DNA from: Candidatus Kuenenia stuttgartensis
Lineage (GTDB): Bacteria > Planctomycetota > Brocadiia > Brocadiales > Brocadiaceae
Direction: 5' to 3'
Length of the DNA stretch: 32,000 bases
Assembly: GCF_900232105.1 (NCBI RefSeq)
Contig: NZ_LT934425.1
Location: 2,880,001-2,912,000 of the forward strand
Part shown: positions 1 through 32,000 of the stretch, one piece after another
Numbering within the stretch: position 1 is the first letter of the stretch
Layout of the letters: every line of letters begins with the position of its first letter
Notes under the pieces: model-generated
What the model was told of the DNA's origin: nothing
Database searches by the model: none
The model's input: only the letters and a program-made list of their open reading frames with translations
Translations under genes and position numbers: made by a program

Positions 1-1
1 A

Positions 2-559
2 CGAGAAGCAAAAAAGCAGATATTGGAAAAGGAAAACCGGCTGCCGGATTATCTTATTGCCTGTGTTGGTGGCGGTAGTAATTCAATAGGATTGTTTCAT
101 CCATTCATTGACGACAAAGAGGTAAAAATGATTGGCGTAGAAGCGGGAGGCACTGGCCCTGGAGTAGGCCAGCATGCATCGACTCTGACAAGCGGGAAAG
201 TAGGTGTGTTGCATGGAAGTGTAAGCTATGTTCTTCAGGACGATGATGGGCAAACATTGCCGGTGCATTCAATTTCTGCCGGTTTGGACTATCCCGGCGT
301 TGGTCCCGAGCACAGCTATTTGAAAGACATTGGAAGGGCTGATTATGTTTCGATAACTGACGAAGAAGCGGTAAGCGCCTTTCAGGAATGTGCCCGATTA
401 GAAGGGATTATTCCAGCCCTTGAGGCCGCACATGCTATTGCGTATACAATGAAACTTGCTCCTGTTTTGAGTAAGGACAAATTGATTATTGTTTGTTTAT
501 CCGGTACTGGAGATAAGGATTCCTTTGAAGTGGCAAAAAAACTAGGCTACGTCATCTAG
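2..559 (+). CDS. trpB: Tryptophan synthase beta subunit, 3' portion (gene begins upstream of the window)
   Basis: The frame is open from the window edge ([30 protein letters not shown]...). TrpB C-terminal motifs are present: [33 protein letters not shown]. trpA follows directly. Confidence 0.95.
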
Positions 560-677
560 TGGAATACCACATATAAAATAATCGTAAGTAAATAAGGTAT
601 TTAATTCGAAGTAAAGCACAGTCTCTATTTGATTTTTAGAGTAGAGAAATCGTTATAGTTTTGTTGAGATGATTCCA

Positions 678-1511
678 ATGAACAGGATTGATAAAAAATT
701 TGAAGAATTAAAAAGAAAAAAGGAGCCTGCTTTTATTCCGTTTATTACGGCCGGAGACCCTGACATCGAAACAACAGAGGACTTGATTCTTGCTTTTGAG
801 AAAAAAGGGGCAGATATTATTGAGCTTGGTGTACCATTTTCCGACCCTATTGCAGATGGGCCTGTTATTCAGGCATCATATCACAGGGCATTGGGAAAAG
901 GGGTAAAGGTTGCGCAAATATTCGATATGATTTCGAGGCTTCGCAGTAAAACTCAAATACCTGTAGTCGGAATGATTTCTTATAGTATTGTGTACAAATT
1001 TGGAAGTAAAGCTTTTGTTGAAATGGCTTTAAAGGCAGGGTTTGACGGATTGACTATCCCAGACCTTCCCATTGAAGAAAATGAAGAAATATTTGAAATC
1101 TCATCCAAAAATGATTTAAAAATTGTTTGTTTTGTGGCCCCAACAACAACGAATCAACGAATGAACCTTATTACTCAAAGAACGCAGGGGTTTTTGTATT
1201 ATATTTCGGTGGTGGGGATTACCGGAGCAAGGGATATGTTGCCCGATGATATTGTACAAAATATTAATAAACTTAAACAGCTTACTAGTATTCCTATTGT
1301 AGTAGGTTTTGGGGTATCCACAGCCAAACAAGCAAGTATGGTCGGAAAGATCGCAGAAGGCGTAATTGTTGGCAGCGCTATTGTAAGAGAAATTGAAAAA
1401 TATGAACACGAACTTCATGAGAAGCGGATAGAAAATGTTGGTAATTTTGTTGAGGAGTTAGTTATTGGGACAAAGAATTTGCCGAAAACACCTTTGGTAA
1501 GCATTGGTTAG
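678..1511 (+). CDS. trpA: Tryptophan synthase alpha subunit
   Basis: MNRIDKKFEELKRKKEPAFIPFITAGDP...ELGVPFSDPIADGPVIQ...GFGV matches the TrpA TIM-barrel pattern. The N-terminal spacing fits the ATG at 678 better than the ORF-track start at 669. Confidence 0.95.
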   Translation: MNRIDKKFEELKRKKEPAFIPFITAGDPDIETTEDLILAFEKKGADIIELGVPFSDPIADGPVIQASYHRALGKGVKVAQIFDMISRLRSKTQIPVVGMISYSIVYKFGSKAFVEMALKAGFDGLTIPDLPIEENEEIFEISSKNDLKIVCFVAPTTTNQRMNLITQRTQGFLYYISVVGITGARDMLPDDIVQNINKLKQLTSIPIVVGFGVSTAKQASMVGKIAEGVIVGSAIVREIEKYEHELHEKRIENVGNFVEELVIGTKNLPKTPLVSIG

Positions 1512-1553
1512 TTGAAGTTTTATTTTTAATATCATTTAAAAAAAAGAAAAAAC

Positions 1554-1714
1554 GTAACTATTCAGCGTGTTTGAGCAAAAAACATTATATGTGGTAGAGA
1601 ATGCTTGTTTTGTATTTTCAGACTATATGTGGTAGTACAACCTGTGGCTAAATTTTATGTTTTTAGTCATTTTATGCCATATATGGTAGTCGCAAAATCA
1701 CGCTGAATAGTTAC
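1554..1714. repeat. MITE-like cassette: perfect 16-bp terminal inverted repeats enclosing three TATATG(TG)GTAG boxes
   Basis: gtaactattcagcgtg (1554-1569) is the exact reverse complement of cacgctgaatagttac (1699-1714). Inside are tatatgtggtag at 1586-1597 and 1624-1635 and tatatggtag at 1680-1689, the last within the palindrome ccatatatgg. A-rich tracts (agaaaaaac) flank both sides. Confidence 0.5.
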
Positions 1715-1738
1715 AAGAAAGAAAAAACAGGATATATT

Positions 1739-2008
1739 TTGGATCAGAACAAAGAAAAAGGGTACACTCAATATCAAAAGAAGGTTATTAAGGGATTTTA
1801 TGAAAATAAAGACCTGCGACTAATACAAAACCTTGGAGAGCTGGTTTCTGATATGTACCTGATAACGGACGAAAAAAAGAAGGATTCCGGCTGGAAGAGA
1901 ATTAAGAAAATACTTGCCGATTTGAAGGTGCACCCTAACGAAGTGGAATATTTGACTAAAGAGAGAAACCTTGCGGTAATTTCAAAAAAAATAGAAGAAA
2001 TATTCTAA
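1739..2008 (+). CDS. Small hypothetical protein (89 aa, TTG start)
   Basis: Uninterrupted ORF with a coherent Lys/Glu-rich helical sequence. I recognise no family. Confidence 0.45.
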   Translation: MDQNKEKGYTQYQKKVIKGFYENKDLRLIQNLGELVSDMYLITDEKKKDSGWKRIKKILADLKVHPNEVEYLTKERNLAVISKKIEEIF

Positions 2009-2078
2009 TGGCAAGCAGGAGGCCGGCGTTAGTTAATATGGGCAATTTATGATTTATCAAAATCAACCGCAATGTCGG

Positions 2079-2106
2079 TTATAAGTGTCTGTGCAGACAC
2101 TTATAA
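2079..2106. repeat. Perfect 13-bp-arm palindrome (hairpin), function unknown
   Basis: ttataagtgtctg-tg-cagacacttataa, 70 nt downstream of the 1739-2008 ORF. There is no immediately adjacent T-tract, so I do not call it a terminator. Confidence 0.4.
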
Positions 2107-2252
2107 TTGCTACGTTTTTAAGTTCTGCCACTAAAAATCAGTATGTCTGGTTTTCCACAATACAGCTTCAGATGGGAATTAAACTGTGACCCTCTCTTAA
2201 AGCGGATGTTCACCCCAAGTCAAAAAACAAAAGTGCCGTAAAAGCCTTATAT

Positions 2253-3419
2253 TTATTGACTTTTACGCCGAACAGCAAGCTTTTTTCTAGTGACTACCCG
2301 TATGTTCCGGCTTGGCAATACTTCTGGCAACTTTATCTGTAATGCCTCTAATAATTCATGTGATTGTTGCCGCGGACGCGGGATCTTCTGGCAACTAGCT
2401 TTTTGGCCTTTGATTGTTACTTCCATCGAACAAATGGTCGTCAATTGTGCGAGACCTTCCTCTACCGTCAAGTCAAAATTCTTCCACGCTCTGCGCAGCC
2501 TTCGAATTATCATGTACGCAAGCATTACCACAAACACATGTCCCCGTGTACTATCCTCCTTTCTTACATACACCGGACGAACCTCCAAATTCACCGTCTT
2601 ACAGTCCCGAAACGCCTTCTCCACTTCCGTTAAATCCTTGTATCGTTCATGTACCAGATTGGTATCCGCCTCGTTCTCCTCAAGATCAGTCTTGATTGCG
2701 TAACAACCATCAAGGTATGATGCCTCCTTTAATGCTTCCTCATCTCTCTCTATCTTTAGCGTCCTATCCTCTTCTTTTATCTGCACCCACCCATCAAGTT
2801 TCAATCTCGTTAGCCTTTCCCTTGTTGTTTCCAGGGCCTTCGATACTGACGACTTAGGATGTTCCTTCAGATAACTGTTCTTCTTCACGATGTATTTCTC
2901 TATACTCTGTAATTTTGATACACGGGTCTTTGACATCTCTTCCGCCCTTACCGGATTGCGCCTCAGAATATATCTAACCTCATCATCCTTTATCTCGCAG
3001 AGCTTTTCTTCGAACAATCCTAATTGCAGTATCCCTTTATTTATCAACGACTCTATCTGCGGCTTGGTTATCGCCGTTATGTAATGAAACCCTTCCGGTA
3101 AACTTTCGATTTGCACCGTCTTGATCATCCCACGATCTCCTACAATCGTTACATCTTTGCATCCAAACCGCTCTAATACCTTCTTTACCTGAGATTCAAA
3201 GGTCTTCGGATCCTGGGTGTTGCCCCTAAATACTTCTGTTGATACCGGCTCCCCGGATTCATCACAAAGCATACCGATCACTATCTGTTTTTTCCTCTTT
3301 TTGCCGTCACGATTATACCCGTACTCACCAAAATGATTCGACTTCCCCTCTAAATAACTGCTCGTCACGTCATACAAAAACAACTTCGGCTTATTGCCTC
3401 CTCGTCTTAATGCTACGTC
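2253..3419 (-). pseudogene. IS1634-type (IS4 superfamily) DDE transposase, 5'-truncated
   Basis: The 376-aa ORF begins inside the catalytic region (LFLYDVTSSYLEG...IVGDRGM...YKDLTEVEKAFRDCK...RPVY). This parallels LYDLTNTYFEG...MDAGV...STVEESFKTMK...RPNF of the 610-aa transposase at 7458-9290. About 200 N-terminal residues are missing. The frame is open only to a stop at 3420-3422. Confidence 0.8.
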
Positions 3420-3745
3420 TTAGAATAAATGCTCCAAAAATGCCCAATTAGTCTCAGAATATTTGAGTCTAATACCCAGCAAATGATTTGAAAAATCTTA
3501 CCCAGCTACCCCGCATTTTTTTTATCCTGCGTAAGTATTTCACTTGATTTTTTGTTCACGTTAAGAAAAATACATCGTTTACCCCGTTAGAAAGAAGTTA
3601 CGTCCGTAAGGCGGAGTAAAGCCTCATTAAATAGTTTGGAAGGGGTTAAAACCACTTCCAAACTTCCTAACGGCGGTTTACTTCCCAGTTCCCCGTTTTC
3701 ACGAGGACAAGTTTTGTAAGATTTTTCCGGAACATAAAAAACTCA

Positions 3746-3787
3746 GGGCAGGAGGACCGAACGTTGGGAAACTTCATCCTCCTGCCC
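3746..3787 (-). terminator. 11-bp perfect GC-rich hairpin followed by a T-tract on the minus strand
   Basis: gggcaggagga (3746-3756) pairs with tcctcctgccc (3777-3787) around a 20-nt loop. Read on the minus strand it is followed by tgag-tttttt (plus-strand A-run 3736-3741). It lies 30 nt upstream of the GTG start at 3817. Confidence 0.4.
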
Positions 3788-3816
3788 ATTTCCCCTCTAT
3801 ACAAAGGAGGCAGTGC

Positions 3817-4455
3817 GTGAATATTATAGAAAAAATCCACAAGCATGAAAAGCTTATTGCGACAAAACAGAAGCCATGCTTTTGTCCAAAGTGCAAGAGT
3901 ACCCATGTCAATTTCACCCTTCATGAATGCAGATATCGGTTGTTTCACGTTATTATCGACTCCCTTGTTCATACGATAGAATCTTTCCTGGGACGTTGGA
4001 AATGTTCCTTGTGCAAGAAGACGTTTACTTCCTATCCTGAGTATGCGCTCCCTTACAAGCGGTACGTAAAGGATCACTGTCTCTCCTTCAGTCAGGCTTA
4101 TGTCAAAGATGATACAGAAACCTACCGGAGTGTCTCCTCTGCCATCGGATATACTACCCGAACACAGGAAATAGACAACCGCATGCTTGCCTGGTCAACC
4201 GTTTGGAGGTGGCTGCGTTTCTTTGGCTCACTGAAATACACACTCCGCAACGCCTTTGACCTCATCAGGCAGGCCGACCCCAACTCTCCGGTTTTTCGCC
4301 AAATGTTTCCCATTTACCACGGAAAGTATAAAAGCAAACAACGAAAAACCTCCCTCGATCAATCGATTCAATTGTTCAGCGCCGAGCCGGAATATCACCG
4401 AATTTTTGGGCATTCATTTTTCCCCGAACTGGCAACAAAAAGCGGCTGGTCTTGA
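3817..4455 (+). CDS. Zn-ribbon protein of the transposon (212 aa), function unknown
   Basis: GTG start 5 nt after aaggagg. Two CxxC pairs are present (CPKC ... CSLC). It is the first gene of the co-oriented set. Confidence 0.6.
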   Translation: MNIIEKIHKHEKLIATKQKPCFCPKCKSTHVNFTLHECRYRLFHVIIDSLVHTIESFLGRWKCSLCKKTFTSYPEYALPYKRYVKDHCLSFSQAYVKDDTETYRSVSSAIGYTTRTQEIDNRMLAWSTVWRWLRFFGSLKYTLRNAFDLIRQADPNSPVFRQMFPIYHGKYKSKQRKTSLDQSIQLFSAEPEYHRIFGHSFFPELATKSGWS

Positions 4456-4493
4456 GTTACAATCACCTCCACACTTAAAAAAGGAGGTGAATT

Positions 4494-6054
4494 ATGAAAT
4501 CGAAAGACGAAAAATGGGCTTTATTCTGGTGCAATCTTCTGCATCCTGTCATCTTCGGTGAGATTGAGAAGGAGCAGACCAACCTTTTTCTGAAAAAACT
4601 CTGCCTTCAGGAGGTCGTATTCCCCAACGGAAAGCGGAAAAGACCCACTATCTCTACCCTCAGGAGAAAACTCAACCGCTACCGCAAAGATGGATTTCAA
4701 TCTCTTGCAAGAAAGGCGAGGAGCGACCGTGGCGCATCCAGAAGGTTTTCTCCTGAAATTATCGACAAAGCCGTTGAACTCAAAAAAGAACAACCACGCC
4801 GCAGCGACGATTGCCTCAACCGCTTTCTTGAGAAATACTATGGGAAAACGATCCCCAAATCCACCCTCTACCGCCATCTCAGACTCGCAGGGGCGACCCG
4901 GCTCAAACTCGGCGTCTCACAGCAAAAGGTGCGTATACGCTCTTAGCCGTGAGCATACCCACGACCTCTGGATTGGCGACTTCCAGGAAGGCCCTTTCGT
5001 GCTCGTTGACGGCGAGGCGCTTCCCACAAACCTCTGTCTCTTTATCGACTGCTACAGCCGTTATGTGGTCGAAGGACGGTATTATCTCAAACAAACCCTC
5101 GATATCCTTATCGATTCTCTCATCAGGGCCTGGACTATCCACGGCTCGCCCAAAGAACTCTACCTCGACAATGCCAAGGTCTACCACTCTGACGCCCTGC
5201 GCTCTGCCTGTTACAACCTCGGCATTAAACTCATCCACAGACCACCACGCGACCCTGCTCCCGGCGGACTGGTCGAACGTTTCTTCGGCACCAGCCAGAC
5301 ACAGTTCGAGTCGGAAGTCCGCTCCGGCGACATTATCACCCTTGATGCCATTAACCAGGCCTTCTCCGCTTACCTTGCCGTTGTCTATCACGCAAGAATC
5401 CACTCCGAAACCAATCAATCTCCAAAACAACGCTACGACGAGGGGCTTACCGTCATCCGACACGTCGATATGGACGCCGCTCTTGCCTTCTTCATGAAAC
5501 GCATCCCCAGAACCGTTGACAGAACCTTTGCCGATGTCCGCATTGATAACCGCTTTTACCGTGTTGACCCCAAACTCAGAGGCGATAAAGTAGAAGTCCG
5601 TTACGACCCATACGGCGATCTCAAAAAGGTCTTGATCTATTCCGCAAACGGTGAATACCTCGGCTCGGGAAATCTCTACCTGCGCGACCAGGGCGCTGAA
5701 ACTCCAGCCGCCTCACCTTCAAAACCAAAACATAATTACCTCGACCTTATCACTCAGAAACACAAATCCATTCTCCAGGCTCAGGCCAAAGGCATTGATT
5801 ACCACCAAATCATCTCCGAACGACCCTGGCCATTCATGGCATTCGTCCAGAAACTCGCACTCCTCATGGGACACAAAGGCTCTCTCTCCGCCTTCAGCTC
5901 TCATGAACTCGAATCGCTTAAAAAATGCTACAACCGTATCCCCGCTCTCAACGAATCATTGCTCACGGAGGCATTCCAAAATGCCTCCGTGAAAACCTTA
6001 CCCTATATCATTCGTGAATTACAAATCGCTTACTCGAAAAAGGAGGTCTCTTAA
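4494..6054 (+). pseudogene. MuA/TnsB/TniA-like DDE transposase (HTH + rve core + Mu-transposase C-terminal domain), split by a +1 frame change near 4930-4946
   Basis: ORF 4494-4946 encodes the HTH-like N-terminus and ends ...GVSQQKVRIRS*. The +1 frame continues ...SREHTHDLWIGDFQEGP...YLDNAKVYHS...PPRDPAPGGLVERFF (D, D, E core). It then reads ...VRIDNRFYRVDPKLRGDKVEVRYDPYGDLKKVLIY, which is Mu-C-like. A strong SD (aaggaggtg) precedes 4494. Confidence 0.8.
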
Positions 6055-6056
6055 CC

Positions 6057-6848
6057 ATGTTTACTTCTCATTTTTCCATGACTACTCAGCCGTTCTCTGA
6101 AAGAATCAACACCAGCCTTATCATGAAAGACGAACGCTTTACCCAGGGGCTTGCACGACTCCAATACCTCTTACACTCAGGCTCTATCGCCGTCCTCTAC
6201 GGACAGACGGGAGTCGGAAAATCCACACTCCTCAAACTCTTCCTCTCACAAATCCCCCAAAACCTGTTTCTCCCCATCTACCTCCATTTTACCCACCTAA
6301 AATCATCCAGCCTTCTCTCCTTAATCGTCTCCCAGCTCGGTGAAATACCAAAACACACCAAAGACCGGCTCTTCCTCCAAATTATGGATAAATCCTTGCG
6401 CTCAAATCTCACTCCCATTATCGTTATCGACGAGGCTCATCTCCTGAAAACCGACGCCATCACAGACCTCAGACTCCTTGTCAGCTCTCCGCTTGATTCT
6501 TCCACTCATCTCAAAATCATCCTCTCGGGACAGGAACACCTCAAATATATCCTCAAAAGAGACATCCATGCCGACTTCGCACAACGCATCTCGGTACATT
6601 ACCACATTCATCCCCTTACTAAAACTCAAACCGCTGCATACATAGACTTCCATCTGAAATCTTCCGGCGCATCCGATAAAATCTTTGACTCAGACGTCAA
6701 AGACCTGATCCATGAGTTCTCCGCCGGCATCCCAAGGCAAATCAACGCCATTTCCACCGCCTGCCTGATTAACGCTTCCATCAGACAATCACAGAAAATT
6801 ACCCAGGATATCTTCCATCAGGCTCTTGCTGAAATTCAATCTTTTTAA
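6057..6848 (+). CDS. ExeA/TniB-like AAA+ ATPase (transposition regulator/target-capture type)
   Basis: Walker A is GQTGVGKST and Walker B is IIVIDEAH. ...LSGQEHL... and SAGIPRQIN resemble the ExeA (COG3267) pattern G(Q)PEL / GGIPRLIN. An AAGGAGGT SD is present, and the gene starts 3 nt after the transposase stop. Confidence 0.8.
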   Translation: MFTSHFSMTTQPFSERINTSLIMKDERFTQGLARLQYLLHSGSIAVLYGQTGVGKSTLLKLFLSQIPQNLFLPIYLHFTHLKSSSLLSLIVSQLGEIPKHTKDRLFLQIMDKSLRSNLTPIIVIDEAHLLKTDAITDLRLLVSSPLDSSTHLKIILSGQEHLKYILKRDIHADFAQRISVHYHIHPLTKTQTAAYIDFHLKSSGASDKIFDSDVKDLIHEFSAGIPRQINAISTACLINASIRQSQKITQDIFHQALAEIQSF

Positions 6849-6859
6849 GGAGGTCTACC

Positions 6860-7162
6860 ATGGCCCGTCTCTTTTCCCCTCAACTCTTGCGCTCATTACG
6901 AAACGATATCCCCATCGATCGACTCATCACTGATGTCCTCTCCATACCTCATAAATACTCCGAAGGCTATTTCCGCTTCCTCTGCCCTCTCTGTTCTGAA
7001 TTTAATTCCGCCACCAACCCAAATACGAACCTCGCCAGGTGTTTCCGTTGTAAAAAAAACTTTAATACCATCGACATCGTCATGGTAGATTCCAACTCCT
7101 CTTTCCCAGATGCTGTCTATCTGCTAAAATCCGTTTTACCTCAATATATTAATTCCACTTAA
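6860..7162 (+). CDS. Stand-alone CHC2/primase-type zinc-finger protein (100 aa)
   Basis: IPIDRLITDVLSIPHKYSEGYFRFLCPLCSEFNSATNPNTNLARCFRCKKNFNTIDIVM follows the DnaG zinc-binding-domain layout (CPxx...S..V.......CFxC...G..I.F) but with a CxxC...CxxC ligand set. An AAGGAGGT SD is present. Confidence 0.6.
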   Translation: MARLFSPQLLRSLRNDIPIDRLITDVLSIPHKYSEGYFRFLCPLCSEFNSATNPNTNLARCFRCKKNFNTIDIVMVDSNSSFPDAVYLLKSVLPQYINST

Positions 7163-7193
7163 TCTGAGAATTCCAGGTTCATTTATTGTGGGG

Positions 7194-7378
7194 CTTAGCA
7201 ACCGGGCATTTGCTCCACGATCCTTATGGACCGCTTCATGGACTCTCTCCCGGAACATCAGCTTACCCATAAAATTCAATACCGGTAAAAGCCCTGCATG
7301 TACCGTTAAGCCTTTCCCGCTCATCTCTGCCTTGATTTTCGGTTGTCTTTTGCTGTATTTTTTTGCTATATTCTTCAT
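7194..7378 (-). pseudogene. N-terminal stub (~60 codons) of an IS1380/IS4-superfamily transposase
   Basis: ...EMSGKGLTVHAGLLPVLNFMGKLMFRERVHEAVHKDRGANARL resembles the N-terminal (G)LTSxAGLLLL..F...L.L motif of IS1380-type transposases. Plausible sequence stops where the transposon end abuts it (~7194). Confidence 0.4.
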
Positions 7379-7457
7379 CGAAATGGTGAATCTCCTTTCA
7401 GGTGTTTTTTGTTATCAATATACCGCCGAATACCTTGGAAATCCTACCATTTCAATC

Positions 7458-9290
7458 CTATTCCTGCAACAAGGCTTTGCCTTGTTTGCAGGATTTAGGT
7501 TGTAGTTTATTGTAAATCGTGTGCTGCTTTTCCGTGGGCGCTGTGCAGGTTCTGACGTCAATAACGCAGCCGTCCTTTGTGTTCATGGTCGTTGTTACCC
7601 TTATATGGGTGGCAAGGATATTACGAATCGTATTCCAATTATAATGAACCCCTGCGGTTCTTAGCTTTTTTAATATCCCGGCAAGTATGTGATAGGCCAA
7701 TACAGTGACATGCACGTGGGCAATGGTTGGGGTATCTGTGTGGTGAAAGTTTGGCCGTAAACCAAGGTTGCCTTTCATTGTTTTAAAACTTTCCTCAACA
7801 GTACTCAACGACCTATGGAGCTTTGATATCTCTTCCCCGCTAAGATCAAGTCGGTTTGTCCGTAATACATACGTGCCTATGGCTTCTTCCTTTGCTTGCG
7901 CCTGAGCATTTTTCTTAAATTTGATATCGGTCGCTTTGCCATCCGTCTGTTCCACTTTGATCGTATATAAATTGCCCACCTTGTAGCGTTCTTTTAACCG
8001 GCCTATCCTCTCTATGATCGTATCATATTTTTTCTGTCTTTTTGGCTTCTCTAATCCTTCTTTTATTGCCGAGAGCGCCTCTTCAAACCTTTGTTCTTTC
8101 AGGGAAAGGATGGACTTCTCTTTTGGCTCTTTTGCCTCGCTGTGGCATAAAAGGAATGCCTCTTCTTCAGTACGGACTAATTTCATGCCCAACGTTGTTT
8201 TCCCGTCTGATAACATAATCTTCTCTTCGTCCGTTTCAGGCCAAAAAGTATCTTCAAAAGATTTCTTGCGCGAGACGACCACATATTTATAGCCACTCTT
8301 CCTGATAAGCGCAATGTTCTCTTCCGTTGCAACCCCTGCGTCCATAACTATCGTTCTATCATTTGAAAACATACCGTCTTCTTTTTTTAATCCCTCCAAA
8401 ATATCTTTCAGGGTACCAGGCTCCGACACATTGCCCTCAAAAACCTTGCTCTGCTTGGGAAATCCCTCTTCATCAACGGTAAGGGATAGCGTAATTAACG
8501 GACAATCATTACGGCTCTCTTTTGATTTGTAGCGCCGGGCCACCTTACTCCCTCTTTTGCTACCCTCAAAATAGGTATTTGTTAAATCATATAAAATCAC
8601 CGTCTCTTTAAGGGAAAATATCTCTCGCGCCCGCTTTGACAACTCTTGCTCTATGGCGGCATGATTCTCCCAAAGCAAGACTGCCGCGCGATGCAGCGCT
8701 TTATCATACAGTTTAACCCCGGAGTCCAACAGCTCTCCCGCCCCGCTTGTTTCAGAAAGCCATCGCACGGTATCACGCTCGCTGCCGGGATGAACCATTC
8801 TCCCCACAATGAGCATCTTGGAATAGGCAATCTGGTCATCTGTAAAATCAAGCCCTTGCAATATCTTATCAAACCCGTATTCATTCATTTGGCTTATGGC
8901 CACGTGTTCGGCGCCTACGGTCTTTGCATCATTTGTTATCAGGGAATTAATATTCACATGCTCGTATTGAGCAGGTTCTTCCCCTGCTGATTCACCGCCG
9001 GTAATACGTTCTTGCGCCCTGTCCAACCGCTCCTGTCTTATCTGGCTGGCATAATGCCTTGCTTTCGCCTCTATTTCAGGATCTTGAGGAAACAACGTTT
9101 TTTGATTTGCTAAAAATCCTTCAATGCAATTGGCAAGGGTCTTCCACTTCTCCTCGGGCAGACTAAGCTGCCCAAGGTTTAAGACTATTTGCTGTCTTGG
9201 CCCTGAAGGGGTGCGAATGGATTCGATGAGTTGGTGTTGTATGTAGCTCTTCCCGCCATTCACTTTTTTGATCTTTTCACGGATAAACAC
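7458..9290 (-). CDS. IS1634-family (IS4 superfamily) DDE transposase, apparently intact (610 aa, GTG start)
   Basis: The N-terminus MFIREKIKKVNGGKSYIQHQLIESIR is typical of IS1634-type proteins. Catalytic blocks are LYDLTNTYFEG, VMDAGVATEENI and STVEESFKTMKGNLGLRP. I could not define the IS ends. Confidence 0.85.
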   Translation of the reverse strand: MFIREKIKKVNGGKSYIQHQLIESIRTPSGPRQQIVLNLGQLSLPEEKWKTLANCIEGFLANQKTLFPQDPEIEAKARHYASQIRQERLDRAQERITGGESAGEEPAQYEHVNINSLITNDAKTVGAEHVAISQMNEYGFDKILQGLDFTDDQIAYSKMLIVGRMVHPGSERDTVRWLSETSGAGELLDSGVKLYDKALHRAAVLLWENHAAIEQELSKRAREIFSLKETVILYDLTNTYFEGSKRGSKVARRYKSKESRNDCPLITLSLTVDEEGFPKQSKVFEGNVSEPGTLKDILEGLKKEDGMFSNDRTIVMDAGVATEENIALIRKSGYKYVVVSRKKSFEDTFWPETDEEKIMLSDGKTTLGMKLVRTEEEAFLLCHSEAKEPKEKSILSLKEQRFEEALSAIKEGLEKPKRQKKYDTIIERIGRLKERYKVGNLYTIKVEQTDGKATDIKFKKNAQAQAKEEAIGTYVLRTNRLDLSGEEISKLHRSLSTVEESFKTMKGNLGLRPNFHHTDTPTIAHVHVTVLAYHILAGILKKLRTAGVHYNWNTIRNILATHIRVTTTMNTKDGCVIDVRTCTAPTEKQHTIYNKLQPKSCKQGKALLQE

Positions 9291-9549
9291 ACCGGTATTT
9301 TACCATGTAAGCAATGGCGCCGCAAGCATAAACAATAATATTCAGGCACTACATTAAACGCCGAAAGCAACATTCAACCATACCAATAGGTTACGACTAT
9401 TATACGCTCAATTTCTTGCCTTTTTCAGGGTAAATTTGTCGAAGTTGGGTTAAGAGTACCGTATTTTACAGTAGGCACTAATCCCATTCTCACGAGTAAA
9501 AATACCTTGTGAGTGAAAATAAAATAGTTAAAAAGTGTAGTAAAAGCAA

Positions 9550-10137
9550 CTATGCGACCAATCGAGCCCCTTCTGCCCTGGAAAAATCGATTCGTTCAAG
9601 AATAAATTTTGTAAGGATTGACTTTTGAGATGAATCCACGAGAAATTCAGGAAGGCAATTTCTCATTGCAATGGCCGTCACTTGTTCTGAAGGACAAATT
9701 CCCGGTCTCATAGTCCGCAACCATGACCCGAAGGAATTCCAAACAAGCGATGGAAATGCTGAAGAAATATATTGCAAAAGCCCCTGTGCAATAACGCCGG
9801 CCTGTATATGTCTGTGATAGGCTGCAAGTTTTCTGCGAACTGCATTTCTGTATTCAGAGCTTCTTTTGTGAACATGTTGATTGCCGGAACGCCTTTTAAT
9901 TGGCTGCATATTTCTCATCCAAAAATGGTAGGCATATGTGCCCAAGGTTCTAAGCGCCTGTTTGAAAGACACTTCGATTTTGAAACGCAATCCATACAGG
10001 CAGATAATTTCCATTGCATTAATAGTTAAATCCGTACTCATTAAAATAATTTTCCCTCTTTGAGGGTGATCCACCAATACAAATCGAATAAGAATACCCA
10101 CGGGTTTCCAAAGCAGATCAAGGGTTCTATAATTTAT
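9550..10137 (-). pseudogene. C-terminal part of an IS4/IS701-like DDE transposase, interrupted by the ISL3 element
   Basis: Contains the C-terminal Y-x2-R-x3-E block (YGLRFKIEVSFKQALR). The reading frame stays open upstream of the annotated GTG (GINYRTLDLLWKPVGILIRF...) right up to the ISL3 left end at 10138. Confidence 0.65.
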
Positions 10138-11518
10138 GCCTCATCCGCAGAATCTGTGGGTAAGTATTGGTTCCGGCAAATTACCAAGAGTATGATACAA
10201 GGCTGTTTGCAGGCATTCCAGAGATTTATAACCATAAGCCTTTCTCATAGTCAGTTTCGCCTTAAGGTTAAACCCCTCAACCGTACCGGAAGAAAGTCTG
10301 CCATCAGCCTTGAACCAGTTGAGAATGAGCTGCTTGTGATTGCGCAACATCTTTGCCACTTTTTTCATAGGTTCCAGGTTGGTTTTTAGGGTTCTCGTAA
10401 TCCAGTTCTCGAGAAACCTGTCTGCATACGCCGGATACTTATACTCCCAAAAACGCTGAAAATCTTCACGCATTAAATATGCCTTTATTGAACTCAGGTT
10501 GATCTTAACTATCTGGCTTAACCGTACCGTTTGCTTTTCTGTCAAGTTCTCAGGCCTTTTCAACAGTAACCAACGGCTCTTTTCCAAAACATTGTCTGTG
10601 CCTTCATCCTTGAGCTTTTTGACCTCTTCCCTCCGTATCTGGTCTATGGCTTCATTGAATTTCTTCATGATGTGGAAACGGTCAAGAATATTAAGCGCCT
10701 GGGAAGCCTTCTTCGCTATCACCTTCAGGTACGGCGACCACATATCGCTGCAAACGAATTTGATTCTCAGACAACGTTCTATACCTAACTCCATGAAAAA
10801 CTTCCGCAGGGTCTTTGCCTTCCGCTCAGGGCCACTCCATAAAAGCCTTTTGGCATGCGAATCAAGCTGATATACAAGGGTTAAATACTTGTGGCCACTC
10901 CAGACTTGTATCTCGTCTATTCCTATTTCCGTTATATTCTCCAAGTCCCTGTGGGCAAGGCCGTAGGCAACTACAAACTGCACTGCCCTATACACACTGT
11001 CCCAACTGGACTTGAATATCTCGGCTGTCTCTTTCCAACTCAGGCGTTTAGCCCATCGAGACAGGAATACCTTGTATGTGGTGGTCATCTGCTCCTTACC
11101 TTCTGACCAGGGAATTCGCTCTACATGGATTCCGTCCACTGGACAGGCGGCGCGTCGCGGGGAATATCGGAAAAATACTTGAAACCCCCATAATGGCGGA
11201 TACTCGTATAACCGGGACGGCTGTGTATCATACCCAGACGCTCTCTTCCCACATACTGAACATTCAGGCTTGGCATTTACCCTCGGCTTTATATCTGCTA
11301 CTAATGCCTTTCTACCATTTATGACCTCGAAACTGACTGCTTTGTAAACAAATGACTTGAAATTCTCTACCGTATTTAATAATGTCTTTATCTGCATTGC
11401 CTCTCCTTTTGGGTTAAGATGCTTTCTTGATAAAAAACATCTTACTCCCTTTGGGATGGCAATGCACCTTTTCTCTTACTAATCCTTACTTATTACCCAC
11501 AGATTCTGCGGACGAGCC
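10138..11518 (-). mobile_element. ISL3-family insertion sequence (1381 bp) with terminal inverted repeats
   Basis: The left end is gcctcatccgcagaatctgtgggtaa. The reverse complement of the right end is ggctcgtccgcagaatctgtgggtaa, so 24 of 26 bases match, with a GGCTC-type ISL3 terminus. It carries one transposase gene. Confidence 0.9.
10141..11397 (-). CDS. ISL3-family transposase (418 aa)
   Basis: An N-terminal zinc-finger region (CSVCGKR...C) is followed by IGIDEIQVWSGHKYLTLVYQLD..., ...CSDMWSPYLK... and ...TVEGFNLKAKLTMRKAYGYKS, which is the typical ISL3 DDE layout. Confidence 0.9.
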   Translation of the reverse strand: MQIKTLLNTVENFKSFVYKAVSFEVINGRKALVADIKPRVNAKPECSVCGKRASGYDTQPSRLYEYPPLWGFQVFFRYSPRRAACPVDGIHVERIPWSEGKEQMTTTYKVFLSRWAKRLSWKETAEIFKSSWDSVYRAVQFVVAYGLAHRDLENITEIGIDEIQVWSGHKYLTLVYQLDSHAKRLLWSGPERKAKTLRKFFMELGIERCLRIKFVCSDMWSPYLKVIAKKASQALNILDRFHIMKKFNEAIDQIRREEVKKLKDEGTDNVLEKSRWLLLKRPENLTEKQTVRLSQIVKINLSSIKAYLMREDFQRFWEYKYPAYADRFLENWITRTLKTNLEPMKKVAKMLRNHKQLILNWFKADGRLSSGTVEGFNLKAKLTMRKAYGYKSLECLQTALYHTLGNLPEPILTHRFCG

Positions 11519-11763
11519 GGTATTTCATTACAGAGGAAGTTGTTTCCACAAACCAAAATAATTGGAGAAATCACTTTGTACTACTATCCATCAACTTCTT
11601 GTTTTTTATGCTCGTTTTTCAAAATGCATAACCGTAAGGCATTGATTAGATGAGGATTACGTAAAGTTTGGAGCATTGGGTTTTTTGTCATTTGAATTTG
11701 TTTCGTATTTCGATATTCGTATTTTGAATTTGGTTGCGGCCAAAGGCCGCGCCAAGTGTTTCT

Positions 11764-12018
11764 ATGTCTGATTATTCATCTGTTATATCTGCTGTTGCTA
11801 CGGTTGGACTTGTTGCATTTTCTGTCTTCCAGTGGATAAGTCTAAAAGCAAGGGTAAAGGAATCGGCCAAATCCCGTTACGCTTCATTGATTCTATCGGT
11901 TGAAGAAATAATGCAAAAGTTGGTACCTGATCTACTCTCCATTCACAGTCTTGAGGCTACAAGACATGCAAGTTGGGAATTGGATGAACGCCGTGCCGCT
12001 GACCATGTTGTGGGTTAA
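11764..12018 (+). CDS. Hypothetical small membrane protein (possibly a gene remnant)
   Basis: ORF with one hydrophobic helix (VISAVATVGLVAFSVFQWI). I see no SD or family match, so support is weak. Confidence 0.25.
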   Translation: MSDYSSVISAVATVGLVAFSVFQWISLKARVKESAKSRYASLILSVEEIMQKLVPDLLSIHSLEATRHASWELDERRAADHVVG

Positions 12019-12275
12019 CTTCAACGTGTATCATTTTTATGCGAAAATAGAAGGTCTTAACCCCTTGAAATTTTTTAATAGTTCACTGCAGAGGGCGCGG
12101 AGAAAACAAATACAACATATATCTGCATAATTTTCTGTTTTTTATCTCCTATTGGATCGTGCTGGGAGGGTTGGTAGGGATGAACATATGGTTCACTCCT
12201 GCATGGGCGTTGTAAAAAATTTGCCGAAGGCTTGGTTTAATTGAAAATGTGGTATTTCGTGGAAAACAATTTTCA

Positions 12276-12324
12276 TAAAAAAAGGAAGGTATTGGGGTTA
12301 ACCAATGGGGGGATTCTTTCCTTT
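12276..12324 (-). terminator. Putative intrinsic terminator of the 12329-13117 gene
   Basis: Minus strand reads aaggaaag...attgg-ttaacc-ccaat...ccttcctt followed by ttttttt. The stem is imperfect. Confidence 0.35.
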
Positions 12325-12328
12325 TCTA

Positions 12329-13117
12329 TCAGTTTTTGGACAGCGATTTCATTTTTTCCTTTGTAATTTCAATATTGAATTTTGCTTCCAGATTATCAGG
12401 TTCCAGTTCAAGCACTTTTTCCCATCTCGCAATCGCCTCCTGGTAGTTTCCTTCCCGATATTGTTCTAATGCGTCATCTAAAAGTGTTTGTAATCTTTCT
12501 TTTTTTTGCGCATCGGATAATTCTTTCATTTCTTCCCGCGCAAAAGGTTTTTTATCTGTTTGAATCTCCAGTGCTTCCTCGTTTTCAGGGAATTCTACTT
12601 CATTCTTTTCCTCTTTAATCAGTTCACGGTTTGCGAGAGGTGTTTCTTTTGTTTGTGGTATAATTGCTTTTTTTGCAAACGTAGTATCTTCTTTTTGGCT
12701 AATCAAACGTTGGTTTTGCAGGATAGCAATCTGATTGCGTAGCTCAGAGTTTGCCTTCTCGATTTCACCCAGATGTTTTTCAATAGTCTCTATATCGTTT
12801 GTGAGATAAGAAAGGGTGGTTTCCATGGAATTATTTTTTGATTCAAGGTCGGTTCTGATAGTAGTTAGCATTTCAGATAAATTCGAATATTTTGCATCCA
12901 TGCTCATATTTTTTTGTGTAAGCATTTCAATGCGTGTCGTCGCATTTTTAGTAGTATAATCTAAATCCTTAAATTGTTTCTCGAAAGTATTTATTTTTTG
13001 ATCAATCTGCGCCAAATGTGCCTCAGTATCTTTGCTGGTTTTTGTCTCAACAGTAATACATCCTGTTAGTGTAGAAAATACCATCGGTGCCAGAAAGAGC
13101 GTGACAAATTTTGCCAT
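12329..13117 (-). CDS. Lipoprotein with a long coiled-coil and a C-terminal TPR-like motif
   Basis: Signal peptide with lipobox (MVFSTLTG|C). The middle is heptad-like and Glu/Lys/Asn-rich. The C-terminus reads YREGNYQEAIARWEKVLELEPDNLEA. An SD (aaggggg) lies upstream. Confidence 0.75.
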   Translation of the reverse strand: MAKFVTLFLAPMVFSTLTGCITVETKTSKDTEAHLAQIDQKINTFEKQFKDLDYTTKNATTRIEMLTQKNMSMDAKYSNLSEMLTTIRTDLESKNNSMETTLSYLTNDIETIEKHLGEIEKANSELRNQIAILQNQRLISQKEDTTFAKKAIIPQTKETPLANRELIKEEKNEVEFPENEEALEIQTDKKPFAREEMKELSDAQKKERLQTLLDDALEQYREGNYQEAIARWEKVLELEPDNLEAKFNIEITKEKMKSLSKN

Positions 13118-13213
13118 AATCGCCCCCTTCTATGGGTTAAGTTTGGAGGTAACGAGCTTATCTTGTTTATGCATCACGTTATCGTAAGGATATATGTGGC
13201 AGGAATATAAAAT

Positions 13214-13816
13214 TCATTTCATTTTTTCTAAATCGAAAGGGAATGATGCCTCTTTTTCTTCTTCCGGATCAAAAACAACCAATGTTATTGGCATATTTAA
13301 ATCAATATCGTAAACAGGGAATTTAAATACCATTCTTGCCATTTGGCTCGGGGGATTTGGCCAAAATTCACTGGCATCGGCAATATCTGGTTTAAATTCA
13401 TATATAGGTCTGATTTCCAGATCTTTTTGACAAAGTTTTGCAGTTTGAAATACTGCGAAATTAAATGCGTCCCCGTAAACAGTTACGGTAAATACAAGCG
13501 CATTTCCTATTTCTAAAGCATTCAAAATGTCCCGGTTGGTAAGATTTTTATGTTCTATTTCAAACTTTTTTGCCTTGTAAGCAACATTGTGGTAAGGAGT
13601 GAATAATGTGGCAAAGCCTATTCCCTTTCCGAGGGATACCGTCCATTCTTTTGAAAAGGCAACGAAATCAACCTCTTTATTTTGCCTTCCGTATTGGATT
13701 GCCTCCTGTATCTGTTCTGGCGCTAAACGTAAGGATACTGCTTGTGCTGGTGCTAAAAAACAGAGGGCAAGGACAATAAAGATGCTATTCGTTACGAGAA
13801 AGATTTTTTTCACCAT
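13214..13816 (-). CDS. Exported hypothetical protein (200 aa)
   Basis: N-terminal signal peptide (IFIVLALCFLAPAQA|V). I recognise no family. Confidence 0.65.
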   Translation of the reverse strand: MVKKIFLVTNSIFIVLALCFLAPAQAVSLRLAPEQIQEAIQYGRQNKEVDFVAFSKEWTVSLGKGIGFATLFTPYHNVAYKAKKFEIEHKNLTNRDILNALEIGNALVFTVTVYGDAFNFAVFQTAKLCQKDLEIRPIYEFKPDIADASEFWPNPPSQMARMVFKFPVYDIDLNMPITLVVFDPEEEKEASFPFDLEKMK

Positions 13817-13888
13817 ATGCCATCCTACTTACTTTTAAAACGTTATAAGCAACGTTAAATAAAAATGATACCGGTCATCTGCCGTGTC

Positions 13889-14200
13889 TTATTCATCCTC
13901 ATCCACATCTTCTTCCTCTTCGTCTTCACCGTGCCCCCATTCAGCATCTTCCACTCCTTCTGCTCCTGCTTCTACGGCCGTATCAGCGGTAGGCCTCACG
14001 ACATAATTCTTTCCGGTTTTCATTAAACTTGCGGTACACATGATGAAAACTATACCAAAAGCAATTGCACCGAGGAAGGTAACCATTGCGCCAATACCGT
14101 TTACCATCCCCTCTACTTTTTTGTTTGTCATAACCTTCTCTGATTTCTCAGAAACAACTCCATTTACCTTGTCGATCATCGCGTTGACCTTGTTGAGCAT
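13889..14200 (-). CDS. Small single-pass membrane protein with an acidic C-terminal tail
   Basis: AAGGAGG SD is present. There is one TM helix (GAMVTFLGAIAFGIVFIMCTASL), and the C-terminus is GEDEEEEDVDEDE. Confidence 0.6.
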   Translation of the reverse strand: MLNKVNAMIDKVNGVVSEKSEKVMTNKKVEGMVNGIGAMVTFLGAIAFGIVFIMCTASLMKTGKNYVVRPTADTAVEAGAEGVEDAEWGHGEDEEEEDVDEDE

Positions 14201-14271
14201 TTTTTTCTTCCTCCTTTGATTTTTACAGCGTTTACGTTATTGCCTGAAAACTAAAATAAGACTATGTTTTT

Positions 14272-15072
14272 TTACCTCTCCGTCCGGGTCAGGTTGTTGT
14301 ACTTTGATAGTTCTTCATCTGCTTCTACAATTAATCCTTTTTGCCGATAGGCAGATTCCAGATTTTTATAAGCTTTAATGTAATAGGGATCTATAGCAAG
14401 GGCTTCTTTAAATTCGCGTATTTGATCTTCAACCATTTTCATTTCACCGTAAGCAATACCAAGGTTAAAGTGAATCTTTGCGTCGTTTGGCGCTAATGTC
14501 AACGCTTTTTTGTATTGAATAATTTCCTCGGTTAACATGCCTTTTTGTCCATAGACAACACCCAAATTGAACTGCGCATTGAAATAATCAGGATAGAGTT
14601 CTGTTACTTTTTTGTATGCGGCAATTGATTCATCAAATTTCTCTTTTTTACGGTAAGCATGCCCTAAATTGTACAGACCCTCTAAATTATACGGATCGAT
14701 GCTTATTAATTTTTGGTAAGTGGATACTTCCTCATCTACCATGCCTTTCGAGCCATATGCAATTGCCAGGTTAAAATATGCATCCTCAAATTCAGCATTC
14801 AGGTCAATTGCCGTTTTGTATGACTCTATTTCTTTATCAAACATCCTTTTTTTGCTATACGCAACCCCAAGGTTATTGTAAATATTTGCATAGCCTGGAT
14901 TTATCTTTATTGCGGCATGGTATTCCGAGATTGCCTCATCCAGCATTCCCTGCATATTGTATTCGTTTCCCAACTTGTAATGTATCTCAAAATCATCAAA
15001 AAATTCTGTTGCGAAAATTTGGAGGGTACAAAACAGGTTGAGTAGTAATAAAAGAGGTGCAATTCGTATCAT
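14272..15072 (-). CDS. Exported TPR-repeat protein (~6 TPRs)
   Basis: Signal peptide, then reiterated 34-aa units (A..Y...I.L.P....A..NLG.AY). The ATG overlaps the upstream gene's stop (ATGA). Confidence 0.85.
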   Translation of the reverse strand: MIRIAPLLLLLNLFCTLQIFATEFFDDFEIHYKLGNEYNMQGMLDEAISEYHAAIKINPGYANIYNNLGVAYSKKRMFDKEIESYKTAIDLNAEFEDAYFNLAIAYGSKGMVDEEVSTYQKLISIDPYNLEGLYNLGHAYRKKEKFDESIAAYKKVTELYPDYFNAQFNLGVVYGQKGMLTEEIIQYKKALTLAPNDAKIHFNLGIAYGEMKMVEDQIREFKEALAIDPYYIKAYKNLESAYRQKGLIVEADEELSKYNNLTRTER

Positions 15073-15362
15073 AAGTTTATTTGGCTGGGATAAAACCAGA
15101 ATATTTTTTTGTTTTTATCGTCAATTTTTTTAACGATTTCATAAAACTCAGTTTTAGAAATGTCTTCTAATTTTTTGCCGTATGTTTTAACGGTTTTATT
15201 AAAAGCCATTACCTTTTCCGCAAGGTTGTCATGGGTTTTGGCAGATCCGCCAAGGATATAAAAATTTTCTCCCGTGGTAATCCTTTTATGATTATCTTCG
15301 TGGTCAAATGCAAGGCCAAGCAAGACGATATTTTCGTTTGAAGATTTGCGTTGATATGGCAA
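15069..15362 (-). CDS. Hypothetical protein (97 aa, TTG start)
   Basis: A GGAGG SD lies 5 nt upstream of the TTG. A 4-nt overlap with the TPR gene suggests translational coupling. I recognise no family. Confidence 0.55.
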   Translation of the reverse strand: MPYQRKSSNENIVLLGLAFDHEDNHKRITTGENFYILGGSAKTHDNLAEKVMAFNKTVKTYGKKLEDISKTEFYEIVKKIDDKNKKIFWFYPSQINL

Positions 15363-15586
15363 TCGCGCCTCCGTTCAAAGTTTGCTATAATTCACAATGA
15401 TAAAAGTATCAAAGGATACCATCGGTCAAAAAAAAAGTCAAGCTTCGTTTATACGGGTTCCTTGCGATTTTAGCGGTATTTTTTTAAGGGAAGCATGGGC
15501 GAAGCATTTGCTATAAATTGTCATAAATGCGTTCATACCCAAACTGGCAAATGCTTTGTCCATGCTGTTTGTTGGGGAAAAAAATG

Positions 15587-16981
15587 TTAGTGGGTTGTTA
15601 TCAAAAGCACCCTTCTGGCGATTTCGAAATAAATAATAAGTCCCGTTGCGTCCAGTATCGTTGCAATTAATGGTGCAGATACAAACGCCGGATCCAGTTT
15701 TATCAGCCGGAAAAGCAGCGGGATAGAGACTCCTACGATGTTCCCGGCACTCACTACGGAAAATAAGGAAATTCCTACCGTTGCGGCCAGTGCGGGTTGT
15801 TTTGTGGATATTGCTGCAATGGAAAAAGCAATAAATCCTAAAATTAGTCCAAGCACAACCCCTACCCGTAATTCCCTTAGTAAAATTTTCCACCATTCCC
15901 TGGTAGTTATCTCTCCCGTAGCCAGCGCCCGGATCACAAGGGTAGATGACTGGGAACCAGTATTGCCGCCTGAACCCGTTAGCATAGGGATGAAATAGGC
16001 AATTGCAATCATCGAGCTTAAGATTTCTGAGTATCCCTTCAGTATTGTTTGTGAAATGGTTGCAGCGATGACAAGTATCGCGAGCCAAACTATCCGGTTA
16101 ATCACGCGTTTTGATACTCCAACGCGGAAATATTCGTCTTCTATAGTCTGGATACCAGCCATTTTTTTAAAATCCTCGGTTGCTTCTTCTTCTACAACAT
16201 CAAGCACATCGTCAAACGTCACAATACCAACGAGCCTGTTTTCGTTATCGACTACCGGTACCGCAAGAAGATCGTATTTCTGAACCACTTTTGCCGCTTT
16301 TTCCTGGTCATCGGTGGTGTGAACAAATAAAACATGTTCATTCATTATCTCTTGTATCAGTTGGTCTGGATTCGCAAGGATGATGTTTTTGAGAGAGGTA
16401 ACCCCCCGCAATTTTTTTGTTTCATCAACGATATAGCATATGTAAATAATTTCACGGTTCAAACCTGTTTTCCGTATATGTTCAAGCGCCCGTGCAACGG
16501 TCATATGCATTTGAAGCCCCACGAACTCAGGGGTCATTATGCGGCCTGCGGAGTTAGGGGGATAATTTAAAAGCTCGTTTGCTTCCTTTCTTTCCGCGGG
16601 AGGGAGTAATTTCAGGAGTCTTTCCACAACGTCTGCAGGGAGTTCATCAAATAGCTGGGTTCTGTCGTCCGGCTCCATTTCAATTAAAAGCGTTCTTACA
16701 TGTTGTTCTGTAAATTGCTTTAGGAGCGCTTCCTGTTCGGAAGAATCAAAGAGTGAAAAGACTTCAGAACTTTTGCTCTTGTCAAGCAATCTGAAGCTTA
16801 CCACCTTCTCTGCAGGTTCCAGCCCGGCGAGAATGTCGACAATATCGGCGGGATGGCGTTCGCGAAGAAAATCCCGCAGCCGGCTGAAGTCTTTTGTCCT
16901 TATAAGTTCCTTGATTTCAGGAAGGAAAATATTTGCCCACTTTAGTTCCATTTTTACAAAGGTATTAAAATTTTTTGGCAA
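15587..16981 (-). CDS. mgtE: Magnesium transporter MgtE (the start may be the ATG at 16951)
   Basis: MgtE N-domain (HPADIVDIL), a CBS pair and a TM domain with GSGGNTGSQSSTLVIRALATGEI. Confidence 0.93.
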   Translation of the reverse strand: MPKNFNTFVKMELKWANIFLPEIKELIRTKDFSRLRDFLRERHPADIVDILAGLEPAEKVVSFRLLDKSKSSEVFSLFDSSEQEALLKQFTEQHVRTLLIEMEPDDRTQLFDELPADVVERLLKLLPPAERKEANELLNYPPNSAGRIMTPEFVGLQMHMTVARALEHIRKTGLNREIIYICYIVDETKKLRGVTSLKNIILANPDQLIQEIMNEHVLFVHTTDDQEKAAKVVQKYDLLAVPVVDNENRLVGIVTFDDVLDVVEEEATEDFKKMAGIQTIEDEYFRVGVSKRVINRIVWLAILVIAATISQTILKGYSEILSSMIAIAYFIPMLTGSGGNTGSQSSTLVIRALATGEITTREWWKILLRELRVGVVLGLILGFIAFSIAAISTKQPALAATVGISLFSVVSAGNIVGVSIPLLFRLIKLDPAFVSAPLIATILDATGLIIYFEIARRVLLITTH

Positions 16982-17101
16982 CGTTCTGCCTTATTGGTTC
17001 CAGTCTGATAAATCTATTGACCTGAAAAAATTTCACAGGGGTAAAACAATGCTATTTTCATTCAACGTACCATTATTTTTTCTTTTGCACAGTGGAGGAA
17101 T

Positions 17102-18292
17102 TTATTCTACCTTTTCTACTCCTAAAGCCTTCGCCATACCCAGCAACGCTCTGCCAACCAGAGAGCGTTTCATCTCTATTGCATGAAAATCGCATACCTC
17201 ATCACAGCAAAAACAACCAATACATTTCTTTTTGTCGACCTCTACTTTTCCCGTGTCTTTTGACATGGCGCCGGCAGGGCAATTTCTTACACACTCATAA
17301 CACCTTGTACAATTGGAATGGTTTACGGTGGAAAAAGTAGAACAGGTATTGTCAAACATCATCGCAAGAAGAAAATTGGGGAGATACTTTCCCGCAAAGT
17401 CCTGTGCACCGCTGGATGGTTTTTTAAAATCATGCACCGCTACATTTTGAATGGATTCTCCTGCTACAGTAATATTGCGCAATTCGCCAATGCCCAAACC
17501 GCGCTGATGTGCAAAACGGATAGTCGGTACGGCCATAGGTTCGAAACCAATGATGTTGCTGGCTACCGTATCCAGCGCGACGCTGTCCCTGCTGGAAATA
17601 ATTAAACCGACCTTTTTTGGGTTTCCCGCATTAGGGCCGTTTCCTTCCATGCCTACAATTGCATCCATTATGATGAGATGAGGCGGCGCCATTTGGTAAA
17701 TATCCACCAACGCCTTGGCAAAGACGGTTGGTTTCGGCGCTATTAAATGGACATTCTTTTTGCCATTGCCCGGTATCGAGCCGAGCATGTTTTTTATCGC
17801 TCCGGTATACTGCGTTAAACCGTGCGTTTTCAGTTTAGGAACGGAAACAATAAAATCTACCTCTCTCAACGTCCTGGCTATACGGAATTTGTCTAAGATT
17901 TCATAATCCTTGTTGTAAACATCGATGTATTTGTCTTTATCAAAATTTACAATCTTTGCGCCGGTATTTTCCGCAATTTCGTTGATACGGGTAACCCGGA
18001 AGGCGTTGAACGTGGAACTGTTTTTTACGCTTCCTGATGAATCCCCAATATATACCTCGCACCCAAAATCTTTCTGAAATATATCCACCAGCGCCCTGAC
18101 AACTGCAGGGTGGGTATTTACCGCTCTTTCCGGGGTTTGTGATGATGAAAGAAGGTTAAGTTTTAACAGTACCTTTTTTCCTGGTCGTACAAGCATTTCA
18201 GTGCCATTAAGCAAGCTTAGAGACCGATGTATCGCATGGTAAACCTTTTCCAGGGTATAATCGTCACATTTTGCAATTGATACTATAGACAT
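17102..18292 (-). CDS. DUF362-domain protein with a C-terminal 2x[4Fe-4S] ferredoxin module
   Basis: The N-terminus is DUF362-like (KVLLKLNLL...THPAVVRALV...IGDSSG). The C-terminus has CTRCYECVRNCP and CIGCFCCDEVC cluster motifs. Confidence 0.8.
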   Translation of the reverse strand: MSIVSIAKCDDYTLEKVYHAIHRSLSLLNGTEMLVRPGKKVLLKLNLLSSSQTPERAVNTHPAVVRALVDIFQKDFGCEVYIGDSSGSVKNSSTFNAFRVTRINEIAENTGAKIVNFDKDKYIDVYNKDYEILDKFRIARTLREVDFIVSVPKLKTHGLTQYTGAIKNMLGSIPGNGKKNVHLIAPKPTVFAKALVDIYQMAPPHLIIMDAIVGMEGNGPNAGNPKKVGLIISSRDSVALDTVASNIIGFEPMAVPTIRFAHQRGLGIGELRNITVAGESIQNVAVHDFKKPSSGAQDFAGKYLPNFLLAMMFDNTCSTFSTVNHSNCTRCYECVRNCPAGAMSKDTGKVEVDKKKCIGCFCCDEVCDFHAIEMKRSLVGRALLGMAKALGVEKVE

Positions 18293-18403
18293 GGGTAAAC
18301 CTCGTAAAATGTTTCTTGTATCTACGTTACAAAAGAAGTCTTTGCTGGGTAATACTATACCACAGCATATATCATGATAGTAGTAAAAATGAGCAGATGG
18401 GTA

Positions 18404-19219
18404 CTAAAATTTAAGAGGCACGGGGGTAAAAGACAGGAGAAAAATAATGAAAAGGGCAATGCCAAGCATCTTTCTCCTGGGATCGAGAGGCGTATATTCA
18501 TCTGCGGGCGAGGGATGTCGAAATCCAAAAATCAGAAGGAGTATGGCAAATAAAATCCAGCCCTTATAAAAAAAAACGGTGATTACGCAAAAAATAAATA
18601 TACCTATACGATAAACGATGTCACTCTTTTTCCCCAGCAGTGCGTACATAATATGTCCTCCGTCAAGCTGCCCGATTGGCAAAAGATTAAGCGCAGTGAC
18701 GAATAATCCGGCCCAGCCTGCAAATGCAAGAGGATGAAGATAAATATCCATTCCTTCCGGCAGCGTTCCAAATAGAAGCTTTGCGATAAATGAAAAGAGT
18801 ACCGGTTCCCCAAGTCCCAGGTAATTTGATGAATCGGCTGGCACAGGTCGTACGTCTGAAAGGATAAGGCCTACTACAATGGCGGGAATGGCAAATACCA
18901 GGCCCATAAGCGGACCTGCCGCGCCAATATCAAACAATGCCCGCTTGTGGGGGATGTGCCCTTTCATTTTTATGACTGCTCCAAATGTACCAAAAGGTGG
19001 CAGTGGGAGGGGTAGAAAATAGGGCAAGGTGGCGTCTACATGGTATTTTCTGCACATAAAAAAATGTCCTAATTCATGAGAAAGCAGGATTGACATAATA
19101 GCTAGTGAATACCATATTCCATTAACGTAATACGTTGTCAGAAAAGTGGCAATAAAAAGCAATACATGGATTCGCACCTTTTTGAAAAAAGGTGGAGATT
19201 TCTGGTCTTCTCTTGTCAT
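18404..19219 (-). CDS. Site-2 protease family (peptidase M50) membrane metalloprotease
   Basis: HELGHFF (HExxH) lies in a TM helix, NLLPIGQLDGGH is the second motif, and the protein is polytopic and hydrophobic. Confidence 0.85.
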   Translation of the reverse strand: MTREDQKSPPFFKKVRIHVLLFIATFLTTYYVNGIWYSLAIMSILLSHELGHFFMCRKYHVDATLPYFLPLPLPPFGTFGAVIKMKGHIPHKRALFDIGAAGPLMGLVFAIPAIVVGLILSDVRPVPADSSNYLGLGEPVLFSFIAKLLFGTLPEGMDIYLHPLAFAGWAGLFVTALNLLPIGQLDGGHIMYALLGKKSDIVYRIGIFIFCVITVFFYKGWILFAILLLIFGFRHPSPADEYTPLDPRRKMLGIALFIIFLLSFTPVPLKF

Positions 19220-19370
19220 TTACCTTTATTTTCCTCTTTCTCAATGTTTTTTTAAATTGTTGCCCGGTAAAAAACCCCTCTTTTTTGTAAGCAATTCTCT
19301 GTTTTCTTCATGTGTTCTTTTTTACATTAACATGTTAAATAAGTTTTGTAAATTATATTAAACGTTAATA

Positions 19371-19400
19371 TTGACATTGCCTCTGGAATCGTGATACTAT
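19371..19400 (+). promoter_or_regulatory. Candidate sigma70-type promoter for nikR
   Basis: TTGACA (19371-19376), then a 16-18-nt spacer, then gTGaTACTAT (an extended -10-like element, 19392-19400). Confidence 0.45.
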
Positions 19401-19468
19401 TTTCCGATTAGTAACATCGTTTAATGTCAAAAAACCAGAGCGTTACGCATAATTTTATATTGAGGCGC

Positions 19469-19888
19469 ATGATGTCTTTTTTGGTTAGATTCGGGGTTTC
19501 TCTGGAAAAGGAACTCCTTAAGAAATTTGATACCCACATAAAGAAGAAAAAATATACCAACCGTTCGGAGGCAATACGTGATCTGATACGCGGTAATTTG
19601 GTGATGGAAGAATGGCAGGAAGGCAAGGAGATTACCGGTTCTATCACACTTGTTTACGATCATCATAAAAGGGAACTGGTAAACATGCTCATTGATATCC
19701 AGCACGACTATCATGGTATTATCCTTTCTTCCCAGCATATCCATCTAGATCATGATAATTGTCTTGAAATCATTGTTATAAAAGGCAAGCCGCAAATGGT
19801 AGAGGAATTATACGGAAAACTGAAATCGGCAAAAGGTGTTAAACACGGGGGCATATCCATGGCAACTACGGGAAAGGGGATTTTGTAA
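19469..19888 (+). CDS. nikR: Nickel-responsive regulator NikR (ribbon-helix-helix + C-terminal metal-binding domain)
   Basis: RFGVSLEKELLKKFD...YTNRSEAIRDLIR is the RHH domain. HDYHGIILSSQHIHLDHDNCLEIIVIKG is the His/Cys nickel-site region. The ATG at 19469/19472 follows GAGG, whereas the ORF-track start at 19424 adds an atypical extension. Confidence 0.85.
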   Translation: MMSFLVRFGVSLEKELLKKFDTHIKKKKYTNRSEAIRDLIRGNLVMEEWQEGKEITGSITLVYDHHKRELVNMLIDIQHDYHGIILSSQHIHLDHDNCLEIIVIKGKPQMVEELYGKLKSAKGVKHGGISMATTGKGIL

Positions 19889-19921
19889 ATATGGCCTTTT
19901 CTAATCAAGCCCGGATTTCTG

Positions 19922-19939
19922 CACTATGCTTGCATAGCG
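19922..19939. promoter_or_regulatory. Imperfect palindrome cactatgc-tt-gcatagcg (possible distal operator)
   Basis: It shares the CTATGC/GCATAG half-site core with the palindrome at 20022-20038, about 90 bp away. It is duplicated at 27095-27112. Confidence 0.25.
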
Positions 19940-20019
19940 GCAAACATGGATACAATGAGAACGGGTTTCCTTCTGCCATTGCAAAAAAACATCCCGGAAT
20001 ATTCGTGATATTATTTTTT

Positions 20020-20047
20020 TTGTGCTATGCAATAGCACGAGTATATT
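20020..20047 (+). promoter_or_regulatory. Candidate cbiM promoter with an embedded perfect 7-3-7 palindrome (putative NikR operator)
   Basis: TTGTGC (20020-20025), 16 nt, then TATATT (20042-20047). The palindrome GTGCTAT-gca-ATAGCAC (20022-20038) fills the spacer. It lies 41 bp upstream of the cbiM start. Confidence 0.4.
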
Positions 20048-20079
20048 ATACGTACTACTGGTAACCGGAGGAGACATTT

Positions 20080-20685
20080 TTGCATATTAGCGACGGAGTA
20101 CTTTCTCCCTACATTGTCATTACCGGATGGGCTGTTGCAGCCCCTTCGTTAGCGATGTCGGTAAAAAGCCTGAAACCTGACAAAGTCGGTGCATACGGAG
20201 TAATTGCCGCTGTTTTTTTTGCAGGTTCGACAATCCACATACCCCTTGGACCTTTCAGCATGCATCTTGTCCTCAATGGTATTGCAGGACTTTTACTGGG
20301 ATGGAGCGCTGTAACCGTAATAACGGTAGGCCTTTTGCTGCAGGCTTTGTTCCTTGGTTTTGGAGGATTGACTGTGTTGGGGGTAAATATTGCTGTTATG
20401 GCGTTGCCTGGCGCGATTATCGGCATGCTTGGACGCCATTGGATGAAACAGTTTTCAGCGAAAAAACGGCCATGGATAGGATCGTTCGCGGGTGGCGGTG
20501 CTGTATGTATTTCGTCCGTTTTACTCTTTGTTGCGCTTTCTACAACCCATGCGGCGCTGGCGCCCCTTGCCAAACTGGTTTTTTGGGGACATGTTCCTGT
20601 CATACTTGTTGAAGGCGTTATCAGTTATTGGCTGGTACACTTTTTGCAAAAAGCAAAACCTTCGTTATTAGGAATTTTACATTGA
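20080..20685 (+). CDS. cbiM: ECF-type Ni/Co transporter substrate-capture component CbiM/NikM (copy 1)
   Basis: TTG start 7 nt after GGAGGA. The N-terminus is the hallmark MHISDGVL (MHIxDG). The protein has about 6 TM helices and is followed by cbiQ and cbiO. Confidence 0.9.
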   Translation: MHISDGVLSPYIVITGWAVAAPSLAMSVKSLKPDKVGAYGVIAAVFFAGSTIHIPLGPFSMHLVLNGIAGLLLGWSAVTVITVGLLLQALFLGFGGLTVLGVNIAVMALPGAIIGMLGRHWMKQFSAKKRPWIGSFAGGGAVCISSVLLFVALSTTHAALAPLAKLVFWGHVPVILVEGVISYWLVHFLQKAKPSLLGILH

Positions 20686-21099
20686 AAGCTTTCTTATTCG
20701 TTTTTTTTTGTATCTTTTTTTCGGTGCCTTTAGCGGTATATGCACACGGACTTTCTCTTTTTTCTAAGGAGAAAACATTGTATGCATCTTACAGCGATCA
20801 TACACCTGCCTCAGGAGCAAAGGTTGTTCTTGTGGATGCAAATGGCGTAATAATTCTTCAGGATAAAATGGATGAAAAGGGGATAGTGGAAGTTGCCGGA
20901 GAATTTGGAGACAATACCTCACTTAATCATTGTAGATGATTCCGGAGGTCATCGTGCAATGATAACATGGGAGGAATTTCTTAAAGAACGCCCAAAGGGG
21001 TTGTTAGACATTTTAAGTATCCGCGTGGTAATTGGAGTCATGTTCATTATCGGCGGCGGTTATGCCATACAACGGTTTTTATTAAAAAAAAAGACATAA
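20682..21099 (+). pseudogene. CbiN/NikL-type 2-TM auxiliary component, frameshifted in copy 1
   Basis: Relative to the intact copy (27855-28271) there is an extra G at 20886 (gatagtgg against gatatgg). This splits the gene into ORFs 20628-20939 and 20893-21099. Confidence 0.75.
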
Positions 21100-21818
21100 T
21101 GCCATTTTGCAAACTACAAAAATTGAAATTGCCGCCGGCTTCTACCCGCACAGGAACGATACTGGTTTTGCTTGTACTGGTGGGTATAGGTTTGCTGAAT
21201 AATTTTGGGCCTCTTGTTGTTTGCCTGTTTATGGTGTTATTGTTTGGTGTATTCACAGTTGGAAACATATTCATTGTTGTATGCCATGCAAAAGGAGTCT
21301 GGGTTTTTTCCCTTCTCACCGGTGTAAGCCTTTTGCTAACAAAAGAGGGCAGAGCGCTTGCCCCAATCCTCATGGTCAAAATGTTTTCAATGTGGTTGTG
21401 GAGTGTAATCTGGATTAAATGGGTGGGATTTGAACGTATTTTGTCAACCTTAGAGAAAATGGGAATACCGGCAATTTTGTTAAATGTCATTGCATTTACC
21501 ACGCGTTTTTTACCTATTATGGGGGAACGGATAAAAATGACGTTTGCCGCACAGTCTTCACGCGGTGCAAAAAAGGGGTTGCGTTCCCTGCAATTACGAA
21601 ACCTTGCCGGGGGGATTGGCAGTGTGCTTTTGTCTAGTTTTGAGCAATCTGAAAATGTTGAACGTGCAATGCAATCACGCGGATTTTGCGGAACATATAC
21701 TATCAGCACAGACAAAGACGAAGCGCCCTCGTATGTTGTTTTGTCTCTGATGTTTTTAATGGCTTTTTTAATTTGGACCGGAGTGATTTGCGATGTCCTG
21801 TGTGGTAAGTGTTTATAA
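21099..21818 (+). CDS. cbiQ: ECF transporter transmembrane (T) component CbiQ/NikQ (copy 1, intact)
   Basis: Polytopic protein with the two coupling-helix motifs AAQSSRGA and ERAMQSRGF. Start and stop overlap as TAATG. Confidence 0.85.
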   Translation: MPFCKLQKLKLPPASTRTGTILVLLVLVGIGLLNNFGPLVVCLFMVLLFGVFTVGNIFIVVCHAKGVWVFSLLTGVSLLLTKEGRALAPILMVKMFSMWLWSVIWIKWVGFERILSTLEKMGIPAILLNVIAFTTRFLPIMGERIKMTFAAQSSRGAKKGLRSLQLRNLAGGIGSVLLSSFEQSENVERAMQSRGFCGTYTISTDKDEAPSYVVLSLMFLMAFLIWTGVICDVLCGKCL

Positions 21819-22521
21819 CGTTACGTTTCTTTATCCGAATGGTGTGCAGGCGATATCAGGATTATCATTTTCCGTTCACCAACATGAAAAGGTGGGTCTG
21901 ATCGGGCCTAGTGGCGCTGGCAAAACAACCCTTTTTTGGCACTTAAACGGGCTTTTAAGACCACATTCGGGAGAAGTTCGTGTTTTGGACAAACCGCTTA
22001 CCGGACTCAAAAATATTAATGAAGTTCGGAAGCATGTCGCCCTTACTTTTCAGCAGGTAAACGATCAGCTTTTTTGTTCTTCCGTCTGGGAGGAAATTGC
22101 ATTTGGACCGAAAAATTTGTATTGGCCAAAGCAGCAGGTGGCAGACACGGTGGAAAAGTGGCTGGCGTATTTTGAATTAAATGATGTTCGGGAACGGCCG
22201 CCGCATCATTTATCGGGAGGGCAGAAGCGCAGGGTTGCACTGGCGGCAGCTATGGCGATGGAACCCGATTTGTTAATCCTCGATGAACCAGCAAACGACC
22301 TGGACCACCGTCATAGACGTAAATTAATAACCTATCTGAAAGGATTAAGAATTGCTCTTCTGGTGGCCTCACATGATTTACGCCTGATAGAGGAATTGAC
22401 CGAACGGTGCATTCTTATGGATAAAGGCAGGATTGTTGCAGACAAAACTACCGTTGAGTTGGTACATAATGAAGGTATTTTAAAAAAGTACGGGATGGAG
22501 GCAATACCGATAAAAGAATAA
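21793..22521 (+). CDS. cbiO: ECF/ABC transporter ATPase CbiO/NikO (copy 1)
   Basis: Walker A is GPSGAGKTT, the signature is LSGGQKRRV, Walker B is LLILDEP and the H-loop is ASHD. Confidence 0.92.
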   Translation: MSCVVSVYNVTFLYPNGVQAISGLSFSVHQHEKVGLIGPSGAGKTTLFWHLNGLLRPHSGEVRVLDKPLTGLKNINEVRKHVALTFQQVNDQLFCSSVWEEIAFGPKNLYWPKQQVADTVEKWLAYFELNDVRERPPHHLSGGQKRRVALAAAMAMEPDLLILDEPANDLDHRHRRKLITYLKGLRIALLVASHDLRLIEELTERCILMDKGRIVADKTTVELVHNEGILKKYGMEAIPIKE

Positions 22522-22601
22522 ATATTTTTTTAATTATGGTGGCACGATAGTAATAAGTGTGCTATTTAATTCCCTTTATTTTGTTAAAAGGAGTTCTTGT
22601 G

Positions 22602-23609
22602 ATGAACAATCGTTTTTTTTACAGTTTTATTCTTATACTTTTTTTCTGTTGCGCAAGTAACGCTGGAAAAGTGTATGCCCATCATGGAGGCGTTTCTACC
22701 GCCTTTGGCCCTGGCGCACCTGTTGAAACTGCATCGCCTATGACTCTCGGGAAAGGGAAATTTTTGCTTTACGAAAAAATAGAATTTGCGTCTTTTGAAC
22801 AAAAGAACCATGCTGACCCTGAAAACATTGAAAACTTTACCTTCTTTAACACATTAGCCGGCTATGGCATTACTGACTATTTATCCCTCTATCTTGTGAT
22901 GCCTTATGCTATTAAAGAACAAGACTCCTTAGGCACATCGAAGGGGTTTGGTGATGCTGGATTTTTAGTACAATACGGTTTTAAGTACGGCGAGAGAAAC
23001 GGGATTCGGGGTTTTTATAATAACGGCCCGGAAGATACTATTGGAGAAAGTTACACGACTAATGATCTGAAAATGTCGGTTTTAGGGGGTTTTACTGTTC
23101 AGACCGGTGATATTACAAACGAAGATAATAATGGCAACAGGTTTGACATGGGCATGCAGACAGGTTTTGCCGCGCCAACGTTTATGACAGGTTTCTCCGC
23201 ATCAAAAATGCTTTTTCAGCACTTTACTCTTACCGGGGAGACATCATTTACCACCTTTACCCGTCATGATGACGGTAAACCTGGAAATGAGATCCGTTTC
23301 AATCTGGCCGGAGGGTATGAAATATTTGAAAATCCTCAGGGATTTTTCCAAAGGGTAGATATTATTACTGAATCAAACTTCCTCCATCTGACAAAAGATG
23401 AAGACGAACACCATCACGATGAAGATGACAGCGGGGGAACGATTCTGTATCTTTCACCTGGCTTTCGCGTTTCTCTTAAGAAAAATATCAGTATCGGAGG
23501 GCTTCTGAAATTTCCCGTATGGAAGGATTTGAACAGGGAATCGGAGCAACAGGGCGCTGAAGGACTTGAACACTATAGGGCAATTCTCACCGTGACATAT
23601 TCTTTTTAA
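22602..23609 (+). CDS. Outer-membrane beta-barrel protein with a His/Asp-rich loop (putative metal channel), copy 1
   Basis: Signal peptide ...NAGKVYA|HHGG. The body shows an alternating beta-strand pattern. There is a DEDEHHHDEDDSGG loop and a C-terminal ...TVTYSF (terminal Phe). An SD (aaggag) lies before GTG/ATG at 22599/22602. Confidence 0.7.
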   Translation: MNNRFFYSFILILFFCCASNAGKVYAHHGGVSTAFGPGAPVETASPMTLGKGKFLLYEKIEFASFEQKNHADPENIENFTFFNTLAGYGITDYLSLYLVMPYAIKEQDSLGTSKGFGDAGFLVQYGFKYGERNGIRGFYNNGPEDTIGESYTTNDLKMSVLGGFTVQTGDITNEDNNGNRFDMGMQTGFAAPTFMTGFSASKMLFQHFTLTGETSFTTFTRHDDGKPGNEIRFNLAGGYEIFENPQGFFQRVDIITESNFLHLTKDEDEHHHDEDDSGGTILYLSPGFRVSLKKNISIGGLLKFPVWKDLNRESEQQGAEGLEHYRAILTVTYSF

Positions 23610-23679
23610 GGACGCCAACCCTGGCAGGGTTTTCTGGTCAATAATACCTTAAACCATTTATAGAGAAGGAGGAAAAATT

Positions 23680-24249
23680 ATGCTAAAAACACGAATATGG
23701 AAAAAGCAGATGATTGCAATACTTTTTTGGGCTTGTTGTACATTTCTGTCTCATCAAAAATGCATATTTGCACATGAAGGCCATGACCACTGGAGTAATA
23801 CCCCTATAACCATTAAAAGATCGACAGTAGTGCATTTGCAGTCGCTATTGGAATCATATGATCTTCTCTACAAAAAACTTATAGAGAAAGATATCCAAAA
23901 TATTCCTGTATTGGCGCAAAATATTATGGATGCTGCGCAACAGGGTGTTCAAACTGAAAATAAAGGTGAGGGGCGTTATATGATGGAACATATTTTTCAG
24001 CATGCGATATCTCTTAAAGAATGTGAAACCCTGGAAAATGCAAAAGAATCTTTAGGGTTAATAAGCCGTGAACTGTTTCCGTTCTTTATTGCATGGCCAA
24101 TGCAGCTTAAAGAAAACAAGTTAAGGCTTTATCATTGTAAAAATGATGAAAAATACTGGTTTCAGGCAGAAAATAGCGCTCCAAATTGCCCTTATGCTCA
24201 CGATGAATTATCAACATGCATTATTATTGAGGAAGTAGCGTATAAATGA
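23680..24249 (+). CDS. Exported helical protein with N-terminal HEGHDH and a C-terminal Cys/His motif (DUF3347-like by recollection), copy 1
   Basis: AAGGAGG SD is present. The signal peptide is ...HQKCIFA|HEGHDHW. The C-terminus is LYHCKNDEKYWFQAENSAPNCPYAHDELSTC. Confidence 0.65.
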   Translation: MLKTRIWKKQMIAILFWACCTFLSHQKCIFAHEGHDHWSNTPITIKRSTVVHLQSLLESYDLLYKKLIEKDIQNIPVLAQNIMDAAQQGVQTENKGEGRYMMEHIFQHAISLKECETLENAKESLGLISRELFPFFIAWPMQLKENKLRLYHCKNDEKYWFQAENSAPNCPYAHDELSTCIIIEEVAYK

Positions 24250-24656
24250 ATTGAACGACCATCTTTGCTTTAGAAAAACATGACAGTCTTATGACACCGT
24301 GTGCCCATAATTGGTCACTGTTTATATCAAGCCTTGCAGGATAGATGCGACTTTGTGTCTTAAGAAAAAAAACCGATGCGTGACCATTTATAGTCTTTCT
24401 GCGTTCTCATGTACTAATTGCATCTTTTTTGTGCTGTAATCGTAACATATTTAACAGTAGTAGCTTGTGCTTTCTTTGGTTGTGGTGGTCGTGTTGTTTT
24501 TTTCGAAATGGCGCACTTCTTGCTAAGTGTTGTTACATACAAAGTGTTTTGTTGTGTATTATTTTGCGCAGAATTTTTTACGGAAGGGGGGTGAATGTAC
24601 GGACGCATTTAAGTGTAAAAGCAGAAATTTTCGTGAGTTAGGATTGAGCAGATGTT

Positions 24657-25820
24657 ATGAATTTTGAAGGAGGTAAGCGAAGAATTATGATACGAAAGGG
24701 AATGATAGGAGCGGTGATGCTTGGAGCTGCGGTAGCGATAAGTGGCGGAGTAGCGACTGCGGGGTATATACAGGGTACGCATGTAAAGACGGATTTACCC
24801 GGGCCGTTTCACATAACGATGTCGCCGGATGGTAGTACGTTATTTATATCGAATCAATCTGGGCACAGTGTAACGTTTGTGGATGCAAGGACGCAGAAGG
24901 TAACGGGTGAGGTCGCTGTGAGGGTACAGCCTGAGGCTTCAGCGGTTACGCCTGACGGGGCATTTTTGTATGTATGTAATGCAGAGAGCGACAGTGTATC
25001 GGTAGTGGACATACAGAGGAAGCAGGAGATCAAGGAGATAAAGGTAGGTGACTGGCCGAGCGGGATCAAGATTTCGCCTGATGGCAAGACTGCCTATGTT
25101 GCATGTTCCGGTTGCATGTGGAACGCGATTGATGTAATTGATACGGGGAGGATGGAGAAGGTAAGGTCGATATATACTTCAGATTACGGTCCCAGGATGG
25201 TGGAGATATCTCCTGATGGGAAGACCCTTGTTGCGATACTTGACACGGTAGGATCGATCAACCGGAGCGTTGATTTTATTGACATTGCCAGTGGCAGGGT
25301 AGTAGAGAACAGGGTAATCCATGAGAGTTCCAACCTGAGGGATGTTGTATATACGCCGGATGGTAAATACATAGCTGTAACCCACCAGACGCCGAAGAAC
25401 TGGTTGCCGGTATGTGAAGCGGAGAATGGTCAGGTATTTACGAACAACGTAACAATCATAGAGACCAAGGCCGGTGGTAAGGTAGCGAGATTACCGTTGG
25501 ACGATCTCAACAATTACGATGGCAATCCGTATGGTATGGCGATGGACCCTAAGGGCAAGTATTTGTACATTGGGGTAAGAGGGATGCATCGTGTAACGAT
25601 ACTGGATATGGATAAGGTATTGGGTCTGGTGAGGAGCAGCACGCAGGAGGAGCTTGATTATCTGAGGGACGACCTTGGGTTGGTAAGAGATTATCTTGTT
25701 GCCAGGGTTCCTACGGGTCTGGGGCCAAGTTCGGTATGTTTATCACCTGACGGCAAATTTTGTTATGCGGCCAACTATTTTTCCAACAATGTAACCGTGA
25801 TAAGGACTGCGGTTGATTAA
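24657..25820 (+). CDS. Exported YVTN-type beta-propeller repeat protein (start may be the ATG at 24687), copy 1
   Basis: Reiterated (S/T)PDGKxxYV.N...V.V(I)D units, for example ISPDGKTAYVAC, ISPDGKTLVAI, YTPDGKYIAVT and LSPDGKFCYAAN. Signal peptide is MIGAVMLGAAVAISGGVATA. Confidence 0.85.
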   Translation: MNFEGGKRRIMIRKGMIGAVMLGAAVAISGGVATAGYIQGTHVKTDLPGPFHITMSPDGSTLFISNQSGHSVTFVDARTQKVTGEVAVRVQPEASAVTPDGAFLYVCNAESDSVSVVDIQRKQEIKEIKVGDWPSGIKISPDGKTAYVACSGCMWNAIDVIDTGRMEKVRSIYTSDYGPRMVEISPDGKTLVAILDTVGSINRSVDFIDIASGRVVENRVIHESSNLRDVVYTPDGKYIAVTHQTPKNWLPVCEAENGQVFTNNVTIIETKAGGKVARLPLDDLNNYDGNPYGMAMDPKGKYLYIGVRGMHRVTILDMDKVLGLVRSSTQEELDYLRDDLGLVRDYLVARVPTGLGPSSVCLSPDGKFCYAANYFSNNVTVIRTAVD

Positions 25821-25862
25821 GGATTGTATGGAGTGTGAGAGTTATTTATTTTTGGAAAACAA

Positions 25863-26924
25863 ATGGCAAGAGAAATGAGATTAGGAGGAAAAGAAAGAAT
25901 GAAGACAGGAGTAGTGAAAATAGGATTAGTTGCGGCCCTGGGGGTAGTGGGGCTGATATCGGCGGGCGGCGTATATGCCGGTCAGCCGCGGGTAATTTCC
26001 ACGATCCAGACGGGAGCTACGTGGGAACCGCTGGGAAGGGAAGAACCTTTGACGGTGCCGGAAGTGCATTTTCGTGTAAAGCATTCACCTTTTAAGAGTG
26101 AGCTGGTAAGATACGGGCAGTTCCAGTTTAACGATGCAGCGTGGAGTTTGCAGGGATCATACTCATGCGCCAGTTGTCATTATGAGAGAGGCCAGACAAC
26201 CGGTTTGATTTGGGATTTGGGAGATGAAGGATGGGGTAGCTGGAAGAACACGAAGTATATTCGTGGCGGCCGATATCTTCCTCCGTTCAGGCATGAGGGG
26301 TTCACTGGTCATCCTGATGAAATAGTAGGGGCAACCAGTTCACTTGACAGGGTATGTGGAAGGGATCCTGGATTTGTGTTCAGGAGTGAGAATTTTTCTC
26401 CGATGAGATTAGAGGCGCTCATTTGTTACATCAGGGCGTTGGAATTTACCGGGAGTCCATTCAGGAATGCGGATGGGAGTTTAACCGAAGCCCAGAAGAG
26501 GGGTCAGAAGATATTTGAGGATCCGAAGGTAGGATGTCTTGAGTGTCATCCTGGCGATCCGATGGATCCGAGGGCATTGTTCAGTGATGCACAGACGCAT
26601 GATGTAGGAACCGGCAGGGTAGGTGTAAATGGTTTCAGGTCAACACCTGGGAAGGTATTTAACATATCGGCGTTAGAGGCAGGTGAGGATCCATATGGTG
26701 TTGAGAGCAACACGCCGATCATTGGATTGGATCTTGTGAAGGAATTTGATACGCCGACATTGAGAGACATCTATGCATCAGGCACCTATTTCCATGATGG
26801 TGGTGCAAGGACATTGATGGACACCATAAACAACACGGTAAATGATAAGGACATGCATGGAAGGACGTCTCATTTAAAGCAGCAGGAGCTCCAGGATTTG
26901 GTGGAGTACCTGAAGGCGTTATAA
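25863..26924 (+). CDS. Di-haem cytochrome c peroxidase/MauG-family protein (start probably the ATG at 25899)
   Basis: Two CxxCH motifs (CASCH, CLECH) and the family block FDTPTLRDIYASGTYFHDGGARTL. A signal peptide follows the AGGAGG SD. Confidence 0.8.
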   Translation: MAREMRLGGKERMKTGVVKIGLVAALGVVGLISAGGVYAGQPRVISTIQTGATWEPLGREEPLTVPEVHFRVKHSPFKSELVRYGQFQFNDAAWSLQGSYSCASCHYERGQTTGLIWDLGDEGWGSWKNTKYIRGGRYLPPFRHEGFTGHPDEIVGATSSLDRVCGRDPGFVFRSENFSPMRLEALICYIRALEFTGSPFRNADGSLTEAQKRGQKIFEDPKVGCLECHPGDPMDPRALFSDAQTHDVGTGRVGVNGFRSTPGKVFNISALEAGEDPYGVESNTPIIGLDLVKEFDTPTLRDIYASGTYFHDGGARTLMDTINNTVNDKDMHGRTSHLKQQELQDLVEYLKAL

Positions 26925-27003
26925 GAGAGAAGTGTATGAATGTGTAGTATAAGCGATAAAAATTTAAGGACAATAAGTGAAAGGAGAAGGCCAATAGATG
27001 GGT

Positions 27004-27061
27004 AAAAGGTGTTAAACACGGGGGCATATCCATGGCAACTACGGGAAAGGGGATTTTGTAA
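27004..27061 (+). pseudogene. Orphan 3' remnant of nikR (last ~18 codons plus stop) at the duplication junction
   Basis: Identical to 19831-19888 (...KGVKHGGISMATTGKGIL*), but preceded by the sequence downstream of the cytochrome gene. Confidence 0.9.
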
Positions 27062-27192
27062 ATATGGCCTTTTCTAATCAAGCCCGGATTTCTGCACTAT
27101 GCTTGCATAGCGGCAAACATGGATACAATGAGAACGGGTTTCCTTCTGCCATTGCAAAAAAACATCCCGGAATATTCGTGATATTATTTTTT

Positions 27193-27220
27193 TTGTGCTA
27201 TGCAATAGCACGAGTATATT
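27193..27220 (+). promoter_or_regulatory. Second copy of the candidate cbiM promoter and 7-3-7 palindrome
   Basis: Identical to 20020-20047. The palindrome is at 27195-27211. Confidence 0.4.
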
Positions 27221-27252
27221 ATACGTACTACTGGTAACCGGAGGAGACATTT

Positions 27253-27858
27253 TTGCATATTAGCGACGGAGTACTTTCTCCCTACATTGTCATTACCGGA
27301 TGGGCTGTTGCAGCCCCTTCGTTAGCGATGTCGGTAAAAAGCCTGAAACCTGACAAAGTCGGTGCATACGGAGTAATTGCCGCTGTTTTTTTTGCAGGTT
27401 CGACAATCCACATACCCCTTGGACCTTTCAGCATGCATCTTGTCCTCAATGGTATTGCAGGACTTTTACTGGGATGGAGCGCTGTAACCGTAATAACGGT
27501 AGGCCTTTTGCTGCAGGCTTTGTTCCTTGGTTTTGGAGGATTGACTGTGTTGGGGGTAAATATTGCTGTTATGGCGTTGCCTGGCGCGATTATCGGCATG
27601 CTTGGACGCCATTGGATGAAACAGTTTTCAGCGAAAAAACGGCCATGGATAGGATCGTTCGCGGGTGGCGGTGCTGTATGTATTTCGTCCGTTTTACTCT
27701 TTGTTGCGCTTTCTACAACCCATGCGGCGCTGGCGCCCCTTGCCAAACTGGTTTTTTGGGGACATGTTCCTGTCATACTTGTTGAAGGCGTTATCAGTTA
27801 TTGGCTGGTACACTTTTTGCAAAAAGCAAAACCTTCGTTATTAGGAATTTTACATTGA
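27253..27858 (+). CDS. cbiM: CbiM/NikM (copy 2)
   Basis: Its protein is identical to that of 20080-20685. Confidence 0.9.
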   Translation: MHISDGVLSPYIVITGWAVAAPSLAMSVKSLKPDKVGAYGVIAAVFFAGSTIHIPLGPFSMHLVLNGIAGLLLGWSAVTVITVGLLLQALFLGFGGLTVLGVNIAVMALPGAIIGMLGRHWMKQFSAKKRPWIGSFAGGGAVCISSVLLFVALSTTHAALAPLAKLVFWGHVPVILVEGVISYWLVHFLQKAKPSLLGILH

Positions 27859-28271
27859 AAGCTTTCTTATTCGTTTTTTTTTGTATCTTTTTTTCGGTGC
27901 CTTTAGCGGTATATGCACACGGACTTTCTCTTTTTTCTAAGGAGAAAACATTGTATGCATCTTACAGCGATCATACACCTGCCTCAGGAGCAAAGGTTGT
28001 TCTTGTGGATGCAAATGGCGTAATAATTCTTCAGGATAAAATGGATGAAAAGGGGATATGGAAGTTGCCGGAGAATTTGGAAACAATACCTCACTTAATC
28101 ATTGTAGATGATTCCGGAGGTCATCGTGCAATGATAACATGGGAGGAATTTCTTAAAGAACGCCCAAAGGGGTTGTTAGACATTTTAAGTATCCGCGTGG
28201 TAATTGGAGTCATGTTCATTATCGGCGGCGGTTATGCCATACAACGGTTTTTATTAAAAAAAAAGACATAA
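27855..28271 (+). CDS. CbiN/NikL-type auxiliary component: N-terminal signal/TM, ~75-aa periplasmic beta-rich domain, C-terminal TM (intact copy)
   Basis: A TTG at 27855 overlaps the cbiM stop (TTGA). The sequence is MKAFLFVFFCIFFSVPLAVYA|HG..., then AKVVLVDANGVIILQDKMDEKGIW...DDSGGHRAM, then the C-terminal TM IRVVIGVMFIIGGGYAI. The position between M and Q matches CbiN/NikL, but it has no CbiN sequence motifs. Confidence 0.6.
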   Translation: MKAFLFVFFCIFFSVPLAVYAHGLSLFSKEKTLYASYSDHTPASGAKVVLVDANGVIILQDKMDEKGIWKLPENLETIPHLIIVDDSGGHRAMITWEEFLKERPKGLLDILSIRVVIGVMFIIGGGYAIQRFLLKKKT

Positions 28272-28991
28272 TGCCATTTTGCAAACTACAAAAATTGAAA
28301 TTGCCGCCGGCTTCTACCCGCACAGGAACGATACTGGTTTTGCTTGTACTGGTGGGTATAGGTTTGCTGAATAATTTTGGGCCTCTTGTTGTTTGCCTGT
28401 TTATGGTGTTATTGTTTGGTGTATTCACAGTTGGAAACATATTCATTGTTGTATGCCATGCAAAAGGAGTCTGGGTTTTTTTCCCTTCTCACCGGTGTAA
28501 GCCTTTTGCTAACAAAAGAGGGCAGAGCGCTTGCCCCAATCCTCATGGTCAAAATGTTTTCAATGTGGTTGTGGAGTGTAATCTGGATTAAATGGGTGGG
28601 ATTTGAACGTATTTTGTCAACCTTAGAGAAAATGGGAATACCGGCAATTTTGTTAAATGTCATTGCATTTACCACGCGTTTTTTACCTATTATGGGGGAA
28701 CGGATAAAAATGACGTTTGCCGCACAGTCTTCACGCGGTGCAAAAAAGGGGTTGCGTTCCCTGCAATTACGAAACCTTGCCGGGGGGATTGGCAGTGTGC
28801 TTTTGTCTAGTTTTGAGCAATCTGAAAATGTTGAACGTGCAATGCAATCACGCGGATTTTGCGGAACATATACTATCAGCACAGACAAAGACGAAGCGCC
28901 CTCGTATGTTGTTTTGTCTCTGATGTTTTTAATGGCTTTTTTAATTTGGACCGGAGTGATTTGCGATGTCCTGTGTGGTAAGTGTTTATAA
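28271..28991 (+). pseudogene. cbiQ: CbiQ/NikQ, frameshifted in copy 2
   Basis: A T7 run at 28486-28492 replaces the T6 run at 21304-21309. This splits the gene into ORFs 28271-28591 and 28377-28991. Confidence 0.8.
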
Positions 28992-29694
28992 CGTTACGTT
29001 TCTTTATCCGAATGGTGTGCAGGCGATATCAGGATTATCATTTTCCGTTCACCAACATGAAAAGGTGGGTCTGATCGGGCCTAGTGGCGCTGGCAAAACA
29101 ACCCTTTTTTGGCACTTAAACGGGCTTTTAAGACCACATTCGGGAGAAGTTCGTGTTTTGGACAAACCGCTTACCGGACTCAAAAATATTAATGAAGTTC
29201 GGAAGCATGTCGCCCTTACTTTTCAGCAGGTAAACGATCAGCTTTTTTGTTCTTCCGTCTGGGAGGAAATTGCATTTGGACCGAAAAATTTGTATTGGCC
29301 AAAGCAGCAGGTGGCAGACACGGTGGAAAAGTGGCTGGCGTATTTTGAATTAAATGATGTTCGGGAACGGCCGCCGCATCATTTATCGGGAGGGCAGAAG
29401 CGCAGGGTTGCACTGGCGGCAGCTATGGCGATGGAACCCGATTTGTTAATCCTCGATGAACCCGCAAACGACCTGGACCACCGTCATAGACGTAAATTAA
29501 TAACCTATCTGAAAGGATTAAGAATTGCTCTTCTGGTGGCCTCACATGATTTACGCCTGATAGAGGAATTGACCGAACGGTGCATTCTTATGGATAAAGG
29601 CAGGATTGTTGCAGACAAAACTACCGTTGAGTTGGTACATAATGAAGGTATTTTAAAAAAGTACGGGATGGAGGCAATACCGATAAAAGAATAA
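28966..29694 (+). CDS. cbiO: CbiO/NikO ATPase (copy 2)
   Basis: The protein is identical to copy 1, with one synonymous change (cca to ccc at 29463). Confidence 0.92.
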   Translation: MSCVVSVYNVTFLYPNGVQAISGLSFSVHQHEKVGLIGPSGAGKTTLFWHLNGLLRPHSGEVRVLDKPLTGLKNINEVRKHVALTFQQVNDQLFCSSVWEEIAFGPKNLYWPKQQVADTVEKWLAYFELNDVRERPPHHLSGGQKRRVALAAAMAMEPDLLILDEPANDLDHRHRRKLITYLKGLRIALLVASHDLRLIEELTERCILMDKGRIVADKTTVELVHNEGILKKYGMEAIPIKE

Positions 29695-29774
29695 ATATTT
29701 TTTTAATTATGGTGGCACGATAGTAATAAGTGTGCTATTTAATTCCCTTTATTTTGTTAAAAGGAGTTCTTGTG

Positions 29775-30782
29775 ATGAACAATCGTTTTTTTTACAGTTT
29801 TATTCTTATACTTTTTTTCTGTTGCGCAAGTAACGCTGGAAAAGTGTATGCCCATCATGGAGGCGTTTCTACCGCCTTTGGCCCTGGCGCACCTGTTGAA
29901 ACTGCATCGCCTATGACTCTCGGGAAAGGGAAATTTTTGCTTTACGAAAAAATAGAATTTGCGTCTTTTGAACAAAAGAACCATGCTGACCCTGAAAACA
30001 TTGAAAACTTTACCTTCTTTAACACATTAGCCGGCTATGGCATTACTGACTATTTATCCCTCTATCTTGTGATGCCTTATGCTATTAAAGAACAAGACTC
30101 CTTAGGCACATCGAAGGGGTTTGGTGATGCTGGATTTTTAGTACAATACGGTTTTAAGTACGGCGAGAGAAACGGGATTCGGGGTTTTTATAATAACGGC
30201 CCGGAAGATACTATTGGAGAAAGTTACACGACTAATGATCTGAAAATGTCGGTTTTAGGGGGTTTTACTGTTCAGACCGGTGATATTACAAACGAAGATA
30301 ATAATGGCAACAGGTTTGACATGGGCATGCAGACAGGTTTTGCCGCGCCAACGTTTATGACAGGTTTCTCCGCATCAAAAATGCTTTTTCAGCACTTTAC
30401 TCTTACCGGGGAGACATCATTTACCACCTTTACCCGTCATGATGACGGTAAACCTGGAAATGAGATCCGTTTCAATCTGGCCGGAGGGTATGAAATATTT
30501 GAAAATCCTCAGGGATTTTTCCAAAGGGTAGATATTATTACTGAATCAAACTTCCTCCATCTGACAAAAGATGAAGACGAACACCATCACGATGAAGATG
30601 ACAGCGGGGGAACGATTCTGTATCTTTCACCTGGCTTTCGCGTTTCTCTTAAGAAAAATATCAGTATCGGAGGGCTTCTGAAATTTCCCGTATGGAAGGA
30701 TTTGAACAGGGAATCGGAGCAACAGGGCGCTGAAGGACTTGAACACTATAGGGCAATTCTCACCGTGACATATTCTTTTTAA
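29775..30782 (+). CDS. Outer-membrane beta-barrel protein with His/Asp-rich loop (copy 2)
   Basis: Identical to 22602-23609. Confidence 0.7.
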   Translation: MNNRFFYSFILILFFCCASNAGKVYAHHGGVSTAFGPGAPVETASPMTLGKGKFLLYEKIEFASFEQKNHADPENIENFTFFNTLAGYGITDYLSLYLVMPYAIKEQDSLGTSKGFGDAGFLVQYGFKYGERNGIRGFYNNGPEDTIGESYTTNDLKMSVLGGFTVQTGDITNEDNNGNRFDMGMQTGFAAPTFMTGFSASKMLFQHFTLTGETSFTTFTRHDDGKPGNEIRFNLAGGYEIFENPQGFFQRVDIITESNFLHLTKDEDEHHHDEDDSGGTILYLSPGFRVSLKKNISIGGLLKFPVWKDLNRESEQQGAEGLEHYRAILTVTYSF

Positions 30783-30852
30783 GGACGCCAACCCTGGCAG
30801 GGTTTTCTGGTCAATAATACCTTAAACCATTTATAGAGAAGGAGGAAAAATT

Positions 30853-31422
30853 ATGCTAAAAACACGAATATGGAAAAAGCAGATGATTGCAATACTTTTT
30901 TGGGCTTGTTGTACATTTCTGTCTCATCAAAAATGCATATTTGCACATGAAGGCCATGACCACTGGAGTAATACCCCTATAACCATTAAAAGATCGACAG
31001 TAGTGCATTTGCAGTCGCTATTGGAATCATATGATCTTCTCTACAAAAAACTTATAGAGAAAGATATCCAAAATATTCCTGTATTGGCGCAAAATATTAT
31101 GGATGCTGCGCAACAGGGTGTTCAAACTGAAAATAAAGGTGAGGGGCGTTATATGATGGAACATATTTTTCAGCATGCGATATCTCTTAAAGAATGTGAA
31201 ACCCTGGAAAATGCAAAAGAATCTTTAGGGTTAATAAGCCGTGAACTGTTTCCGTTCTTTATTGCATGGCCAATGCAGCTTAAAGAAAACAAGTTAAGGC
31301 TTTATCATTGTAAAAATGATGAAAAATACTGGTTTCAGGCAGAAAATAGCGCTCCAAATTGCCCTTATGCTCACGATGAATTATCAACATGCATTATTAT
31401 TGAGGAAGTAGCGTATAAATGA
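30853..31422 (+). CDS. Exported HEGHDH helical protein (copy 2)
   Basis: Identical to 23680-24249. Confidence 0.65.
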   Translation: MLKTRIWKKQMIAILFWACCTFLSHQKCIFAHEGHDHWSNTPITIKRSTVVHLQSLLESYDLLYKKLIEKDIQNIPVLAQNIMDAAQQGVQTENKGEGRYMMEHIFQHAISLKECETLENAKESLGLISRELFPFFIAWPMQLKENKLRLYHCKNDEKYWFQAENSAPNCPYAHDELSTCIIIEEVAYK

Positions 31423-31829
31423 ATTGAACGACCATCTTTGCTTTAGAAAAACATGACAGTCTTATGACACCGTGTGCCCATAATTGGTCACTGTTTATAT
31501 CAAGCCTTGCAGGATAGATGCGACTTTGTGTCTTAAGAAAAAAAACCGATGCGTGACCATTTATAGTCTTTCTGCGTTCTCATGTACTAATTGCATCTTT
31601 TTTGTGCTGTAATCGTAACATATTTAACAGTAGTAGCTTGTGCTTTCTTTGGTTGTGGTGGTCGTGTTGTTTTTTTCGAAATGGCGCACTTCTTGCTAAG
31701 TGTTGTTACATACAAAGTGTTTTGTTGTGTATTATTTTGCGCAGAATTTTTTACGGAAGGGGGGTGAATGTACGGACGCATTTAAGTGTAAAAGCAGAAA
31801 TTTTCGTGAGTTAGGATTGAGCAGATGTT

Positions 31830-32000
31830 ATGAATTTTGAAGGAGGTAAGCGAAGAATTATGATACGAAAGGGAATGATAGGAGCGGTGATGCTTGGAGC
31901 TGCGGTAGCGATAAGTGGCGGAGTAGCGACTGCGGGGTATATACAGGGTACGCATGTAAAGACGGATTTACCCGGGCCGTTTCACATAACGATGTCGCCG
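31830..32000 (+). CDS. YVTN beta-propeller protein, copy 2, 5' part (runs off the window)
   Basis: Identical to 24657-24827. Confidence 0.8.
   Translation, partial: MNFEGGKRRIMIRKGMIGAVMLGAAVAISGGVATAGYIQGTHVKTDLPGPFHITMSP

Follow-up and report, generated by a model that had tools for sequence, protein, structure and literature searches.

The window analyzed here, a stretch of 32,000 nucleotides from Candidatus Kuenenia stuttgartensis (NZ_LT934425.1:2880001-2912000), contains between positions 3411 and 7200 four co-oriented, closely packed genes, each preceded by an AAGGAGG motif: ORF1, the transposase gene (TnpA), an ATPase gene and ORF4. This arrangement, proposed earlier from the DNA alone (hereafter, the sequence-only reading), was borne out by inspection of open reading frames and motifs. 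The four genes are the only ones in the 3790 bp between the ends, where we found neither cargo nor phage structural or lysis genes, and no resolvase or res site.

The four proteins

ORF1 (3817-4455, plus strand) encodes a 212-aa protein of the DUF6431 type (PF20020). It contains the CxxC...CxxC zinc ribbon noted previously, with C23, C26, C63 and C66 as the cysteines, and then a helical region whose 'STxxRW' motif resembles an HTH. PF20020 matches all 28 of the 28 ORF1 family members searched (best E 3.8e-9), homologues were found in 587 representative clusters at E<=1e-3, and in almost every locus the gene precedes that of the transposase. The structure prediction that had been suggested for this protein did yield a model, but one of poor quality (pLDDT 61) and without a fold match; the HTH is a putative assignment drawn from the sequence motif and from Pfam matches of single family members.

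The transposase gene is split. Its N-terminal part (4494-4946, plus strand; Pfam HTH_32, E 5.9e-9) ends in a premature TAG, and the catalytic part continues in the +1 frame (4945-6054, plus strand) with an rve DD35E core, a Mu-transpos_C barrel (40.6 bits against the Pfam cutoff of 21.7) and a C-terminal tail. Thus, the HTH, rve and Mu C-terminal domains of the sequence-only reading are all present, whereas its single open reading frame is not. Residues D162, D225 and E261 of the core are invariant in the family. Among solved structures, the transposase profile is closest to ShCAST TnsB (1.3e-12) and also finds retroviral integrases, with no IstA chain among its PDB matches. The protein further matches the Mu-type phage family phrog_310 (1.2e-44) and, in hhalign comparison, Tn552 p480 (95%); the direct match to MuA is weak (30%).

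The adjoining gene (6057-6848, plus strand) encodes a 263-aa AAA+ ATPase (Pfam AAA_22, 5.4e-21), in agreement with the ExeA/TniB-like protein described before. Its Walker A (GQTGVGKS) and Walker B (IVIDEAH) motifs are invariant in the family. The nearest relative of this protein is MuB (PDB 8xvb, 3.4e-9; 96.9% over 218 columns in hhalign), followed by TnsC (VchTnsC, 1.2e-5; ShTnsC, 1.2e-3) and Tn552 p271 (92.6% in hhalign), and it matches the Mu-type phage family phrog_296 (6.7e-24). The Pfam TniB match stays below the cutoff (14.4 against 22.4 bits), IstB_IS21 is absent from the Pfam matches of the ATPase, and no IstB chain occurs among the best 60 PDB matches listed for its profile.

The 100-aa product of ORF4 (6860-7162, plus strand) is a zinc-binding domain of the DnaG primase type that stands alone; it was anticipated as a CHC2-type zinc finger and matches Pfam Zn_ribbon_DnaG above its cutoff (26.5 against 24.9 bits). 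The four cysteines C42, C45, C61 and C64 are the likely zinc ligands. The AlphaFold model (pLDDT 91.5) is predicted to fold like the zinc-binding domain of DnaG primase, the top Foldseek match in the PDB being 1d0q, a primase zinc-binding domain (TM 0.74 over 95 of the 100 residues). Of the four proteins, ORF4 shows the highest conservation, above even that of the transposase, and ORF1 is the fastest evolving (median identity to distant relatives of 61% for ORF4, 55% for TnpA, 48% for the ATPase and 36% for ORF1).

The profile searches proposed in the sequence-only reading therefore matched, with rve, Mu-transpos_C, AAA_22 and Zn_ribbon_DnaG, and its statement that TnsA, TniQ and a resolvase are missing also stands: none of these is matched by the four proteins in Pfam or NCBIfam. 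Specifically, TniQ (PF06527) and TnsD are absent from the Pfam matches of the 28 ORF1 family members at E<=0.01 and from those of the window ORF1 and ORF4 at E<=0.1.

Borders and ends of the element

Finding and aligning other copies, as had been recommended, defined both the ends and the target duplication. Judged against more than 15 independent copies, the Kuenenia element spans 3411-7200: homology among copies with unrelated flanks starts exactly at the first of these positions and stops exactly at the second. In three multi-copy genomes, near-identical copies show the same sharp borders, TCCTA...TAGCA. The element termini, TGCTA...TAGCA, lie inside a 22-bp imperfect inverted repeat that was previously perceived as only weak similarity; it has 16 matches of 22 in the window copy and is kept across the family. 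The left repeat, TGCTACGTCTTAGAATAAATGC (3411-3432, plus strand; family consensus TgCTAaGTCtcAgAATaaTTGa), is delimited by the onset of homology with independent copies that have other flanks, and the right repeat, ...TCATTTATTGTGGGGCTTAGCA (7179-7200, minus strand), by the stop of homology at 7200 and by the family consensus.

Under the sequence-only reading, the borders were at 3424 and 7193, and the pentamer cttag, which is indeed present at both 3419-3423 and 7194-7198, was a 5-bp target duplication around what would be an intact autonomous transposon, as in Mu, Tn7 and Tn5053, all of which produce duplications of 5 bp. However, the two pentamers sit within the left and right terminal repeats and are conserved as internal sequence in copies whose flanks are unrelated, the duplications in the family are mostly 6 bp long, and the transposase frame is interrupted. 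The comparison of copies refutes this scheme, to which we assign practically no chance of being correct.

The element starts with 5'-TG and finishes with CA-3', and a second related site is located inside each end. The motif scan revealed one subterminal repeat per end. The left one, L2 (AGTCTCAGAATATTT; 3450-3464, plus strand), repeats the terminal-site core (3416-3430) in direct orientation with 4 mismatches in 15, is invariant in an alignment of four diverged relatives, and presumably is a second binding site for the transposase. The right one, R2 (ATTCTCAGATTAAGT, read inward; 7157-7171, minus strand), overlaps the end of ORF4. The left untranslated region includes approximately 129 bp of extra sequence (3583-3711, plus strand) that is specific to the Kuenenia type, is missing from loci L003, L005 and L006 in the alignment, and harbors an imperfect 33-nt inverted repeat, I1 (3615-3682). 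Directly upstream of the ORF1 ribosome-binding site, there is a hairpin, GGGCAGGAGGA / TCCTCCTGCCC (3746-3787, plus strand), with perfect 11-nt arms, both of which are kept in four aligned relatives; it is possibly a regulatory element.

Target duplications and chimeric flanks

Among the approximately 26 insertions examined in other genomes, 21 have intact target duplications, of 6 bp in 16 cases, 7 bp in three and 5 bp in two. This is a simple-insertion outcome, which fits cut-and-paste and copy-out/paste-in equally well.

The window copy lacks a target duplication: the last 6 bp of the left flank, TCTTAA (3405-3410), differ from the first 6 bp of the right flank, ACCGGG (7201-7206), each being half of a different duplication. 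An intact duplication is likewise absent from all five Kuenenia copies that have two flanks. To the left (2253-3410, minus strand), an IS1634-family transposase gene is truncated exactly at the element end and retains its C-terminal two thirds (positions 134-482 of 483 in the NCBIfam model transpos_IS1634, E 7.6e-75). To the right (7201-7378, minus strand), a transposase gene of the IS1380 family retains its first 59 or so codons (positions 1-43 of the NCBIfam model transpos_IS1380). The missing partners of both flanks are found at L087, a sister copy of the element from another Kuenenia assembly, in the reciprocal arrangement: TCTTAA|element|ACCGGG in the window and ACCGGG|element|TCTTAA at L087. 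When the window left flank is joined to the L087 right flank, less one TCTTAA, a 562-aa IS1634 frame is open across the junction; when the L087 left flank is joined to the window right flank, less one ACCGGG, a continuous IS1380-type frame (...RGANARYQFVDEV...) results.

Judging by these restored frames, the window flanks evidently stem from two insertions, one in IS1634 and one in IS1380. Because their partners are found at the sister copy, the flanks must have been exchanged, by recombination between sister copies, by inversion or by intramolecular copy-in transposition. Such exchange is frequent in Kuenenia copies; homologous recombination alone could also produce it.

The frame break

The sequence-only reading tacitly took the copy to be intact. 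Instead, in addition to flanks made chimeric by rearrangement, its transposase frame is broken at 4941-4944 (plus strand), where the DNA alignment shows TCTT in place of the TGG that encodes the nearly invariant W150 in relatives. The lesion is common to every Kuenenia copy fetched, and the intact homologues are single open reading frames of 518-521 aa. Because TCTT replaced TGG, the window copy apparently cannot make full-length transposase and, as far as can be judged from its sequence, is crippled. The same lesion is shared by Kuenenia copies that are 99.8-99.9% identical and are found at at least eight different flanks in many samples (132 index blocks), which implies that the element spread after the change. 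Without a helper element or recoding, it is difficult to see why at least eight near-identical copies should all have a broken transposase gene.

Recoding would take the form of a programmed +1 shift at UCU-UAG-C, a serine codon followed by the stop, such that the Kuenenia lineage would be active and self-regulated and would by default produce the 150-aa HTH protein. The spread of near-identical copies is compatible with this possibility, the required shift is exactly +1 and occurs at a stop codon, the catalytic frame downstream is otherwise undamaged, and the layout resembles those of antizyme (UCC-UGA) and prfB (CUU-UGA). However, all other family members have an uninterrupted frame, W150 is lost through the change, and, in our reading, the serine tRNA on UCU would re-pair poorly on CUU. 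Furthermore, the sole Shine-Dalgarno-like motif, AAGGTG (4926-4931), precedes the shift codon by 9 nt, compared to about 3 nt in prfB, and the lack of intact duplications in the two-flank Kuenenia copies speaks against the idea as well. Hence, we regard a programmed shift as quite improbable.

Distribution of the family and roles of the zinc proteins

The order ORF1 - TnpA - ATPase - ORF4 is found in essentially all complete loci among approximately 80 from many phyla. Across these phyla, the elements span 3.7-4.4 kb, carry no other cargo and keep both gene order and gene presence, and several genomes contain many near-identical copies. In particular, both zinc-protein genes accompany the transposase-ATPase pair in essentially every complete copy, so that the sequence-only reading survives the test of co-occurrence that it had set itself.

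Related three-gene DUF6431 - rve - AAA elements reside on plasmids of Streptomyces, Mycobacterium, Rhodococcus and Thermobacillus. They share the first three genes in the same order, with DUF6431 annotated or detected upstream, and their transposase shows about 31% identity across 85% of its length; an ORF4-like gene was not detected in them, and our literature search found no characterization of these elements. Those from Streptomyces and Thermobacillus indicate that such a core can exist without ORF4, which, together with the fast evolution of ORF1, would suit a scenario in which ORF1 and ORF4 are outside the transposition machinery, as passengers or regulators, such as a repressor and a factor that counters the host or interferes with replication. 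We deem this scenario unlikely given the strict retention of both genes in compact elements across phyla, the conservation of ORF4 beyond that of the transposase, and the presence of DUF6431 next to rve transposases in distant lineages too.

Relationship to known transposons

The rve-type DD35E transposase with a Mu-type C-terminal barrel, the adjacent ATPase of the MuB/TnsC/TniB/p271 type and, by sequence, the 5'-TG...CA-3' termini with repeated sites in each end are all traits of the superfamily that includes Mu, Tn7, Tn552 and Tn5053, to which the sequence-only reading had assigned the locus. Within it, the element is best regarded as a variant of the type represented by Mu, Tn552 and Tn5053.

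Tn552 of Staphylococcus encodes the p480 transposase, the p271 ATPase and the BinL resolvase, with bla cargo. The present element resembles it in its core pair, in which an rve transposase bearing a Mu-type barrel is combined with an ATPase of about 270 aa; the sequence similarity is confined to the profile level. The family also shares with Tn552 the 6-bp target duplication (PMC3276174), repeat arrays at the ends (PMC8649781) and the lack of TnsA. Unlike Tn552, however, it has no serine resolvase, res site or cargo, its inverted repeats are about 22 bp long with one subterminal site, compared to about 120 bp, and it encodes two additional conserved zinc proteins.

With phage Mu, the element shares the MuB-like ATPase, the phrog_310 and Mu-transpos_C transposase and the TG...CA ends, but it is only 3.8 kb long, lacks phage genes and adds ORF1 and ORF4. 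The TnsB and TnsC matches connect it to Tn7-like systems, and the absence of TnsA along with a small zinc protein beside the core is reminiscent of the V-K systems. In contrast to Tn7-like elements, ORF1 and ORF4 give no TniQ or TnsD signal in Pfam, the predicted fold of ORF4 is that of a primase zinc domain rather than TniQ, the resolvase found in TnsA-less lineages is missing, and there is no cargo, which is carried by 96% of Tn7-like elements (PMC8649781). The Tn5053/Tn402 transposons (TniA, TniB, TniQ, TniR) are also four-gene modules with an rve transposase, an AAA+ partner and no TnsA, but encode TniQ and a resolvase and contain a res site. The mostly 6-bp duplications differ from the 5 bp of Mu, Tn7-like and Tn5053 elements.

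A model of transposition

Taken together, these results suggest, with a probability of about 0.78, that 3411-7200 is a defective, flank-swapped member of a four-gene DDE transposon family without cargo, for which we propose Mu-like copy-in transposition. Under this model, the transposase (HTH - DD35E core - Mu-type barrel) would bind the terminal and subterminal sites, pair the ends, nick the 3' ends of the element at ...CA and transfer them to the target at positions staggered by 6 bp, whereas the MuB/TnsC/p271-like ATPase would bind and deliver the target DNA and activate the transposase. Since the element lacks a TnsA-like nuclease that could cut the 5' strands, strand transfer would leave a branched intermediate for replication or repair to complete, as happens with Mu, Tn552 and Tn5053; because there is no resolvase, cointegrates, if any, would be resolved by host recombination. 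ORF1 might be a sequence-specific DNA-binding partner involved in end recognition or regulation, or else in target choice. For ORF4, the substrate could be DNA that is single-stranded or forked, or the partner could be the primase or replisome of the host; the protein would couple strand transfer to priming or replication. We infer these roles and the copy-in pathway from the domain content and from the parts that are absent.

The same element could instead move conservatively or by copy-out/paste-in, via an excised or circular intermediate in the manner of IS3, IS481 and IS21, with the ATPase only selecting and preparing the target, like IstB. IS481/IS3-type enzymes use copy-out/paste-in, and the best curated matches of the catalytic domain are the IS481, IS3 and IS21 models, although transpos_IS481 (79 bits) and transpos_IS21 (42 bits) stay below the NCBIfam cutoffs of 224 and 160, respectively. 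The predominance of simple insertions elsewhere, the lack of a resolvase and res site, and the many near-identical copies per genome also fit this route, as does the likeness to IS21 (IstA/IstB), a compact, cargo-less element with an HTH-rve transposase followed by an AAA+ helper of about 260 aa and multiple end repeats. However, the profiles of the core proteins retrieve TnsB, MuB and TnsC rather than IstA or, among the best 60 matches listed, IstB, the Mu-type barrel is present, flank exchange is frequent in Kuenenia, and the element has two more genes than IS21 and three further conserved genes compared to IS481. We therefore consider this route a tentative alternative, clearly less probable than copy-in.

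A literature search found no paper on the four-gene family and no curated profile naming it, in line with the earlier suspicion of an uncharacterized family; apparently, it has not been described so far, and it may already carry a name in ISfinder or TnCentral. Regardless of the name, this is a compact, widespread family of bacterial transposons in which a transposase and an ATPase of the Mu/Tn7 type travel with two small zinc-binding proteins.

Results

Gene content and protein relationships

The transposon copy in the window carries four co-oriented genes spanning 3817-7162, each preceded by AAGGAGG, as the sequence-only reading had described. ORF1 (3817-4455, plus strand) encodes a 212-aa protein that contains two CxxC pairs and matches DUF6431 weakly; the transposase gene (plus strand) encodes HTH_32, rve and Mu-transpos_C domains, the ATPase gene (6057-6848, plus strand) an AAA_22 domain, and ORF4 (6860-7162, plus strand) a 100-aa protein with a primase-type CHC2 zinc ribbon that scores above the Pfam cutoff. 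These Pfam matches uphold the domain content assigned earlier, namely a Zn-ribbon protein, an HTH+rve+Mu-C transposase, an AAA+ ATPase and a CHC2-type zinc protein, and profile searches of the four proteins gave no signal of TnsA, TniQ or a resolvase, the absence of which had likewise been claimed. The transposase, previously taken for a single gene, is interrupted: the frame of 4494-4946 stops at TAG, and the remainder lies in the +1 frame to 6054. An Rfam search of 3300-7300 returned no match, and a scan for promoters and terminators yielded nothing convincing (9 promoter-like matches against 4.1 expected, none obviously placed).

TnsB of a type V-K CRISPR-associated transposon is the best solved relative of the transposase profile (1.3e-12), and TnsAB fusions and retroviral integrases rank next; the transposase also aligns with Tn552 p480 across the core and barrel (hhalign probability 95%) and with phrog_310, a Mu-type phage transposase family (1.2e-44). 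Residues D162, D225 and E261 are invariant in the family, with 35 residues separating the latter two. For the ATPase, in which the Walker A and B residues are invariant, MuB is the best solved relative (3.4e-9; hhalign 96.9%, 218 columns), ahead of Vibrio TnsC, Scytonema TnsC and Tn552 p271. The structure of ORF4 is predicted with confidence (pLDDT 91.5), and 95 of the 100 residues in the model can be overlaid on the zinc-binding domain of Bacillus DnaG primase (TM 0.74); the four cysteines of ORF4 are invariant.

The AlphaFold model of ORF1 is poor (pLDDT 61), and a Foldseek comparison with the PDB found nothing meaningful; a sequence search of PDB chains with ORF1 and ORF4 likewise found nothing. 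DUF6431 was matched by 28/28 ORF1 family members tested, and after the CxxC...CxxC, which is invariant in this family, comes a conserved STxxRW stretch which, judging from its sequence, looks like the recognition helix of an HTH. The first k-mer search recovered only 29 relatives of ORF1, and a narrow family was rejected when an exhaustive profile search yielded 587 representative clusters. Median identity to distant relatives falls from 61% (ORF4) through 55% (transposase) and 48% (ATPase) to 36% (ORF1). In Ruminococcus, DUF6431 genes adjoin rve transposases (PMC12323340), and three-gene DUF6431-rve-AAA elements without ORF4 are present on Streptomyces and Thermobacillus plasmids.

Ends, target duplication and left untranslated region

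When the window copy was compared by BLAST with copies fetched via the encoded proteins, similarity began at 3411 and stopped at 7200 irrespective of the flanks, which displaces the borders of 3424 and 7193 proposed earlier. The left end reads TGCTACGTCTTAGAATAAATGC and the right end ...TCATTTATTGTGGGGCTTAGCA; together they form a 22-bp inverted repeat (16/22 matches) with TG at the start and CA at the finish, and the family consensus is TgCTAaGTCtcAgAATaaTTGa. The pentamer cttag (3419-3423 and 7194-7198), formerly read as a 5-bp duplication, falls at both positions inside the terminal repeats and is a conserved part of the element. A 15-mer related to the terminal site recurs about 35 bp inward of each end, as would be expected of additional, putative transposase-binding sites.

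Three multi-copy genomes show razor-sharp borders (TCCTA...TAGCA) together with target direct repeats. Over all long contigs, 21 duplications were counted, most of them 6 bp long (16) and the others 7 bp (3) or 5 bp (2); stand-alone contigs of 3.5-4.5 kb were left out of these counts because the flanks of collapsed repeats can be chimeric.

The left untranslated region of the window copy contains about 129 bp of extra sequence (3583-3711), absent from relatives that are 80-88% identical, with an imperfect 33-nt inverted repeat at 3615-3682. A near-copy of its last 20 bases (CCCGTTTTCACGAGGACAAG) occurs at another position in the left end of a related locus (L005), a recurrence that suggests a small mobile or recombining repeat. 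Directly upstream of the ORF1 ribosome-binding site, a hairpin (GGGCAGGAGGA / TCCTCCTGCCC, 3746-3787, loop of about 20 nt) keeps both arms in four diverged relatives and varies in the loop. Because one arm is Shine-Dalgarno-like and the other resembles the complement of such a sequence, the hairpin might act in translational control or stop read-through that enters from outside.

Extent of the family

The transposase family comprises 1479 clusters above threshold, nearly all of 518-521 aa. A scan of one genome per species gave 80 loci, distributed over Thermodesulfobacteriota, Planctomycetota, Oligoflexia, Chloroflexota, Cloacimonadota, Gammaproteobacteria and others, and the family abounds among bacteria of anaerobic sediment and wastewater. 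A few of these loci are in archaeal bins, where binning errors are possible. Complete four-gene elements were seen on short contigs of one bin labelled Methanophagaceae (L013) and one labelled Thermoplasmatales (L045); they could reflect real transfer to archaea or a mis-binned repeat contig.

A search of every ORF in the 80 loci with the four proteins of the window copy showed one gene order, ORF1 - transposase - ATPase - ORF4, in essentially every complete locus. The sequence-only reading had named, as grounds for its refutation, zinc-finger genes that do not co-occur with the transposase/ATPase pair in other copies; on this count it is not refuted. Across the family, the element measures 3.6-4.4 kb and contains the four genes and no other content. 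Desulfoferrobacter suflitae DRH4, a 'delta proteobacterium' MAG and a Desulfatiglandales MAG each hold 7-10 near-identical copies. The DRH4 copies (L025-L034; element at 4432-8752) are 4321 bp long, some 500-600 bp above the others, the extra length being a region of about 840 bp between the left end and ORF1. This strain is a cultured isolate with at least 7 copies that are 99.9-100% identical and have intact duplications, which makes it the best candidate for experiments.

Many targets at reconstructed empty sites are other mobile or defence genes, namely IS1634-type, IS4-type, IS701-type (twice), Transposase_29, integrase, McrBC and GIY-YIG genes. This pattern may reflect targeting or mere tolerance of such insertions.

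Exchanged flanks of the Kuenenia copies

The left flank of the window copy is an IS1634-family transposase gene that lacks its first ~133 codons and ends in TCTTAA, and the right flank, which opens with ACCGGG, comprises the initial ~59 codons of an IS1380-family gene. The reverse pairing, ACCGGG|element|TCTTAA, is seen in a sister copy from another Kuenenia assembly (L087). Joining the window left flank to the right flank of the sister copy, minus one TCTTAA, restores a 562-aa IS1634 ORF; joining the sister's left flank to the window right flank, minus one ACCGGG, restores the IS1380 reading frame with one internal stop. We therefore conclude that there were two insertions, each with a 6-bp duplication, that later swapped flanks. 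The swap could have occurred either by homologous recombination between copies or by intramolecular copy-in transposition, both of which fit the sequence. Among the five Kuenenia copies for which both flanks are available, not one retains an intact duplication, and a few copies in other genomes are also without one; general causes of missing target duplications have been discussed (PMC11708052).

The element sits in an insertion-sequence nest (2253-11397) comprising the IS1634 fragment, the four-gene element, the IS1380 fragment and three minus-strand features: an IS1634-type gene of 610 aa (7458-9290), a fragment of 183 aa (9550-10101) and a 418-aa gene (10141-11397) that, from its sequence, is ISL3-type transposase-like. 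Other Kuenenia copies are likewise surrounded by transposase genes, together with a group II intron maturase; no second copy was found within the window.

The transposase frame break

At the break, the CGC TGG AGC (R-W-S) of relatives is replaced by CGC TCTT AGC in all Kuenenia copies, so that W150, a nearly invariant residue, is lost and the reading frame moves by +1. Copies with this lesion, themselves 99.8-99.9% identical, occur at 8 or more different flanks and in a very large number of samples. The most economical interpretation is a defective lineage whose copies continue to rearrange and may have been mobilised in trans. Bypass of the transposase break through a programmed +1 shift at UCU-UAG-C is possible but unsupported.

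One Kuenenia locus (L101, OCTL01000041.1) encodes an apparently intact 519-aa transposase and was considered as a source of helper activity. It is 99.8% identical to the window copy, and its frame is restored only via the loss of 1 nt in a G run 50 nt upstream, adjoining other homopolymer indels, which leaves about 17 scrambled residues; the repair is most likely a sequencing error, and the locus was rejected as a helper. A second contig of the same assembly (L088, OCTL01000026.1) represents the same locus, with 99.7% identity over 9.5 kb, and several of the differences, at least inside the element, are single-base indels in homopolymer runs. This assembly holds redundant, error-bearing versions of some regions.

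A direct duplication elsewhere in the window

The window also contains a direct duplication of about 4.5 kb (19800-24300 and 27000-31500; copies 7172-7173 bp apart, 98-100% identical) that includes a CbiM/N/Q/O-like metal-uptake operon, judged from translations, a 350-aa gene and a 189-aa gene. The frame breaks differ between the copies, with 103 aa versus 156 aa at 20628/27801 and 239 aa versus a split 106 + 204 aa at 21099/28271, which could represent real decay or homopolymer sequencing error. The intervening block (24500-27000), with a 387-aa and a 353-aa gene, has a G+C content of 0.47-0.48 compared to about 0.40 and a strong positive GC skew (+0.33), and looks compositionally foreign.

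Discussion

The window copy is a defective, rearranged member of a real, widespread family, which is best called a variant of the Mu/Tn552-like kind. Tn552 has a reported 6-bp target duplication (PMC3276174), which the element shares, but the element is without the resolvase or res of Tn552 and Tn5053. Unlike Tn7-like elements, as defined in PMC8649781, it has neither TniQ/TnsD nor TnsA, and unlike Mu it has no phage genes. Membership in IS21 and in IS481 was rejected, the scores of the respective curated models being far below cutoff. The two conserved zinc proteins are described for none of these named families, and we found no description of the family in the literature, in a comparison made without ISfinder and TnCentral.

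The element would operate in the manner of Mu, Tn552, Tn5053 and those Tn7 relatives that lack TnsA. Its domains, its TG...CA termini, the sites repeated within each end and a target duplication of fixed length all indicate a Mu/Tn552-type reaction, in which the transposase would assemble on both ends, nick the 3' ends and attack the target with a 6-bp stagger, while the ATPase, bound to target DNA, would deliver the target and activate the transposase. ORF1 might serve as a sequence-specific DNA-binding partner, and ORF4, with its primase zinc domain, might act on single-stranded or forked DNA or on primase. The lack of a TnsA-like nuclease and of a resolvase favours a copy-in route, which host replication and recombination would complete. 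However, most copies elsewhere have intact duplications, which simple insertion explains equally well, so that copy-out/paste-in or conservative movement is a serious rival to copy-in.

Transposons that combine a DDE transposase with an AAA+ regulator, such as Mu, Tn7, CRISPR-associated transposons and IS21, serve as the main models of how target choice is regulated, and programmable DNA-insertion tools are built on them. With four genes and no cargo, the present family is among the smallest of these systems. It carries two different zinc proteins in place of the usual TniQ/TnsD selector and TnsA/resolvase, and the primase zinc domain of ORF4 is better conserved than the transposase itself. 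Tentatively, with a probability of roughly 0.3, we propose that this widespread, undescribed family is a minimal 'Mu without the phage' in which both zinc proteins are obligatory for transposition and the free primase zinc domain couples strand transfer either to the host primase or to DNA that is single-stranded or forked, for target choice at forks or for copy-in priming. If true, this coupling role of ORF4 has no counterpart in Mu, Tn7, Tn552, Tn5053 or IS21.

In the study of Kuenenia genomes, the element serves as a marker of rearrangement sites, with flanks swapped between copies nested in other insertion sequences. For the family as a whole, the roles of the two zinc proteins could reveal a new mode of target selection or a link between transposition and replication.

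Follow-up and report, generated by a model that had tools for sequence, protein, structure and literature searches.

A NikR-linked nickel locus of Candidatus Kuenenia stuttgartensis encoding a predicted outer-membrane barrel and exported proteins with putative N-terminal histidines

A duplicated nickel locus

The window analysed here, a stretch of 32,000 nucleotides of the anammox bacterium Candidatus Kuenenia stuttgartensis, contains a run of genes for a nickel-responsive repressor, an ECF-type transporter and two further exported proteins (Table 1). A first-pass annotation had read this run, from nikR to the gene of a 189-aa protein, as a nickel module, and Pfam and NCBIfam matches together with the reading frames confirm its genes and their positions. 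The nikR product matches NikR_C (1.5e-30) and RHH_1 in Pfam and scores 181 bits against a cutoff of 105 with the NCBIfam NikR model NF003381. The S component matches Pfam CbiM (7.8e-47); read from its TTG codon it begins with MHISDG, as had been proposed, and aligns from residue 1 with NikM2 (PDB 4M58/4M5B), keeping M1-H2 and placing H62 at the position of His67 of NikM2. The TTG start of the nikL-like gene is preceded by AGGA at a distance of 7 nt, and its product has a signal peptide (MKAFLFVFFCIFFSVPLAVYA↓HGLS at its end and junction) and an Ig-like domain and is anchored in the membrane by its C-terminus; its match to the NikL family NF058648 (E 2.3e-8) reaches 34 bits, far below the cutoff of 100.

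Upstream of nikR lies a candidate NikR operator, the sole match in the window, with two mismatches, to the delta-proteobacterial consensus GTGTTAC-N13-GTAACAC (PMC545781). Equivalent boxes precede nikR, cbiM or the barrel gene at 11 other loci, and of the 24 matches with at most two mismatches in 934 kb, 12 fall at those upstream spots. Taken together, nikR, a NikM with the NikM2-type M1-H2/H62 site, the NikL-like subunit, NikQ, NikO and the candidate operator support an assignment of the locus to nickel acquisition.

Table 1 Features of the window (window positions)
Feature	Position	Strand	Remarks
Promoter-like hexamers	19371-19398		upstream of nikR
Candidate NikR operator	19391..19417	+	GTGATAC-N13-GTAACAT; upstream of nikR, overlaps -10 of promoter-like site
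nikR, nickel-responsive repressor	19469..19888	+	139 aa from second in-frame ATG pair
First unit of 7,173-bp tandem duplication	19825..26997	+	3' end of nikR, nickel module, hydrazine synthase beta and gamma
nikM/cbiM, S component of ECF transporter	20080..20685	+	TTG start
nikL-like auxiliary subunit, copy 1	20682..21099	+	TTG start at 20682; frameshifted
nikQ/cbiQ, T component	21099..21818	+	Pfam CbiQ 9.4e-17; TIGR02454 2.4e-20
nikO/cbiO, ABC ATPase	21793..22521	+	Pfam ABC_tran 6e-33; NCBIfam ECF ATPase models
Outer-membrane barrel protein (predicted)	22602..23609	+	signal peptide 22602-22679; mature chain from 22680 (predicted)
189-aa periplasmic protein	23680..24249	+	mature chain from 23773 (predicted); ..KCIFA↓HEGHDHW
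Hydrazine synthase beta, first unit	24657-25820	+	NCBIfam NF052340 / NF052341
Hydrazine synthase gamma, first unit	25863-26924	+	NCBIfam NF052340 / NF052341
Second duplication unit	26998..32000	+	self-BLAST; cut short by the window end
nikM, copy 2	27253-27858	+	
nikL, copy 2	27855-28271	+	intact
nikQ, copy 2	28271-28991	+	extra T at 28476, frameshift
nikO, copy 2	28966-29694	+	
Barrel gene, copy 2	29775-30782	+	
DUF3347-like gene, copy 2	30853-31422	+	

The nickel module is present twice because the first unit is repeated from its end to that of the window; self-BLAST within the window gives 99.88% identity over 5,004 bp, with four mismatches and two indels. A partial copy of hzsBC has been reported for strain MBR1 (PMC5854607), and the present arrangement agrees with it. 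Compared with copy 2, copy 1 of the nikL-like gene carries an extra G at 20886 which leads to a stop at 20937-20939, leaving two reading frames (20682-20939 and 20893-21099). Both this frameshift and the duplication, with its partial hydrazine synthase genes, had been overlooked in the first-pass annotation.

The barrel and its DUF3347-like neighbour

Neither the barrel nor the 189-aa protein of the window matched any Pfam or NCBIfam model, and the barrel family profile found no solved relative by sequence; Pfam PF13557 is nonetheless matched by 9 of 28 barrel relatives. The AlphaFold2 model of the barrel (pLDDT 88) finds its best PDB matches in FapF, which has 12 strands, and in Pput2725 (4RL8), a COG4313 channel, at TM scores of 0.6-0.74, and the protein is accordingly predicted to be a 12-stranded beta-barrel of outer-membrane type that is TonB-independent. 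Residues 11-30 precede the first strand and have no secondary structure (pLDDT 78-92). By analogy with 4RL8, whose first 14 residues occupy the lumen (PMC4493636), the conserved segment of about 17 residues after the His-His pair probably sits in the lumen of the barrel; the plug stays an analogy because the first 5-6 residues, in this model as in that of the 189-aa protein, have a pLDDT below 50.

The 189-aa protein is a divergent, periplasmic, four-helix member of DUF3347. Its AlphaFold2 model (pLDDT 88) consists of four helices and a small hairpin, so that structure prediction has upheld the first-pass descriptions of both proteins, one as an outer-membrane barrel and the other as helical. 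Relatives of the 189-aa protein reach the Pfam DUF3347 model, P0144 being above threshold at 32.6 bits. Bona fide DUF3347 proteins found with the profile include P0168, which is fused to a CusB/HlyD efflux adaptor, and since DUF3347 relatives are fused to such copper/silver efflux adaptors the fold need not be specific for nickel. We found no published structure or function for DUF3347.

Within 6 kb of the barrel gene, 63 of 80 loci have nikM/Q/O, nikK, nikL or nikR, and 77 of 80 have a neighbour of this kind if the DUF3347-like gene is counted too; the latter follows the barrel gene directly in 37 of the 80. At delta-type loci the barrel gene lies inside the operon, in the order nikM(K)-nikL-barrel-nikQ-nikO, and NikK is used instead of a DUF3347-like protein.

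It could be argued that the barrel and its partner handle cobalt, copper or zinc, or serve efflux or detoxification, with the nik link reflecting general metal homeostasis. The P0168 fusion would fit such a role, as would the NCBIfam name of the S component ('cobalt transporter CbiM'), the prediction that some NikKMLQO systems import cobalt (PMC2667541) and the preference of Ang-1, another His1 domain, for copper (PMC12537917). We regard this as quite improbable given that nikR is adjacent, NikR boxes stand ahead of the operons, the barrel gene is found inside nikM-nikL-...-nikQ-nikO operons, and the partners NikK and NikL are nickel-associated, NikK preferring nickel over copper (PMC12537917); moreover, no efflux pump genes occur in the barrel clusters of the loci surveyed.

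Histidine at the predicted mature N-termini

The three exported products share a signal peptide ending in (V/I)(Y/F)A that is followed by histidine, a pattern pointed out in the first-pass annotation and borne out here at the level of predicted sites and of their conservation in homologues. The mature barrel chain would thus start with HHGGVSTAFGPGAPVET (..AGKVYA↓HHGG). All three cleavage sites are predictions based on the n-, h- and c-regions and the -3/-1 rule as read from the sequence, on conservation of the junction, and on a solved structure of the related NikK family in which the chain begins at the histidine.

The junction is unchanged in homologues down to 35-45% identity and constant across phyla in six protein families. 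For NikL, NikK and DUF4198 the queries were stripped of their N-termini, which could therefore not drive the match, and a small residue followed by histidine was recovered at the expected site in 30/30 NikL, 28/28 NikK and 10/10 gamma-type DUF4198 homologues. The search for barrel homologues yielded 273. H1, H2 and G3 are invariant across 67 sequences, and beyond these histidines no His, Cys or Met able to complete a site is invariant. When gene set and junction were compared across related genomes the histidine proved to be retained: A↓HH(G/S) stands at the barrel junction of 78 of 80 loci, the remaining two of which are truncated at contig ends. Barrels with A↓HH come from Planctomycetota, Gammaproteobacteria, Thermodesulfobacteriota and Nitrospirota, and also from NC10, Ignavibacteria, Myxococcota and Burkholderiales. 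For the 189-aa protein, conservation of H1, G3 and H4 reaches 90% or more, and every locus-encoded homologue has A↓H-x-G-H or a close variant; the histidine is absent in one of 13 distant library representatives (P0141).

These observations bear on the suggestion that the barrel is an ordinary COG4313 hydrophobic channel next to an unrelated 189-aa protein, the A↓H junction being due to chance or to signal-peptidase preference. Barrel relatives do bear the Pfam name Phenol_MetA_deg, and known COG4313 members are tied to hydrophobic substrates (PMC4493636). This explanation is strongly disfavoured, however, by the distribution of the histidine: of the calls made by a crude signal-peptide caller on 80 related loci, 114 of 325 (35%) within the clusters have His at +1, as against 5 of 222 (about 2%) elsewhere, and the exported beta and gamma subunits of hydrazine synthase encoded next door have Gly there. 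The invariance of the junction across phyla and families and the nik synteny argue in the same direction, as do the conserved residues of the barrel, which are mostly polar or charged. We consider it probable that the conserved histidine at the start of every exported part grips metal.

A proposed route for nickel and its relation to known systems

The best explanation in our judgement, and one we hold to be reasonably probable, is a NikR-controlled Ni(II) uptake module that spans the envelope. Its core would be a known ECF-type importer, in which nickel is held on NikM by the free N-terminal amine, His2 and His62, NikQ acts as T component and NikO as ATPase, and a tether holds the NikL-like subunit at the inner membrane. 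Signal-peptidase cleavage would expose His1 on each exported part, the free alpha-amine and imidazole of which may chelate Ni(II); in the barrel, NH2-His-His would repeat the NH2-X-His arrangement of Met1-His2 in NikM, and the DUF3347-like protein would offer a flexible mature N-terminus, H-x-G-H. On this reading the barrel, the DUF3347-like protein and NikL may all bind metal. The most likely route, whose direction and order we infer, would lead from the barrel via the periplasmic protein and NikL to the N-terminus of NikM and on to ATP-driven import.

The same parts might do without an ordered relay, His1 being a standard Ni(II) site of exported proteins that each act alone. One could then read the His-His plug as a selectivity filter or as a nickel-sensitive gate closing the channel, and the DUF3347-like protein as a buffer or store for nickel in the periplasm, with NikL alone loading NikM. 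At three loci (L020, L028, L032) the barrel/DUF3347-like pair comes immediately after nikR, with no adjacent ECF transporter, in Scalindua the pair adjoins a different, distantly related cbiMQO, delta-type loci replace the DUF3347-like protein by NikK, and the published cases concern capture rather than multi-step transfer (PMC12537917). We nevertheless think this somewhat unlikely, since the tight, repeated co-location and the same chemical feature on every exported component are more easily explained by a shared pathway.

With regard to the nickel module as a whole, the acquisition locus, the barrel, the helical protein and the shared A↓H junction of the first-pass reading stand, but its novelty was overstated, the NikMLQO core being known (PMC545781, PMC2667541). 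The locus shares with NikKMLQO and Nik(MN)QO systems (PMC545781, PMC2667541) the Met-His site of NikM, NikQ, NikO, a NikL-like subunit that has a hydrophobic segment at its N-terminus and is anchored at its C-terminus, a linked nikR and a NikR box; it differs in having neither NikK nor NikN and in its additional barrel and DUF3347-like genes, which we did not find in literature descriptions of these systems.

Nor is the principle of the N-terminal histidine new, as it was shown experimentally for NikK/DUF4198 in 2025 (Franco Cairo et al. 2025, PMC12537917; PDB 9GCB): His1 binds Ni2+ with a Kd of 18 nM through amine and imidazole, together with His18. What is proposed for the window proteins resembles NikK/DUF4198 and the 'anglerase' domains of HupE/UreJ permeases in export with a metal-chelating mature His1, in the amine and imidazole ligands, in service to a nickel permease and in the NikR link (PMC12537917), and at delta-type loci a NikK that keeps His1 and His18 adjoins the barrel. 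The window proteins, in contrast, are predicted to fold otherwise, one as a barrel, one as a bundle of four helices and one as a small, anchored Ig-like domain. PMC12537917 mentions neither NikL, nor DUF3347, nor 'outer membrane'. What appears undescribed, then, is the barrel family, its DUF3347-like partner, the N-terminal histidine common to all exported parts and a place for NikL in this nickel role.

The predicted barrel, a distant relative of COG4313/PF13557 channels, resembles their member Pput2725 (PDB 4RL8) in fold (TM 0.64-0.74) and in the non-strand N-terminal segment before strand 1, whereas its invariant N-terminus HHGG..AFGPGxPxET is clade-specific, its context is nickel rather than aromatic or lipid catabolism, and the window protein falls below the Pfam model. 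NikR-regulated entry of nickel through the outer membrane is known from TonB-dependent receptors such as FrpB4, FecA3 and NikH (PMC11247825); with about 310 residues and 12 strands the barrel has neither a TonB box nor a 22-stranded plug-barrel, and any transport through it would be passive or binding-driven. Similarly, the 189-aa protein has the four-helix domain and subsequent C..W.Q..PY..C hairpin of DUF3347 (PF11827) of heavy-metal efflux loci, while it is unmatched by the Pfam model, its CPM/NPY..M..CG motif is altered, and its clade is set apart by an H-x-G-H N-terminus of its own and by its nickel context.

Gene content, candidate operators and duplication of the nickel locus

The first-pass annotation had read this locus as a nickel acquisition module, and its setting bears that out: nikR, the Met-His site of NikM (CbiM), NikQ (CbiQ) and NikO (CbiO) are all present in the window, with the T component and the ABC ATPase encoded in the nikM operon by overlapping or abutting genes. 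Translated from its TTG start, CbiM does begin with MHISDG, as had been pointed out, and its M1-H2 matches NikM2. In the NikM2 structure, the metal is reportedly bound by the amine of Met1, the amide and imidazole of His2, and His67. The Kuenenia NikM retains M1-H2, and its H62 is aligned to His67 of NikM2 (4M58/4M5B). The auxiliary gene is nikL-like and scores 34 bits (E 2.3e-8) with the NikL model NCBIfam NF058648, the cutoff of which is 100. Neither the 335-aa product, a predicted outer-membrane barrel, nor the 189-aa periplasmic protein has any match in Pfam and NCBIfam, and their family ties are made via homologues only; Kuenenia stuttgartiensis assemblies encode an identical 189-aa protein amid the same neighbours, which places the organism among the anammox planctomycetes. 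Kuenenia NikO is devoid of a His-rich tail. Such C-terminal tails, e.g. HEHIHRHGDMAHRHIHSHYLFHRHEK, occur on NikO of delta-type and Anaeromyxobacter loci (L057 10026-10913; L082 2369-3157; L-numbers denote barrel-bearing loci in other genomes).

Features of the nickel locus and its surroundings (window positions)
Feature	Position	Strand	Remarks
Transposase cluster	2253-11397		two DDE_Tnp_1, one Mu-type rve with AAA helper, one ISL3
CGTGATA(C/T)TATTTT motif	19389; 20003		upstream of nikR; upstream of nikM
Candidate NikR box	19391-19417		two mismatches
nikR	19469-19888	plus	Pfam NikR_C 1.5e-30; NCBIfam NikR 181 bits
Duplicated unit, copy 1	19825-26997
Palindrome CTATGCttGCATAG	19920-19943
Palindrome GTGCTATGCAATAGCAC	20019-20041; 27192-27214		terminator-like
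nikM/cbiM	20080-20685	plus	TTG start, MHISDG; Pfam CbiM 7.8e-47
Auxiliary gene (nikL-like), copy 1	from TTG 20682	plus	start overlaps cbiM stop
Extra G, copy 1 auxiliary gene	20886		stop at 20937-20939
nikQ/cbiQ	21099-21818	plus	Pfam CbiQ 9.4e-17
nikO/cbiO	21793-22521	plus	Pfam ABC_tran 6e-33
335-aa protein (barrel)	22602-23609	plus
Acidic His-rich loop KDEDEHHHDEDD of barrel	23385-23420		residues about 262-273
189-aa protein	23680-24249	plus
Hydrazine synthase beta-propeller subunit	24657-25820		downstream of nickel genes; NCBIfam 719 bits
Hydrazine synthase di-haem subunit	25863-26924		downstream of nickel genes; NCBIfam 725 bits
Duplicated unit, copy 2	26998 to window end
Auxiliary gene, copy 2	27855-28271		intact
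Extra T, copy 2 cbiQ	28476		within T-run

The delta-proteobacterial NikR box has the consensus GTGTTAC-N13-GTAACAC (PMC545781). No exact match to this consensus occurs within the window; a candidate box with two mismatches overlaps the -10 element of a promoter-like sequence in front of nikR, and similar boxes are present in 11 other loci. When up to two mismatches are allowed, the 934 kb of loci contain 24 matches, half of which (12) immediately precede nikR, cbiM or the barrel gene. The region between nikR and nikM also harbours the two palindromes listed in the table, the second of which recurs further downstream and is flagged, at 20022-20038, as terminator-like only. The palindromes and the motif shared by the upstream regions of nikR and nikM could represent further operator elements.

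Much of the locus is present in two tandem copies with a period of 7,173 bp and 99.88% identity. The duplicated unit comprises the whole nickel module together with the genes for the beta and gamma subunits of hydrazine synthase, minus alpha; because its left junction falls inside the 3' end of nikR, copy 2 is without a nikR of its own. As assembled, a complete NikMLQO needs both copies, each of which has one different broken gene: the auxiliary gene in copy 1, which is interrupted by a premature stop and intact in copy 2, and cbiQ in copy 2. Neither indel is present in eight other assemblies of the locus, and they may therefore be sequencing or assembly errors. An extra hzsABC copy and a partial hzsBC copy have been reported for strain MBR1 (PMC5854607); the tandem duplication is in keeping with these and matches the partial copy. 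A tie between the nickel module and hydrazine synthase was considered and rejected, since their adjacency is confined to this Kuenenia locus and is a product of the duplication; different genes surround the canonical hzs cluster, and other anammox genomes carry the nickel module without adjoining hzs genes. In a second Kuenenia assembly (GCA_900232175.1, OCTL01000095.1; L002/L003), the locus is tandemly duplicated in another way: the period is ~5.6 kb, and at the junction a truncated propeller gene is joined to the NikR C-terminal domain to yield a 281-aa product with a NikR_C match. The nickel locus seems prone to repeated amplification. Upstream of it, the transposase cluster between trpA and MgtE/DUF362/M50 genes marks a plastic region of the genome.

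Predicted signal-peptide junctions followed by histidine

The annotation had proposed that three consecutive exported products share a signal-peptidase junction with histidine as the first mature residue (A|H), and the junctions LAVYA|HGLS (auxiliary protein), GKVYA|HHGG (barrel) and KCIFA|HEGHDHW (189-aa protein) are all present in the sequence. In each, the n-region is positively charged, the core is hydrophobic, and positions -3 and -1 are V or I and A, respectively; the cleavage sites are predictions based on the -3/-1 rule and on conservation in homologues, and the predicted mature N-termini in K. stuttgartiensis would give the semi-tryptic peptides HHGGVSTAFGPGAPVETASPMTLGK, HEGHDHWSNTPITIK and HGLSLFSK. 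The neighbouring exported HZS beta and gamma subunits have Gly first after the signal peptide. Across 80 related loci, a crude signal-peptide caller placed His at +1 in 114 of 325 calls inside the clusters and in 5 of 222 outside. Together with the conservation described below, the Gly of the neighbouring HZS subunits and this enrichment argue that the junctions are not due to chance.

The 80 loci come from a scan that took a single genome for each species and used peptide patterns derived from the barrel, with His-His excluded from the patterns. They derive from anammox Planctomycetota, Gammaproteobacteria, Thermodesulfobacteriota and other 'delta' lineages, and Nitrospirota, and furthermore from NC10, Ignavibacteria, Anaeromyxobacter and Burkholderiales. 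The A|HH junction occurs in 78 of them, the remaining two ending at a contig edge. In 63/80 loci nikM/Q/O, nikK, nikL or nikR lies within 6 kb of the barrel gene, and 77/80 have nik genes or a DUF3347-like gene (encoding counterparts of the 189-aa protein) near it. Two architectures occur repeatedly: in the anammox, gamma and Nitrospira type the DUF3347-like gene directly follows the barrel gene (37 loci), and in the delta type nikM is fused to a DUF4198/NikK domain and followed by nikL, barrel, nikQ and nikO. Three Brocadiaceae loci have the barrel and DUF3347-like genes directly 3' of nikR. That the barrel is an ordinary channel for hydrophobic substrates, with its junction arisen by chance, is contradicted by this conservation and synteny and can be regarded as very improbable.

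The expectation that gene set and A|H junction would be conserved in related genomes is thereby upheld for the barrel, and it extends to the partner families. Circularity was avoided in the partner searches by removing the N-termini of the queries beforehand. A small residue followed by His stands at the expected position in all complete homologues of NikL (30/30), NikK (28/28), the gamma-type DUF4198 variant (10/10) and a further protein of 200-240 aa (3/3). NikL of all groups, the anammox auxiliary protein alike, has a signal peptide, His1, a beta domain in which xHG is conserved, and an anchor at the C-terminus; its junction reads A|H(S/T/A)(I/V)(H/N)Y in the delta type, A|HEVLHEV in the Anaeromyxobacter type, A|HGL(Y/S) in anammox bacteria and A|HKVNMFAH in the gamma type. 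NikK domains of the related loci have A|HD(F/Y/L)W(I/L)E and also keep His18, the gamma-type DUF4198 variant has A|HYP(L/I)LIGDR, and the further protein A|H(K/E)GHAGPM. No NikK (DUF4198) gene occurs in the window or the anammox loci; the domain is present in delta- and gamma-type loci bearing the same barrel. As judged from these sequences, a His-first N-terminus would be common to all exported parts of these systems, spanning six protein families, and the case for functional constraint on the N-terminal His holds up at the sequence level.

Gamma-type clusters encode additional small exported His-first proteins (L043 5148-5759; L045 11114-11839; L052 9788-10513; L078 10306-10677), among them the 200-240-aa protein, which is without a Pfam match, and a DUF6488 protein with A|HPGHGPHTHE. 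Long 'CbiM' ORFs upstream of the barrel gene in L048, L050, L053, L055, L057-L059, L062, L064, L070, L072, L074, L076 and L079 encode NikM with a DUF4198/NikK domain fused to its C-terminus. The two parts are joined by an extra hydrophobic segment ending in A-x-A|HD(F/Y)WIE. That a polytopic protein should retain a junction resembling a signal-peptidase site points to an internal cleavage that would free the His1 of NikK.

None of the mature N-termini (HHGG, HEGH, HGLS) has a His at position 3, and hence none forms an ATCUN motif; that of the barrel corresponds to the NH2-X-His arrangement found in NikM. A second metal ligand could be supplied by H2 of the barrel, by H4 of the 189-aa protein and, for NikL, by its conserved xHG.

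Predicted structure and family ties of the barrel and the 189-aa protein

The barrel has 273 relatives, annotated at most as 'transporter'. All full-length relatives have a signal peptide, after which come A|HHG(G/S/A) and V-S-x-A-F-G-P-G-x-P-x-E-T, and mature H1, H2 and G3 are invariant in an alignment of 67 sequences with 46-83% identity to the query. AlphaFold2 models the mature chain as a beta-barrel (pLDDT 88, pTM 0.84) in which residues 1-27 are non-strand and residues 11-30 reach pLDDT 78-92; Foldseek matches this model to the 12-stranded FapF (2e-10) and to the COG4313 channel Pput2725 (4RL8; E 1.6e-9, TM 0.64-0.74). Model and fold matches agree with the outer-membrane location proposed earlier. 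The barrel itself has no match to PF13557 (Phenol_MetA_deg) even at E <= 1, and nine of 28 aligned relatives do match it (best 2.9e-8). In Pput2725, the 14 N-terminal residues fold into the lumen and occlude it (PMC4493636); by analogy, the conserved HHGG...ET segment may form a luminal plug. The Kuenenia barrel also possesses an acidic His-rich loop; the equivalent loop of its relatives is still acidic and its histidines are not conserved.

Word-index searches with the 189-aa protein and NikL retrieved close anammox relatives only, which are few for the 189-aa protein, and distant homologues were obtained by exhaustive profile search, which gave 36 representatives of the 189-aa protein, and by locus mining. 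In the model of the mature 189-aa chain (pLDDT 88), four helices form a bundle, a small hairpin lies at the C-terminus and six residues at the N-terminus are disordered, in line with the helical periplasmic protein that had been predicted. Foldseek against the PDB returned generic four-helix bundles alone (E >= 0.06), and a PDB sequence profile search gave nothing meaningful. The protein itself has no match to Pfam DUF3347 (PF11827); its homologues P0144 and P0129 reach 32.6 and 25.4 bits, respectively, where the cutoff is 25.5, and typical DUF3347 proteins are picked up with the family profile at 1e-6 to 1e-4. Mature H1, G3 and H4 are at least 90% conserved in the clade (HEGH, HPGH, HAGH, HTGH) and absent in one distant member. 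Designation of the protein as a lipoprotein was rejected, as FWAC is no lipobox and the Cys is not conserved.

One distant DUF3347 match is fused to a CusB-type efflux adaptor. This link to Cus-type adaptors and the 'CbiM' naming of the S component would favour a role of the barrel and the DUF3347-like protein in the handling of another metal or in efflux; nikR, the NikR boxes and the operon structure speak against it, and we consider such a role improbable.

A candidate nickel route and its precedents

Taken together, we consider it probable that the locus encodes a NikR-controlled Ni(II) uptake system with chelating His1 residues. We infer that signal-peptidase cleavage would create an amine/imidazole chelate at residue 1 of every exported part. 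The NH2-His-His terminus of the barrel, probably located in or at the pore, would act as a selectivity or first binding site; the DUF3347-like protein would take up or buffer periplasmic nickel via its flexible H-x-G-H arm, inner-membrane-tethered NikL would hand the metal to the N-terminus of NikM, and NikQ and NikO would drive import. That these steps amount to a true stepwise relay is possible rather than probable. The same tentativeness attaches to the widest form of the proposal, namely that hitherto unrecognised but widespread TonB-independent outer-membrane channels dedicated to nickel, with an NH2-His-His site in the pore, cooperate with a DUF3347-like metallochaperone (NH2-H-x-G-H) and NikL/NikK to relay Ni(II) from chelate to chelate to Met1-His2 of NikM, a site of equivalent chemistry. 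Alternatively, each His1 might serve by itself, be it as a filter, gate, buffer or loader, and the metal would not be passed on in a set order. The barrel/DUF3347-like pair is also found without an adjoining ECF transporter, and NikK stands in place of the DUF3347-like protein in delta-type loci, both of which would suit such independent sites; we regard this alternative, too, as possible rather than probable.

Parts of the NikR-controlled uptake picture have precedents. Between 2004 and 2009, NikK and NikL were put forward as components of NikMQO that reside in the periplasm and might bind Ni (PMC545781, PMC2667541). In October 2025, Franco Cairo et al. published a deliberate search for proteins in which His follows the signal peptide; there, a DUF4198 protein deposited as 'NikK' (PDB 9GCB, chain beginning HDAWVE) bound Ni2+ with a Kd of 18 nM through the His1 amine and imidazole and His18 in a facial arrangement, favouring Ni over Cu, and His1 'anglerase' domains on HupE/UreJ permeases were described (PMC12537917). 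Neither NikL nor DUF3347 is mentioned in that study, nor is any component of the outer membrane. For nickel entry across the outer membrane, recent work on nickel homeostasis considers TonB-dependent receptors and unspecific porins only (PMC11247825), and our literature search, which did not cover Rodionov et al. 2006 (PMC1317602), found no paper tying COG4313/PF13557 or DUF3347 to nickel. Of the metal hand-off chain inferred in the first-pass annotation, the nickel setting and the sequence-level constraint on the N-terminal His find support; the ordered transfer is possible rather than probable, and the N-terminal-His principle was already published (PMC12537917). What appears to be new is a widespread barrel family with invariant His-His tied to nickel ECF transporters, plus the DUF3347-like partner and the His-first feature common to the exported parts across the six protein families.

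The passage of nickel across the outer membrane and periplasm is poorly understood in most Gram-negative bacteria. The barrel and the periplasmic protein, each with a conserved and chemically meaningful N-terminus, provide two clonable candidates for these missing steps; their genes go together with those of nickel ECF importers in at least eight phyla, and NikL and one branch of DUF3347 are assigned a testable role. The N-terminal-His principle known from NikK and the 'anglerases' would be widened from single proteins to a whole pathway. In anammox bacteria, CO dehydrogenase/acetyl-CoA synthase and hydrogenases draw on the supply of nickel, and the module thereby bears on anammox carbon fixation. 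Compared to known ECF-type nickel transporters, the window has NikM, NikQ and NikO, a NikL-like candidate that scores below the cutoff of the family model, and no accessory NikK; the barrel does not reach the Pfam model of the COG4313/PF13557 channels and, by prediction, has their 12-stranded fold in common.

Follow-up and report, generated by a model that had tools for sequence, protein, structure and literature searches.

A probable recent tandem duplication of a nickel transporter and hydrazine synthase locus in Candidatus Kuenenia stuttgartiensis

Background

Bacterial tandem duplications with short-homology joins are formed by RecA-independent illegitimate recombination, which has been studied in Salmonella and E. 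coli, and tandem duplications are intrinsically unstable. Multiple copies of the hydrazine synthase (HZS) genes are common in anammox genomes, where dispersed identical hzsBCA copies occur in strain CSTR1, Brocadia and others; CSTR1 possesses two identical hzs sets (PMC7709395). In strain MBR1, a partial hzsB/hzsC copy (KSMBR1_2703-2704) was described near the complete KSMBR1_2711-2713 cluster (Frank et al. 2018, PMC5854607). The suggested effect of this partial copy is on hydrazine synthase dosage, and its description is repeated in later papers.

We analyzed a window of 32,000 nucleotides from Ca. Kuenenia stuttgartiensis (contig NZ_LT934425.1; all coordinates are window positions, and all features except the palindromes are on the forward strand). 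The window contains a 7173-bp repeat that is likely to represent a real, very recent and strain-specific chromosomal tandem duplication generated by short-homology recombination, the strain being most likely MBR1. The duplication is already known, as its layout matches the partial hzsBC copy of MBR1 that was reported in 2018: both consist of an orphan hzsB-hzsC pair without hzsA, with a complete hzsBCA cluster seven to eight genes further downstream, and the number of intervening genes agrees. Unlike the present analysis, the MBR1 papers mention neither a 7173-bp tandem duplication that doubles the nickel transporter, nor its join point, nor any frameshifts. For users of this reference genome it should be useful that the 'third copy' of hzsBC stems from a simple tandem duplication, by which the nickel transporter is doubled as well. 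We regard the duplication as real but ordinary, and it leaves the understanding of anammox biology unchanged.

The locus resembles the short-homology duplications of other bacteria in its head-to-tail repeat, its one novel join, the few-base microhomology within an imperfect patch, the lack of an IS element at the join, and the near-identity of the copies. The dispersed hzsBCA copies of anammox genomes are complete and located at distant sites, whereas the copy in the window lies in tandem and is cut off exactly at the start of hzsA. Long-read assemblies can also contain false duplications where gaps or contigs were joined, and these share with the window two adjacent near-identical copies with indels and a gap-filled assembly; in contrast to them, the homology patch at the window join is significant, and the join is supported indirectly by independent data.

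Extent and identity of the repeat

The 7173-bp head-to-tail repeat proposed in the initial annotation was recovered by self-comparison of the window, in which no second long repeat was detected. Positions 19831-24827 recur at 27004-32000 with an offset of 7173. Unit 1 (7173 bp) spans 19831-27003, and the first 4997 bp of unit 2 (27004-32000) are present, the window end cutting inside hzsB. The units are 99.92% identical over 4998 aligned columns, and differ by two substitutions and two 1-nt indels, which are the same four differences as were found by the first reading. These are a G at 20886 that only unit 1 has (missing between 28058 and 28059), a G/A substitution at 20910/28082, a T6 run at 21304-21309 versus T7 at 28476-28482, and an A/C substitution at 22290/29463. 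Between the two indels the offset drops to 7172, and it is 7173 otherwise, as was also noted at the outset. A constant-offset head-to-tail repeat with one novel junction is the arrangement of a genomic tandem duplication, and the earlier description of the structure as a duplication in head-to-tail order with only one new join holds. We agree as well that the event is recent, because the copies are near-identical.

The window alone gives no upper limit for the copy number. The published gene numbering of MBR1 fits exactly two units, since six genes fit between the KSMBR1_2704 and KSMBR1_2711 tags. The label 'hzsA' given to KSMBR1_2705 in one paper is probably wrong. A search for the locus tags in the supplements of Frank et al. 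2018 returned no matches.

Gene content of the repeated unit

Unit 1 includes the nikR tail, the cbiM promoter region, cbiM, a nikL-like gene, cbiQ, cbiO, a gene for an outer-membrane-protein-like product (OMP-like), a gene for a 189-aa protein, hzsB, hzsC, and the first bases of hzsA. The complete nikR gene is present in a single copy at 19424-19888 (138 aa with a start at 19472 in public gene calls), and its product matches the Pfam families NikR_C and RHH_1 and the NCBIfam NikR equivalog (181 bits, cut-off 105). It is followed by cbiM/nikM (20080-20685; copy 2 at 27253-27858, identical protein) and a NikL-like small membrane protein gene (20628-21099). The latter is frameshifted in unit 1, where the additional G at 20886 leaves the ORFs 20628-20939 and 20893-21099, and intact in unit 2 (27801-28271), where it forms a 156-aa ORF (106-138 aa in public calls); its match to the NikL family is weak (40.6 bits versus an NCBIfam cut-off of 100). 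Conversely, cbiQ is intact in unit 1 (21099-21818, 239 aa) and frameshifted in unit 2 (28271-28991) by the T7C3 run at 28476-28485. The cbiO ATPase gene (21793-22521; copy 2 at 28966-29694) carries the substitution at 22290/29463. With CbiM, CbiQ and CbiO encoded next to nikR, this is a putative NikR-regulated Cbi/NikMNQO ECF nickel/cobalt transporter locus.

A perfect palindrome, GTGCTAT-GCA-ATAGCAC, is located about 40 nt upstream of cbiM (20022-20038; copy in unit 2 at 27195-27211). A related palindrome at 19924-19937 is likewise duplicated with the unit. The palindromes upstream of cbiM are a candidate operator.

Downstream of cbiO are genes for two proteins without family matches in Pfam or NCBIfam: a 335-350-aa protein that is rich in His and Asp and has a signal peptide (22557-23609; copy 2 at 29730-30782), which is possibly an outer-membrane protein, and a 189-aa secreted protein with an HEGHDH motif (23680-24249; copy 2 at 30853-31422). 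The following two genes were initially annotated as 'propeller' and 'cytochrome' genes. Both are indeed present in the unit; these labels are generic, and the genes are actually hzsB and hzsC, encoding the beta and gamma subunits of hydrazine synthase, which both score above the curated NCBIfam equivalog cut-offs. The orphan hzsB copy is located at 24657-25820 (hydrazine_beta, 719 bits, cut-off 560), with copy 2 starting at 31830 and cut at 32000, and the orphan hzsC at 25863-26924 (hydrazine_gamma, 725 bits, cut-off 625). No hzsA gene follows this hzsC; only 8 nt of hzsA are left downstream of it, which makes unit 1 a partial copy, and the hzsA position of unit 2 is past the window end. In contigs L001-L010, an 809-aa HZS_alpha gene comes after the gene for an identical HzsC protein. 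In a scan of a genome contig collection without K. stuttgartiensis, the best matches of HzsC (92%) were from K. hertensis and a lake MAG.

The hzsB and hzsC genes are the biologically notable cargo of the duplicated unit. The hzsBCA genes in the nik context are a dispersed copy of the canonical hzs cluster, with identity starting at window position 24668. Together with the separate canonical cluster, each cell would carry hzsB and hzsC three times and hzsA only twice; reads and peptides are not assignable to single hzs copies. An adaptive amplification of metal uptake under limitation, as was initially envisaged, is unsupported by the present data: nikR remains single-copy, a link of nik to hzs is absent from the other anammox genera examined, and the published suggestion concerns hydrazine synthase dosage. 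A conserved functional module of nickel and hzs genes was considered and rejected, since nik genes are found beside hzs in no other anammox genus examined.

Origin of the differences between the units

All four differences are located on or next to natural X/Y polymorphisms among Kuenenia strains, and both indel alleles are hybrids: ATAGTGG combines ATATGG with ATGTGG, and T7C3 combines T6C3 with T7C2. The NikL-like gene and cbiQ are both intact in every other assembly examined. Given this hybrid nature, the two frameshifting indels probably arose as consensus errors, from PacBio reads of mixed strains or mixed copies, and do not reflect real pseudogenisation; the two frameshifts in transporter genes are thus probably errors of the reference. 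Ongoing gene conversion, earlier offered to explain the near-identity of the units, is not needed, as the differences are at strain-polymorphic sites and a mixed-read consensus typically yields such hybrid indels. On the same grounds, neither gene conversion nor independent mutation was accepted as the origin of the four differences.

Such consensus-type differences also bear on the distinction between a real duplication and an assembly artefact, a caveat that was appropriately raised in the initial annotation. A false duplication would have been produced if two contigs or scaffold ends, each covering the one nik-hzs locus, had been trimmed and then abutted or bridged by gap filling, so that this 7.2-kb stretch was written twice as independent imperfect consensuses. 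For the source assembly, a strain mixture was binned by coverage, PBJelly was used to scaffold and to fill gaps, and repeated contig ends were clipped manually together with 1 kb more; such a procedure is able to create false tandem duplications. The locus contains a 4.9-kb hzsBCA repeat, where contigs tend to end, and the copies differ only by hybrid consensus-type calls, including two frameshifts seen in no other assembly. However, a real duplication polished with mixed reads gives the same pattern. Furthermore, the authors of the MBR1 assembly report a read concordance of >99.99% in a check with a separate, independent SMRT cell, and they explicitly list the partial copy (Frank et al. 2018, PMC5854607). 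Weighing these points with the join and the independent contigs described below, we consider a false duplication unlikely.

The join point

The join, ATGGGTAAAAGG, is located at 26998-27009 and was compared with its native parents, the hzsA start ATGGGTAAGAGG (as found in L001, L002, L003, L006 and L007) and the nikR 3'-end patch ATCGGCAAAAGG at 19825-19836. The bases up to 27003 are hzsA-specific and those from 27006 are nikR-specific, which places the crossover within the AA at 27004-27005 and not in the 'gg' microhomology suggested before. The initial reading was correct in that the junction is 79 nt past the stop of the cytochrome gene (26924) and that unit 2 opens within nikR, at its last 18 codons; the right breakpoint, however, is not in anonymous intergenic DNA but 8 nt into the hzsA start. 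At the join, the first 8 nt of hzsA are thus fused to the 3'-terminal 18 codons of nikR. The hzsA remnant (ribosome-binding site, ATG and 5 more bases) reads as a mini-ORF, MGKRC followed by a stop codon (26998-27015), and the nikR remnant (27004-27061) retains the last 18 codons and the stop without a start codon.

The parental sequences match at 9 of 12 nt in this imperfect crossover patch (P about 0.003 versus random site pairs). A join in such a patch is expected from short-homology recombination and not from an arbitrary abutment of contig ends, which argues against an assembly artefact. False duplications are marked by an arbitrary junction with no homology and no outside support; this join has the 9/12 patch, and an independent contig starts at the junction base.

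The locus in other genomes and independent contigs

Exact-protein look-ups found the locus in a single copy, with hzsA directly after hzsC, in about 20 assemblies besides the closed CSTR1 genome (L089) and that of a low-abundance strain (L090). By this distribution, one copy appears to be the ancestral state. The absence of the duplication from every other genome examined, CSTR1 included, weighs against a real duplication, as does the almost identical strain L092 (SRR5323064), which has no break at 19831 and one other-site difference in 9.2 kb. L091 is similar to L092 and also has no break at 19831.

On the opposite side is an independent short-read Logan contig, L098 (SRR15661999_1646), which starts exactly at 19831/27004, the first base common to the nikR and junction contexts, and ends at 24716, a graph-branch end shared with L092 and L097. 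Such a start is what a second path entering the graph at this base, as from a real junction, would leave behind, although it is a contig end and not a junction read and thus indirect evidence. A literature search on run SRR15661999 found nothing. The junction 27-mer had no matches in JGI metagenome contigs, where a control 33-mer common to both contexts matched only one contig, which makes this absence weak evidence.

The same contigs bear on the reading that the junction is real but confined to part of the population, or that the copy number varies, in which case the assembly would be a snapshot of an unstable tandem amplification, possibly with excised 7.2-kb circles. The intrinsic instability of tandem duplications, the near-identical strains without a graph break (L091 and L092) and the culture being a strain mixture are all consistent with it. 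However, the duplication is carried by the polished consensus of the dominant strain, and L098 suggests its presence also in a run deposited years later; we find this reading highly improbable.

Proposed formation and possible consequences

In our preferred reading, a real tandem duplication, sister chromosomes would have undergone unequal recombination at the 12-nt imperfect homology patch, between the nikR 3' end and the hzsA start codon located 7173 bp apart. The resulting gene order would be nikR, then cbiM-nikL-cbiQ-cbiO, the OMP-like and 189-aa genes, hzsB and hzsC, then the join, and again cbiM through hzsB and hzsC, followed by hzsA. Such an event would yield two nickel ECF-transporter operons with their upstream region and a single nikR. 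Likely consequences would be an increased dosage of the HZS beta and gamma subunits and possibly transcription of the second nickel-transporter operon by read-through, starting at the hzs promoter, which is very strong. The read-through appears possible because, from the orphan hzsC to the second cbiM, the only terminator-like element predicted is the palindrome upstream of cbiM, which has a weak tail.

It can be speculated that the duplication was a selected dosage change that helped MBR1 to displace the KUST strain in the membrane bioreactor, through the dosage of hzsB and hzsC and a second nickel operon under hzs read-through that escapes NikR control; we consider such selection quite doubtful. 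In a sub-variant of this proposal, if the frameshifts were real, unit 1 would lack the NikL-like protein and unit 2 would lack CbiQ, making the two operon copies mutually dependent.

Structure of the duplication and its join

Self-comparison of the window reproduced the repeat described in the initial annotation, in which positions 19831-24827 recur with 99.92% identity and an offset of 7173 as 27004-32000; no further long repeats were found by this comparison. Unit 1 (19831-27003) and unit 2 (27004 to the window end) are separated by exactly four differences, as previously counted: an extra G in unit 1 (20886), G/A at 20910/28082, T6 vs T7 (21304-21309 vs 28476-28482), and A/C at 22290/29463. 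The offset is 7172 in the stretch bounded by the two indels.

Genes were identified using Pfam and NCBIfam. The nikR gene (19424-19888) is followed by cbiM (20080-20685), a small NikL-like membrane protein gene (intact copy at 27801-28271), cbiQ (21099-21818) and cbiO (21793-22521). The genes initially labeled "propeller" and "cytochrome" encode hydrazine synthase beta (hzsB, 24657-25820; 719 bits, cut-off 560) and gamma (hzsC, 25863-26924; 725 bits, cut-off 625). Between the transporter and hzsB sit genes for two secreted His-rich proteins, OMP-like (22557-23609) and of 189 aa (23680-24249), neither of which matches a Pfam or NCBIfam family. One contains the motifs HHGG and DEDEHHHDEDD and the other HEGHDH, and judging by sequence both may be accessory metal-handling proteins. 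The nikR-cbiM intergenic region contains two related palindromes that are candidate operators, CTATGC-TT-GCATAG (19924-19937, copy at 27097-27110) and GTGCTAT-GCA-ATAGCAC (20022-20038, copy at 27195-27211). In L090 (GCA_900232175.1, OCTL01000042.1), a KUST-like strain of low abundance that came from the same culture, an IS element encoding a 345-aa DDE_3 transposase is inserted between nikR and cbiM just 5' of the second palindrome (approximately window 20006-20014).

The junction sequence (...CCAATAGATGGGTAAAAGGTGTT) was compared with the native hzsA start (...CCAATAGATGGGTAAGAGGAAA) and the native nikR tail (...GAAATCGGCAAAAGGTGTT). The hzsA-specific bases end at 27003 and the nikR-specific bases begin at 27006, thus the crossover lies in AA, and not in gg as first proposed; the assignment of the last ~18 nikR codons to the join holds. 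The hzsA remnant comprises the ribosome-binding site, ATG and five more bases, reading as a mini-ORF MGKRC*. The nikR remnant, its last 18 codons, lacks a start codon. The join is free of IS elements. The 12-nt patch around the crossover has 9/12 matches (at least 9 by chance, P about 0.003 in a simulation of random site pairs), which would be unexpected if contig ends had been abutted arbitrarily.

Genomic contexts and evidence for a real duplication or an artefact

An exact-protein look-up matched the gamma subunit to many contigs of Ca. Kuenenia stuttgartiensis, and each of these contigs has hzsA (809-aa alpha subunit, PF18582) 73 nt after the gamma gene; the organism is accordingly an anammox bacterium. 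The hzsBCA genes occur in two contexts among Kuenenia contigs, a canonical one 3' of a sigma-54 regulator (L001, L002, L004 and others) and a second one 3' of the nickel transporter (L003, L006, L089, L090). The contexts share nucleotide identity from 24668 onward, which makes the nik-linked cluster itself an older dispersed copy of hzsBCA. The ancestral state of this locus is single-copy, as in the closed CSTR1 genome (L089; nikR ... hzsB-hzsC-hzsA-dinB), which is described as having "two identical gene sets" and lacks the partial copy. Orphan hzsC homologs without adjacent hzsB or hzsA are found in several anammox genomes, including closed ones (L019, Brocadia pituitae AP021856.1; L022, L070, L045, L017 and L023), so partial hzs copies are not unique to Kuenenia MBR1; in B. 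pituitae the orphan lies about 35 kb from a complete hzsBCA cluster.

The duplication is absent from all other assemblies examined, including the near-identical single-copy L092 (a single other mismatch over 9.2 kb) and the similar L091. For the MBR1 assembly, reads from a mixture of strains were binned by coverage, PBJelly served for scaffolding and gap filling, and contig ends that repeated were clipped manually, a procedure that could have written the 7173-bp repeat. We consider such an artefact unlikely: besides the homology patch there is the agreement with an independent SMRT cell that the authors of the assembly state (PMC5854607), and the Logan contig L098 (SRR15661999) starts exactly at 19831, the first base common to the nikR and junction contexts. 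In a de Bruijn assembly with k=31, the merging of a second predecessor path opens a new contig, and the junction would create such a path at 19831; this contig end is indirect evidence, but its position by coincidence is improbable (roughly 1 in several thousand). L098 stops at 24716, a graph-determined end that L092 and L097 share. The duplication is thus probably real, a population-heterogeneous state taking the small remaining probability.

It is also an already known, strain-specific feature of K. stuttgartiensis MBR1, the strain from which the window most likely comes. In the closed PacBio genome of that strain, Frank et al. 2018 (PMC5854607) reported a partial hzsB/hzsC copy (KSMBR1_2703-2704) as well as complete clusters, one of them KSMBR1_2711-2713. 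Between tags 2704 and 2711 there is room for six genes, which would be cbiM, the nikL-like gene, cbiQ, cbiO, the OMP-like gene and the 189-aa gene; this agrees with the layout of the window and implies exactly two units, with hzsA after the second. The same description of the partial copy in MBR1 recurs in later papers. One of them gives KSMBR1_2705 as a third hzsA (Smeulders et al. 2020, PMC7438415), probably an annotation slip since in the stretch 26998-27252 the orphan hzsC is followed by only 8 nt of hzsA. Our analysis adds the base-level join, the co-duplication of the nickel transporter, and the flagging of likely consensus-error frameshifts.

Origin of the differences between units

Alignment of both units with 18 independent sequences of the single-copy locus placed all four differences at, or immediately beside, positions where two common haplotypes differ, X (L090, L091, L092, L102) and Y (L006, L100, L105, L108). 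Unit 1 has ATAGTGG against ATATGG in X and ATGTGG in Y, and unit 2 has T7C3 against T6C3 in X and T7C2 in both Y and L098; both indels are thus hybrids of two natural alleles of equal length. Furthermore, unit 1 is a mosaic, Y-type at 20886, 20910 and 22290 interleaved with X-type at 20891 and 20920. The pattern is that of a consensus from mixed templates, rather than that of independent mutation or of the gene conversion suggested in the initial annotation. The frameshifts in the NikL-like gene of unit 1 and in cbiQ of unit 2 are probable reference errors, as both genes are intact in every other assembly, and the units probably differ little, if at all.

Mechanism and consequences

The probable reading is a real and very recent duplication of ordinary mechanism. 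It would have been formed by unequal exchange between sister chromosomes at the 12-nt patch, a short-homology illegitimate recombination, and would have arisen recently inside the MBR1 lineage. As a result, hzsB and hzsC are present in three copies vs two of hzsA, and the nickel-transporter operon in two, each with its own 190-nt upstream region and palindromes, while nikR stays single-copy. No terminator was predicted from the orphan hzsC to the second cbiM, thus read-through from the hzs promoter into the second transporter operon is plausible from the sequence; this promoter is very highly expressed (PMC7438415). A gene-dosage effect on hydrazine synthase is the only published functional idea (PMC5854607). 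The earlier proposal of amplification under metal limitation found no support, nik genes being linked to hzs in none of the other anammox genera examined.

Other features of the window

An IS-rich stretch (2253-11397) contains two DDE_Tnp_1 transposases (2253-3383 and 7458-9290, minus strand), an ISL3 transposase (10141-11397), and a Mu-like transposase accompanied by an AAA_22 ATPase (4690-6848). In the low-abundance strain (L001), a 99.9% identical copy of the 4408-7203 element adjoins the canonical hzs cluster. Collinearity with CSTR1 begins only at 11729. The mgtE gene differs from that of CSTR1 by 1 nt at 16950 (464-aa ORF in the window, 454 aa in CSTR1), which looks like a real strain difference because L091 and L092 match the window.

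Follow-up and report, generated by a model that had tools for sequence, protein, structure and literature searches.

Apparent reciprocal frameshifts in a tandemly duplicated nickel-uptake operon of Candidatus Kuenenia stuttgartensis are probably mixed-strain consensus errors

In the genome assembly GCF_900232105.1 of Candidatus Kuenenia stuttgartensis, a predicted nickel-uptake operon beside hydrazine synthase occurs twice, and each copy, as written, has a different gene broken by a frameshift. Does this pattern record the decay of two young duplicates, or does it stem from the assembly? The question was addressed in a stretch of 32,000 nucleotides (NZ_LT934425.1:2880001-2912000, one strand, hereafter the window), from whose first nucleotide all coordinates are counted.

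According to self-BLAST and global alignment, 19825-24827 and 26998-32000 are direct head-to-tail copies with 99.88% identity and a start-to-start spacing of 7173/7172 bp. Self-BLAST finds no other repeat longer than 5 kb in the window; the layout of this one is as follows.

19825-26997, plus strand: tandem unit copy 1, 7173 bp (self-alignment and junction analysis), with the nikR 3' end, cbiM, the nikL-like gene, cbiQ, cbiO, X, Y, hzsB, hzsC and the first hzsA codons
26998-32000, plus strand: tandem unit copy 2 (self-alignment), cut by the window end
26998-27009, plus strand: duplication junction, by comparison with the single-copy loci L001 and L015

The unit takes in the last ~58-64 bases of nikR on its left, the repeat beginning at 19825, while on its right copy 2 continues past the window end at 32000. 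At the junction the hzsA start, ATGGGTAA, is fused to the nikR 3' end, AAGGTGTTAA, with a microhomology of 2-6 bp. In the junction sequence, ATGGGTAA followed directly by AAGGTGTT, codon 3 of hzsA meets the 3' end of nikR, and reading across it encodes MGKRC and a stop. The mismatches at 19827 and 19830 are part of this junction and stand apart from the internal differences treated below. Tandem segmental duplication by illegitimate recombination is marked by copies in head-to-tail order and a new junction at short microhomology; both are seen here, where the 7173-bp segment stands twice in succession ahead of hzsA. Exact searches of JGI metagenome contigs for both duplication junctions gave 0 matches each, and upstream of CbiM nikR, not hzsC, was found in 10 of 10 places among the matches listed, so that no source independent of the one project confirms the duplication. 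As such it is probably genuine, and it has been published before.

The genes of the two copies and their neighbors were assigned by translation and profile searches.

19424-19888, plus strand: nikR, nickel-responsive repressor (Pfam NikR_C 1.5e-30, RHH_1)
20080-20685, plus strand: cbiM/nikM copy 1, intact (Pfam CbiM 7.8e-47; NCBIfam NF004905, 187 bits, above cut-off)
20682-21099, plus strand: NikL-like auxiliary gene copy 1, frame broken by an extra G, translation stopping at 20939
21099-21818, plus strand: cbiQ/nikQ copy 1, intact, 239 aa (Pfam CbiQ 9.4e-17)
21793-22521, plus strand: cbiO/nikO ATPase copy 1 (Pfam ABC_tran 6e-33), containing the synonymous A at 22290
22557-23609, plus strand: gene X copy 1
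23680-24249, plus strand: gene Y copy 1
24657-25820, plus strand: hzsB, hydrazine synthase beta (phmmer against PDB 5C2V chain B, 3e-240)
25863-26924, plus strand: hzsC, hydrazine synthase gamma (phmmer against PDB 5C2V chain C, 1e-223)
27253-27858, plus strand: cbiM/nikM copy 2, intact, same sequence as copy 1
27855-28271, plus strand: NikL-like auxiliary gene copy 2, intact, 138 aa (likewise 138 aa in the CSTR1 annotation)
28271-28991, plus strand: cbiQ/nikQ copy 2, frame broken at a T run (ORFs 28271-28591 and 28377-28991)
28966-29694, 29730-30782 and 30853-31422, plus strand: copy 2 of cbiO, X and Y, respectively

The M, Q and O components share one operon, with CbiM, CbiQ and ABC_tran all above Pfam gathering scores. 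NikR is adjacent, and an Rfam scan of the window gave no family at gathering score, so no B12 or NiCo riboswitch was detected; the operon is a putative transporter of the NikR-regulated NikMLQO type. Rodionov and colleagues reportedly described NikMLQO and CbiMNQO in 2006 as group-I ECF-type nickel/cobalt importers under NikR control. The present operon resembles these in its M, Q and O components, in having between M and Q a small auxiliary protein of two helices, and in the nikR directly upstream. It differs from them in the additional genes X and Y after nikO, both for secreted His-rich proteins, and in the auxiliary protein, which reaches only 41 bits (E 1.8e-10) against the cut-off of 100 of the NikL family model NCBIfam NF058648; its metal specificity is a prediction. 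While the first-pass labels CbiM, CbiQ, CbiO and upstream NikR hold, the auxiliary protein, which had been called CbiN/NikL-type, is a distant NikL-like protein and had no match to CbiN (PF02553) in a Pfam search. In copy 2 its gene has a TTG start overlapping the cbiM stop, and its product combines a signal peptide with a membrane helix at the C terminus, residues 66-80 including EKGIWKLPENLE. X and Y had no match in Pfam, NCBIfam or PDB, nor did a PDB sequence search with X, Y and NikL give one. GTDB species genomes scanned with protein Y gave matches only in other Kuenenia-like species (L011-L013), where the NikL-like gene is kept at full length and X and Y are kept after cbiO. Intact CbiQ occurs in 23 blocks of the public collection. 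A literature search on Kuenenia, nickel and NikR gave no paper.

Global alignment of copy 1 with copy 2 gives exactly four internal differences, i.e. two indels and two synonymous substitutions. At site 1, an extra G at 20886 (GGGGATAGTGG in copy 1, GGGGATATGG in copy 2) ends the 138-aa NikL-like ORF of copy 1 after codon 68, with a stop at 20937-20939, whereas the ORF at 27855-28271 is unbroken in copy 2; alignment and translation thereby confirm the first-pass claim that the auxiliary gene is broken in the one copy and intact in the other. At site 2, the T6 run of copy 1 (21304-21309) is a T7 run in copy 2, by which cbiQ is shortened to 106 aa (stop at 28589-28591), compared with 239 aa at 21099-21818 in copy 1. 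This frameshift too had been described correctly, but its place had been given as 28486-28492, which reads TTCTCAC; the run lies 10 bases lower, at 28476-28482. The substitutions, GAG/GAA for Glu (G at 20910, A at 28082; a known inter-strain SNP) and CCA/CCC for Pro in cbiO (A at 22290, C at 29463), leave the encoded residue unchanged when read in the intact frames, as had been stated.

20886, plus strand: extra G, adjoining 20885 (alignment of 12 copies)
21304-21309, plus strand: T6 run followed by CCC, the type-B allele; 21310 is a C/T SNP between haplotypes
28476-28482, plus strand: T7 run followed by CCC, i.e. the T6C3 allele with the extra T of T7C2

The k-mers diagnostic of the two insertions are GGGGATAGTGGAAG and GGGTTTTTTTCCCTTC.

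Comparison with other assemblies places these differences among known strain polymorphisms. Two haplotypes were distinguished, type-B (the window, L004, L007, L010 and CSTR1) and the L002-type. All four inter-copy differences fall at sites that separate the two, and each carries the L002 allele. Both indels sit at SNPs dividing the window haplotype from L002/L003 (GCA_900232175.1), namely A/G at 20885 and C/T at 21310. Site 1 reads GATA or GATG followed by TGG in the other assemblies and GATAGTGG in copy 1, i.e. GATA+G+TGG; site 2 reads T6C3 or T7C2 elsewhere and T7C3 in copy 2, i.e. T6+T+C3. The inserted base is thus the alternative haplotype allele at both indels. The chance that two random 1-bp insertions would do so is 4e-6 when the 14 L002-type SNPs, which lie between 20229 and 22290, are counted, 3e-5 with all 40 SNP sites, and ~1e-4 if the T-run event may fall on any of 28 homopolymers of >=6 bases. 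Neither insertion occurs in the ~25 other copies of independent assemblies, among them contigs built from Illumina data and the complete genome of CSTR1. The truncated products (CbiQ of 106 aa; NikL of 53 aa with L or M as first residue) had no exact match on record, which is weak evidence since the window's own source is apparently not in the collection.

These observations bear directly on the complementary degeneration proposed in the first-pass annotation, by which independent frameshifts after duplication would have removed nikL from copy 1 and nikQ from copy 2, locking in the duplication since only the pair would yield a full transporter. The sequence as written shows precisely this reciprocal pattern, and to that extent the earlier reading stands; as reciprocal gene loss it is not supported. 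With the site at 20886 in copy 1 lying to the left of that at 28476 in copy 2, any single-copy recombinant would be without at least one gene. Nor is the assembly noisy in general, as judged by the lack of other indels against near-identical references in window 1-10476, in 11729-19824 (L017/L018 cover 11729-24813 and L007/L010 cover 13679-24813) and, against L001 and L003, in 24828-26997. Against degeneration, the two insertions are not independent: both lie on inter-strain SNPs and place the other strain's allele in series with the resident one (p ~1e-5), and neither recurs in the other copies. We know of no mutational process that places both alleles in tandem. Moreover, with the copies in agreement elsewhere over 5 kb, the duplication must be very young, and two inactivating events with no other new mutation would be unusual at that age. 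Duplication-degeneration-complementation, which Force and colleagues are said to have described in 1999, denotes the reciprocal pseudogenization of duplicates. The present case is like it in that, on paper, each duplicate is without a different essential part, and unlike it in that the changes match pre-existing inter-strain SNPs instead of being independent inactivating mutations after duplication, and are most likely not real. We give genuine complementary degeneration only a small chance of being correct.

The T run invites a second reading, also raised in the first-pass annotation, in which slipped-strand switching would turn copy 2 cbiQ on and off. A coding homopolymer of unequal length in the two copies would suit such a switch. 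Out-of-frame variation in tract length, the sign of a phase-variable locus, was not seen, however: throughout the ~25 other copies the tract is in frame as T6C3 or T7C2, and in 30 of 30 instances (19 T6C3, 11 T7C2; independent assemblies, some contigs counted more than once) T and C together make up 9 bases, with no T7C3, T5 or T8 among them. The adjoining C/T SNP accounts for the apparent change in length, T6/T7 is short for a contingency tract, and the extra G is left unaddressed, all of which makes phase variation extremely improbable.

The first-pass annotation had further named homopolymer or consensus errors. Random residual long-read errors, i.e. a miscounted homopolymer and a stray extra base where polishing of the repeat was not possible, would be in keeping with a T6/T7 difference, a classic homopolymer error, with a PacBio-only assembly, and with the position of both indels in the sole >5 kb repeat of the window. 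They give no account of why two indels and two substitutions all lie at known SNP sites with the alternative allele. The extra G is outside any homopolymer, and the T run at site 2 is not among the longest in the unit, where runs of T8, T9 and A9 are unaffected. Random error unrelated to strain mixing is therefore very unlikely, and of the earlier suggestion the consensus error is retained, with merged mixed-strain reads as its favored cause.

We consider it likely, from the sequence comparisons, that both frameshifts are assembly artefacts of a mixed-strain long-read consensus and not gene losses. Reads of a second, co-cultured strain would have been merged with the long reads of the main strain, and at two single-base differences between the strains both alleles would have been kept side by side in the consensus: A and G would have become AG at 20885-20886, and T6C3 and T7C2 would have become T7C3 at 28476-28485. 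The two synonymous differences may be the same intrusion, the other strain's allele displacing the resident one, or alternatively real recombinant alleles. Over 35 bp of copy 1 (A+G, A, G and C at 20885, 20891, 20910 and 20920) the sequence changes between haplotypes, as is typical of a consensus mosaic and unlike a conversion tract. Had the other haplotype donated sequence by gene conversion, the two substitutions would be explained, but neither the alleles in series nor these close switches. The lack of other indels against near-identical references, given above, is likewise in keeping with the mixed-strain reading.

Such artefacts have a precedent in Korlach et al. 2017 (PMC5632298), where merged-haplotype PacBio consensus inserts indels at nucleotides that differ between haplotypes. 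The present case shares with it the 1-bp indels exactly at haplotype-differing nucleotides (20885 and 21310), with the alternative allele inserted and both in series at the two sites, and, if the window is from MBR1, the long-read-only hierarchical (HGAP/FALCON-type) assembly of a sample with two very similar haplotypes. It differs in that the haplotypes are those of two co-cultured bacterial strains, that the region is also tandemly duplicated, and that site 1 was not reproduced by our likelihood model. In this simple pair-HMM of a Quiver-like polisher on mixed reads, the T7C3 template was preferred only near a 50:50 mix and GATAGTGG never, so the error must have arisen at a less refined stage (correction of seed reads, graph consensus or gap filling). 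The final polishing step, for which the model fails at site 1, is not claimed as the source; HGAP pre-assembly seed-read correction or Celera consensus is probably the step responsible. Counting against an artefact are the indels at only 2 of ~28 SNP positions (14 sites in two copies) and the ~20 SNP sites of unique flank without indel, the latter leaving a link of the artefact to the repeat undemonstrated.

The related assemblies are of mixed-strain origin, and the window itself is almost certainly, as we infer, from the PacBio-only genome of strain MBR1. In the sections of Frank et al. 2018 (PMC5854607) drawn on here, MBR1 carries hzsBC as a partial copy, followed by six locus tags (KSMBR1_2705-2710) and a full hzs cluster (KSMBR1_2711-2713). 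The gene order around hzsB/hzsC and the full hzs cluster is the same in the window, where hzsB and hzsC at 24657-26924 are the partial hzs copy and HzsB and HzsC are near-identical to PDB 5C2V. The same sections report PacBio RSII data only, a culture with at least two highly similar strains, and very deeply covered regions that led to reads being assigned to both strain bins. They also give >99.99% concordance with an extra PacBio run, which counts against an artefact, although the reads of that run came from the same mixed culture. L002/L003, the donor haplotype, belongs to the low-abundance sister assembly GCA_900232175.1, in which a further contig is 100% identical to window 1-10476. The duplicated transporter operon, its junction and the frameshifts are not described in those sections, and the supplementary files hold nothing on the locus tags, cobalt or cbiQ. 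CSTR1 has two full hzs sets and is without the partial copy according to Ding & Adrian 2020 (PMC7709395), who do not mention frameshifts, nickel or cobalt.

A pattern of complementary degeneration should accordingly not be read off one unphased assembly, and for long-read assemblies of mixed cultures a cheap diagnostic is at hand, in that an indel consisting of two known alleles in series points to a consensus error and not to a mutation. Should the frameshifts be real, which we hold to be improbable, a very young nickel-uptake operon duplication would already show reciprocal loss, copy 1 being without nikL and copy 2 without nikQ; each collapse to one copy would leave a defective transporter, the duplication would be retained, and extra hzsB and hzsC would be carried along with it. 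If they are consensus errors, both operon copies are expected to be intact in the living cell. In MBR1, a reference genome in anammox research, two pseudogene calls in the nickel-uptake operon beside hydrazine synthase would then be wrong, and both copies should be treated as functional.

Self-alignment of the window revealed a direct repeat (19825-24827 and 26998-32000; 99.88% identity, spacing 7173/7172), the second copy of which extends past the window end. Base-by-base alignment found four internal differences between the copies:

20886, copy 1 only: extra G
20910 (copy 1) and 28082 (copy 2): G/A substitution
21304-21309 (copy 1) and 28476-28482 (copy 2): run of T6 in the former, T7 in the latter
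22290 (copy 1) and 29463 (copy 2): A/C substitution

Translation showed that the extra G truncates the copy 1 auxiliary gene after codon 68, that T7 shortens the cbiQ product in copy 2 to 106 aa, and that both substitutions are synonymous, which confirms the frameshifts of the first-pass annotation as an observation, apart from its T-run coordinates in copy 2, which were 10 bases too high.

The repeated unit consists of the nikR 3' end, cbiM/nikM, a 138-aa auxiliary gene, cbiQ/nikQ, cbiO/nikO, two genes here called X and Y, and two hydrazine synthase genes, whose products match the beta and gamma subunits of Kuenenia stuttgartiensis (PDB 5C2V; 3e-240 and 1e-223). The auxiliary protein, with a signal peptide and a C-terminal helix, had no Pfam match, and reached E 1.8e-10 and 41 bits, under the cut-off of 100, against the NCBIfam "NikL family nickel/cobalt ECF transporter subunit". 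Its full-length model is shared, at 70-88% identity, by three further Kuenenia-like genomes, which also keep the entire order nikR-M-L-Q-O-X-Y. No riboswitch was found in the window with Rfam families at gathering score. The two genes conserved 3' of nikO are located as follows:

X: 22557-23609 (copy 1), 29730-30782 (copy 2)
Y: 23680-24249 (copy 1), 30853-31422 (copy 2)

Both encode secreted, His-rich proteins, neither of which matched anything in Pfam, NCBIfam or PDB. X, with ~90% identity among Kuenenia-like species, has a signal peptide, with HH past its predicted cleavage site, and further contains DEDEHHHDEDD and ends in ...TVTYSF; by its sequence it looks like an outer-membrane beta-barrel. 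In Y, a signal peptide is followed by HEGHDHWS. Together, X and Y may complete a nickel route through the outer membrane and periplasm. The nik operon is not always linked to hydrazine synthase: hzsB is present downstream of Y in Kuenenia sp. (L011), but in Ca. Kuenenia hertensis (L012) and a lake Planctomycetota MAG (L013) neither hzsB nor hzsC was found in the 10 kb that follow Y.

When the two window copies were aligned with the locus in ten further assemblies, two main population haplotypes emerged, differing at 14 sites within the repeat: type B (the window, L004, L007, L010 and, from later look-ups, CSTR1 and several Illumina contigs) and the L002 type. All four copy differences sit on sites separating these haplotypes, the L002 allele being introduced each time, and both indels are the two haplotype alleles written in series.

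Alleles at the two frameshift sites
Site 1 (NikL-like gene): type B GATA-TGG; L002 type GATG-TGG; window copy 1 GATAGTGG
Site 2 (T-run in cbiQ): type B GGG-T6-CCC; L002 type GGG-T7-CC; window copy 2 GGG-T7-CCC

The chance of two random 1-bp insertions both giving alleles in series is 4e-6, or 3e-5 with all 40 polymorphic sites allowed; with the T-run hit granted free among the 28 homopolymers of at least 6 bases in the unit, several of which are longer than T6, it is still ~1e-4. These comparisons make a mixed-strain consensus artefact in a published long-read genome the most likely explanation of the frameshifts. In copy 1, the haplotype changes several times in 35 bp (A+G, A, G and C at 20885, 20891, 20910 and 20920), and such repeated switches do not resemble a conversion tract.

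The survey was extended to ~25 distinct copies, found in MAGs at NCBI, the complete genome of CSTR1, JGI contigs and Logan contigs based on Illumina reads. In these, site 1 invariably read GATATGG or GATGTGG (GGTGTGG in L011) and site 2 T6C3 or T7C2, with no out-of-frame tract. Real complementary degeneration, i.e. the reciprocal gene loss first read into the two copies, is unlikely, as the indels carry the other haplotype's alleles and neither insertion occurs in the ~25 other copies. Exact protein look-ups in the public collection gave no record of the truncated NikL-like and CbiQ products, and found intact CbiQ in 23 blocks. Together with the consistently in-frame tract, this leaves phase variation at the T-run, proposed earlier as slipped-strand switching, highly improbable.

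Fine-scale mosaic haplotypes were seen in L009, L021 and L024, the latter two having L002-type alleles at site 1, yet T6C3 at site 2; window position 19595 (nikR) carries A, the L002-type allele. Such mosaicism means either that Kuenenia strains recombine often or that chimeric consensus is widespread in MAGs, and in view of it the two synonymous copy differences could be real recombinant alleles.

Against near-identical references, no indels were found in 1-10476, in 11729-19824 (L017/L018, covering 11729-24813, and L007/L010, covering 13679-24813) or in 24828-26997 (L001 and L003). With the remainder of the window this clean, random long-read error is a rather improbable cause. The affected SNP positions number 2 out of ~28 (14 sites in two copies). 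In a pair-HMM model of a maximum-likelihood polisher, T7C3 was favoured only where the two read types were close to 50:50, and GATAGTGG in no case. The artefact would more likely have arisen when minor-strain seed reads were "corrected" by major-strain reads, graph consensus or gap filling being other putative origins. In their account of the sequencing, Frank et al. 2018 (PMC5854607) describe a culture with at least two highly similar strains, PacBio RSII reads only, with HGAP correction, Celera Assembler and PBJelly gap filling, and the assignment of reads from very deeply covered regions to both strain bins. The signature is the same as that of Korlach et al. (PMC5632298), i.e. indels at haplotype-differing nucleotides in a merged-haplotype PacBio consensus. 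L002/L003 are part of the sister assembly GCA_900232175.1, in which the end of another contig (OCTL01000044.1) is 100% identical to window 1-10476; a 610-aa transposase in this stretch is recorded in that single contig only in the whole collection. Window 1-13000 is transposase-rich, with DDE_Tnp_1 genes at 7458-9290 and 2253-3383.

The tandem duplication itself is probably real. In the single-copy relatives L001 and CSTR1 (L015), hzsC runs directly into hzsA; at the window junction (26998-27009), hzsA contributes its first eight bases (ATGGGTAA), which are fused to the nikR 3'-end AAGGTGTTAA, with 2-6 bp of microhomology. The window has the same structure as the hzs region that Frank et al. 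outline for strain MBR1 (a partial hzsBC copy, KSMBR1_2703-2704; six locus tags, KSMBR1_2705-2710; the full hzs cluster, 2711-2713), and the duplication is thus already published. No independent second instance of the junction was found by exact search of JGI metagenome contigs or at the places given by CbiM look-up. Just 5' of the second operon copy, a 5-codon ORF (26998-27015; MGKRC, then stop) is now driven by the ribosome-binding site and start codon of hzsA. This operon copy retains the complete intergenic region between nikR and cbiM (27062-27252), and thereby a promoter and operator of its own.

The operon is also tandemly duplicated, but in a different way, in OCTL01000095.1 (L002/L003) of the sister assembly, where neither operon copy is disrupted. 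The repeated unit there measures 5643 bp, with hzsB joined to nikR (L002 11680-11740; matching window breakpoints 19741 and 25388) as an in-frame 281-aa HzsB-NikR_C fusion. The differing unit and junction point to two independent nickel-transporter duplications in strains from seemingly one reactor, for which dosage selection or a fragile site could be responsible. A third locus version in this assembly (L004/L016/L027; OCTL01000042.1) belongs to the type-B haplotype; nikR and cbiM are separated there by an inserted IS (DDE_3 transposase, 345 aa; L004 1976-3013), and a full hzsBCA cluster follows.

Read as a consensus artefact, the frameshifts are of low biological interest; their practical value would lie in correction of a reference genome and in a simple diagnostic for similar cases.
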